Positions 1 through 64,000 of a DNA stretch of 64,000 bases are shown in pieces (the stretch's first letter is position 1; the number at the start of each line of letters is the position of its first letter). The DNA is taken from assembly GCA_964016885.1 (NCBI GenBank), contig OZ024743.1, positions 243,474,001 to 243,538,000 of the forward strand. Direction: 5' to 3'. Position numbers and translations under genes: made by a program. Below the pieces are notes generated by a model, which saw nothing but the letters and a program-made list of their open reading frames with translations, was not told where the DNA came from and did no database searches. The stretch is from Eledone cirrhosa. Its lineage: Eukaryota.

Positions 1-3000
1 GCCATGTCCACATTAACTACTAGGTCATGTCCACATTAACTACTAGGCCATGTCCACATTAACTACTAGGCCATGTTCACATTAACGACGAGACCATGTC
101 CATATTAACCACTAGGCCATGTCCACATTAACTACTAGGCCATGTCCACATTAACTACTGGGTCATGTCCACATTAACTACTAGGCCATGTCCACATTAA
201 CCACTAGGTCATGTCCACATTAACTACTAGGCCATGTCCACATTAACTACTAGGCCTTGTCCACATTAACTACTAGGCCATGTCCACATTACCTTCTAGG
301 TCATGTCCACATTAACTACTAGGTCATGTCCTCAATAACTACTAGGTCATCTCCACATTAACCACTCGGCCATGTCCACATTAACCACTAGGTCATGTCC
401 ACATTAACTACTAGGCCATGTCCACATTAACCACTAGGGCATGTCCGCATTAACCACTAAGCCATGTCCACATTAACCACTAGTTCACGTCCACATTAAC
501 TACTAGGCCATGTCCACATTAACCACCAGTTCATGTCCACATTAACTACTAGGCCATGTCCACATTAACCACTAGGGCATGTCCGCATTAACCACTAAGC
601 CATGTCCACATTAACCACTAGGTCATGTCCACATTAAGTACTAGGTCATGTCCACATTAACTACTAGGTCAAGTGCACATTAACCACTAGGTCATGTCCA
701 CATTAACTACTAGGCCATGTCCACATTAATTACTAAGCAATGTCCACATTAACTACTAGGTCATGTCCACATTAACCACTAGGCCATGTCAACATTAACT
801 ACTAGGTCATGTCCACATTAACCACTAGGCCATGTCAACATTAACTACTTGGTCATGTCCACATTAATACTAGGTAATGTTCACATTAACCACAAGCCAT
901 GTCCACATTAACTACTAGGCCATGTCCACATTAACTACTAGGTTATGTCCACATTAAGTACTAGGCCATGTCCACATTAACTGCAGGCCATCTTCACATT
1001 AACTACGAGACCATGTCCACATTAACTAGTAGGCCATGTCCACATTAATTATTAGGTCATGTCCTCATTAACTACTAGGCCATGTCCACATTAAGTACTA
1101 GGTCATGGCCACATTAACCACTAGGCCATGCCCACATTAACTTCTATGCCATGTCTGCATATAGCACTAGGCCATGTCCACATTAACCACTAGGCCATGT
1201 CCACATTAACTACTAGGTCATATCCACATTAACTACTAATCTATGTCCACATTGACTACTAGGCCATGTCCACATTAACTACTAGGCCATGTCCACATTA
1301 ACTACTAGGGCATGTCCACATTAACCAATAGGCCATTTCCAAATTAACTACTAGGCCATGTCCACATTAACCTCAAGGTCATGTCCACACTAACTACTAG
1401 GCCATGTCCAACTTAACCTCTAGTTCATATCCACATTAACTACTAGTCCATGTCCACATTAACTACTATGCCATTTCCACATTAATTACTAAGCCATGTC
1501 CACATTAACTACTAGGTCATGTCCACATTAACCACTAGGCCATGTCCATATTAACTACTAGGACATGTCCACATTAACCACTAGGCCATGTCCACATTAA
1601 CCACTAGACCATGTCCACATTAACTACTAGGCCATGTCCACATTAACTGCTAGGCCATGTCCACATTAATCACTAGGCCATGTCCACATTAACTACTAGG
1701 CCATGTCAACATTAACCACTAGGACATGTCTACTTTAAATACTAGGCCATGTCCACATTAACCACAAGGCCATGTCCACATTAAATACTAGGCTATGCCC
1801 ATATGAACTACTAGGCCATGTCCACATTAACTACTAGGTCATGTCCACATTAACTACTAGGCCATGTCCACATTAACTACTAGGCCATGTTCACATTAAC
1901 GACGAGACCATGTCCATATTAACCACTAGGCCATGTCCACATTAACTACTAGGCCATGTCCACATTAACTACTAGGTCATGTCCACATTAACTACTAGGC
2001 CATGTCCACATTAACTACTAGGCCTTGTCCACATTAACTACTAGGCCATGTCCACATTACCTTCTAGGTCATGTCCACATTAACTACTAGGTCATGTCCT
2101 CAATAACTACTAGGTCATCTCCACATTAACCACTCGGCCATGTCCACATTAACCACTAGGTCATGTCCACATTAACTACTAGGCCATGTCCACATTAACC
2201 ACTAGGGCATGTCCGCATTAACCACTAAGCCATGTCCACATTAACCACTAGTTCACGTCCACATTAACTACTAGGCCATGTCCACATTAACCACCAGTTC
2301 ATGTCCGCATTAACCACTAAGCCATGTCCACATTAATTACTAAGCAATGTCCACATTAACTACTAGGTCATGTCCACATTAACCACTAGGCCATGTCAAC
2401 ATTAACTACTTGGTCATGTCCACATTAATACTAGGTAATGTCCACATTAACCACAAGCCATGTCCACATTAACTACTAGGCCATGTCCACATTAACTACT
2501 AGGTTATGTCCACATTAAGTACTAGGCCATGTCCACATTAACTACTAGGCCATGTCCACATTAACTACTAGGGTATGTCCACATTAACCAATAGGCCATT
2601 TCCAAATTAACTACTAGGCCATGTCCACATTAACCTCAAGGTCATGTCCACATTAACTACTAGGCCTTGTCCAACTTAGCCTCTAGTTCATATCCACATT
2701 AACTACTAGTCCATGTCCACATTAACTACTATGCCATTTCCACATTAATTACTAAGCCATGTCCACATTAACCACAAGCCATGTCCACATTAACTACTAG
2801 GCCATGTCCACATTAACTTCTAGGCCATGTCTGCATATAGCACTAGGCAATGTCCACATTAACCACTAGGCCATGTCTACATTAACTACTAGGCCATGTT
2901 CACATTAACCACTAAACCATCTCCACATTAACTACTAGGCCATATCCACATTAACTACTACTCCATGTCCACATTAACTACTAGCTCATGTCTACACTAA

Positions 3001-6000
3001 TCACAAGGCCATGTCTGCATTAGCTATAGGCCATGTGCACATTAACGACTAGGCCATGTCCACATTAACTACTGATCTATTTCCACATTAACAACTAGGT
3101 CATTTCCACATTAAGCACTAGGACATATCCATATTAACTACTAGTCCATGTCCACATTAACTACTAGGCCATGTCCACATTAACTACTAGGTCATATCCA
3201 CATTAACTACTGATCTATTTCCACATTAATAACTAGGCCATGTCCACATTATCTACTAGGTCATATCCACATTATCTACTAATCTATTTCCACATTAACT
3301 ACTATGCCATGTCCACATTAACTACTAGGCCATGTCCACATTAACTACTAGGCCATGTCCACATTAACCAATAGGCCATGTCCAAATTAACTACTAGGCC
3401 ATGTCCACATTAACCACTACACCATGTCCTCATTAACTAGTAGGCCATGTCCACATTAACTACTAGGCCATGTCCACATTAACTACTAGGCCATGTCAAC
3501 ATTAACTACGACGCCATGTCCACATTAATTACTAGGCCATATCCGCATTAACTACTAGTCCATGTCCACATTAACTACTAGGCCATGTCCACATTAATTA
3601 CTAAGCCATGTCCACATTAACTACTAGGTCATGTCCACATTAACCACTAGGCTATGTCCATATTAACTACTAGGACATGTCCACATTAACCACTGGGCCA
3701 TGTCCACATTAACCACTAGACCATGTCCACATTAACTACTAGGCCATGTCCACATTAACTGCTAGGCCATGTCCACATTAATCACTAGGCCATGTCCACA
3801 TTAACCACCAAGCCATGTCCACATTAACCACTAGGTCATGTCCACATTAACTACTAGGTTATGTCCACATTAACTATTAGGTTATGTCCACATTAACTAC
3901 TAGGCCATGTCCACATTAACTACAAGGCCATGTTCACATTAACTACTAGGCCATGTCCACATTAATTACTAGGTCATGTCCACATTAACCACTAGGCCAT
4001 ATCCACATTAACCAATAAGCCATGTGCACATTATCTACTAGGCCATCTCCACATTAACCACTAGGCGATGCCCTACATTAACTACTAGGCCATGTCCACT
4101 TTAACTACTAGGCCATGTCTACATTAACCACTAGGCCATGTTTACATTAACTACTAGGCCATGTTCCCACTAACAATAAGGCCATGTCTGCATTAACTAT
4201 AGGCCATGTGCACATTAACGACTAGGCCATGTCCACATTAACTACTAGGCCATGTTCACATTAACTACTAGGCCATGTCCACATTAACCACTAGGCCATG
4301 TCTACATTAAATACTAGGCCATGTCCACATTAACCACAAGGCCATGTCCACATTAACTACTAGGCCATATCCACATTAACTACTAGTCCTTGTCCACATT
4401 AACTACTAGGCCATGTTCACATTAACTACTAGGTCATGTCCACATTAACTACTAGGCCATGTTTGCATATAGCACTAGGCCATGTCCACATTAACTACTA
4501 GGGCATCTCCACATTAACCAATAGGCCATCTCCACATTAACTACTAGTCCATGTCCTCATTAACTACTAGGCCATGTCCACATTAATTACTAAGCCATGT
4601 CCACATTATCTACTAGGCCATGTCCACATTCACTACTAGGCCATGTCTACATTAATTACTAAGCCATGTCCACATTAACTACTAGGCCATCTCCACATTC
4701 ACTACTAGGCCATGTCCACATTAATTACTAAGCCATGTCCACATTAACTACTAGGTCATGTCCACATTAACCACAAGCCATGTCCACATTAACTACTAGG
4801 CCATATCCACATTAACTACTAGGCCATGTCCACAGAAACTACTAGGCCATGTCTGCATATAGCACTAGGCCATGTCCACATTAACTAGTAGGCCATGTCC
4901 ACGTTAACCACTAGGCCATGACCCCATTAACTATTATGCCATGTGCACATTAACTACTAGCTTATGTCCACATTAACCACTAGGCCATGTCCACATTAAC
5001 CACTAGACCATGTCCACATTAACTACTAGGCCATGTCCACATTAACTGCTAGGCCATGTGCACATTAATCACTAGGCCATGTCCACATTAACCACCAAGC
5101 CATGTCCACATTAACCACTAGGCCATGTCCACATTAACTACTAGGTTATGTCCACATTAACTACTAGGCCATGTCCACATTAACTACTAGGTCATGTCCA
5201 CATTAACTACTAGGCCATGTCCATATTAACTACTAGGCCATGTCCACATTAACCACTAGGTCATGTCCACATTAACCGCTAAGCCATGTCCATGTTAACC
5301 AATAAGCCATGTGCACATTATCTACTAGGCCATGTCCACATTAACCACTAGGCCATGTCTGCATTAACTATAGACCATGTGCACATTAACGACTAGGCCA
5401 TGTCCACATTAACTACTAGGTCATGTCCACATTGACTACTAGGTCAAGTCCATATTAACCACTAGGTCATGTCCACATTAACTACTAGGCCATGTCCACA
5501 TTAACTGCTAGGCCATGACCACATTAACTACTAGGCCATGTCCACATTAACCTCAAGGTCATTTCCACATTAACTACTAGGCCATGTCCACATTAACCTC
5601 TAGGTCATGTCTACATTAATTACTAGTCCATGTCCACATTAACTACTATGCCATGCCCACATTAAAGACTAGGCCATCTCCACATTAGCTGCTAGGCCAT
5701 GTCCACATTAATTACTAAGCCATGTCCACATTAACTACTAGGCCATGTCCACATTAACTACTAGGCCATGTCCACATTAACTACTAGGCCATGTCCACAT
5801 TAATTAATAAGCCATGTCCACATTAACTACTAGGTCATGTCCTCATTAACTACTAGGTTATGTCCACATTAACCACAAGCCATGTCCACATTAACTACTA
5901 GGCCGTCTCCACATTAACCACTAGGCCATGTCGACATTAATTACTAGGCCATGACCACATTATCTACTAGGCCATGTCCACATTAGCCACTAGGCCATGT

Positions 6001-7595
6001 CCACATTAATTACTAGGCCATGACCACATTAACTACTAGGCCATGTCCATATTAACTACTAGGCCATGTCTACATTAACTACTAGGCCATGTCCACATTA
6101 ACTACTAGTTAATATCCACATTAACCACTAGGCCATGTCCATATTAACTACTAGGCCATGTCCTCATTAACTACTAGGCCATGTCCATATTAACTACTAG
6201 GCCATGTCTACATTAACTACTAGGCCATGTCCACATTAACTACTAGTTAATATCCACATTAACCACTAGGCCATGTCCATATTAACTACTAGGCCATGAC
6301 CACATTAACTACTAGGCCATGTCCATATTAACTACTAGGCCATGTCCACATTAACTACTAGTTAATATCCACATTAACTACTAGGTCATGTCCACATTAA
6401 CTACTAGGCCATGTCCACATTAACTACTAGGCCATGTCGACATGCACTACTAGACCATGTCCACATTAACTACTAGGTCATGTCCTCATTAACTACTAGG
6501 CCATGTCCAGATTAACTACTATGCCATGTCCACATTAACTACTAGGCCATGTCCATATTAACCACTAGGCATGTCCACATTAACTATTAGGCCATGTCCA
6601 CATTAACTACTAGGCCATGTCCACATTAACCCACTAGGTCATGTCCAAATTAACTATTAGGCCATGTCCACATTAACCACAAGCCATGTCCACATTAACT
6701 ACTAGGCCATGTCCACATTAACTACTCAGCCATGTTCACATTAACCACTAGGCCATGTCCACATTAACCACTTGGTCATGTCCCCATTAACTACTATGCC
6801 ATGTCGACATTAACTACTAGGCCGTCTCCACATTAACTACTAGGCCATGTCCACATTAACTACTAGGCCATGTCCACATTAACTAGTAGGCCATGTCCAC
6901 ATTAACCACTAGGCCATGTCCACATTAATTACTAGGCCATGTCCATATTAACCACTAGGTCATGTCCACATCAACTACTAGGCCATGTCCACATTAACTA
7001 CTATGCCATGTCTACATTAACTACTAGGCCATGTTCACATTAACTACTAGGCCATGTCCACATTAACCACTAGGCCATGTCCACATTAATTACTAGGCCA
7101 TGTCCACATTAACTACTAGGTCATGTCGACATTAACGACTGGGCCATGTCCACATTAACTACTAGGTCAAGTCCACATTAACTACTAGGCCATGTCCACA
7201 TTAACTACTAGGCCATGTCCACATTAACTACTGGGCCATGTCCACATTAACTACTAGGCCATGTCCACATTAACCACAAGCCATGTCCACATTAACTACT
7301 AGGCCATGTCCACATTAACTACTAGGCCATGTACACATTAACCACTAGGTCATGTCCACATTAACCACTAGGCGATGTCCACATTAACTACTAGGCCATG
7401 TCCACATTAACTACTAGGCCATGTCCACATTAACCACTAGGTCATGTCCACATTAACTACTAGGCCATGTCCACATTAACTACTAGGCCATGTCCACATT
7501 AACTACTAGGCCATGTCCACATTAACTACTAGGCCATGTCCACATTAACCACTAGACCATGTCCACATTAACTACTAGGCCATGTCAACATTAAC
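1..7595. repeat. 23-bp tandem satellite (consensus GCCATGTCCACATTAACTACTAG), roughly 330 copies, extends past window start
   Basis: Direct 23-nt periodicity with point variants throughout. Confidence 0.98.
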
Positions 7596-7599
7596 CCCA

Positions 7600-8248
7600 T
7601 TACTACAGTCATACATATCATAATAGCTCATGACATGAAAGATGTATACTACAGTAATACATATCGTAATAGCTTATGACATGAAAGATGTATACTATAT
7701 TCATACATATCGTAATAGCTTATGACATGAAAGATGTATACTATATTCATACATATCGTAATAGCTTATGACATGAAAGATGTATACTATAATCATACAT
7801 ATTGTAATAGCTTATGACATGAAAGATGTATACTATAGTCATATATATATTATAATAGTTTATGACATGAAAGATGTATACTATAATCATACATATTGTA
7901 ATAGCTTATGACATGAAAGATGTATACTACAGTCATATATATTGTAATAGTTTATGACATGAAAGATGTATACTATAATCATACATATCGTAATAGCTTA
8001 TGACATGAAAGATGTATACTACAGTCATATATATTATAATAGTTTATGACATGAAAGATGTATACTACAGTCATATATATTATAATAGTTTATGACATGA
8101 AAGATGTATACTACAGTCATATATATTATAATAGTTTATGACATGAAAGATGTATACTATAGTCATATATATATTGTAATAGTTTATGACATGAAAGATG
8201 TATACTATAGTCATATATATATCGTAATAGTTTATGACATGAAAGATG
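7600..8248. repeat. ~46-bp AT-rich minisatellite (ATAGCTTATGACATGAAAGATGTATACTATAGTCATATATATTGTA-like), ~14 copies
   Basis: Repeating TATGACATGAAAGATGTATACTA core every 46-48 nt. Confidence 0.95.
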
Positions 8249-8828
8249 TTTGCTACACATATCTTTTGTTGACTACATTTTAATTGGAGCAATTCTTTTT
8301 ACTATTTACATGTCACACAAACGAGATTGTTATATAAATAATCAATATCAATCACCTTCAACAAAATCCTATCATATTGTTTATTGTAATATTGATTCTT
8401 CCCTACATTTATGCATTGTTGTGTATTCATTTTAATGTCTCCAACATTCCCTGTTACTTATTCTACAGCCTGTCATAATTGCATGAAATTTTAAAGAACA
8501 CTGTATATTAACTTCATTGTCAGCTTCCCTTTGTATAAAAGCATAAAATATTCTAAAGGAAATCAATAGACCTTTGCTAAAAAGCTTACAGTAGCTATAT
8601 CTGGTCACATGGGAAATATGTTTATGTATTTAATATATTATTTCCTATTTTAACATTTAACCTATATCACTGAGTAAAAAGCTTAAGTAAATATACATAT
8701 ATGTTTGTATATATGTACATACAGTTATGTGGAATATAAGGCAAGATCCTACAAATTCATATTCACTGTCATTTCTATTTTTGTATCACTTAGAATAATG
8801 CACAATACAATATATGTATATATATATC

Positions 8829-9160
8829 TCTTATGTCCGCTTTTTCCCTGCTTGCAAGGGTGGGACAGGAACTGATTCTGGCTTGATTTCTACAGCCGGA
8901 TGCCCTTCCTAACACCAACCTCATTTACAGTGAGTGTTGGGTGCTTTTTTGCCGTGGCACTTACACGTTCACTTTACAGTGTGGGCTGGGTGCTTTTTTG
9001 CCATGGCACCCCCCACAATCATTTCTACAGCTGAGTAAACTGGAGCAATGTGAAATAAAGTGTCTTGCTCAAGGAAACAATACATCACCCGGTTTGAGAA
9101 TTGAACTCACAACCTTTCGATTGCAAGGCCAATGCTCTAACCACTAAGCCATGTGCCTCC
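8829..9160 (-). mobile_element. tRNA-headed SINE with RTE-like 3' tail, in (TA)n
   Basis: Reverse complement of the 54452-54785 element: A/B-box head (TGGCTTAGTGG / GAGTTCAATTC) and GGTTGGTGTTAGGAAGGGCATCC tail shared with the RTE 3' UTRs. Confidence 0.85.
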
Positions 9161-9164
9161 ATAT

Positions 9165-11186
9165 ATATATAGTATTAAGGATACTATTTATGGTTATGTA
9201 TATACTAAAACCTTTTATAGTTATATATATTTTAAACCCAAAACAGTGGAAGACAGTAATTTATTACTACCTTATTACCAGTAAGATAAATAGCTCAATG
9301 TAATAACATCAGTTGTTCTACAGAGCAGTTATATAGAAATTACATGAATCAAAGTTCTGTTCAAACTATTTATTAGCTTACAATTGTTTCTTCCAAACCG
9401 AGGTTTGAAGTCTTCGGAGCAATTTTTCAATGATTGTTTACATACATGACCTCCTTTCCAACACAAGAGACATACAGAAACATATGTATATATCGATGTA
9501 CAGTGGGTTGACATCCATTATAATATTTTAGCATGGCAATTTACATTCAAAGATTAAAGTCATATTAAAAGAAAATTAAAACAAGATTAAAGTTAAAATA
9601 CAACATTGGCAGTTTACGAAGATAATGCAAGAGGATAGTTTGAAGTAGTTAGTGTATGCAATAGTTGCACGTGGGGCATGCACGTGTGTCTTATTTATAT
9701 AAGATTAATGTGCAGCAAGGTGTTATATGCAATACAAGCACTTTAAGCAGGTAATCAAGAGTATTATGGGGGTTGTACTGGTAAAGTATTTTTTATGTAT
9801 GATATAGAAGCTTGTGTGCAGAGAAATATTAAAAATGAGAAGCAAAATAATGTTATGGTTTTCGTATACACCACCATTTTCACAATCCAGGAAACGTAAT
9901 ATATAGATTATATGTTCTTCACATAATCAACGATGATTAAATATTGGATGCTTGATGAATTAGGTTAGATTATTACAGCTTGTTGTTCTTTAATCCAATT
10001 TTATAGAGCAGGTTGTTTTTGTTGCGAGAATTAACATCGTTTTATTTTCCGGAAGTGTGTGTGTGATTAAGGGGAGTTAATGCGTGAGGGGAGGTAACTA
10101 GTTGATTTCTATAACTAAATTTATTATCCCAAAGTACATTAAATGGTGTCCCAAATGAGTCCCTATCATATAAGGTTATAAACAGTTTCTAAATTTAGGA
10201 TAGGATAGGATACTTACCGGGTGTCTGTGTGTGTTTATATTCGTTTATTTATTTGTTTATTTACATGTTACTGGTTGGTTGTTTGTTCTATGTGCGTGTG
10301 TGTTTTCATTTTGTCCTTAATTGTAAGTTGTGATGTTGCTGTTCCACTCATGTTTTCTATTTAATTTTGGTTGTAATTCTTTTATGTTTATTGCCTCTGT
10401 GATTTGTCTAAACATTGCGTCTTTTCTGTGTGTAGATTCTATTTTTATTTCTATGTTCTCTAATTTACCCTTATGTTCTATTTTAGCATGTTGGTAGAGT
10501 GCAGATGATTCTTTACTATCTTGAAGGTCTCGCTAGTGTTCATTTATCCGTTCCCCTACACTACGAGCTGTCTCACCTATGTACACTATATTTTTATCTC
10601 TACATTGTCCTTCAGTACATCTTATGCTATATACTACATTTCTAGTTTTACAGTTAATATGGGGGCTTAATTTACAGGTTATACATTTCTTATCTATACA
10701 GGGGGTCTTTGAAAAGGGTATGTCTTGCTAATAAGTGTTTTTATGGAGGTACCTGGTCTTTCTACTATCTTAATATTGAGTTTATGTTTATCTAGGGCCC
10801 TTCTAAATTTGTAAGCTAATTCACCTCTAGGAGTTGTATCGATGAACATTACACTCTGGTATTTATTGCTATCATACCATGAGTTTATTCTATTAGCCTT
10901 ATTCCTAGTTCTTTCTATTCTATTCCAAAATTTACTCCTATACAAGGGGCAGGTCCTATTTGCGTCATTATTTACCACTTTTTCCCATTTGGTTCTGGCT
11001 CCTCTATACACTCTGATTTTATCTCTCTGATTGTAACCAGAGAACTGCATACGGTGGATGAAGTGTTGTATGTGTCTCTCTAGTTCTTCTGGGTTGCACA
11101 TGCGGGACACGTTTCTCATCACCCGTACCAAATCCGCAATCAGTATGTTGATTTTGGTATGGTCCGAAACAGCTGAGTTTCGGTGG
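9165..11186 (-). mobile_element. 5'-truncated Penelope-like retroelement (RT C-terminus + GIY-YIG endonuclease, decayed) with long 3' region
   Basis: ORF 10694-11389 internal part (HRNSAVSDHTKINILIADLVRVMRNVS...QFSGY). Manual translation of ~10690-10350 gives CITC..CKTRNVVYSIRC..C..YIGETARSVGERINEH*, a GIY-YIG motif with a stop. Flanked by (TA)n. Confidence 0.8.
9376..9420 (-). ncRNA. Degenerate type I hammerhead ribozyme motif
   Basis: gct CCGAAGA CTTCAAACC-TC-GGTTTGGAA GAAAC AATT GTA agc: stem I 3 bp, stem II 8 bp, palindromic stem III; core U4 changed to C. Confidence 0.6.
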
Positions 11187-11264
11187 ATCATATATATATA
11201 TAAACCCATACGAGCGTGGAATATGGACGTTAAACGATGATGATGATATATATATATATATATA

Positions 11265-11727
11265 TTAGAAAATAGAATAGCTTTCACCGTATTGTTGACT
11301 AAAGGAATTTTAGCCTGATAATGGGGTTTAGAACCCTCAGATAAATGGAAAAAGATGAGTATTGATGTACATGGGAGTCGAACCCACATCTTTAGTCAAA
11401 AATACGGTGAAAGCTATTCTATTTTCTAATTTCAAACCTGCTCACTGTTTCAAACATACTTACTTGCCATTTAAACTCGCTAAGAATGTAGCTTCTAATT
11501 TGAATGGAAAGATATGGGTGATGTTCTGGTGTAATGGTAGCACAGTGGTCGTGATAACCAAAGGTGTGGGTTCGACTCCCATGTACGTCAATACTCATCT
11601 TTTTCCATTTATCTGAGGGTTCTAAACCCCATTATCAGGCTAAAATTCCTTTAGTCAAAAATACGGTGAAAGCTATTCTATTTTCTAATTTCAAACCTGC
11701 TCACTGTTTCAAAACATACTTACTTGA
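11265..11727. mobile_element. Small (TA)n-flanked element with tRNA-like head, inverted 5' segment and partial tandem repeat
   Basis: 11265-11389 is the reverse complement of 11564-11689; 11390-11466 repeats directly at 11649-11727; diverged homolog at 32321-32580. Confidence 0.75.
11520..11590 (+). ncRNA. tRNA-like cloverleaf (probably SINE head or pseudo-tRNA), followed by TTTTT at 11600-11604
   Basis: GATGTTC/GTACGTC acceptor (1 mismatch), GTGT/GCAC D-stem, TGGT/ACCA anticodon stem, GTGGG-TTCGACT-CCCAT T-arm; loop CGTGATA lacks U33. Confidence 0.6.
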
Positions 11728-11959
11728 TATATATATATATATATATATATTATTAAATTTATTTTTGTTATATTTTATATTTTATTTTTTAAATTTTGTT
11801 ATTGCCTCCTCCTTATTGATGACGTTTTTTATGTAAACTCCCCCCATTGTACTTGTCCCACTTTTGATGCCCTGGTGGCAAATAAAAAGAAAGTTATATA
11901 TATTTCGTTTCTGAATTTGTTTAGCAAGATTCTTTATCTGAAATCGTGTGTTGAAACCG

Positions 11960-12133
11960 ATATTGTTATACTTTGGGAGGGTCATGTTGCCAATAAGAAA
12001 CACACGCACCAGTTGCTTTCACTTCAATTTATTATATATTTATAAATTTACAAATATATAATAAATTGAAGTGAAAGCAACTGGTGCGTGTGTTTCTTAT
12101 TGGCAACATGACCCTCCCAAAGTATAACAATAT
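11960..12133. repeat. Near-perfect 174-bp palindrome (82-bp arms)
   Basis: 11960-12041 is the exact reverse complement of 12052-12133. Confidence 0.92.
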
Positions 12134-12140
12134 ATATATA

Positions 12141-12648
12141 TATAACACAGTAAAAAGAGACGGACACAGATATATAGCTATATGCATTCAAATCATAGGA
12201 GACAGAAACCGTCAGAGTGAAGAAAATGGTGATAAAAATAGTACGGTTCACAGAACTCAAAAGGATAAATAGAGATATACAAACCCACTGTGATAGTTAT
12301 CATGCATACAGACACCTTTCGGGTAGAACTGTTTCGCAACTAAGTGAAGAGAATTACTGGTTCGAATGCTTTTCAATGGATGCTTCCACCCGGCACGCGA
12401 TAACCATGTGCTTTCTCTCTTAACACATTTATGTTATTTAGTCTTCTAAGAAATTTAATAATGTGGGGTTTACTGGTCTGGATGCATGATAGTTATCATA
12501 GTCAATTCATATATCTCTATTTATCCTTTTGAGTTCTGTGAACCGTACTATTTTCGTCAGTATTTTCTTCACCCTGGCAGTTTCTGTCCCTTATGATTTG
12601 AATGCATATAGTTATATATCTGTGTTCACCTCTCTTTACTGTGTTATA
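12141..12648. mobile_element. MITE-like element with ~170-bp imperfect terminal inverted repeats
   Basis: TATAACACAGTAAA...CATGCATACAGAC matches the reverse complement GTCTGGATGCATG...TTTACTGTGTTATA; ~160-bp spacer. Confidence 0.75.
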
Positions 12649-12707
12649 AGGCCTGTAAATTTTTTTTCTTGAGCTAATTTGATTATAAGGGACTATTGTG
12701 AGTTTTT

Positions 12708-12740
<33 letters not shown>

Positions 12741-12742
<2 letters not shown>

Positions 12743-14117
12743 AAGAGTAAGAGCACTCAGTCCATAGGACAAGTTTAGTATAAATAATTACAGCAGTGAC
12801 ATAAACAGGTACTCAAGTTTCGTTTGGTTCTGGGCCCTAATTCATTCAGCCTGTCATGAGAAAAATAAAAACAAAGATAGCCGTCTAGGGTTGATTGTGC
12901 TCTCCTTATAGGAATATAACATAAGAGTTTACACAGGGGCCGGTAATTTAGAAAAAAAGTTTAGAAAAAGGGTTTTTTTTTAATTATAGGGTAACACCAA
13001 GGGAGGTAACTCTTGAAAGACCATAGTCAATTTTGAATGAAAATAGAAGCACAATAATTTCTTCCAGTTGACTCAAAAGATCCAATTTCACTGAATTACA
13101 ATATAGTCAGTAAATAAAAAGATACTTCTAGACCTATTAATCAAGCCTAAGCCATTTATCCAAAATTTCATCACATGGGGACAACCGCCAAAGCAATCAA
13201 GCCGTGTATTGAGGCAGTGCTTATCCGAAGCTAATTGTGAGAGTATCCACCATTTTTTGGAATAACAAAGTCGACAAAATTTCGACCCATTTACGTAGGC
13301 AGTAGATCTTTCCAAAATACGCCATTTGATGGAAAAGGGGGTGCCATTGTTCTTAAGGCCCCATACATGGTTTACGAGCTGGGTGGTGTGTTTTTTATTG
13401 GGATATCTCAATGTTGTTTCGTGATTCAGGTACCGGTTTTTAAACTTGCTCTCGGACATACCAACATAGGTCCAGGCTTCAGTTTGGTGGTTCTGGTTGG
13501 TGTAGGTAACCTCTGCTTGGTATATCACTGCCAGAGGGTTGCACTGTTGGTCTAGTGGACATGTTTCAGGTCTTCTACATAAGCATCCGTACAGTGGAGG
13601 GCTTTTGTGTTTGCCGGTGATGTAGGTTTTTGCATTGTTGGTGCAAAAGTATCCTATTTTTACTATATGGCGATTAAATATCTTTCAACAGGGAAATGAA
13701 GATCTATGAGGCCTAAGAATGTTTTGCCTACATTTGTTTTCACATTAAGTGAGAAAGTTGGTGCAAACCATATGACATCTTTACGTCTAGGTTTTTTTCT
13801 TATTAGGTGTAGGGCAGTGATCTGGAGAGTATGTGATATTTTCAGAGAAGCTGCTGTTCTTCAGCACTAAATTATAGTAGGGTGCTGCCCTATCAAATAT
13901 GGCTTTGCTGGAGGAGAGGTTGGAGACCCTCTTACTAATCTTGTTAATGAGGTTTTTAAAAACTATAGGGGGGTGGCTAGAGTCCTTATGGATGTACCGA
14001 AGTTTCTCACTGGGTTTGTGGGATGATCTACACGTGCGTGTCTGTAGGTCTAAATTAACATCTAGGAAGTTGACCCTGCTACCTATTATGCCATTAATAC
14101 TGACGCTAAGGATATAG
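12741..14117 (-). mobile_element. 5'-truncated Penelope-like retroelement (RT motif FLDV, thumb, GIY-YIG), frameshifted
   Basis: ORF 13088-13528 IYQAEV...YVGMSESKFKNRYLNH...WGLK...IKWRIL...CRLC; upstream manual translation VNFLDVNLDL...YIHKDSSHPP; ends at (TA)n. Confidence 0.88.
12805..12854 (-). ncRNA. Hammerhead ribozyme-like motif in Penelope 3' end
   Basis: ACAGG CTGAATGA attagg..ccaaac GAAAC TTGA GTA CCTGT: perfect 5-bp stem I, one extra base in core, weakened stem II. Confidence 0.6.
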
Positions 14118-16244
14118 CCGCCACCCCTAGTGTAGGCAACAAATTAGAGTGTTTGGCTAGGAGAGAGGCCTGTATCACCTAACGGAGCAACCAATTATCA
14201 GGTCAACGGTAGGGGACTCTGCCTGCATCAGTGGGACACTACACCTATGAGAGTCATCGCAAGTCATCACAGTATTTCTGCTAATAGAAAACATGACTGG
14301 TACAAACAACAGCTCCATAGTTAGAGGCCATGATTTTCTGTCCTTGCAGGGTCCCGAGGAAGGTTCAACTGCTTCCTATGAAGCTATGTCGACCAAAAAT
14401 AGATGTTCTTGAAGATGACACTAGGTTGGAGGCAAGGTAACTTCAGCTGGCACCAGTAACAGATGTGTAGAAGACATATATATGTGTGTGTGTGTGATCG
14501 GGAGCTAACAAGCTAGATGTGTCTGTACAAAAATCTTTGATAAGTTGCTTGTCATCACTTTACCTTTCTTCAAGGCCATCTTCATGTCCCAAACACTTGT
14601 TCTCACTCTAACCCTACCCCCCTTGACAAGCAGCATGTAGTGGCCATTGTTACCCATGCCACTTTTGCTATGCTCTCATCTCTACTCACCTCACTGCCTC
14701 TTTCTGTTCAGCTGAGAACCCAATGATTGCCCTTGTGCTGGCGCCATAGTGAAATACACCCAGTCTACTTTGTAAAGTGGTAGTGCTGTTACCATCATAA
14801 AATGCACCCAGTTCATGCTGCAAAGTGGTTAGCATTAGGAAAGGGTATCCAACCATAGAAATTATGAAACATATGAGTAAGACGAGGTTGTGTGAGATAG
14901 CTAGTCTTGGGATGTGGCAACCTGTCCAATCCATACCAGCATGGGAAACAGATGTAAAACAATGATGTTGATGATTATACAGATTCACATGCATCATAGT
15001 AGAGATATAAACTTCCTTTGACACCACGAATAATAAATTAGACCCAATGTGTAAATAATCTATTAGATCCATTAAGAAACTGCCTGTCACACATTGGTCC
15101 CTCTCTCTCCCTGAAGAACAATAAAAGAACATCAAACAGGACATTTTGTTTCATCAGTTTGTTTCAGCAATAACTCCCAACTCTCACAATCTCTGTTCCA
15201 TGTTCAACTACCCTCCAAAATAACCCGATACATCTACTACACCCCAGAATTACAACATCCAGTGTCTGGGTTTTTAGTGCCTTAGGCTAGTCCTACAATG
15301 TGCGCCCCAATCTACCAATTAGAATACTTTCATCTTACATTTCAGAAAGCTGACAAACCTAGTTTTTTACACTAGTTCTGCCTACAATGTATTTTCTAGC
15401 ATACACTCCACACTCACCTATGTTAAATCATATTACAAGTTATGACTCTCCATTAATTTGTATATTTCCACAATGCTGCTACAAGGCAAAGATGTTTAGT
15501 GATTTATTTATTGATTGCAGGAAATTATATATTAATTTGATTATACAAAATTGTTATAAAATTGTGATTATTTAAGATTCAATAATGCACCTCGCTCGGG
15601 TCTATGCCCTAGGTGGCTGCATGGTTGGCCTTAATGATAGCGCCAGCCATGAATATGTTACTTTTACTCTCTCAAACTTTAGTAACAGTTCGGCAGCTGT
15701 ATTTTACTCAGTGCTGTATATATTTTCTGGTACAATTTAGATATTTTTGTGTTGTTGTTTATGATGGGAGGGTGAGATAGTATCAGATTGCTTGCATTTT
15801 ATTTATTTATTTATCTATTTTCTCTAATTATAGGGAGATGTGACAGTAATTTTTAGCAGGTTGAGCGACCTCATAAAGGTCATGTCACAGGCTCTTAACT
15901 CCTGGTGGAATTGTAGGGACAGCATAGTAATATAAGTCTTGGGCTCTTTGAACCTGGAGGAGACCATTCCTCTCCACACCTGAACATAGTCAAAGTAGTC
16001 AATTTCTTTCAGTGTACGAGAGAAGGTGAGAAAGGAAGTGCGTGCGAGAGAAAGAGGGGGGGATCCACGCCAGTACCGAATTGGTACTTTATTTATCGAC
16101 CTCGAAAGGATAAAAGGTACAGCTGACTTCGGCCAGAACAAAAACCACAAACAATTCAATTCGACGCTTTAACGACTTTGACAATTTACCGTCTATGTGA
16201 GATAAAATAATAGCATAAATATCCCTTCGATTTGAAGCCAGCCA

Positions 16245-16600
16245 GTGTCCACAGGAAAATGGCCCATGGTTTTACCCTTTGTCCATGGATTAGAGGTAGA
16301 TGCCTCATACGATGTCACTGTCAGCAACTCTTTCGCTACTTCTCATATCATAGATGCTGTAATGGTAGTGAGGAACACTGCATCCATAGCTAAATGGAAT
16401 AAACTACCGAAATACTGGATTTATCGGCAAATTACATTTTTAGCCTATAGCATTCGAGACATTCGGAGGAGGTGGACAGTCTACAAAGTGATGCCTGAGA
16501 AGGTGCTAAGCTATTACAGTGCTTTAGCTTCGCTATCACTCACGTGACTTGTTTAAAAACAACATTCCTTGTTGTAGTGTGTAATTGCGCGTGCATGTAT
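16245..16600 (+). mobile_element. Decayed restriction-like endonuclease remnant of a CRE-type non-LTR element
   Basis: Frameshifted GKWP(D)GFTLCPW..G...DVTVSNSFATSH...KY...AFETFGG-like pattern resembles the RPDG...DVT endonuclease region. Confidence 0.55.
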
Positions 16601-16639
16601 TCTTCGTATTTTTCTCTTCTTTCTGAAGCTGTTTTATAT

Positions 16640-16850
16640 TGCAAATTGCTGGACAGATTTTACGGGCAAAACCAACTGGCAGGAGACCCAGGGGTAGGCC
16701 CGAGCAAGATGGTTGGATAACATCCTTGAGCTTGGCTGGTCTCGCTTGGGGATCCAGTCGGAGAAGGTTGCTTCTGACAGGACCCGCCGGAAGGAGTGTT
16801 TGAGGATTCAGCCTCCACGACCCTCTCAGGAATAAGTGGGCGAAGAAGAT
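16640..16850 (+). mobile_element. 3' fragment of RTE-type LINE
   Basis: Decayed G.RPRGRP..RW.DNI.ELGWSRLGI C-terminal motif. Confidence 0.55.
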
Positions 16851-17324
16851 ATCTATCTACCTCGGGTATATTCTCTCAATTTGCAATTAACTGAACATAT
16901 ATCATAAACTATAAGTGCTTGTCTAGCAACTACACTAAATGTGCTAAACACCGCGTATTTCTCCACAAGCAGTGAGGTAGGTGTATATTTCTGCATTCAA
17001 TCTTGTACGGTGTATAAATAGACTAGGCACTTTAACAAAATGGTCCTGCAGCTATTCAGGACATTATTTACAGTTGTATAGAAATTGGGATAAATTTTCA
17101 GGAAGAGTCTGCCAATGTAAGGTCATGAAAATATAGTAGTAAACAAATGCAAAAATAATGAGTAGTGTTCGGCAAGGAGAACTGAGAAATAGTGTTTCTA
17201 GACAAACATAAAACTTAAAGTTCAGAAAAAAAAAAAACCCTTAAAAATGACAAGCTATACATTTCTGATGAAAAGTCCTCGGGTCAAGTGAAAACAATTT
17301 TTTCAAAAATGGAAATGCTATATT

Positions 17325-17930
17325 AATAATTATTATTATTATTGTGTACAGTGCTCGGGTGCACTACAGCTCATCAAAGGTGCATGTATAGTACATAGAA
17401 TAATGTACAAATGTCAGGAAAGTGAATAGTGTATGAGTCATGATATACATGTGTGCGAATGTTTGATGGGGGGGGGGGGGTATCAGGTGTATTGTTAGCG
17501 ATTCTCGGGAAGCATGGAGGTTTTAAAGGATGCAGTGTCTCGGCAGCTAACAACTGATGCAGGTAGTTTGTTCCATGCTTCAGCAACTCTGAGCGTGAAA
17601 AAATGTTTCCGAAAGTCATGGGAGCTGTGCTGTTTTCTGAATTTGTAGGCATGCCCAAGCGTGTTAGACACATGGAATTCAAAAAGGTTGTTGTTGGCAA
17701 GATGGTTAATAATTTTATGGGTGTTTACCAAGCCAGTTGCCAGATGTTGGAGCTTCAATGTACCCATGCCCAGGGAAGCAAGGCGTTCAGAGTATGGTAG
17801 ACGCCTGATGGAGGTATTCGCTTGGTTGCACGTATTCAGGGGGTCAATGTTCTGAGCAAGAAAAGGGTTCTAGACTGCTGATTCTAAGTGTGGCCGCACC
17901 TTAGCTATATACAGCTTTAAATAGATAGGT
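17325..17930 (-). mobile_element. CR1/L2-like LINE 3' fragment with (ATT)n tail
   Basis: TLKLQHLATGLV..HKII...HFFTLRVAEAWNKLP..VV; same family as 62085-63345. Confidence 0.85.
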
Positions 17931-20460
17931 GTAACATCGCCAAATTTTTATTCCAGCTTAAACATCAATAAATTTTAAATATTCTGATACAATTACAATC
18001 TCGCCATTGTAAAGAATGGTTTCTAATTTAAGCACAAGGTCAGCAATTTATGGGGCGCGGAGGGTCAATTAAATCGAACCAAGTGTGAAAGGCAAAGCTG
18101 ACCTCTTGACAATACCTTAAAATATGCCCAATATAACTTAAAATATATAAACAAGCTGGTTGCAGCACTAGAACAAAATACTTTCCAGTAAACGTTCATA
18201 ATTTAGGGGGTTGGGCTCGGAAGAATATACAAAAAGGAAAATATTTGACCTAACACCGTCGCTAGATGATAAGCTGACGTCAAATTTATTGTCAGTCAAT
18301 GCTTAAAGTGATTATCCGGCAGTTGTATTTTAAAGGTTTGATATACAGATTTTTTATTATATAATACTTTAGTATTTAATATATTAAAATAATCTCAAGG
18401 TCTCCAATTATATTTTAACAATCAACAAGATTTCATATTGTTTACTGTTACTATATAATCATATACATATATTTTATTCGGTGTTGATTCTTGTCCAAGA
18501 AATAATTGTTTTTTTTTCTATCTTTACAATAACAATCGGCAAAAATACTTGTGACAATTTAGTTCAGTTTTTTATATGATATTTGTTGTTAATTAATTTT
18601 TTTATTACTATTTTTAGTTTCAGATTTAGTGCGTTAGTTTCGATTTCAGAAAACAACAAATCGAAATACATTTTCATTTTTTATCAGTAAAAATGCATTA
18701 ACAATATAAATTACAAAATACAAAACATTTTCATATTTGTATTATTTATATGGTATAATAATGTCTTATCCAGGAACTGAAATCGAAGAAAGCATATTTG
18801 TTTATTCGTTGCAAAATAAACTCTTGTAGATATTTAGAGAACATATCTGAAGTTCCTCTCATTGCTCTATATTTACATTTGGCAGTTGATTCTCAATAAA
18901 AGGGTTAGGCAGAATAACAAAAATACAGTTATGAATCTGAACCTATTTTATTTTATTTTTTATTACAGTTGTATAAATTTACAGTAGAATAACGTTGCAA
19001 ATATGTTTTAAATATATACATAAATAATTCACCACCAAGTGCGACAATCGGCAACACGTCACACATTGGAGGTTAATTGTACATTTTCAAGCAAGCCAAC
19101 ACGCTCGCAGCATTACCACGGGTGATGGCGAGGCTAAGGCGCTGAAATAATCAGGTACCCTCATGGCATCACCTGACACCTCAGTAAGGCGAGCTGTCAG
19201 CAAAACTAAATGTCAATACAGGATCCAAAATTAATTTACTGTAATGTATAAAGTCTAAATCTCAATGTACCAATAACGAAAGAATACACATATGTGTTGT
19301 TTCTAGTATTTAATCCATACATACCAAGGACAAATAGTTAGTGATCTCCCACAGTATATGAACATAGAACTGCAAGGAGATGAATCTAAGACGGTCATAA
19401 GCAAACTGCGGTCCGTTTTGGCTTTCTGAATGGCACTTAACGAAAAATACCTTAAATATATCATGCGGCCCGTTTTATAATGAGCCACCTCTCATATGGC
19501 TCACGGCTCGGAAAAGGTTGTCGATGCATATTTAGTGTTCTTGATATACCGACACTGAACGTATACCACAAGACCAGCTCATGTTACAAATCTTGTGTAT
19601 AAAAAGGAAAAAATGTTTGTGTTTGTCTGATATTTCATTTATTTTGAAAATAATTTAATATAAATTCTATGGAACAAATTGATAATTTATTAAATAAAGG
19701 AATATAATTTTTGGGGGTGCGACCGGCTTTTATAAGACACGCGCACTTGTTCAATTTTTAATGCCAATTAATAAATTCTAAACGACTACAACAATAGAGT
19801 TGGTTTGTATTGGCAGAATGATTCTGCCAAAGGACAACAATATTTGTTTCTAGCAATATAAAAACGAATTTTTATAAGATGGTTTGCCTTTTGTGACGTG
19901 GCGTAACTCAACACTACGAACTTGTTAACCACAGGGTTGTTTAGATTTTTGCCCCAGGGGTAATAGTCATTATTCAATAGACAATGTTGGAATTTGGGGA
20001 TTGTTTTTATGAGGTAAAATAATAGAAATTATTATGATAATGTTTATTAGCAAATACTTTCGTTCTTTAATTATTGTAAAAAGAACTCTTGACAAAAAAA
20101 AACGTCCATCTCAAGCTAATGACTAAAACTCTACGTGATCAATCAACCTGCAAATAGCAACTAAATCTCTCAACTACACAGCATAATGAAGCTCAGGATA
20201 AACGAAAGCATGACTGTGTGGTTAAGCTATATAGTTTCGGGTTCAGTCTCACAGTGTGGCACACCTTGGGCAAGTGTCTTCTACTATAGCCTAGGGTTGA
20301 CCAATGTCTAACCAATGTTGTGGAATAGTTTTTTGCAACTTTTCAGCCCCAAAATGCTTCATTATATAAATTTTTGTTTTCTTTTTTTCTTACCATTTTA
20401 GGTTCTCTCAATTGTTATTTGAAAACTCTTCTTCCGAAGTTTTCATTTTCATCTGTGATA

Positions 20461-20541
20461 ATGAGCCATAAGTTTAATGTGGTGTTTGTTCTGGGAGGAC
20501 CAGGTGTTGGCAAAGGTACACAATGTGCCATGATAGTTGAT
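20461..20541 (+). CDS. CMPK1: UMP-CMP kinase coding exon 1 (MSHKFNVVFVLGGPGVGKGTQCAMIVD)
   Basis: P-loop VVFVLGGPGxGKGTQC; GT donor at 20542 (gtatgt); upstream acceptor AG at 20400-20401. Confidence 0.92.
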
Positions 20542-21119
20542 GTATGTATTCTTCTTTTATTCTTTTGCTAGTTCCAATCATTAGTCTGCAGCGTTACTGG
20601 TACACCATCTTAATCAGTCAAGCCATTAAGTTACAGAACATGAACATAGACATGGGCACACTCACACACACAATGTGTGTGCATTTGTATATATATATGC
20701 GTGTGTGTGTGTATGATGGCAGCATCTCGCTTTTGAGAATTGCCATTACTAGATACTTTTCTCATATATGAGTAGTATGAACGTAACTTTTAGCCCCTAC
20801 AAGGGTTTACATTCCTTTCTGCATATGTTGCAGTGAAAAAAAAAAGCCCTTTCAGCTATAGCCATGTTCAAGCAACATATATGAAAGACACTTAGATCAA
20901 GTATTGCCTGCATTTGAAGCTTTTTTAAGTATGTAGATATTTGACAGGCTTCTGCAATTTCTGACTACCAAATTCCACTCACAAGGCATTGGTCCACCTG
21001 AGGCTGTAGTAGGAGATACTTTCCCAAGATACTTGCTATGCAGTGGTTACAAAGTTAACACCTTAACCACACTGCCATACCTGTGCTTATATTGAAAAAA
21101 ATATATATATATATATACA

Positions 21120-22697
21120 TAACAAAAAGGATGATTTGTTATGTCTGCATTATGTTTATTAAGTAGTGACGTGTATTTCGCTATTGATCAGCTCAAGGTT
21201 CAATTTGTATCGATCTAGCCTGACTCTGGAATCAAAAGCTCATTGGATTTCTGTTGTGGTAATGACAGAATGAACCTCTTAGGGCTTAGACATAGTATAT
21301 AACGATTCATATTCATTTATGGTGATCAGTTTAAGTTTGTTTTGATTGGTGGTTTTGCTAGAAGGAATGTTTGGGTATGTCTGATAGGTGAGGAGGAAGA
21401 TTATAATGAAGAGATGGTGATGGGAAGCAATGGTTGGTGTGAGTTGTGGGTGTGTGGTGTTTTGGCTGTTTCATAGACATTATGGCGTTTATGTGGTGAA
21501 GTGAGAGTGCTGGGTGAGATTGTAGAAGTGGTTAGGGACGATAAGTGTTGGGAGATGAAAGGATGCGATCTTAGACCAAAGGGAAATGAGGTTTGTGTTG
21601 GTCAGATATTTGGTACAGAGAAATAAATGACAGTAAATTAAAAATAATTAAAGATAAGAATACTATGAGAAAGAAGAGAGGATGAAAATACAGAGTTTTC
21701 TGTGGTGTGGCTAGTATGTAAAAGATATATAAAGGGATTTGTGGTATCTAGAATTTATAGATTAAGAACTGGTTTGTGAGTGAAATGAATATTTTATAAA
21801 TAAATAGATGAATAAATAAATGAATTAGTTACACTAACTATATGGACTAACATATACACACACGCATATACAATTATACATAGATACAGATATACACACA
21901 CGCATATATACGTACACGTCTGTAGCTATGTATATACACATACTCACATATATACGTGCTCATAGGCACATACACACACATTGGCATGTGTGTACCCATC
22001 GACATACAGATGCAAGTATATATGTACTAGTAATACGCCTGGAAAAATATCCAGGAATATATGGTGGTATAAAAGTTTAGGTGAATATCTATAAGAAGGG
22101 GGAAAATGTTTAATAAAGGGTGATATGGTTAATAAGACGGGAAATGTTAATACTAACAAAATAATAATTGCAATTGTAATAATAACAATGATAAAATTGA
22201 TGATACCAATGAAAGTAATGAAAATAATTGTGGTAATTAATAGGATGCTGGTGTGTGAAGTGCATCTTCAGGTGGATGAAAGTGGTTAATACATGGTGAT
22301 ATGTTTAATAATGAGGGACATGATAAACATTATAATAGTAACAAGAATAACAATGGTAATAAATGTGAGTGATAATGAGGACGATGATAAAGTTGATGAG
22401 ACATGATAATAATTGTGGTAATTAAGAGGGTGCCGTGTATGTGATGTGTGTGTTCCGGTAGATAAATGGGGTCTGTCTGTGGTTTATGTTTGAATGCCAG
22501 GGCAGAGAATGTATATTTTCTTGCGTGCCGGCAGTTAACGAAAATTTCCGATTTTAATTTAATGATCTCTGCCAATTCCACCAGGTACAACCTGCAGTGG
22601 CTTCCTCTGGTGGAATGTTGGACCATACGTCTCCTTATGGACCATTTGTTCTGGTATTTCAGGTTTCCATCCTTGAGGTCCCAGATCAGCTCAGCTG
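21120..22697 (-). mobile_element. Old Penelope-like remnant (GIY-YIG C-terminus plus long 3' region)
   Basis: ORF 22330-22734 ELIWDLK...KWSI...CRL..E...CRH resembles the 13088-13528 endonuclease end; bounded by TA microsatellites. Confidence 0.6.
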
Positions 22698-23679
22698 ATA
22701 TATATATATGTGTGTGTGTATGTATCATCATCATCCCTAGTTAACTCTATTTTCCATGCATGAATGGCTTAGATGGCTGGTGTGTGCTGAGGCTAGATTG
22801 GTCAGGTGACTAGATCCTGCTCATATGATTTGTTTTGGCTTGGTTTCTAATGCCAACCACTTTACAGTGTGTTCTGGGAGCATTTTACCATGACTGACAC
22901 TACCACCTTACAGAGTGAACTGAGTGCTTTTTGTTGTGATATCGTCAATATCATTTAACGGATAGTAAAGGGTGAAAACCCACCTACTAGCATAAAATGT
23001 GACCTGACCCATCCACGTGTCTCCCCCTTTCCACTATCACTCATTAGTAGCTATTCACACCATCGCAGTCCGCTCCACCACTACTCTGTACTCTATACAA
23101 GATCACCACCACTTAAATCCCAACACCCATATTCTATCCAAAGCCACCCTCACTTCTCTCATACTCTACTAAGAGTTACCCCCTCCCCCTAAAACCTGCT
23201 ATCAACCCTCCCCTTTTGTAACTGTCATCATCACAATACTCTCCTCCTATTCACCACCCCACCCACTTGTCATGTCCTTGACATCATAATTATCATACTT
23301 CTTACCTCCACTCCTAGAGTAGAAAGGGATCATCAGTTAAGTCAATAACTGAAGACCTCTCCAATGCCGGTGATATGAAAAATGCACCCAGTACACCCTG
23401 TAAAGTAGTTGCTGATAAGAAGGGCATCCTGCTGTTGAAAACTTGCCAAAAGGGTCAAGAGGATTCTTCAGTGTGTCAAGAATATGACAACCTCTCAAGT
23501 GTTGGTGATCTACATAATAAATGCACTCTGTGAAGTGGTTGATGATAGAAAGGGCATTCAGCTATAGTAAACTTGCCAAACAAAGGGTCTGATGGACTCT
23601 TCAGCTGTATCACAGACATGACAACCTCTCCAGTGTTGATGCCATGATAATATGCCAAAATATACTCCATAGATAGAAT

Positions 23680-24060
23680 ATACTGCATAGCACCAGTCAT
23701 CACAGTTTTTTGTCATTTCCTTTGTAAGGTTTAGTTTTTTTAGGGTCTTCACAACCACATCCCATGTCTTCCCGGGTCTGCCTCTTCCACAGGTCCCAGC
23801 CACTGGAGTTTCTCTTCATTTTTTTATGCAGCTACTCTCTCCCATTGCATCACATGGCCATACCAACACAGTCTTCTCTCTTGCACACTACATTCAGTTC
23901 CTCTTATACCAAATTTTTTCCCTCAGTTTGCTTATGCTATGTCGCTCATGCCCGACATTACATATCTGTCGGAGCATACTCGACTCATTTCTTTCTAGCC
24001 TTTGTAGATCTTCTGCAATCAAGGCCCATGTTTCACTGCTGTGTAGCATTGCACTTTTGC
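23680..24060 (-). mobile_element. Decayed RTE 3' fragment
   Basis: GRGRPGKTWDVVVK..L.KLNLTKEM motif. Confidence 0.7.
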
Positions 24061-24895
24061 AAGCTAGGGACTGGCAAAGCAGATAATAACCCCTTGCCCA
24101 TGTAATAGTAATTCTGGCGACAGAATTAAGGTGAGTGATAGCTCACGTCTGAATGGAAATGGTCAGTGGCCAGCTTCAAATGGTCAAACATACAGATCAC
24201 GTCTCGAACTCTTGACCAATCGATGGGCCGTGCAAACAGGATGATGGCAGATGATAGAAATTCTAAGGGTCGGAGTCCAACAGACAGAGGATTTGCTTCG
24301 AAGTCACTAGACGTATCTGAGGAACTTGTGAATCCAGAGTCAGGTTCAATCCACAAATAGATCGTACCTCGAGCTGTTCGCCAGAGAAACTATTGTAATA
24401 CGCTAATAAATTGTGTTCCGATGCATCACTGATTCTTCGTTTTCCATATTATTATATTCTGCTCCGAAGGAGCATAGAGTGCTCAACCGGCATACCACCT
24501 ATGGACGCATCCAAGCAACCTTGCTACAAATATATATATCCAACAAATATATATATATCCTACAAATATATATGTATCCTTGCAAGCAGGGAAAAGCGGA
24601 CGTAAAATGATGATGATGATATATGTATATATATATATGTGTGTGTGTATATATATGTATGTGTGTGTATATATGTATCAAATGTAAGTGTGCAATCCAA
24701 TCAAGAAGGAGAAAGTAGAGATTAGTTTGTGAGAATTATAAGCCAGTAGTGTAGAGGGAAGTATGCTCAATATGTATATGATGCAAGACAATCAAGCAAG
24801 AGGAATATAAGCCATCTAATACGTATATAGGCAGAGCGTAAATATAAAAATTACAGTAAGAGAAAATCAATCAAATTCTTGAAAAAATATTTATT

Positions 24896-25021
24896 TGTTT
24901 ACAGTTGTTTCAGAAGACTAAATCACAGTTTAATCTATAAGATTGAGTCCTACCAGTATATGAATCAATAAGTCCAGGTGTTATTAAGATCAAATTATGG
25001 CCTGACCGTATCTTCAGAACA
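24896..25021 (-). ncRNA. Type I hammerhead ribozyme candidate with intact core and ~100-nt stem II
   Basis: TGTT CTGAAGA [99 nt, with GGCCATAATTTGATCT pairing AGATTAAACTGTGATT] GAAAC AACT GTA AACA. Confidence 0.6.
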
Positions 25022-25778
25022 TATAAAACAAATTTCAAAAAGATATGTCACTTATGGAGGAAATTAGAGAAAAACATACCAGTATCTTCAATAGAAAAAG
25101 AACTAAGCTGAAAGGTTCTACCACTATCCTTATGGTGCCCAATCCATTTCTCAACAAAAAAATGATTGAACTTTTCAGCTTAGTTCTTTTTCTATTAAAA
25201 GGACTGGCTTAATTTCTACAGGTGGATGCTCTTCCTAACACCAACCTCATTTACAGTGAGTACAGGGTGTTGCACACTATTGTTTTTCTCCAAACCTGAA
25301 CCAGAAATGATCTAAATTCCCCACCCGTCTTCCTTTAGACTTTCTCAATATCCCTTCCACACACAAACACATGCTCCACTTCTTCACCAACATACCTACA
25401 CACATCAACACAACAAATTTACCAGTTAAACCTATATGACCCTCCTACACCTTTAACCATACCCACGGCACTAATTAACTAATGAAACACACCACTTACC
25501 ACTAACACTACTAACTCCCATCTACCTCCATATCCCACTGCTCTACCATTCTACACACTCAAACCACCTCACTGGCTAATACTGGCTAATACTACTAACA
25601 ATCTACATTCACTCCCCCACTACTCCACCACAAAGACACTTATACTCATCAACAACTTCATTTACTACTACATTCACCCCTGTACCATCAATACACACAA
25701 CACACCCATATGCTGCCACCACTCTCCCTTCCAAACCATTTCCATTCTGCGTGCACTCCATCTCTCTTGGACACTTTC

Positions 25779-27563
25779 GGACTACATGTGGATATTCAGA
25801 TACACATCACAGACTACATGTGGATATTCAGATACACATCACAGACTACATGTGGATATTCAGATACACATCACAGACTACATGTGGATATTCAGATACA
25901 CATCACAGACTACATGTGGATATTCAGATACACATCACAGACTACATGTGGATATTCAGATACACATCACAGACTACATGTGGATATTCAGATACACATC
26001 ACAGACTACATGTGGATATTCAGATACACATCACAGACTACATGTGGATATTCAGATGCACATCACAGACTACATGTGGATATTCAGATACATATCACAG
26101 ACTACATGTGGATATTCAGATACACATCACAGACTACATGTGGATATTCAGATACATATCACAGACTACATGTGGATATTCAGATACACATCACAGACTA
26201 CATGTGGATATTCAGATACACATCACAGACTACATGTGGATATTCAGATACACATCACAGACTACATGTGGATATTCAGATGCACATCACAGACTACATG
26301 TGGATATTCAGATACATATCACAGACTACATGTGGATATTCAGATACATATCACAGACTACATGTGGATATTCAGATACACATCACAGACTACATGTGGA
26401 TATTCAGATACATATCACAGACTACATGTGGATATTCAGATACACATCACAGACTACATGTGGATATTCAGATACACATCACAGACTACATGTGGATATT
26501 CAGATACACATCACAGACTCATCATCATCATCATCATCATCAACGTTTAACGTCCGTGTTCCACGCTTGCATGGGTTTGGACGGGGGTAGTCCCACTTGA
26601 GGCAAGAGTGATTGTCTTGCTCGCATAGGACTGTCTGGCAGGTTTTCTACAGTTGGATGCCCTTCCTAACACCAACCACATTTACAGTGTGGGTCTGGGA
26701 GGTTTTTACCGTGTTGACTACACGGCCACATTACAGCGTGGACTGTGTGTTTTTTTGTCGTGACACATGTGGATATTCAGATACACATCACAGACTACAT
26801 GTGGATATTCAGATACACATCACAGACTACATGTGGATATTCAGATACACATCACAGACTACATGTGGATATTCAGATACACATCACAGACTACATGTGG
26901 ATATTCAGATACACATCACAGACTACATGTGGATATTCAGATACACATCACAGACTACATGTGGATATTCAGATACACATCACAGACTACATGTGGATAT
27001 TCAGATACACATCACAGACTACATGTGGATATTCAGATACACATCACAGACTACATGTGGATATTCAGATACACATCACAGATTACATGTGGATATTCAG
27101 ATACACATCACAGACTACATGTGGATATTCAGATACACATCACAGACTACATGTGGATATTCAGATACATATCACAGACTACATGTGGATATTCAGATAC
27201 ACATCACAGATTACATGTGGATATTCAGATACACATCACAGACTACATGTGGATATTCAGATACACATCACAGACTACATGTGGATATTCAGATACATAT
27301 CACAGATTACATGTGGATATTCAGATACACATCACAGATTACATGTGGATATTCAGATACATATCACAGACTACATGTGGATATTCAGATGCACATCACA
27401 GACTACATGTGGATATTCAGATACACATCACAGATTACATGTGGATATTCAGATACACATCACAGATTACATGTGGATATTCAGATACACATCACAGACT
27501 ACATGTGGATATTCAGATACATATCACAGATTACATGTGGATATTCAGATACATATCACAGAC
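25779..27563. repeat. 32-bp minisatellite (ACTACATGTGGATATTCAGATACACATCACAG), ~48 copies, interrupted
   Basis: Highly homogeneous 32-nt period in CMPK1 intron. Confidence 0.97.
26519..26766 (-). mobile_element. 5'-truncated RTE 3' UTR inserted in the minisatellite
   Basis: (CAT)n tail followed by the reverse complement of the RTE 3' UTR at 35433-35790, with one copy of the internal repeat. Confidence 0.92.
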
Positions 27564-28259
27564 ATACCCATACATAACATAGACATACTTACCCTCACAT
27601 ATCACACACTTGCACACAAAATAATTCTGCTATGGAAAGTCACAAACACACACACAAAGACAAGCATACTCACACAAATTTGCACGTTCACATAGAAACA
27701 TGCACACACACACACTCACACACATATACACAATAAAACAAAGAACCCACTGCTATACACACATACACACACCAGTGTGCACAGAGCAACAATATAAAAC
27801 TCAGAGACATGCATGTGTGCGCACACACGGAAGCAATAATGCACACCTACCAATTTCACCCCATTGGCGCACACCCATGACACCACTTGACCCTCTACTT
27901 CGGCCCCCACTCCCAAATGCTGGACCACTTACCTACCTCCCCAACCTTAACCTTTTCCAAACTTTCCTGTGCTCTCCCTATCTGATGAAGGACTACTGTT
28001 TGAAGCACCAAACCCTCCTTCATTTCCTCCTAAACGTGATCATAATAAGACTTTGTATTTTTGCATCGAGTTTGTTTTATTTGTTCAACTATACACACAC
28101 ACACATACATATATGTGTGTGTGTGTATGTGTAATAATAATAATAATAATGATGAAAATTATTGTGTACAGTGCTCATGTGCACTATGTGTATATATATA
28201 TATATATACTCACTCCTACCCACACACATGGTTAAAATGAATTTCTTTTTGTTTTTCAG

Positions 28260-28406
28260 AAATATGAATATGGACATTTGTCTGCTGGAGATCTTCTCCG
28301 AGCTGAACGTAGCAGCCCTAACTCTCAGTATGGAGCATTGATTGATAAACATATTAAAGAAGGCAGCATTGTACCTGTTAAAATCACTTGTGCTCTGCTT
28401 AAGAAG
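28260..28406 (+). CDS. CMPK1: UMP-CMP kinase exon 2 ([49 protein letters not shown])
   Basis: HLSAGDLLR and G.IVP motifs; tttttcAG acceptor, GT donor; 147 nt, phase 0/0. Confidence 0.95.
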
Positions 28407-29322
28407 GTATAGAATTTATTAGAATTTGGTTCATCCATAACATGGAAGATAGTAACTCAGTGGTGTAAGCTAACAACTCCACTTTAATTTTAGAGCTTTA
28501 CCACTGCTTATAGTGGAAAGCCATACTGCCTTGCTTGGAACTTTCTCTCCTATGCGGTGGCCTCAGCTGGTGTGAGGTGCTAGACATAATATTCCACCTG
28601 GTTTCACACCAACATCCAGTCGAGTGGTTCCCAACTTTTTCACAACAGAGGATTTCTTTTATGTAAACGAATTTTGCTATGGATCTCTCAGATTGTTTGA
28701 TAGTGAAAATAATCAAAAAAGCAAAGTGCTTATATTTAGAGAAGAATGAACGTTCTATAATTTTTTACAATCTACTTGGAATTTTTAACCTAATTCATGG
28801 ACACCCAGTACTTTTGCAGATCCCAGGCTGCTGCTCTAGTCCTAGCAAACATTCAAACCTGACATCCAGTTCAGGTTTCCAGACATTGAACTGCAGATGT
28901 CATGAATGTTGTCATGAATGCAAAACATATGACAACAACCATAACGTTGTAATCCTGGACGAGGTACATAACTCTGACTGCTCCAGTTTGGTTAACTGAC
29001 GTGATCTGTGCATGACACAAACAATGCTATTCTTCAAAAATCTTCTGCATTCATAGTCCATGTTTAAACACAACCATCATACAATCTGTCCTTCGCTCTG
29101 AGAAAGAAACTCTTTGTTGCCAGCAGAAGTAACAGCTTCCTGAGCTTACCAACAAATCCAAGGAACATATCATCATCATATTTCCCTTTGTTCATGTTAG
29201 TATGAGTTGGACGGGCTGTTTTAGTCTAAATCAGTTTTTATTCAGAATTACTACCCTCCCGGATGAATCATAGGATCATGTTATGCTCATATTTAATTAT
29301 TTTAATTTTGTATATCTTTTAG

Positions 29323-29460
29323 GCAATGGAAACCAGTGACAAAAAAAATTTTCTTATTGATGGATTCCCTCGCAACAAAGATAACATGGATGGCTGGAAT
29401 GAAGAGATGAATGAAACAGCTGATGTAAAACTAGTGCTCTTTTTTAACTGTAGTGAAGAC
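29323..29460 (+). CDS. CMPK1: UMP-CMP kinase exon 3 (AMETSDKKNFLIDGFPRN...FFNCSED)
   Basis: FLIDGFPRN adenylate-kinase-family signature; AG and GTAAGT boundaries; 138 nt. Confidence 0.95.
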
Positions 29461-29527
29461 GTAAGTTTAATAATATATTTCCTTAAATCTTCTGTTAATA
29501 TTATTGTCGTTGATGATGTAATAACAT

Positions 29528-32185
29528 TCACTCTGTCTAGCCCCGCCGGCTCGAGCTGGGAAGGGAAGCCCGCAGCGTCCAAGCCATGCTTTATGACCTC
29601 GTTGAGGGCAGCATGACGTGGAAGGCGGGCGGCACTGTGGCGACAGGAAAGCGAGTGGAGGCTGAAAGAGTCCACGGTGGATCTGCAGCGACATTGGTGT
29701 GGCTCACAGATCCAGAGGCCGAGCCTCAAGGAAACGCCAATGCGCAGGCTATTGTTGTCTAGCTGTGTGCCAGTGGAGAAGGAGGGCAGGGCATGGAGCC
29801 AGGCACTACTGTGGGGTTTGGAGGCCGCACGAAAAAGAGGAAGGCGGTGCTGGTCGAGCTGGCGCATGAGCCTGTCTGAGGCCAGGCTGCACTGGATGGC
29901 ATCCCAAGTGCTTTGGGGGGGACTTGACGTCAACAGGGGGAGAAGGAGGAGGGACGTCTACTGGGCTAAGTCCCAGCCGGTCCCACGTCTCACAGGCGGC
30001 CTCACGTTCTCTGAACACAGAGGGTTCTATTGTGTTTTGAAGAACCCTGCTGACGATGCAGCACGAGGTTACCGACGAAAGATACGCCAGCAAACCCAGC
30101 AAGATCAAGGACCGGAGGCCGAGGCCGCCATACCTGACAGGTAAAGCGGCCTATTACCATCCAATGTCGTCAAACTTGACTGTTGTTCAGATATAAGTAT
30201 CGAGGTCAGCAAGGAAAGATGTGTGGGTGTAGCACGGAGCGCTCCAAAGGGTATAGAGGAGCTTCGGCACGGTGAAGCAGTTCCTCAACAGAAAGAGAGC
30301 TGGGTGGCTGTCGATCAACCCCAGTCGGCTCGTGAGAGTCTGGAGTTGTTGGAGCCTCAACCTGATGGTGGAGTGGATGGCCGGTGGGTGGATCGGTGAC
30401 CCAAGGATCAGGACATCCTCTTTGGGTATCACCTGTACCTGGTGGAGAATGGACCGCACGTCCAAGACGGAGGCTGCAAAGCTCTCAGCATTGTCGCTGA
30501 CATTCACCACCTCCGAGTTGACCTGGAGGCCGATTTCCGCCAGGGCAGGAACCACCGATTGTAGGTCATGGCAGACAGTCTGTACGGGCCTGCCCAACGT
30601 AGCATCATCCAGATACCAAACGTTGAGAGGGGCTGTGATACTCCAGGCGATATGGTCTATACCAAGGGCAAACAGGAGGGGGTCCCATAGGGTCGCCCTG
30701 TTGAACCCCAGTAGACGAAGGTATGACTGTATCAGCAGCAAGGAGCATGCTCGGGGCTCCATATGACAGGTAGGCAGAGGGGGCTAGGCTGAGGCAGGCA
30801 TCGAGCAGATGGTCCCGGCGCAAGCAGTTGAAGGCATTCCTCGTGTCAAGCTTGACAATGAGGTGCCTGGAATCCCTGGATGTTGGTTCCGGTGGGCAGC
30901 TGTTGAAGAACTCCCTGGTTGTATGTGCGGCCCACCCCACAGCCACCGGACACGCCGACAGCCAGTTACACCGGACTGAACTCCTCACCCAGTTCGGGTG
31001 TTATGGACCTGCAGACCACCTTGGCATCCAGCTTCCGGAAGACATTGCCCACAGCGATGGGGCATATTCCACCCTCTTTCTTCCTGAGAGCAGTGAGGCT
31101 AGCCGAAAAAAAAAGGCCTCGGGCATGAGGGTCCAGGGTGCCATGGATAAGCCTATTGGTGAGCGCCACAATTGCACTCAGAAGGCGGCGCCCGGCCTCA
31201 GCAGAGAAGGGGGATAACAACTCCTTTAGGTGGCCTGGTCAGACACCATCAGCACCTCTGCTGCTGCTAGCTCGGAAGGACTTGATGGCAGACATGATGT
31301 CTGCATCAGAAGCCACAAGGAGCAAGTTGGGGTCGGTGGGGGTATGGGTCTGAGATCAGCGGGTGGCTCAGGGTGTTTGAGTCGCAGGGCAGCCAGGACC
31401 TCCTCGGTGGGTTGGAGGAGTGTCCTCTGAAGCAACCACTCTGACTGTGGCCGAAACATCACCCATGATTAGTTTAGCATTTACGCAAACGCTTGGCACT
31501 GGCCTCAGGGGTGGAGGATTGAGGGTACCCGAGGATGGAGTGTGCGCTGTCCCTGGCCACGCTTGGAATGGCCGCTTGCCCAAAAGACAAAACATTGGCC
31601 TTGACAAAGGCTGCTGTCAACCGGCCGCCTCGGTCAGTGCCAGAGCTGGGGAAGCTGAGGGCGAGTGGGGCGAAATAAAAGAGTCGCTCCCAGTTGCTGG
31701 CTCGATTGGAATCCAAGGCGTTCTCAATCGAGGAAGTGAGGGCATCGGCTACCAGCACCCGGGCCACTTTCGGGATCCTGAGTGGGATCATCCGGAGCCG
31801 CCTGAGCGACGCTTGGGCGTCAGGCAAGCTCGCTGTCTCATCTGGTGGTGTGCCAGACGGCCGTGGCTGGGCAGACGAGGGGAAAAGGCAGTTTCTGCAT
31901 GCTGCGAGGGCACTGGAAGCTCAACGTGTCAAGCCAACACAGGTGAGGTGGTGGAAGCAGCCACACCCCGAACAGTTCCGACCCTTTTCCGTCTGTTAGT
32001 GGTGCTGCTGGTGTCGGTTTGGGGGGATGGGGCATAGGGCACCGAGCGGCATCAGGGGTGTGTGGGTGGAAGGGAAAGTGCTGGTAAGAGGGCCTCATAG
32101 CTCACCTATATCAGATATAGGGGCGTCAGAGGACAAGAGAGAAAAGAAGGGGTGCATGGAGGTGGACAAGAAGAAGGTAGAATGT
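29528..32185 (-). mobile_element. CRE-clade non-LTR retrotransposon, frameshifted and 3'-truncated
   Basis: GC-rich. Motifs across frames: ALRKKEGGICPIAVG, KLDTRNAFN, GVQQGDPMGP, WYLDD, SAWLHALP, CRC..VD..H.LSC..RH..LN zinc knuckle. Confidence 0.85.
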
Positions 32186-32320
32186 TAGCAAATGAATGAG
32201 TGAATGGATGAATGTACAAAAAAGTGGCTTTTAAACATAACCTCTTTTCCTCTATCATCTGTTATATATAGAAACATATGTATGTTAAATTTTCTCACCC
32301 ATATATATATATATATATAT

Positions 32321-32580
32321 AAATTAGGTAGTAACATCTGCTTATGCGTTATTTGACTAAATATAATTAATCTGTTAGTTGGGATTTTAAAAAACCTTCC
32401 GAATGGAAAAAGGATGAGTATTGACGTACATAGGACACAAACCCACATCTTTGGTTTGCCGAACCGATGTGCTACCATTACTAATTCTATTTAGTCAAAT
32501 ATAGCATAAGCACATGTTACTACCTAATTTTCAAATTTGCTCGCCATTTGTAAACAAAGCCTGCTTTGTGTTTCCCCATT
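32321..32580. mobile_element. Second, diverged copy of the tRNA-headed (TA)n-flanked element, with inversion
   Basis: Reverse complement of 32402-32481 matches 11531-11610; 32321-32368 is inverted against ~32484-32530. Confidence 0.7.
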
Positions 32581-32595
32581 TATATATATATATAT

Positions 32596-35500
32596 AAAGA
32601 CAGATTCTACGAGACACTGATGCTCGCTACCTCCCAAATAACCGACAGTGACTATATAGTTATTGCAGGCGACCTAAATGGTCACGTTGGACAACATTGT
32701 GACGGCTATGACGGAATCCATGGAGGCTATGGGTTCGGTACTAGAAATGAGGAAGGCTCCAGAATCCTGGAATTCTGTGACGCAAATAACTTAACTATCT
32801 GTAACACTAACTTCAAAAAACGAGACAATCACTTGATCACCCATAGATCGGGGGAACACACAAGCCAGGTAGATTATATCCTTACCAGAAGACGTGACAG
32901 AGTGTCTGTTGTTAACACTAAATCCCACCCCCATGAAGAATTCACCTCCCAACATAGACTGATAATTAGCGACCTCATAGTCAGGACGAGACGTACTAGA
33001 CAGCGGAAGAGGACTATCCTCAGGAGAAAAATATGGAAGCTAAAGGACCCCATAGCCAGAAATAAATTTCAAAGCATATTACTTGACGCTTTCGACAGTA
33101 AGGAAGAGCAATTAGAGTCGTATAATATAGAGGAACAGTGGGAATTCCTGAGAGCAAACCTGCTGACGGCGGCAGACGAAGTCTGTGGCTGGAGCAGGCC
33201 TGTAGGTAGGAGGAGAGTAACATGGTGGTGGAACAGTAAGGTGGAGGAGTCAATTAAGGCCAAAAAGCAGGCTTGGAAAGTATGGCGGGATGGGGGAAGT
33301 AGAGAAGACTATCAAGTGGCCAGGAGGGAAGCTAGGAGACAAGTGTACTTCGCAAGAAGGGAAGCAGAGGAAAGAAAGTTCAAGCATGTTCTACAACGTG
33401 AGGACCAAAAACGTGAGGTGTTCAGGATTGCCAGGCAATGTGTCAAGGAAAACCGTGATATTGTCGGGGAGAAGTGTGTACTTAACGATGATGGCATACT
33501 TGCCATCACCGACGCTGATAAGAAGGTAGCTTGGAAGTGTCACTACGAAAGGCTTCTAAATGAGGAGAACAAATGGGAGAAAGACAGTCTCCCCCAGATC
33601 GATCCAATAGAGGGACCAGCAGTGTTAGTTGAAGGTAGTATAATAAGTAAGGCAATCAAAGATATGAAGACGGGTAAGGCGGCTGGTCCTTCGGAAATAG
33701 TTGCTGAGATGCTGAAGGCATCTGGTTCGGTGGGACACACCATGGTCACCCGGATAGTTAACCAAGTCGTACAGAATGGGGTTGTTCCGAAGGAATGGCG
33801 TAGCAGCATCATCGTTAACTGCTATAAGGGAAAAGGAGATGCCCTAGATAGGAGTAACTATAGAGGCATTAAATTAATCGACCAGGTCATGAAGGTCACG
33901 GAAAAAGTAATAGCGCAACTAATCAGAGAGAGAATTGATCTAGATGAAATGCAGTTCGGGTTTGTGTCAGGCAAAAGTACCACAGACGCTCTTTTCATTG
34001 TACGACAACTACAGGAGAAGTACCTAGCTAAAAGTAAACCCCTATACTTAGCTTTCGTCGACTTGGAGAAAGCCTTCGACAGAGTCCCCCGTTCCATTAT
34101 CTGGTGGTCTCTTAGAAAACTAGGTGTTGACGAATGGCTTGTGAGAGCTATACAAGCCATGTATAAAGAAACAGTCAGTAAGGTTAGAATTAACAACGAA
34201 TATAGTGAAGAGTTTAGCGTAAAAGTTGGTGTCCATCAGGGCTCTGTTCTTAGCCCCCTACTATTTATTATTGCCCTTCAGGCTATAACAGAGGAGTTCA
34301 AGACCGGCTGCCCATGGGAACTCCTATACGCAGATGATCTAACGCTCATAGCTGAATCAATGACCGAACTAGAGAAGAAATTCCAAACATGGAAGCACGG
34401 CCTAGAATCAAAAGGCCTTAAAATTAACCTGGCTAAGACTAAAGTTCTAGTTTGTAGGAAAGAAAATAAGGCGGCGGTCCCATCTGGGAAATGGCCATGC
34501 TCAGTGTGCAGGAAAGGCGTAGGTAGAAACTCCATTTTATGTCCCAAATGCAAAGTATGGGTGCATAAAAGATGTAGTGGGATCACAGGTAAGCTAACTA
34601 AGAACATAGATTTTACATGTGGCCGGTGCTCTGGTGCAATAAGTAGCAGCAAGTGCCCACAAAATACTAGCTCCTTCAACTGCGCAGAGGGTTCTATAGA
34701 AATAGTGGACAGCTTCCGTTATCTGGGTGACAAAATCAGCAGTGGGGGAGGGTGCTCTGAAAGTACAGTAGCTAGAGTCAGAACTGGATGGAAAAAGTTC
34801 AGAGAGCTTTTACCACTATTAGCCGCTAGAGGGTTCTCCCTAAAAATGAAAGGCAGGTTATACGATGCCTGCATACGAACAGCAATGCTGCATGGCAGTG
34901 AGACCTGGGCATTGTGTGCAGAGGATATACGCAGACTAGAGAGGAACGAAGCTTGCATGCTCCGCTGGATGTGCAATAGTAATATATGTGAACGGCAAAG
35001 CATAAACGAACTAAGGAAAAAATTAGAAATAAGAGGGATCAGATGTTGTTTACTCGAGAGAAGGCTACGTTGGTACGGTCACGTGATGCGCATGAAAGAC
35101 GACAGCTGTATAACAAAGTGCAGGGTAATAAAGATAGACGGTAGCCACGGAGTAGGCAGACCCAGAAAAACATGGGACGAGCTGATAAATTCCGACCTCA
35201 CACGCTTACACCTCTCCAAGACAATGTCACTGGACCGAGACCTTTGGCGGTACTCAGTAATAGAGAAGACCCGCCTTACCTAAATACAAAGTAAAAACCT
35301 ACTACAGTCAGTAGGCATCTCTATCAAAACACACCCCCGTCCCACCACCTCCACCCCACCCACACCGCCCCTTTCAATGTAAAGTTATGTTGGTCCCACA
35401 ACATCCAGGCCGAAACAAATGAGATCGTGTAGGTGTCACGACAAAAAACACACAGTCCACGCTGTAAATGTGGCCGTGTAGGCAACACGGTAAAAACCTC

Positions 35501-35792
35501 CCAGCCCCACACTGTAAATGTGGTTGGTGTTAGGAAGGGCATCCAGCTGTAGAAAACCCGCCAGACAGTCCACGCTGTAATGTGGCCGTGTAGGCAACAC
35601 GGTAAAAACCTCCCAGCCCCACACTGTAAATGTGGTTGGTGTTAGGAAGGGCATCCAACTGTAGAAAACCCGCCAGACAGTCCTATGCGAGCAAGACAAC
35701 CACTCTTGCCTCAAGTGGGAAAACCCCCGTCCAAACCCATGCAAGCGTGGAACACGGACGCTAAACCTGATGATGATGATGATGATGATGAT
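32596..35792 (+). mobile_element. Young RTE-clade LINE, 5'-truncated within the APE endonuclease; ORF open to stop at 35283; (GAT)n tail
   Basis: GDLNGH/SQHR (APE), QFGF, FVDLEKAFD, GVHQGSVLSP, YADD, YLG; inserted in (TA)n. Confidence 0.96.
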
Positions 35793-35873
35793 AAATATAT
35801 ATATATATATATGTATAAATGGAAAAAATGAAACGAAATTTCATTTCTCACTCTTAGTACGGCTGTTACTTAA

Positions 35874-36309
35874 ATATAAGTATGTATACGTACATACATA
35901 TATGTATACAGACGTACAGTAGTATGTATATATATACAATTCTTCTCTTATTACTGTTATATGCTTGTTCAATTATACCCAAAATTCGAGGATTTTATTT
36001 AAACCTTCTCTCTAACTACCCCATAGATTATTTTATAACCTTCTCGCTCGTTTTCTAAAATAACCTGACGATAGCTAATAAGCTTGAAACTAGTACATCG
36101 TTCCTTTGTCAGTGTTGAACAAAAGGGCAACGATGGTTGCTAAACACTGTATGTCTTAATTCGGGCTGTTTGTTTACAAACAAACCGAGCATTATAATAA
36201 ATGTTCGGTAAACCCATACGTACATATATATATGTGTGCATGTATGTATATATATACATACTACTGTACGTCTGTATACATATATGTATGTACGTATACA
36301 TACTTATAT
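35874..36309. mobile_element. Penelope-terminus-like remnant: 65-bp perfect inverted repeats enclosing a hammerhead-like motif
   Basis: 35874-35938 is the reverse complement of 36245-36309; motif at 36062-36102. Confidence 0.55.
36062..36102 (+). ncRNA. Degenerate minimal hammerhead motif
   Basis: AAC CTGACGA T-AGCT-AATA-AGCT-T GAAAC TAGTAC ATC GTT; ATC in place of GTC fits CpG decay. Confidence 0.55.
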
Positions 36310-37369
36310 ATATATATATATAAGTGGAAGCTTAGTAAAATCGAATATTTGGCTGTGGGCAAGCAAAGTCGACCTACAATAGGAATGAGTTAGCAAAGCA
36401 ATCAATAAGTAATAACATATGTTTAAATAGCTTGACAAATTGAACATTGCGGTTAGGCAAAACCTAAACACACAATACCAAAATAACGAAAAAACTAACA
36501 GGTTAAAAAGATTATATATATATATTTATATATATATATATGTATGTATATGTATATATTATGTATATGTATATATTACAGTTTTTTCTGGCTGAGTAAT
36601 GACAATAGGCTAGGGGGGAATGTGATTATAGTAGTAGAAAAATGGGTATCAAGGTAATTGCTGTAAATAGAGTGAATGACAGAATCATCAAATTTAGACT
36701 AGTACTAAATTATATCTGCATATGCACCTCAATCAGGACTGTCAGACGGACTAAAAGACAGGTTCTACAAATCCCTACATATGTTCTCTGCAATCACAGC
36801 CCATGTTTCACTACCATGCAGTATCTCACTTTGCACACAGGCATCACACAGTCGTCTTTTGTACGTCTCCTAGATAACAGAAGCTATCGACCACTTCTAT
36901 AGGTCCTTCCTGAAATAAATGTTCATATAGTCACAGCTGTTCTCTCTAATCCATCTCACATTCATAGGTGCTCGTAACTATGAACATTTCCCTTTTACCA
37001 GATGTTCAGGACCTTTAGTTTCTGGAAATCTTTTTTCACTATTCTTTTTTATACTTGCCAAATATAAGTAGTTTATATGCAATTTTTGAATGATCCATTT
37101 TATTCATCTTAGAGTAGCAGTTGTTAGAGACCCTGATCACATTCCTTCCTTCATTTTGAAGTGTCATCTTGTAATTTTTCACCTGAGCACCATATTAGCA
37201 CAAGCAAGCTTTTCAAACCCCAATAATCATGTAGTTCCTAACTAGTTGTAGTGCACCTGAGCACTTTACACAATAATTTCATTATTATTATTATTAGATT
37301 ATGTCTGAAGCAGCATTTTTGTGAACTGTTAATTTGTGATCCCCCTTATAGTTGGATATATTGATATTT

Positions 37370-37730
37370 CATTTCATGTGTCTAACACACGTGGGCATGC
37401 CAGCAAAGTCAGAAAACAGCACAGCTCCCATGACTTTCGGAAACATTTTTTCACGCTCAGAGTTTCTGAAGCATGGAACAAACTACCTGCATCAGTTATT
37501 AGCTGTTAAGACACTGCATCCTTTAAAACCTCCATGCTTCCTGAGATTCACCAACACTATACCTGATATCCCCCCTCCATACACATGCACACATGTATTT
37601 CATGACTCGTACACTGTTCATTTCCCTGACATTTGTACATTATTCTATGTACTATACATGCACCTTTGATGAGTTGTAGTGCACCTGAGCAATGTACACA
37701 ATAATTTCATTATTACTTCATTATTATTAT
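37370..37730 (+). mobile_element. CR1/L2-like 3' fragment with adjacent inverted tail copy (37840-37950)
   Basis: Same sequence family as 17325-17930; (ATT)n tail. Confidence 0.85.
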
Positions 37731-38550
37731 TATATATACACAATGTACACTATAGTTAGGTATATTAATATTCCATTTGATATATATATACAATATATAT
37801 TATAGTTGGGTATATTAATATTTCATTTGATATATACACAATAATAATAATGAAATTATTGTGTACAGTGCTCAGGTGCACTACAACTCATCAAAGGTGC
37901 ATGTATAGTACATAGAATAATGTAATGTACAAATGTCAGGAAAATGAACAATGTACACTATAGTTGGATATATTGATATTTCATTCGATATCAAAGCTAT
38001 TCCATTTTGGATTGCTTACCTGGCAACCAAGTGCCTCCTATTTGAGAATCACTGCCTTAGAGATTGAAGAAAAAAAAGTGATTTGGATATTTTCACAGAT
38101 GGTCACTGAAACTGTGAAATCTTTTTGCTTTTGATTCCAATACTACAGAAATTACATCATCATCATCATCATACGTCCGCTTTTAAATTAAATTCTGAGG
38201 CAGTTGTGTAAATCTAGTTTAGATAGGTTACTGTATACGTATACCTGCATGCCTTAAATGACTATAAGAGTTGGTACAGGTAATCTGACCATAAAATATT
38301 GCTTCAAAAAGGACCCCTTGCTGAGTATGAAGCTTTTCATTGGGCCCACAAGATTAACCTTAACCCTCGCCTCAGGAGACGGCACACAAAATAAATTTCA
38401 GCAGTAAAGTTCACATTTTTAGTAGTTATTGTAAAACATCTTTTAATTTCAAGACCTCAAATTAATGTAGATATTGATGTGTGTGTATGTTCTTTTATTT
38501 TTTATCTTTATCTTTATCTTTCATGCAAGTATTTGTTTCTTCAATTTTAG

Positions 38551-38627
38551 GTTTGTGTAAACCGTTGTTTAAAACGAGGAGAAACGAGTGGTAGAATTGA
38601 TGACAATGTTGAATCACTAAAAAAACG
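38551..38627 (+). CDS. CMPK1: UMP-CMP kinase exon 4 (VCVNRCLKRGETSGRIDDNVESLKK-R)
   Basis: LID motif RG..SGR.DDN; AG/GT boundaries; 77 nt, phase 0/2. Confidence 0.95.
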
Positions 38628-39011
38628 GTTAGTATATTCCTTTTCTTTTTTACCGATTTCAGTCATTGAATTGCAACCATGCTTTGAGAGGTTTAGTCAA
38701 TTATATAATGCTTTGTCTGGTACTTATTTTAACTTGTAAGGGGACAAATGGCAAAGTATACTTGGATATAAAGAGATGTGACTGATCAAAATCAAACACC
38801 ACAAGATATTTTAGTATACACATGATGATGGTGACTGATTCTGCTATCTCTTTCACACACACAACTTTGCTAAACTCTAACCTTACAAGCAAGTCTAAGT
38901 TCCTTATAATCAGCAAACTTAGAATCCTTCAATGATATAACTGAATGCACTTGTTTTGTCTTTCTTCTTCTTTAAACACTCACTTGTATAGCTTAAGCCT
39001 TTAGCATTTAC

Positions 39012-41976
39012 AGACAATCACTTGATCACCTATAGATCGGGGGAACACACAAGCCAGGTAGATTATATCCTTACCAGAAGACGTGACAGAGTGTCTGTTG
39101 TTAACACTAAATCCCTCCCCCATGAAGAATTCACCTCCCAACATAGACTGATAATTAGCGACCTCATAGTCAGGACGAGACGTACTAGACAGCTGAAGAG
39201 GACTATCCTCAGGAGAAAAATATGGAAGCTAAAGGACCCCATAGCCAGAAATAAATTTCAAAGCATATTACTTGACGCTTTCGACAGTAAGGAAGAGCAA
39301 TTAGAGTCGTATAATATAGAGGAACAGTCGGAATTCCTGAGAGCAAACCTGCTGACGGCGGCAGACGAAGTCTGTGGCTGGAGCAGGCCTGTAGGTAGGA
39401 GGAGAGTAACATGGTGGTGGAACAGTAAGGTGGAGGAGTCAATTAAGGCCAAAAAGCAGGCTTGGAAAGCATGGCGGGATGGGGGAAGTAGAGAAGACTA
39501 TCAAGTGGCCAGGAGGGAAGCTAGGAGACAAGTGTACTTCGCAAGAAGGGAAGCAGAGGAAAGAAAGTTCAAGCATGTTCTACAACGTGAGGACCAAAAA
39601 CGTGAGGTGTTCAGGATTGCCAGGCAATGTGTCAAGGAAAACCGTGATATTGTCGGGGAGAAGTGTGTACTTAACGATGATGGCATACTTGCCATCACCG
39701 ACGCTGATAAGAAGGTAGCTTGGAAGTGTCACTACGAAAGGCTTCTAAATGAGGAGAACAAATGGGAGAAAGACAGTCTCCCCCACATCGACCCAATAGA
39801 GGGACCAGCAGTGTTAGTCCAGGGTAGTACAATAAGCAAGGCAATCAAAGATATGAAGACGGGTAAGGCGGCTGGTCCTTCGGAAATAGTTGCTGAGATG
39901 CTGAAGGCATCTGGTTCGGTGGGACACACCATGGTCACCCGGATAGTTAACCAAGTCGTACAGAATGGGGTTGTTCCGAAGGACTGGCGTAGCAGCATCA
40001 TCGTTAACTGCTATAAGGGAAAAGGAGATGCCCTAGATAGGAGTAACTATAGAGGCATTAAATTAATCGACCAGGTCATGAAGGTCACGGAAAAAGTAAT
40101 AGCGCAACTAATTAGAGAGAGAATTGATCTAGATGAAATGCAGTTCGGATTTGTGTCAGGCAAAAGTACCACAGACGCTCTTTTCATTGTACGACAACTA
40201 CAGGAGAAGTACCTAGCTAAAAGTAAACCCCTATACTTAGCTTTCGTCGACTTGGAGAAAGCCTTCGACAGAGTCCCCCGTTCCATTATCTGGTGGTCTC
40301 TTAGAAAACTAGGTGTCGACGAATGGCTTGTGAGAGCTATACAAGCCATGTATAAAGAAACAGTCAGCAAGGTTAGAATTAACAACGAATATAGTGAAGA
40401 GTTTAGCGTAAAAGTTGGTGTCCATCAGGGCTCTGTTCTTAGCCCCCTACTATTTATTATTGCCCTTCAGGCTATAACAGAGGAGTTCAAGACCGGCTGC
40501 CCATGGGAACTCCTATACGCAGATGATCTAACGCTCATAGCTGAATCAATGACCGAACTAGAGAAGAAATTCCAAACATGGAAGCACGGCCTAGAATCAA
40601 AAGGCCTTAAAATTAACCTGGCTAAGACTAAAGTTCTAGTTTGTAGGAAAGAAAATAAGGTGGCAGTCCCATCTGGGAAATGGCCATGCTCAGTGTGTAG
40701 GAAAGGCGTAGGTAGAAACTCCATTTTATGTCCCAAATGCAAAGTATGGGTGCATAAAAGATGTAGTGGGATCACAGGTAAGCTAACTAAGAACATAGAT
40801 TTTACATGTGGCCGGTGCTCTGGTGCAATAAGTAGCAGCAAGTGCCCACTAAATACTAGCTCCTTCAATTGCGCAGAGGGTTCTATAGAAATAGTGGACA
40901 GCTTCCGTTACCTGGGTGACAAAATCAGCAGTGGGGGAGGGTGCTCTGAAAGTACAGTAGCTAGAGTCAGAACTGGATGGAAAAAGTTCAGAGAGCTTAT
41001 ACCACTATTAGCCGCTAGAGGGTTCTCCCTAAAAATGAAAGGCAGGTTATACGATGCCTGCATACGAACAGCAATGCTGCATGGCAGTGAGACCTGGGCA
41101 TTGTGTGCAGAGGATATACGCAGACTAGAGAGGAACGAAGCTTGCATGCTCCGCTGGATGTGCAATAGTAATATACGTGAACGGCAAAGCATAAACGAAC
41201 TAAGGAAAAAATTAGAAATAAGAGGGATCAGATGTTGTTTACTCGAGAGAAGGCTACGTTGGTACGGTCACGTGATGCGCATGAAAGATGACAGATGTAT
41301 AACAAAGTGCAGGGCAATAAAGATAGACGGTAGCCACGGAGTAGGCAGACCCAGAAAAACATGGGACGAGCTGATAAATTCCGACCTCACACGCTTACAC
41401 CTCTCCAAGACAATGTCACTTGACCGAGACCTTTGGCGGTACTCAGTAATAGAGAAGACCCGCCTTACCTAAATACAAAGTAAAAACCTACTACAGTCAG
41501 TAGGCATCTCTATCAAAACACCCCCCCGTCCCACCACCTCCACCCCATCCACACCGCCCCTTTCAATGTAAAGTTATGTTAGTCCCACAACATCCAGGCC
41601 GAAACAAATGAGATCGTGTAGGTGTCACGACAAAAAAACACAGTCCACGCTGTAAATGTGGCCGTGTAGGCAACACGGTAAAAACCTCCCAGCCCCACAC
41701 TGTAAATGTGGTTGGTGTTAGGAAGGGCATCCAGCTGTAGAAAACCCGCCAGACAGTCCACGCTGTAATGTGGCCGTGTAGGCAACACGGTAAAAACCTC
41801 CCAGCCCCACACTGTAAATGTGGTTGGTGTTAGGAAGGGCATCCAACTGTAGAAAACCCGCCAGACAGTCCTATGCGAGCAAGACAACCACTCTTGCCTC
41901 AAGTGGGAAAACCCCCGTCCAAACCCATGCAAGCGTGGAACACGGACGCTAAACCTGATGATGATGATGATGATGA
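39012..41976 (+). mobile_element. Second young RTE LINE copy, more 5'-truncated, ORF open to 41472
   Basis: Nearly identical to 32823-35792; sits inside a TTAA MITE (38994-42175). Confidence 0.96.
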
Positions 41977-42916
41977 CTACTCTATATTTACTATTGTATT
42001 TTCACAGTAAACACTTTATTTCACATAATTATCTCACATTATATCAAATCTATGAAATTTTGATATTATTTATTTTGAGAACAATACCTAAACATCAGTA
42101 TGAGTAGCCAGTGTTGACAGAAAGAGATGAGAGAATTCTGGCCCGATACAGCCGGTTTAAATGCTAAAGGGTTAAAGTGGGGTTGCCATTGAACCCAAAA
42201 CTTTATTTAACCTTTAATGGGTTACCAATGAAAGCTCTATCGTGGGTTTTTTTTTCTAAATTGTGCATCGTGTCACACTAGCGTGCTGTGAAAAAAAATT
42301 ATTTTAAAAATACGTGAAAAATACAAGCAAAAATTCTAAATATAAAATTCAGATTCTTGTACTCCATAATTTTATGTAGTTTAAATGATCTCTAATTGTT
42401 GGCTAAAATATACAAATAATAATCATCATCATTTAACGTCTGCTTTCCCTGTCATCAAGGGTTAGATGAGCCTTCACAGACCAAGTTAGTACTGAGGTTC
42501 ACCTGCTTACATCCCAGACTGGCTGGGCACCCACATTTTTTGCTTACATATGATTTCACACTCTACCAAATGCATTTTATCACGGCACCAACGCTAGAGG
42601 AGCTGTCGTGTTTTGACACAGCTGAGGAGGATTCATCTTTTTATTACAATTTTTTTTACTTTAAGCGAAATGAATACCAAAATATTTATGTTTGTTCTTC
42701 AGTGTATGAGAAAAGGAAACGATTGATGTGTCAGTTTTTAGTATAGGAAGACAAGTGAACTTGATAGAGTATGACCAGAAATCATAGACCCAAGTAATTG
42801 AATATATGTAGTATTGAATGTGGCACCCAATTTCTATTCTGTTAATATACCATTTAGCCAGTAGCTGATGAGATATTTGTTGAAGATTAGATTAAGAGCT
42901 TGTGGTTGTGAAGCCT

Positions 42917-43280
42917 GGGTGAGTGAAGGTACTCCTATAGCTAGTGGTTGGTGAGTGAAGGTACTCCTATAGTTAGTGGTCGATGAGTGAAGGTACTTCT
43001 ATAGTTAGTGGTTGATGGTTGAAGGTATTCCTATAGTTAGTGGTCAGAGATTGAAGGTATTCCTATAGTTAGTGGTCGGTAGTTTAAGGTATTCCTATAG
43101 TTAATCATCGGTTGAAGGTATTCCTATAGTTAGTGGTTGGTGGTTTAAGGTATTCCTATAGTTAGTGGTTGGTGGTTTAAGGTATTCCTATAGTTAGTGG
43201 TTGGTGGTTGAAGGTATTCCTATGGTTGGTGGTTGAAGGTATTCCTATAGTTTGTAGTTGTAGTGTGTTGGTGAATGAAG
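42917..43280. repeat. ~32-bp minisatellite (GAAGGTATTCCTATAGTTAGTGGTTGGTGGTT), ~11 copies
   Basis: Visible periodicity. Confidence 0.9.
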
Positions 43281-43516
43281 GCTTGCTGAAATTAAACTCC
43301 CTTTCTTTCAATATCCTAAACTCATGATCCTTTTGTTATCATCCTACACATCCAGATAATGATTAAATCACAAATAATAATAATGATTTTGCTATTAACC
43401 ACAAGAGTTTACAAAAAGATCAAGGATGGTACAAAATAATATAGTATATAATAGGCTTCGAAAAATAAATTACTCTCCTACAAAAAACTGTCTCTTTTGA
43501 GCAAAAAAATGTTTGT

Positions 43517-43732
43517 TTAACCCTTTAGCATTTACATTAGTCTATATATACTATTGTACTTTTACAGTAAATTCTTTACCTTACATAATATCGAATCTAT
43601 GAGATTTTGATATTATTTATTTTGAGAAGAATACCTTAACATCAGTATGAGTGACTGGTTACAGCCAGTTTGAACAGAAAGAAGTGAGAGATTTCTGGCC
43701 GGATGCGGCCAGTTTCAATGCTAAAGGGTTAA
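43517..43732. mobile_element. TTAA-flanked piggyBac-like MITE (TIR CCCTTTAGCATT); other copies 38994-42175 (interrupted), 48503-48713, 57480-57707, 58849-59050
   Basis: TTAACCCTTTAGCATT...AATGCTAAAGGGTTAA termini and shared ~210-bp body. Confidence 0.85.
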
Positions 43733-44310
43733 AGGCCCTTGTTGAATCTCAACAGGCAGAAGACCCGATAATTATATTTACTGTGCAAACCATCAATAAT
43801 AATAATTACAATAATACTTGCCTGTAGTAGTGTAGCTAGAGGGGGGCGAAGAGGGCAGTCCGACCCGGGCGACACTTTTATGAGGGCGGCACTTTTAGGT
43901 CTGCTGTAGGCTATAAGCATTCTTTTAATGCAGCAGCATAATATTATAATTGTACACATTCGTATTACAACTTGAGGTCTTGTACTTGTGTAAGAAATCA
44001 TTATAATTGTACACAGACTAGTTAATATATATATAACTGCAAGATATATATATAATTCTGAAAGGCTAAAATGAATCACTAGAGTTGATTTAGCTTCGTT
44101 CCAGTCATCGATCCATACAAATTTTATGAAGGTATTTCAGCTACCACAACACATTTACTTTGTTATTCTCCTACCATGCTGACTCTGTCTCTGTCTCCTC
44201 TACCATGCTGACTCTGTCTATTTTTCCTCTACCATGCTGACTCTGTCTCTGTCTATTTTCCATCAAAGGCTACAGGCCATGACTGGCTATTATTATTAAT
44301 ATTATTATAA

Positions 44311-44500
44311 AGGGCGATGGATTGGCAGTATCAGTAGAGGGTCGGACGCCATGCTTTCCAGCATAATTACATCCCTTTACGATCTGAGTTCAAATCCCGT
44401 TGAGGTTGACTTTGCCTTTCATCCTTACGGGGTCGATAAAATAAAGTACCAGTAATGAACTGGGTAATTTCTGGCCTTGTGCCTAAAGTAGAAACAATTA
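44311..44500 (+). mobile_element. tRNA-derived SINE with Nin-like central domain
   Basis: B-box GAGTTCAAATCC followed by GACTTTGCCTTTCATCCTTACGGGGTCGATAAAATAAAGTACCAG. Confidence 0.7.
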
Positions 44501-44519
44501 TTAATATTATTGTTGCTGT

Positions 44520-47500
44520 ATTCTATCGGCTACTTTGCCATGCTGTATTCTTTCGGTCAGTTCTATCGCCTTGACGGCGACCCTTCTCTCTATCTTACAA
44601 TTTCCCTCCCACCCACCCCCTCACACAACCATAGCCTATTTGACCAATCAAACCTCAGCATGCCATTTGTTCTGCTACTACTACCTAACTAACTCTCTCC
44701 TCCCCTGTCCCAGCCCAACACACCCTGCCATTATTCCACCACCACTGTTCTTCTAGCCCTGAATCTTCCTACCGTTATGGATGGATGAGCTGAGAATAAA
44801 TTTGAGCAACTCTGAATTAATAGATGAAATATAAATCCGCGAGCTACCAAGCACCCATGTGAAGCGCCAATCCAGAGACCCTTCCCTACGAGTGTCGACA
44901 AATGCTCAAAACTCCGAGTTGGTACCATCAATGTAAGCACAATGAAAGGAAGAGCAGGAGAAATCGTAGAAATGCTAGAGCGAAAGGAAATTGATGTATG
45001 CTGTGTGCAAGAGACTAGATGGAGAGGAGAGTCTGCTAGAGTCCTTGTAGGAAAAAGTCGGTGCTACACATTTTTCTGGGTGGGAAATGACGATGGGATG
45101 GGTGGTGTAGGTATACTACTAGCTGACAAGTGGGTAGATAAAGTAATCTCAGTGTACAGGGTAAATGAAGAATCATTAAACTCAGACTAGTCCTGAATAA
45201 AACAATTACCATAATAATATCAGCTTACGCACCCCAATCGGGTTGCCAGACGAACTTAAGGATAGGTTTTACGAGTCCCTAATGCACACTACTGCTCTAA
45301 CAAACGACAATGACTTCCTAGTCATCGCAGGAGATTTTAACGGACATGTAGGTAAACACTGCGACGGCTTCCATGGAGGCCATGGGGTTGGCACAAGAAA
45401 TGAGGAAGGATGCAGACTTCTAGAATTCTGCGACGCCAATGGCATGTCGATATGTAACACAAACTTCAAAAAACCCGACAACCACCTGATCACCTATAGA
45501 TCAGGGGAGCATTCTAGTCAGATAGATTTTATCCTCATCAGAGGACGTGACAGAAAAGCCTTCCCTAGTGAGGAATGTACATCCCAACATAGCTTAGTTG
45601 TCAGCGACCTCACAGTCAGAACTAGACGAACCTGGAAACAGGCCAACCTGGAGAAGAAAGATCTGGAAGCTGAAAGACCCCTCAACCAGTAACAGATTTA
45701 AAGATATTTTACTCAACGCCTACCACAGTAAAGAAGAACAGATAGAGACATTCAATGTAGAAGAGAACTGGGAGTTCCTAAAAAATAACTTACTAGAGGC
45801 GACGGATGAGGTCTGTGGCTGGAGTAAGACCACAAGCAGGAGAGTGACTTGGTGGTGGAACAATAAGGTAGATGAGGCAGTTAAGGCCAAGAGACAGGCA
45901 TGGAAAGAATGGAAGAACGGGGGGAGCAGGGTACATTACATAGAGACCAAGAGGGAAGCTAGGCAAAAAGTATACTTAGCTAGGAGGGAAGCAGAGGATA
46001 GAAAATTCAAGCATGTTTTGCAATGTGAGGACCAGAAACAGGAGGTGTTCAAGATTGCGAGGCAGTGTGTCAGAGAGAATTGTGATGTCATTGGAGAGAA
46101 GTGTATCCGGAATGATAAAGGTGAGCTTGCCCTCACAAGTGTTGAGAAGAAAGATGCATGGAAGAGTCATTATGATAGATTACTAAATGAGGAGAATGCA
46201 TGGGAAAAAGAGACCCGACCCCAAGTAGACCCTATAGAGGGGCCAGCAGTACAAGTCAGCAGCAGCGTAGTAAGTAACGCAATCAAAGATATGAAGATGG
46301 GGAAGGCAACCGGTCCATCGGGTATAGCTGCCGAAATGCTGAAGGCATCTGGGTCTGTAGGTCACACTATAACCACACGTATTGTTAACCAGGTAATACT
46401 AGAAGGTGTCATACCAAAAGATTGGTGCAGTAGCATCATTGTCAACTACTACAAAGGTAAAGGTGATGCACTAGATAGAGGAAACTATAGAGGTATAAAG
46501 CTGATGGACCAGGTCATGTAAGTAACACAAAGAGTTATAGCACAGTTGATTAGGGACCAGGTGAAACTAGACGAGATGCAATTTGGGTTTGTACCAGGAA
46601 GAGGCACCACTGATGCCCTCTTACTTGTGAGGCAGTTACAGGAAAAGTACCTAGCTAAAAGTAAGCCACTCTACCTGGCATTCGTCGATCTTGAGAAAGC
46701 CTTTGACAGAGTTCCATGTGCTGTAATCTGGTGGGCTCTTAGAAAACTAGGAGTAGATGAATGGCTTGTGAAAGCGGTACAAGCCATGTATAGGGGAGCA
46801 GTCAGCAAAGTTAGGATTAGCAATGAGTATAGCGAGGAATTTAGCATACAGGTTGGGGTCCACCAGGGCTCTGTTCTTAGCCCCCTCCTGTTCATCATAG
46901 TCCTGCAGGCAATAACGGAGGAGTTTAAGACCGGATGCCCATGGGAACTCCTGTATGCTGATGACCTCGCACTTATAGCTGAATCTATGGTAGAACTAGA
47001 GAATAAATTCCAAACTTGGAAGCAGGGACTAGAAAGAAAGGGTCTCAAAGTCAACATGACAAAGACTAAGGTCCTTGTAAGTAGACGAGAAAACAGAACC
47101 CAGATCCCCTCAGGCAAATGGCCTTGCTCAGTATGTAGGAAAGGTGTAGGTAGGAACTCCATTCTCTGCTCCAAATGCAAACAATGGGTACACAAGAGAT
47201 GTAGCGGGATCTCAGGAAGCTTAATTAAGAATGTAGGCTTCACATGCAGCAACTGTTCTGGGACAGCAAGCAGCAAACAGCTACAGGAAACAAGTACCAC
47301 CAATCTCTGGGAGGGCTCTGTAGAAACAGTAGACAGCTTCTGCTACCTAGGTGACCTAATTAGCAGCGGAGGTGGGTGTTTAGAAAGTACAATAACTAGG
47401 GTAAGAACGGGATGGAAGAAGTTTAGGGAACTACTACCACTGCTAGCTGCAAAAGGCTTCTCCCTCAAAATGAAAGGCAGACTGTATGATGCGTGTATCC

Positions 47501-48204
47501 GAACAGCGATGTTGCATGGTAGTGAGACCTGGGCGCTGAAAGTGGAAGACTTACGTAGATTAGAGAGAAACGAAGCCTGCATGCTCCGATTGATGTGTAA
47601 TAGTAATATACGCGAACGACAAAGCATAAATGAATTGAGAGAGAGACTGAGAATAAGAGGAATCAAATGCTGTGTGCAGGAGAGGTGGTTGCGTTGGTAT
47701 GGACATGTGATGCGTATGAAGGATGACAGCTGCATAAAAAGGTGCAGAGCACTAGAAGTCGATGGAAACCGCGGAGTGGGGAGACCCAAGATGACCTGGG
47801 ATGAGGTGATAAAAGCCGACCTTACCTCTCAAAGGCGATGACACACGACTGTGACCTCTGGCATCACGCAGTAATACAGAGTACCTGACCTCCCATGGGT
47901 ACAAGCTGAAGCATATAGACAATATGCCCCCACACCCCCCACTGCAAGGTGGTCGTGGAGGTGCCACAGCAAAAAAGCACCCAGCCCATACTGTAAAGTG
48001 GACGTGTAGGCGCCACGAAAAAGCACCCAGCACTCACTGTAAATGAGGTTGGTGTTAGGAAGGGCATCCAGCTGTAGAAATCAAGCCAAATCAGTTCCTG
48101 TATGAGCAAGGCATGGTCAGCCGACCAGACACTGCCCACAACAGGACAACCCGTCTAACCCATGTTAGCGTGGAAGAACGGACGTAAAACAGTGATGATG
48201 ATGA
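44520..48204 (+). mobile_element. Older near full-length RTE LINE (APE-RT-PHD) with frameshifts and stops
   Basis: ORF pieces 44942-47841 from LRVGTINV..CVQETRW through YADD to GRPK.TW; (GAT)n tail; 5' boundary approximate. Confidence 0.92.
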
Positions 48205-48358
48205 TTAAGAGAAATATGTAATTTTTGTGGGGGCCCGGGGGCAGCAAACTGAAGGGCTGCCCTGGGTGGCACACACTCTAGCTATGTCGAATCAATATCT
48301 TGAACACTTAGTTTTTTTATGATTTTTAATGTCTATTCTGTTATTTTTCTCTTTGCAG

Positions 48359-48455
48359 TATTGTCACTTTTAATAGTTCAACCAAACCCATTATTGATTA
48401 TTACAAACAATTAGGTTTAGTCAGGGAAGTTTCAGCTGAAGCAAGTGCTGATCAG
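48359..48455 (+). CDS. CMPK1: UMP-CMP kinase exon 5 (IVTFNSSTKPIIDYYKQLGLVREVSAEASADQ)
   Basis: T.PII.YY motif; ttgcAG acceptor, GTATGA donor; 97 nt restores the frame after exon 4. Confidence 0.94.
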
Positions 48456-49514
48456 GTATGACTTTACTTCTTTTCTTGTTAAATTGTTTGAAATTGATTC
48501 TATTAACCCTTTAGCATTTACATTACTCTATATTTACTATTGTATGTTCAGAGTAAAGGCTTTATCTCACATAATATTGAATCTATGAGATTTTCATATC
48601 ATTTATTTTGAGAACAATGCCTTAATGTTAGATGAGCAGCTGGTTACAGCCAGTTTCAACAGTTTCAAGAGAATTCTGGCCAGATATGGCCAGTTTAAAT
48701 GCTAAAGGGTTAACCGTTTGGTACAAAACTGCCTGAAACTGTCCCAGGGTCTAGGCAACAGAGCTCTTTATTGTCAAATGTCATATTTAACTAAAAATAC
48801 CTTCTATCAGAATTTAATGTAAGAAACTTTGTTAAGTTATGTTCCAAACAATAGCTTGATGATGAGGAAGTTAGTTATATTACAAAATACTTTTGATTAT
48901 TTTCAAAATTATTTGAAAATCATAATGTTTTTCATTAGAAATATGGTAACGAAAGGATTAACAGAATCTGTTTATTCCAGTTTATATATATCATCATCCT
49001 CATCACCTTTTAACCTCTATTTTTACACTCTTGCATGGGTTAGACGGATCGTTACATTATGACACAATTCAGGCCAGTTGACCATGTCTTGCTCATACGG
49101 ATCTGTATTTTTACTTGGTCTCTATGGCTGGATGTCCTTCCTAATGTCAACCATGTTACAGTTTGGACTTGGTACTTTTTATTGTGGCACCAAAATGGCG
49201 ATCTAACAGAGGGGACTGAGTGCTTTTACATCGTGTCACAAACACAACCACCTTACAGAGTGGACTGGGTGCTTTTTCATGTCACCAACAACACCACCTG
49301 ACAGGCAAGATATATGTATATATATATATACATATATATTATGTATGTATGTAATCATCAAATCACCAAATTATAATAATAATGACAATTTCTAACATAG
49401 ACACAAAATCATGAATTTAGGTGATTATACTGACCTTAGTACTTTATCTAATTGACTTCAGAAGGATGAAAGGCAAATTTGACAGGCTAAATACTGCAAG
49501 GTATTTTGTCAATA

Positions 49515-50740
49515 ACATCATCATTTTACATCCGCTTTTCCTTGCTTGCAAGGGTGGAACGGGTCCTTTTCAGCACAGCATCTCCCCATTCGACACGGTC
49601 CTTCATCATCTCCTCTGTGAGCTTTAGCGATCTGAAGTCAGCTCTCACCACCTCCACCCATGTTTTTCGTGGTCTTCCTCTACTGCGTCTTCCTTCCACC
49701 GGGATTTCTTGGCGCTTCTTTACCCAGCGGTCATCTTCCATGTGCATCACATAGCCATACCAACGCAGTCTTCTCTCCTGCAAACTACAGTTTATCCCTC
49801 TTATACAGTTTCACTCTCAACTCCTCTATGCTTGGTTGTTCATGCACATTGACATTGCACATCCATCAGAACATGCTTGCTTCATTTCTCTCCAGCCGTC
49901 GCATATCCTCCACAGTTGCTGCCCATGTCTCACTACCATGCAGCATCATGCATCTCACACAGGCATCATATAACTGACCTTTCGTTTGCAGGGAGAAACC
50001 CTTCGTTGTCAACAGAAGCAGCTCCCTAAACTTCTTCCATCCTGTCCTTATTATAGATCCTATGACCTCAGAGCATCTTCCTCCCTTGCTAATCTGATCA
50101 CCTAGGTATTGGAAGCTATCAACCACCTCTATAGATCCTACCTGCTTTTGAAAAACGTGCCTATCATTGACACTTCTATCAAGTTTCCCTGAACATCTAC
50201 TGCATATGAAGTTTTCTCTTCCTGTTAGTTTGTTTGCTTACCCACTACACCTCTTGTGTACCCAAGATCTGCATTGTGTACATTCTATAGAGTTTATACC
50301 AACTCCTTTTCTACATATCGAACATGGTGATTTCTCTGATGGAATCAGAGTTTTATCCTCTTTCCTACTTATCAACACTTTAGTCTTTGCTAGGTTCACT
50401 CTCAGTCCTCTTGATTCCAACTGCTGATTCCATAGCCAGAATTTATTCTCTAGCTCCTCTACTGATTCTGCTATAATTACCAGATCGTCAGCATAGAGAA
50501 GTGGTGGAGATGGTACATTTTGGTTTTCAACAGTGAAAATGCCTGCATAGCATTCAGCAATGAGTTCTGCGCATTCTTTGGGATCGTCAATAATTTGGCT
50601 TGTGTGGGGATTGCAAAGAAGACCAACTGGAGAGTGAGGTCTCTGCTTTGAATGTACATATTTCCAGAACACCTTACTGTCAGGGTTGGTTGCTATGAGC
50701 TGTTCAAATTCAAGCACTGCCTTTTTTGTCACCTGCTTGA
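49515..50740 (-). mobile_element. Chimeric fragment: CR1-like segment (50503-50740) joined to a decayed RTE 3' half (49515-50502)
   Basis: ORF 50238-50732 switches from KVFWKYV..(matches ~55225-55455) to LLYADDL..(RTE). Confidence 0.8.
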
Positions 50741-51009
50741 GAATTTTGAGAGATTTACTAACATCATTAATTATTTCATTACTAAGATAGTAAATAATTT
50801 AACATATGGTTCTTATATAAATTATGTTGAGATTATTTTTATTTAATTAGGAATCCTTTAAAACGAGTGGTTTTGTTACATAGAACCACATCTGGTTTTG
50901 GCTGGGTTGGTATCAAAAGTGTTGATCATATGTTATATTCTAATTAATTAATGAGGCTTTTCTAACTTAATATTTTGTTCTCACATTCACTTTTTTTTTT
51001 TTTTTTCAG

Positions 51010-51048
51010 GTTTTTGAGGAAGTAAAATCTATCTTTAAAAACTTCTGA
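51010..51048 (+). CDS. CMPK1: UMP-CMP kinase last coding exon (VFEEVKSIFKNF*)
   Basis: Long T tract + CAG acceptor; VF.EV..IF C-terminal helix; total protein 192 aa. Confidence 0.9.
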   Translation, partial: VFEEVKSIFKNF

Positions 51049-53254
51049 AAGGAAACGAACTCATCGATCATATTTTCTATGGCTTGTAAACTGAATTTCT
51101 TACAAAAGGGAAGCAATATGTTATTTTTTACCCATGTTTCAATGGCTGTCCTTTCTATTGTGTAGAGTTTACATCTGGTTGTGATGCCCCAAATTTTCTG
51201 GTGCAGTTTACACACATTTATTATTCAAGTGCAAAAGCAACCACCCTATAACTGTTGACATTGTATGTTCTACGTGTTGGTGATACTATTTTGGTTTTAG
51301 CAATATTTATCACAATGCTTTAACTCATTGGAGTTATTCAACAATAACGATTAAAAACTGAGTAGTGAGTTGGTAAATGAAGGTGCTGATGGTTGTAGTG
51401 TGTTGATTCCTACAGCTAGTGTTGGTAAGTGAAGGGGGTCATATAGCTATATACTAACTTACTCTACAAATATATAATCCTGTTCCCATGGTATATAAAC
51501 AGCCATTTTTTTTTTAAATCAATTTTGGGGGCCTTTTTGTTTTAATAGGTTTCACTTCCATAATCTGTGTTTTTATATTTACGATATTTAAAATCAATGT
51601 ATGAACAATATATATACATATATATACTTTAAAATTCCTTGTTTGAATTTTCAAATTATGTTGATGCTATGAATTAGAGTTTATTTGTTCAGATTTCAGC
51701 ATTTTCATTATAAAGGCTTGTTACACACTAAAGCAAAATTTATGTAGCATGTTAGTATTTTCAGTGAGAAATGTAAATTTTTATAGCCAGGGAAGAGTAA
51801 GGTCCAATTGGAAAATATTTTGTGAATTCCTTCGTTAATAACTAAGTCTTTAACTCTAAACATCCTGTACCACACAAAACTATATTAGCTAGGCATTCTT
51901 GAAAGTACAAAACTGCACTATAACTGCATCACATTAAAAATTATATTCATTACTTTAACACTGCAAAATTTCCACAAAAATCTGTCCACTAATAAAGATA
52001 TAAACATTTGAATTAACAAACCTGTTTTAGATGTTTTACTAAATCATTACAAGATATTAAGAAATAATACTGCAAATTTTCACAAGTCTGTCCACTAGTA
52101 AAGATACAGTAAACTTGAATTGACAAACCTGTTTTTAGATATTTTCTCCTGAATCATTACAGGATGTTAAGAGTTAAATAGGAAATGGAGAGTAAGAGCT
52201 ACCCAAAATAGGGTTATTTCTATATAAAACTGTTTACTTTTACATGATTATTAGCAGAGAAAAGGGTCTTTTCTATAGTAAAGAATAATTTACAAATATT
52301 CTCTTCATAACTACACAAGTTAAAAGCCTTTGGGGGTAGGATAGGGTGGTGTGGTGGCAGTATCTGATTGGAAGCACCCAATCTAATTTACCTAAAACCC
52401 ATCTGGCTCAGAGTACTTTTATTGCTAGGTTTAACTTTCTATATGTCTATAATCAATCAGAATAAAATCAATAGTTTTTATTATTTATCACTAAAAAATG
52501 AAAGTGTATACATGTTTTCTCTTATCTGATTAAACTGGTGCAAAATATAAATAATGTTTGTCATATATTAAATTGAAATAGAACATATAAACATAGTGTA
52601 AACTATGTGCAAGCATAATTGTGTGGTTAAAATGTCCACTTCACTATAATTTAGTTTCAAGTTTAGTCCCAATGCATGTCACCTTGAACAGTGTGTCTTC
52701 GAAAAGGAATTTAAGTACATAGAAAGTAGTGCCCCAACATGACCACAGTCTAATGACTGAAACCTGACAAAGGATATAAGAACCTTTTAGTTATGTTACA
52801 AATGCAATCTTAATGAAATAATTATTTTTAATAAAATCCCTCTAAATTCTTCATGAATTGATTCTAATGCTGAATATTTTATTATTAATGTGGTAACAAA
52901 AGTGTTAATGGGTCTTTAATCTCCAGTGAAATCTTCACCTTCAACATCTTACTTATAATATGCCAAGGGCAAAAGAAGGTTAACCTAGTGGAGTTTCTCT
53001 ATCAACTGTTGCTGAACATGACTGTTATGAGAAGTGTAGGCAATCGTCTACCCTGCAAGAAATAGCAACCAAATCGTCCTCAAATCACACTTTATTGTTA
53101 AAAAAGAATAGTAAAGACATACTGAATAATATAGCTCTAGATACTCATAATAAAAATAGAATCATCTTGATCACAGTTAACCTGAGGCTAAACAGCTACT
53201 GCAAAGCTTGACTTCTCTAGAATATTGTGTGTGTGTATATATATTATTATATAT

Positions 53255-53810
53255 ATGTGCTCTCAGCTGTGGTCACCCCACAGTGTCAAACTAACTGCAG
53301 AACTTGAAGCAATCCAACGAAGCTACACGAAGAGGAGTTACTGGGAGAAGCTGAAAGAACTAAAGCTTTACTTCCAGGAGCAAAGACAAGAGAGATACAC
53401 AGTCATATACATATGGAAGATCCTGGAAGAATAAGTCCCAAACTTTGGCATTGAAGGCAAGACCAGCCCATGAACAGAATGCCACTGTGTAGTGCCAAAG
53501 GTCCTAGCTGTCGCATCATGAATAAGGACCACAAACTACAATAGCCTGAGGTTCAAAGGACCCCTGATTTTTAATAAGCTGCCAAAAAATTCAAGAGATC
53601 TACATGGTGTGCATGTGGATGTTTTCAAGAGACATCTCGACATTCTACTGACCAAGATCCCAGACGAACCCACAGCACAAGGTGAAGCACAAATAAGTGC
53701 GGCAGCAACAAACTCCCTTTTGTATCAATGGCCAACCAAGGAAAGCTGACTGTAGAGAGTAGCATCAATGGTGGTGCCCCAGCATGGCCTCAGCCTATTG
53801 GCTGGAATAT
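53255..53810 (+). mobile_element. CR1/L2-like LINE 3' fragment (second family)
   Basis: CSQLWSPH...LEAIQRSYTKR..YWEKLKELKLY..E.R.ERY..IYIWKIL; 3' GTGCCCCAGCATGGCC end resembles the SINE tail at ~52730. Confidence 0.75.
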
Positions 53811-53824
53811 GTAATACCATAATA

Positions 53825-56380
53825 TAATAATAATAATAATGAAATTATTGTGTACAGTGCTCAGGTGTACTACAACTCATCAAAGGTGCATGTATAGTAC
53901 ATAGAATAATATACAAATGTCAGGGAAGTGAACAGTGTATGAGTCATGAAATACATGTGTGCATGTGTATGGAGGGGGAACATTAGGTGTAGTGTTGGCG
54001 AATCTCAGGAAGCATGGAGGTTTTAAAGGATGCAGTGTCTCGACAGCTAACAACTGATGCAGGGAGTTTGTTCCATGCTTCAGCAACTCTGAGCATGAAA
54101 AAATGTTTCCGAAAGTCATGGGAGCTGTGCTGTTTTCTGACTTTGTGGGCACATGGAAATCAAAAAGGTACTCAGGCTTGTTGTTGGCAAGATGGTTAAT
54201 TATTTTGTGGGTGTTTACCAAGTCAGTTGCCAGACGTTGGAGCTTCAATGTATCCATGCTTAGGTAAGCAAGGCGTTCAGAGTATTCACAGTATTTGGGC
54301 ATTGGAGCTCAGTGCAGTAAGAATTCTAGCCTGCTTTATTCAAGTAATATATATATATATTATATCTTCATCATTATCATATATGTATATGTTGAAATGG
54401 CAAGAGCTCAGCCATCAGGGCTCAACTCATTCTAATATATTTATATATAATGGAGGCACATGGCTTAGTGGTTAGAGCATTGGCCTTGCAATCGAAAGGT
54501 TGTGAGTTCAATTCTCAGACCAGGTGATGTGTTGTTTCCTTGAGCAAGACACTATTTCACATTGCTCCAGTTTACTCAGCTGTAGAAATGAGATGATAGG
54601 GACTGGGGTCCATATCATTCCACTGCAAAGTGGTCGTGGTGGTGCCATGGCAAAAAAGCACCCAGCACTCACTGTAAATGAGGTTGGTGTTAGGAAGGGC
54701 ATCCAACTGTAGAAATCAAGCCAGAATCAGTTCCCGTCCCACCCTTGCAAGCAGGGAAAAAGCGGACATAAAATGAAATGAAATGATAATATATATAATT
54801 AACTAACAAATAGTTTTATCGCTCTACATGGTTATTAGTGTCATTACTGATGAACCTTTAGATGACTCTGATTATGCTATGATCATTGTCAATCTTCTTA
54901 TGGGAAATAACAAAAACTACAACGCTCTCCAAAAAGCTAACTTTGACTTGAATAAAGCAGGCTAGAATTCTTACTGCACTGAACTCCAACGCCCAAATAC
55001 TGTGAATATGTGAATACTACACTTCAGAACATCCTGAATTCATTATGGACGGCATGTGCAGCATCCATACCACGTAAGCACAAAAAACATCCCAAAAGTG
55101 CAGCTTGGGAGACTGCAGCAGTGTGACTAGCCAGGAAAAACTGTGATGCTGACTGGGAATACAGACTACATAGATCAAAGGTTAATAGAAAAAGCGCAAT
55201 AGATCATCTAACCATCTCAAGCAGCTGGCAAAAAAAGGCAGTGCTTGAATTTGAACAGCATATAGCAACCAGCCCTGACAGCAAAGTGTTCTGGAAATAT
55301 GTATGTTCAAAGCAGAGATATAACTCTCCAGTTGGTCCTCTTTGCAGTCCCCACACAGGCCGTATTTCTGACAATCCCAAAGAATGCACAGAACTTAATG
55401 CTTAATGCTATGCAGGCATTTTTACTGTTGAAAATTAAAATGTACCATCTCCACCCCCTCTGACATCAAATTCTATAGCAACTATGGAATTTACACCTGC
55501 AGTACTGTGATGCCACCTTAAGAAAATGCGCAACTATGACTCTCCTGGTCTTGATGGTGTTATGTACCTGCTTCTCGAACATGGTATTTTCTTCTGCACC
55601 AGCTTTCACTCTTATTTCAATTCTGTCTTAACAACAGTGTTACCCCCAGAGCATTGTAAAACTGTCAGTGTCATTCCTCTGTTCAACAAGGGTGATCACA
55701 CGTCGCCTGTCAACTATCGTCCAGTCAATCTTACTAGCTGCATCGCCAAACTGATGGAGTCCTGTCTCAGCGAAACAATCTGGAACTCTCACAGCCTTGT
55801 CCGGCTGAAATTATCCCTAACTCCAGCTGCTGTGATCAACTTATCAAGTTTATTGAAGACATTACTCGAATTACTTGATGGCAGCTCATGGGTGGATATT
55901 ATTTATCTTGACTTTGCTAAAGCTTTTAATTCTCTGCCACACAAAAGACTTATGGCAAAATTTTCTGCAATGGGTGTGAGAGATGATCTTCATAACTGGT
56001 TGAAGTCCTTCATTCTCAGTCGAAAAGAGATAGTCACAGTTCTAGGACAGCATTCTTCACCCTATGAGATGACATCTGGTGTATCACAGGGATCTGTTCT
56101 TGGTCCGCTTTTATTTGTTGCATATATTAATGACATAGTTGCCAACATAAAGAATGCCACAGAGCTGAAATACACAGATGACATCAAGCTGAACCTTGAG
56201 ATAAAAAGGACAGATCCTGTATGCTCTAGATTTTTCCTGCAATTAGACATGGACACAATGCAGCAATGGGTTACGGACTGGCAACTGGCTATGGAAAAGT
56301 GTACCACCATGCATTTTGGGAGGAAAAATCCAGTGTTCACATACCCCCTCCACAACACCAATCTCAGAATTCCATCCCTG
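53825..56380. mobile_element. Rearranged CR1/L2-like LINE: 3' end on minus (53825-54290), body on plus (54800-56380)
   Basis: ORF 55526-56392 NYRPVNLTS, YLDFAKAF, SGVSQGSVLGP, YTDD; tail ORF 53880-54302. Confidence 0.85.
54452..54785 (+). mobile_element. Full-length tRNA-headed SINE with RTE-like tail
   Basis: GGAGGCACATGGCTTAGTGGTTAGAG..GAGTTCAATTC head, CCTTGAGCAAGACAC, tail shared with 47940-48100, (AAATG)n end. Confidence 0.88.
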
Positions 56381-56564
56381 CAACTGTTCTAGAAGAATAT
56401 TAACTGTGAAAGTCGTGGTCATGACTATCAGATCAAACCCATAAAATAATATTAAAAAATATATAGTAGGTCAGATATTACAATACACACATTGTAAAAT
56501 ATTTACAGAGGCTTCTAAGAAGCAAATTTTAAAAGATAACAAAAATTAGAGCTTTAACAACACA

Positions 56565-56872
56565 TCAGAAATGAAGTGAACATGCTCCGTTGGATGTGTA
56601 ATGATAGTGTGCATGAACAACTGGGCAGGGATGAACTGAAGAAAACTGGATATAGGCGGAATCAGATGTAGTATGCACTGGTATGGACATGTGATGAATA
56701 TGCATGATGAGCGTTAAATGAAGAAGTGCCAGTGGAAGTAAGGGAAGACAGAAAAACCTGAGCAGAGGTGGTTAAAGTTGATCTCAAAATGCTGAAACTA
56801 ACAGTGAAGGAATGGTATGAATGGAGGGAGGTTGTGCTGGAAAAGACCCGTCCAGACATATGATGATGATGA
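56565..56872 (+). mobile_element. Decayed RTE 3' fragment
   Basis: MLRWMC...WYGHV..KT..EVVK.DL remnants, (GAT)n tail. Confidence 0.7.
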
Positions 56873-57775
56873 TAACAGTTAATACGTACAAATACTCAGG
56901 AAGAAAGCTATGGTATATTTGAAGCTACCAATACTAATGAAAAATTCATTAATTATATTCTGTCTTAAATTATGACCTGTGCCTTTTTATAGCTAGAAGG
57001 AACAAGCTTCTGTTTTTTTTATGTCTTTGAAGGAGAGGGGTGTTAGAAACCACAATATTCTAATAGAATAGGTGTTTATGTCACTCAGAATAAAATATCA
57101 CAACATATTTTAAAATATAACATTCTGTAAATCATCATCATCAAATATCCATTTTTTTTTCCATGCTGGCATGGGTAGGAAGAGTTATAACAGACCAAGT
57201 CAGTATTTAATTGAAGCCACTCACCTTTTGAATTTCACTCAAATATACTTCATTTTGCTATGGTTTCTATGTCTGGATGCTCTGCCTAATACCAACAACT
57301 TTACAAAGTGTACTGGGTGCATTTTATCATGACACTAGCACTAGAGAGGTCATTAGGTTCTATGTTGCTGCCCTTCGAATGCCACCCACTTTACAGAGTG
57401 TGAGGAGTGCATTTCGGCAAACATTATGAAAATGTAATACATATAAAAAACAAAAAAAAATATTTTTGTAAAATCTAGCTTAACCCTTTAGCATTTAAAC
57501 AGGCCATATCCGGCCAGAATTTTCTTATCTCTTTTTGTTCAAACCGTCTGTAACCAGCCACTCATACTGATGTTAAGGAATTGTTCTCAAAATAAATAAC
57601 ACCAAAATCTCATAAATTCGATATTATGTGCGATAATTATGTGAAATAAAGCCTTTACCACAAAAATACAATAGTAAATATAGAGTAATGTAAATGCTAA
57701 AGGGTTAAAATTTATTTACAACAAACTTATTAGGAAAAAAGAAGTTGATATTTAGTTAAGCTAGACAGATCATTG

Positions 57776-58200
57776 TCACTCATTCATTCGAATGGTTGGT
57801 TCTGATTTGACGAATTCATCTCTCATTGTCTGGGCTTTCTTCTTATATTTATCTGCTAATTCAGAATTCTGCTCCACACCATCACCACGCCGATACATGA
57901 TGCTAAGATTCACACAAGAATATAGATGTCCAAGTTCGCAACCTTTTAATGCTAATTCAAAAGCTTTTTTCATGTCTTTCTTTAATTCTGTCTGATCTCG
58001 CATATAAATTGCACTCAGATTAAAACATGCAAGAGGGTGATTATTTGAACAACCTTTAGTGAGGTAGGACACAGCATTTGGAATATTGCGATGTTCTTTG
58101 GACAGATTTAAGATTCCTGCCTGGTAACAAGCAGGAATGTACTCATTATCACATCCTTTAATTTCATATTGAATTGCTTCCGCTAAGTCTTTTTCACATC
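57776..58200 (-). CDS. COA7: Cytochrome c oxidase assembly factor 7-like (SEL1 repeats), last coding exon
   Basis: Cys-rich SEL1 repeats: KGC....ACFNLS..Y, KDMKKAF..ALKGCELGH..SCVNLS.MYRRGDGV; acceptor tacAG at 58201-58202; TGA at 57776. Confidence 0.92.
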
Positions 58201-59939
58201 CTGTACAAAAAAAAAAAAAAACAAGAAAAAAAGAAGAATCAGTTATCATCATCATCATCATCATGCGTCTGCCTTCCACATTGGCATGGGTTTGATGGGT
58301 TATCAAGTTCTGAAACTAGACAGAACAGAATGACCTATCTTCTTCATATGTTCCTAGCATTATTACTTTGTATGAACATTTTATATTTTATTTATATTTT
58401 TTCCATATTTCCATATTCTTTTATTCTTTTACTGACTTCAGTAATTGGACTGTGGCTATTCTTGGGCACCACCTTAAAGGATTTAGTCAATTATATCTAC
58501 TCCAAAACTTGTTCTTTTTCATCAAGTCTGGTACACATTTTATTGATTTCTTTTTTTTTGTTGAACCGCTAAATTACAGGACAAACAAACTTGGGCACGT
58601 ATAACAGGCTTCTGCACAGTTTCCACCTACCAAATTTCACTCACAAAGCATTGGTCAACCCAAGGTTATAGTTGAAAACACTTGGCTAAGGTTGTTAAGA
58701 GAAGTGGAATCTTTAACCATACAGGCATGCCTTCACATATATGTATTTCTAAATTTTATAAACAAGCATGCACAAAATGTGTTTACATTCATTTGTTTAT
58801 ATATTGGATACCATTTTTGAATTGTAAGAGCAAGTTAATATGCCTTGCTTAACCCTCTACCATTTACATATTTACTATTGTATTTTCACATAATTATCTC
58901 ACATAATATCGAATCTATAAGATTTTGATATTATTTATTTTGAGAACAAGATCTTAACATCAGTATGAGTAGCCAGTTATAGCTGGTTTGAAAAGAAAGA
59001 GGTGAACGAATTCTGGCTGGATGCAGCCAGTTTAAATGCTAAAGGGTTAAGTTAAGGCTACTAATACAATGAATGTAGCAAGGTTTAAATTCATCTCTAT
59101 AGATCAATGAAATATTTTCATTTTTATCATATCACAAAAGAAAATTAACAAATGGAAAAGAATTTAGTTTTTTTTATCACTTTGTTAATGTCATGACTTA
59201 ATGAACTTAGTTTGATTGCTGTCTCATTTCAAACTTTGTATTTTTAAACATAAAAATATACTCCATTAACCCTTTCATTATCATATTTCTCATAAAAGTT
59301 TACAAATGATTTTGAAAATAATTAAGAATTTGAATGGTTTTAGTAATATAACTAGCTTTCTCTTTTTTTAAGTTGATGGCTGGAACATAATTTAAAGGTT
59401 CTTACAAAAAATTTGATGGAAAATTTTAAATAAATATAAACACTTTAAAACAAGCAATTTTTTTTTTTAATCATAGAATCAAAGGTAGTTTTAGGTGGTT
59501 TAAGACTCCCATCTACTCAGGTTTAACTGGCCTCCTATGAGGTTGCATCTCAGTGTTTTAATGATAGGGGCTCCAATTATATAATGTCCCCATTTTTCTA
59601 GTGACAGGAGGTGGGATTTGAACTCAGAACAAATACAGTGAGGCACCCCACTCCAATACTCTTAAGAATTCTACTGGACCAGTACTTTAGTTATTGAATA
59701 CCAAAAGGAGGCAAAGCTGACCTCAAAACAATTTGTACTCAAAACACAGAGAGCCAAAACAAATACCACAAGACATTTAATCCAACAATCTAATGACTCT
59801 ACTATTTTGCCACCTTCATCTAGTTGAGCTAAAAGATGCCAGCTCATGCATTTTAGAAATATTGACGTCATAAATAAACAAACAAATGGCTATAGTTAAT
59901 GAAATGAAAGACACAAAGAAACAAATAAGGATTACCTAC

Positions 59940-60080
59940 CTTGTCCCATAGTTTTGTAATTTCCATATTTATAACAACTGTGACCATAATGGTAGTCATC
60001 ACAGGTTGATTTGTACATTTTTGCTGCCCGTTCATATTCTTTTTTCACAGATTCAAAATAATCAGCTAGTCTGTGACAAC
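59940..60080 (-). CDS. COA7: COA7-like penultimate exon (GCHRLADYFESVKKEYERAAKMYKSTCDDYHYGHSCYKYGNYKTMGQ-G)
   Basis: 141 nt, phase 1/1, tttcAG and GTAGGT boundaries; in frame with the last exon. Confidence 0.92.
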
Positions 60081-61075
60081 CTGAAATAAAGCAACCAGTT
60101 GCTATAAATTGTAATATCACTTTGATATCTGCAATGTACAAGGTGTTTTACACACATAAAACAATTCATCCATGAATGGATAATAAAACATAATACTCAG
60201 GTGTAAGCATGGCTGCATGGTTAAGTTTGCTTTGCAACCACATGGTTTTAAGTTCTATTCCACTGTGTAGCCACTTGAATAAGTATCTTCAACTAATGCT
60301 TTATGAAAGAAATTGGTAGATGGAAACTGGTATGTGTGTGTGTATATATATTTGTGTGTGTGTGTGTAAAGACGATACAAATAGAATGAAGGAAATAAGA
60401 TAAAAGAAGACATGGTAGATAAAATATATTCACAAAAATGTAAAATAATGTGAACTATGAAAATATTTACATCAAAAGGAAAGGAAAGGATCTGACGTTT
60501 TAAGTTAAACCCTTTATTAAAGTAGAGTAAAAGGAGTAAAAAAAAGTGTTAGAATGATGAGTCAGAAATACACTCACACATATATACATGTGTGTGTGTG
60601 TCACTTCTCTTTGTATTTGATATTTCAGACAGTGATATTTGTTTATGTTCCATATGAAGAAATCCTACTGTTCAACAGTTAGACAAAGATCTGTATCTTA
60701 AAAAAGCAAGTGAGAGTTGGTGTAGGAAGGGCTTCTGGCAGAAGAATTCTAACTCTAAAAGTCTTATCCAATCTATGCCAGCATTGAAAAATGGACATAA
60801 AACTGATTGGAATGAACAACAATGCTACAACTGCTAAGGTCAGAAAGGACTTTCACTCTAACAAACTGAATATTCAAATGTAGTGGGCCAAGAAATTTAA
60901 ATTAATTAAAATGTATATAGACAAGAAACTATGATTATCACATTGACTAACTCTGTAGACATACTTAATATGGCTTCAGATCACATATATCTAGTCTCAC
61001 ATTCCATTTCATATTTCAATTGTTACTTTTTACCTGAAGAGTGGATGATACAGGCTTCTATCAAAAGAGACTAAT

Positions 61076-61250
61076 TTAACCCTTTTGATGTCATATTTCT
61101 AAAAGACACTGTCTATGTCTTTAACCCTTTTGTTACCACATTTCTAATAAAAGACGGTGCATGTCTTTAACTGCTTTGTTACCTTATTTCTAATTAAAGA
61201 CTGTCTATGTCTTCAACCCTTTTGTTACTATATTTCTAATGAAAGACACT
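61076..61250. repeat. ~45-bp unit x4, amplified terminus of a TTAA-type MITE
   Basis: TTAACCCTTTTGTTAC.ATATTTCTAAT.AAAGAC repeats; body resembles 59266-59500. Confidence 0.7.
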
Positions 61251-62084
61251 GCCCATGATTTTCAAATCATATTGGAAATAATCAAGAATTTAGAGGAATT
61301 TAGTAATATAACTAACTATCTCGTTATTAAGCTGGTGTTTGAAACATATCTTAACAAAGGCCACATAAAATTATGTTGGAAGGTTTTTAGATAAATATGA
61401 CCACTTTAAAATAAACAGCTTTGCATTGTAGAACCAGGAGCAGGTTCAAACAGGTTAGTGTGAAAAATGTTAAAGTAAGTTTATATCCAAACCATAGCAC
61501 CTAGAGACGAAACTGATGCTGCAACTATTTCAAAGTCTTTTGCGAGTAATAATTTCTAGGATGCTGTTAGTATAAGCTATGTGAATTGAAACAAACAGCA
61601 AGCATGATCTGTGTGTCTTATAGGGTCACTTTAATAGCTTCGTTTCTGGAGGCTAGTGTTTCTTACAAAGCAATAATTATTGATTGATCCAAACATAAAC
61701 ATATTCAGAGAAAGATTACAATGTCTTTGCATTTGTTGATTTATTGCTGTAACAGTCTCTATACGATTTTTACTAAAAGAAATTATTAAATTTAATTGAC
61801 TGCATTTCTGCAGTCAAATAGCTCATTTTAAATTCCTTCATAATGATAGCGATGAATGCTGGCCTAATTTATTTTTAGTTTTCCAATGTAACAGGATAAT
61901 GCTTAACGTGCTAGAAAAAGGAGCCAAGTATTTCTTAGACTGCACTTTATTGTCTTAATTGTGTAAGGGTGCACTGGTAGGAAACTATGGCTGGATACCA
62001 GCAGAAACATTGGCTGAACTTCTGTAATCTGGCAATCACTGCCCTGACGATCATTGCTCTAACAAGCACTGCTTTGACAATCAC

Positions 62085-63345
62085 ATAATAATAATGAAAT
62101 TATTGTGTAAAGTGCTCAGGTGCACTACAACTCGTCAAAGGTGCATGTATAGTACATAGAATAATATACAAATGTCAGGGAAGTGAATAGTGTATGAGTC
62201 ATGATATACATGTGTGTATGTGTATGGAGGGGGAACATTAGGTGTAGTGTTGGCGAATCTCAAGAAGCATGGAGGTTTTAAAGGATGCAGTGTCTCGACA
62301 GCTAACAACTGATGCAGGTAGTTTGTTCCATGCTTCAGCAACTCTGAGCGTGAAAAAATGTTTCCGAAAGTCATGGGAACTGTACTGTTTTCTGACTTTG
62401 TGGGCATGCCCACGTGTGTTAGACACATGGAAATCAAAAAGGTACTCAGGGTTGTTGTTGGCAAGATGGTTAATAATCTTGTGGGTGTTTACCAAGTCAG
62501 TTGCCAGGCGTTGGAGCTTCAATGTATCCATGCCCAGAGAAGCAAGGCGTTCAGAGTATGGTAGATGCCTGATGGAGGGTATTCGCTTGGTTGCACGTCT
62601 CTGAACAGTTTCCAGGCGGTCAATGTTCTGAGCAAGATAGGGGTTCCAGATTGGTGATGCAAATTCTAAGTGGTGTGGCCGCACCATAGCCATGTACAGC
62701 CTTAAATAGATATCTGGAGAGTGGCTGACAAAGGTCTTGCTGAGTGATGCTAAGACACCCTCGGCCCTCTTGACAATTTTAGAAACGTGCTTTGTCCAAC
62801 ACAAATCGCTGCTGATCGTGATGCCCAGGTCACATTCACAAGAAGACTTCTTGATATTAGTGCTGTGGAAGGAGTATGTAGACGCTGGGTTTTTACTTCC
62901 AAAATGCATGGCGGTGCACTTGTCCACAACTAGCTTTAGTTACCAGTCTGAGATCCATTGTTGCATTGTGTCCAGGTCAGACTGCAAGCAAGATCTATAG
63001 TGTTCAGGATCTGTCCTTTTTATCTCAAGGTACAGCTTGATGTCATCTGCGTACTTTAGTACTATGGCAATCTTTAAGTTGGCATCTATGTCATTAATAT
63101 ATGCCACAAACAAAAGGGGGCCAAGAACAGATCCCTGTGGTACACCAGATGACATCTCATATGGTGAGGAATGCTGTCCCAGAACCGTGACTACCTCTCT
63201 TCGACTGAGAATGAAGGACTTCAACCAGTTAAAAAGATCATCCTTCACACCAATTGCAGAGAGTTTTGCTATAAGCCTTTTGTGTGGCACAGAATTGAAA
63301 GCTTTTGCAAAGTCAAGGTAAACAACATCCACCCATGAGCCGCCA
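62085..63345 (-). mobile_element. CR1/L2-like LINE, 5'-truncated RT to (ATT)n tail
   Basis: YLDFAKAFN, SGVPQGSVLGP, YADD, DLGI, WNPY, VQRRATK; in-frame stop at 62940. Confidence 0.92.
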
Positions 63346-64000
63346 ACAATCACTTTTCTAACAATTACTGCTCTGGCAATCACTTCTCTAACAATCACTA
63401 AAGTCCTACAAGTGATTACGTAGAGGCTCCCTTGTTGGTTGTTTTATAATGATGGTTTCTAAAATTCTATAGTTTTATCTTATATCATCTTATATATCCT
63501 ATGTTATACACCTTTTTCTATTGCAACATGAGTTAAAATATTCTTCCTAATGACAAATGATCATATACAAAGTGGAAACGGCGTCTTTTATCAAATTACA
63601 TAGACTAGACTAGGGATATGAAATGATATACCTCCAATCAGAGCTGAGGTGTGGGTATTTAACACCCTAGACTAGCTCTATAATGTATACCCCATTCTCC
63701 CAAATAAAATAATTTCAACTTACAGTCTAGTAAGATTACGAACCTAGTTTCAGACACTTATCAATGACCAAAGGGACTTCTGTTTGGTTGCTCGCCCTGC
63801 TAAGAACAATAACCAAGTCTTCCTTAGACCTACACTCTAGTGCAGGGGTGTGCAACATATTCCATTGGCGAGCATTGAACATTGGAACAACTATTAGGGC
63901 CATTAATATTTATTAAGTACTATTCCAAAGATTCACCAGAACTTCTTTCCATAACATGGAACTGGGAAATTATAACACAGATAACCCTATTAGTGAAGCC

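What the first reader, a model, noticed from the sequence alone, without database searches (positions are those of the whole stretch)
11265..11727. tRNA-headed, (TA)n-inserted element with Penelope-style architecture: candidate Penelope-mobilised SINE
Seen: a full cloverleaf (11520-11590) with A/B boxes and a T5 terminator lies inside a ~260-bp unit. Its last ~77 bp are repeated in tandem (11390-11466 = 11649-11727) and it is preceded by an inverted ~125-bp copy. There is no LINE-type tail, and both flanks are (TA)n. Established: partial tandem repeats plus inverted 5' segments are typical of Penelope-like insertions, whereas known SINEs borrow LINE tails. Inference: a Pol III-driven non-autonomous element copied by the GIY-YIG retroelements that flank it.
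Basis: partly seen in the sequence, partly recalled or inferred. Interest (0 to 1): 0.75.

Follow-up and report, generated by a model that had tools for sequence, protein, structure and literature searches.

The report
tRNA-mimic hitchhiker of Penelope retrotransposons
A 260-base non-coding repeat with a tRNA-shaped core has over a thousand copies set in TA microsatellites in the tandem, back-to-back layout of Penelope retrotransposons, which likely copy it, and most copies break off beside tRNA base 58, likely because the cell methylates the RNA there as it does real tRNAs.

Summary
This is one copy of a young 260-bp family (1,308 exact hits of one 22-mer). Copies have a fixed right end at (TA)n (65 of 68 elements), variable 5' truncation and head-to-tail multimers. 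Of 65 copies, 44 carry an inverted arm, and 43 of those lack the last ~40 nt: the one-sided 'tail' of Penelope-like elements (PLEs), also seen in the young (TA)n-targeting PLE next door. No hammerhead, LINE tail or end shared with a PLE was found. Forward arms stop beside tRNA position 58 in 34 of 47 cases, but in 6 of 37 in a subfamily with U58 (p=3e-7): likely a host m1A58 mark on the RNA template. Pol III drive is doubtful (T5-T6 ten bases after the tRNA; broken B box in that subfamily). No RNA data were available. The scan has already reported this family in this genome, and analogues in other genomes. Verdict: ribozyme-free variant of PLE-borne non-autonomous repeats; closest in print are Sm-alpha and the retrozymes.

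The parts
11246..11263 (.). left (AT)n target run
   Evidence: 47 of 65 copies have a TA run on the left
11264..11396 (-). inverted arm, unit positions u223 down to u91; starts without the tail, at an AT that matches the target
   Evidence: 43 of 44 inverted arms lack the tail
11390..11396 (.). 7-nt microhomology shared by the inverted and forward arms
11390..11466 (+). partial upstream unit (u183-260), the pseudo-LTR-like part
11467..11726 (+). complete 260-bp unit
11479..11492 (+). small leader hairpin (predicted); stem kept and loop changed in subfamilies 1-3
11501..11519 (+). 5' arm of the predicted stalk that extends the acceptor stem
11520..11590 (+). tRNA-like cloverleaf, non-canonical anticodon loop; A box 11527-11537, B box 11569-11579
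11575..11575 (+). T-loop A58 (u109); most family copies end just 3' of it (this copy reads through)
11591..11609 (+). 3' arm of the stalk, containing the T5 run (11600-11604)
11690..11726 (+). 'tail' (u224-260), present on the forward arm only; fixed right end
11727..11750 (.). right (AT)n target run
   Evidence: 58 of 65 copies against 19% background
10217..11193 (-). context: 5'-truncated copy of a young PLE ('PLE-A': RT + GIY-YIG, hammerhead core in the pLTR); candidate helper class, not shown to be the helper
11895..12133 (.). context: PLE-A end-only back-to-back insertion with the tail on one arm, the same layout as the finding

Best explanation
This is a non-coding 260-bp repeat that is likely copied in trans by a Penelope-like reverse transcriptase/GIY-YIG endonuclease from a multi-unit or end-joined RNA, with its internal tRNA mimic likely folded and methylated by the host. 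Shown: copy number, fixed tailed right end, tail-less inverted arm, junction-crossing multimers, (TA)n flanks, conserved stems, no canonical hammerhead, and the A58-dependent pile-up of 5' ends. Inferred mechanism: (1) the enzyme cuts (TA)n and primes cDNA from both target ends, one at the tail end (u260) and one 37-50 nt further in (u210-223), at AT microhomologies; (2) both cDNAs copy the same template towards its 5' side; (3) about two thirds stall at m1A58 and are joined to each other or to the target at the nearest AT/GTAC microhomology (u114-116); (4) the rest read through the tRNA and across the unit junction, giving partial tandems that can serve as new sources. The RNA likely comes from read-through of tandem copies rather than from terminator-bounded Pol III transcription. 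The 19-bp stalk would hold the two ends of a monomer cut or started at tRNA +1 side by side for ligation or a template jump (least certain step). Odds: PLE mobilisation ~0.8; m1A58 as the cause of the stop ~0.6; Pol III as the main source of the template ~0.3.
For: Architecture in pattern-picked loci: right end within u250-u4 in 65 of 68 elements; inverted arm in 44 of 65; 43 of 44 inverted arms without the tail; 38 of 44 repeat at least 40 positions of the forward arm and 14 of 44 are longer than it; 9 of 65 forward and 11 of 44 inverted arms cross the unit junction; (AT)3 on the right in 58 of 65 against 19% background. Subfamily 2 behaves alike (20 of 24 inverted, all 20 tail-less). PLE-A shows the same tail-on-one-arm layout in (TA)n (L054, window 11895-12133), matching the description in PMC8557442. 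Arms of one insertion share rare variants: 24 against a null mean of 1.0 (max 7) for inverted pairs, 6 against 0.5 (max 4) for tandem pairs. Stop zone -2..+17 around position 58: forward arms 34 of 47 (A58) against 6 of 37 (U58), Fisher p=2.7e-7; all arms 78 of 117 against 8 of 53. The sequence 3' of position 59 is identical in these subfamilies, which controls for microhomology. m1A58 is a known RT stop (PMC11401796, passage). Stalk -26.5/-20.2/-25.5 kcal/mol, reached by 0, 2 and 0 of 2000 shuffles; changes between subfamilies mostly keep the pairs. Arms ending at tRNA +1: 16 of 63 against 8.8% expected.
Against: No autonomous partner with a shared 3' end among 38 PLE loci or among the clustered TA-adjacent ends from all loci held, although such similarity is usual for non-autonomous Chlamys (PMC8557442). 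The modal stop is 5-6 nt 3' of A58, not 1 nt, so a trimming step has to be assumed. Subfamily 3 is older (about 90% to its consensus against 3.5% median divergence), differs at positions 58 and 59, and may have had another helper RT, so loop shape or a T-loop cut could explain the contrast. It has its own broad stop zone in the anticodon/D arms (14 of 41). The tRNA +1 excess rests on 13 of 51 loci, mostly subfamilies 2 and 3 (subfamily 1: 3 of 23 arms), and arms of one locus are not independent. Shared variants between arms could also come from fold-back copying or gene conversion. The 26-unit array L117 has variants shared by non-adjacent units, so it is not one pass round one circle. A long stalk may hinder RNase P rather than help (recalled). 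The Pfam matches of PLE-A are below the curated cut-offs.
Confidence: 0.6

Rival explanations
1. Sm-alpha-style permuted SINE: Pol III starts at the tRNA of one tandem unit, reads through the T5 and supplies the template; a PLE inserts it.
For: Intact A and B boxes in subfamilies 1 and 2. Excess of arms ending at tRNA +1, strongest in subfamily 2 (7 of 13 arms, 4 of 8 loci). Precedent: Sm-alpha is said to be Pol III-transcribed from the upstream unit of a tandem (PMC6765202).
Against: T5/T6 ten bases after the tRNA in all three subfamilies and no depletion of T runs (observed 2, 1, 3 against expected 2.1, 2.5, 2.5). Subfamily 3 spread with the B-box A replaced and has two T6 runs. 47 of 63 arms pass tRNA +1 without stopping.
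Confidence: 0.2
2. PLE-borne, but the pile-up near u114 is the true 5' end of an RNA cut in the T loop, or a purely structural stall of a canonical T loop, not a methyl block.
For: The U58/G59 change also removes the T54-A58 pair (established tRNA structure); the edge of the distribution lies at about u108-111.
Against: By then the RT has already unwound the longer stalk and acceptor helix with little loss (hazard 0.001-0.006 per nt against 0.055 in the A58 zone). An RNase Z cut is excluded because most ends keep tRNA bases u114-124.
Confidence: 0.12
3. Ordinary LINE-mobilised SINE (Tx1/L1, R4 or RTE helper) with twin-priming inversions and a TA target.
For: Fixed 3' end and 5' truncation fit any target-primed reverse transcription. 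LINE-type RT elements are present in the window.
Against: Inverted arms duplicate the forward arm (38 of 44) and lack a defined tail, and arms cross the unit junction; classical twin priming on a linear monomer gives non-overlapping pieces (recalled). No similarity to the window's LINE-type elements.
Confidence: 0.06
4. DNA-level element (Helitron/DINE-like or satellite) spread by rolling-circle or recombination.
For: A 26-unit array with recombination-like shared variants exists (L117).
Against: Polarised 5' truncation that depends on a tRNA base, conserved RNA stems, no terminal inverted repeats.
Confidence: 0.02

Closest known systems
Schistosome Sm-alpha / Sj-alpha SINE-like elements (PMC2770079 and PMC6765202, passages; primary paper PMC108972 not held)
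   Same: Short non-coding repeat with a tRNA-derived part, dispersed and in tandem, promoter permuted relative to the copied unit.
   Different: Sm-alpha carries an active hammerhead; none here. The tRNA stalk, the A58-linked truncation and the tailed or inverted (TA)n insertions are not described in the passages read.
Animal non-LTR retrozymes (PMC7229834, passages; bioRxiv 10.64898/2026.07.22.740005, part 1 of 5 plus passages)
   Same: 150-450-bp low-GC tandem units, non-coding, proposed to be non-autonomous derivatives of PLEs.
   Different: Defined by a type I hammerhead and circular RNA; no hammerhead here, circular RNA untested, no pLTR homology found. The word tRNA does not occur in the preprint.
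Non-autonomous Chlamys PLEs such as MRC1; PLE insertion anatomy (PMC8557442, passages and section 15)
   Same: pLTR-type partial tandems, multicopy head-to-tail insertions, inverted 5' copy, 30-40-bp tail at one end, microsatellite targets, hammerhead dispensable.
   Different: MRC1-type elements usually share 3' ends with a helper, and no tRNA module is described; here the tRNA mimic is the core and no helper end was found.
Helenus/Ajax/Cassandra TRIMs (PMC10886601, passages)
   Same: Small-RNA-derived sequence placed inside a terminal repeat of a non-autonomous retroelement rather than at its head.
   Different: Those are LTR elements with PBS and 5-bp TSDs, moved by Gypsy or Copia.
tRNA-derived SINEs (SINE2; head and tail definition in PMC10886601)
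   Same: tRNA-like A and B boxes, fixed 3' end, RNA intermediate.
   Different: tRNA internal, terminator-like T run right behind it, no LINE tail found, multimeric and inverted copies.

Membership tests
tRNA-derived SINE (SINE2) | tRNA-derived head at the 5' end of the element | tested here: not met
   tRNA at u54-124; 47 of 63 arms that reach it continue into the leader and the previous unit
tRNA-derived SINE (SINE2) | internal Pol III promoter that drives the whole element | tested here: inconclusive
   boxes intact in 2 of 3 subfamilies; T5/T6 follows in all 3; some ends at +1; no RNA
tRNA-derived SINE (SINE2) | 3' tail borrowed from a LINE | tested here: inconclusive
   no match to the window's LINE-type elements or to TA-adjacent end clusters; not all LINEs of the genome were searched
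tRNA-derived SINE (SINE2) | target-site duplication | not testable with these tools
   (TA)n flanks hide TSDs
Non-autonomous Penelope-like element | partial tandem (pLTR-type) and inverted 5' copies | tested here: met
   44 of 65 inverted; 9 of 65 forward arms cross the junction
Non-autonomous Penelope-like element | 30-40-bp tail at one end only | tested here: met
   43 of 44 (subfamily 1) and 20 of 20 (subfamily 2) inverted arms lack the tail
Non-autonomous Penelope-like element | microsatellite target shared with PLEs of the same genome | tested here: met
Non-autonomous Penelope-like element | 3' end similar to an autonomous PLE | tested here: inconclusive
   none with PLE-A, PLE-B or other clustered ends; Naiad and other PLE families were not retrieved
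Non-autonomous Penelope-like element | mobilisation in trans by PLE RT/EN | not testable with these tools
   needs a cell assay
Non-LTR retrozyme | type I hammerhead in each unit | tested here: not met
   no perfect core on either strand of 3 consensuses and no near-core shared between them; both PLE controls give a perfect core
Non-LTR retrozyme | 150-450-bp tandem non-coding unit | tested here: met
   260, 271 and 286 bp; longest ORF 40-60 aa
Non-LTR retrozyme | circular RNA | not testable with these tools
   no RNA holder listed
Functional tRNA gene | canonical, conserved anticodon loop (U33, purine 37) | tested here: not met
   loop differs among subfamilies and lacks U33 in the three consensuses

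The most novel reading that the evidence does not exclude
The tRNA mimic replaces the hammerhead. Host tRNA-processing enzymes (RNase P at +1, then a ligase) cut tandem transcripts into monomers whose ends the stalk clamps into a nicked helix, giving circles that a Penelope enzyme copies. The genome copies then form a fossil record of tRNA modification (m1A58) on a retroelement RNA. This would be a ribozyme-free, tRNA-maturation-dependent class of Penelope parasites.
Probability: 0.2. Interest if true: 0.85.

Novelty: new variant of a known kind. Interest (0 to 1): 0.62.

Why it matters
PLE transposition is poorly understood, and the role of the hammerhead is open (PMC8557442, section 15). A 260-nt, ORF-less, ribozyme-less passenger with more than a thousand young copies is a minimal substrate. 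It shows where the two cDNAs start, that they share one template, and what stops them. If the A58 effect is methylation, genomic truncation points read out an RNA modification in the germ line and show that the template is handled as a tRNA. It would also extend small-RNA-derived parasites from LINE helpers (SINEs) and LTR helpers (Helenus/Ajax/Cassandra) to PLEs more cleanly than Sm-alpha. Repeat libraries would likely mislabel such elements as SINEs or tRNA genes.

Tried and rejected
RNA evidence: no RNA holder listed. Contigs of two runs of unrecorded kind were laid; they show the family and its head-to-tail junction but nothing on expression. A DNA search of the genome with the last 80 nt returned no candidates (common words are skipped, so uninformative). 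Rfam found no ribozyme in the unit, but it also missed the hammerhead of the PLE-A control, so this negative was not used. The first hammerhead descriptor missed the PLE-B control and was replaced by a looser one. Source tRNA: 17 tRNA-like genes from 16 hits gave at best 48 of 76 identical columns, too small a sample to name a parent; no phage match. Helper search negative; the single E 1e-7 hit is the element's own arm in L124. Pfam gave nothing for the window's PLE fragments or for PLE-B proteins, so PLE-B is labelled from recalled motifs plus its hammerhead core and end pattern. The ESM Atlas gave no answer. L117 as a single rolling-circle product: rejected. RNase Z cut as the cause of the pile-up: rejected, because the ends keep tRNA bases. 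Literature searches (listings only unless cited) showed no paper on a ribozyme-free tRNA-bearing PLE passenger or on m1A58-linked truncation of a retroelement. Repbase, Dfam, subscription journals and all supplements (for example the PLE consensus files of PMC8557442) were not seen and may hold this family or its helper.

Full report
Observation. The window holds (AT)n, an inverted arm 11264-11396, a partial unit 11390-11466, a full 260-bp unit 11467-11726 and (AT)n. The cloverleaf at 11520-11590 passes Rfam's tRNA cut-off (45.3 bits) and is the window's only ARAGORN gene. Unit positions are written u1-u260 from 11467. The tRNA is u54-124, A58 is u109 and the T5 is u134-138.

Family. The genome is 3.0 Gb; the host taxon was not established. 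A search with the unit gave 1,912 candidates, of which 40 were scored. An exact 22-mer from the 3' part occurs 1,308 times, its reversed control 0 times. To avoid the bias towards full units I analysed loci picked in genome order by that 22-mer. Of 70 loci fetched, 4 were dropped: 3 duplicates, and L126, also a hit and a multi-unit inverted copy. That left 66 loci with 68 elements. In 65 of 68 the right end lies at u250-260 or up to 4 nt into the next unit. It is followed by (AT)3 in 58 of 65, against 19% at random places in the same loci. Left ends vary. 44 of 65 have an inverted arm; 43 of 44 of these begin at or before u226 (31 at u209-226), so they lack the last 35-50 nt. 38 of 44 duplicate at least 40 positions of the forward arm and 14 are longer than it. 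9 forward and 11 inverted arms cross the u260/u1 junction. Median divergence is 3.5%. Subfamily 2 (271 bp, 227 of 273 columns identical; 29 loci, 24 oriented elements, 7 other clusters) has the same ends. Subfamily 3 (286 bp, 202 of 294 identical, about 90% to its own consensus) was found through a T-loop pattern without A58 (204 hits).

Neighbours. 10217-11193 is a truncated copy of a young family (19,353 candidates; the 150 scored are 95-98% identical in protein apart from the window's own copy). Its long copies encode RT plus a GIY-YIG domain with an upstream Cys cluster (weak Pfam E 8e-4 and 9e-4, below cut-off), carry a perfect hammerhead core and end in (AT)n. In the back-to-back pair L054, and at window 11895-12133, one arm has a ~60-nt tail and the other does not. 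This is the anatomy that PMC8557442 gives for PLEs (passages; section 15). 13088-14143 is an old relic, with closest relatives mostly 60-80% identical and carrying stops; a young family at ~46% identity also ends in (TA)n with or without a ~70-nt tail. Neither family shares terminal sequence with the unit (38 loci). Nor does any of the top clusters among 1,887 TA-adjacent segments from all loci held. The helper is therefore inferred by anatomy, not identified.

RNA anatomy. The 19 nt before the tRNA are predicted to pair with the 19 nt after it, T5 included, extending the acceptor stem. The stalk persists in all three subfamilies (-26.5, -20.2, -25.5 kcal/mol; 0, 2 and 0 of 2000 shuffles), and in subfamily 3 both arms are longer. 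Acceptor, D and anticodon stems change mostly by pair-keeping substitutions, while the anticodon loop and small hairpin loops vary. These are three related consensuses, so this is suggestive, not a covariation proof. No perfect hammerhead core exists on either strand, and no near-core is shared, while both PLE controls are found. T runs are not depleted, and subfamily 3 has a changed B box and two T6 runs, which weakens the Pol III reading.

Where copying stops. 5' ends pile up at u108-126, mode u114-115. With one anchored method, forward arms that reach the tRNA stop in the zone -2..+17 around position 58 in 34 of 47 cases in subfamily 1 (64 loci) and 6 of 37 in subfamily 3 (69 loci), p=2.7e-7. 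Over all arms the figures are 78 of 117 (subfamilies 1 and 2) against 8 of 53; the per-base stop rate is 0.055 against 0.008, with 0.001-0.006 in the trailer. I had noted the pile-up and its nearness to A58 before consulting earlier findings; the idea of contrasting a subfamily without A58 came from them and was tested here. The bases 3' of position 59 are the same in the subfamilies, so microhomology alone does not explain the peak; it likely sets its exact place. m1A58 is written by TRMT6/61A and stops HIV RT (PMC11401796, passages). Age, position 59, loop shape or a T-loop cut remain alternatives. A smaller excess lies at tRNA +1 (16 of 63 arms against 8.8%; 13 of 51 loci; weak in subfamily 1). 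It would fit RNA ends or nicks there, from an RNase P cut or a Pol III start.

One template per insertion. Inverted and forward arms of one locus share 24 rare variants (null mean 1.0, max 7 in 200 resamplings); tandem units share 6 (0.5, max 4) (74 and 49 pairs). This fits two cDNAs from one multi-unit or circular RNA, though fold-back copying or conversion could contribute. The 26-unit array L117 has the usual inverted head and TA flanks, but its variants are shared by non-adjacent units. It grew later or was copied from a mixed array.

Mechanism and comparison. The best reading is a non-autonomous PLE passenger whose RNA carries a host-modified tRNA fold; steps and odds are in Best explanation. 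It works like a non-LTR retrozyme (PMC7229834; 10.64898/2026.07.22.740005) but fails that family's hammerhead test. It resembles Sm-alpha (tRNA-derived, tandem, hammerhead-bearing; PMC2770079, PMC6765202). It is not a SINE in the head-and-LINE-tail sense. PMC13282606 (passages), a cephalopod repeat annotation read as a lead, lists many unclassified SINE families but describes nothing of this kind in those passages. Eight searches of the held library found no description of this combination (see Tried and rejected); Repbase, Dfam and supplements were not seen. A sequence look-up of earlier findings was empty, but word and place look-ups show that the scan has reported this family at several other places in this genome, and similar elements in other genomes. 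Those notes are leads, not support.

Verdict. Real; a new variant of PLE-borne non-autonomous repeats; interest 0.62. The helper, the RNA and the role of the tRNA fold remain unshown.

Noticed in passing
window 32323-32581: A second member of the family (subfamily 3, with U58) with an inverted tail-less arm and (TA)n flanks.
   Followed up: partly
window 11895-12133: PLE-A end-only back-to-back insertion, tail on one arm; Rfam reads the hairpin as weak miRNA matches, all below cut-off.
   Followed up: partly
window 12141-12648: Another 173-nt inverted pair (87%) between TA runs, probably a further PLE-type end insertion.
   Followed up: no
window 10217: The PLE-A copy breaks off here before its pLTR and continues with a splice-donor-like sequence absent from 8 other copies that reach this point.
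   Followed up: no
window 11203-11245: Short 3' end with a (GAT)n tail of an abundant repeat (RTE-like, label recalled), into whose TA flank the element is nested.
   Followed up: no
L117:1412-8321: 26 head-to-tail units with an inverted head: a retroelement turning into a satellite.
   Followed up: partly
L190, L199, L205, L212: A fourth subfamily, also with U58, usable as an independent test of the A58 effect.
   Followed up: no
L003 (- strand, near 2195), L051:5160-5400: A different short TA-nested repeat with a perfect hammerhead core, a candidate true retrozyme or PLE end.
   Followed up: no
window 32554-35283, 38992-41472, 46522-47841: LINE-type RT ORFs with a PHD finger right after the RT domain.
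   Followed up: no
window 1-7595: Array of about 331 copies of a 23-bp satellite.
   Followed up: no
L073, L075-L083: Near-identical tRNA-like genes with different anticodons (GAC, AGC, GGC, GGT, GTC), probably another tRNA-derived repeat family.
   Followed up: no
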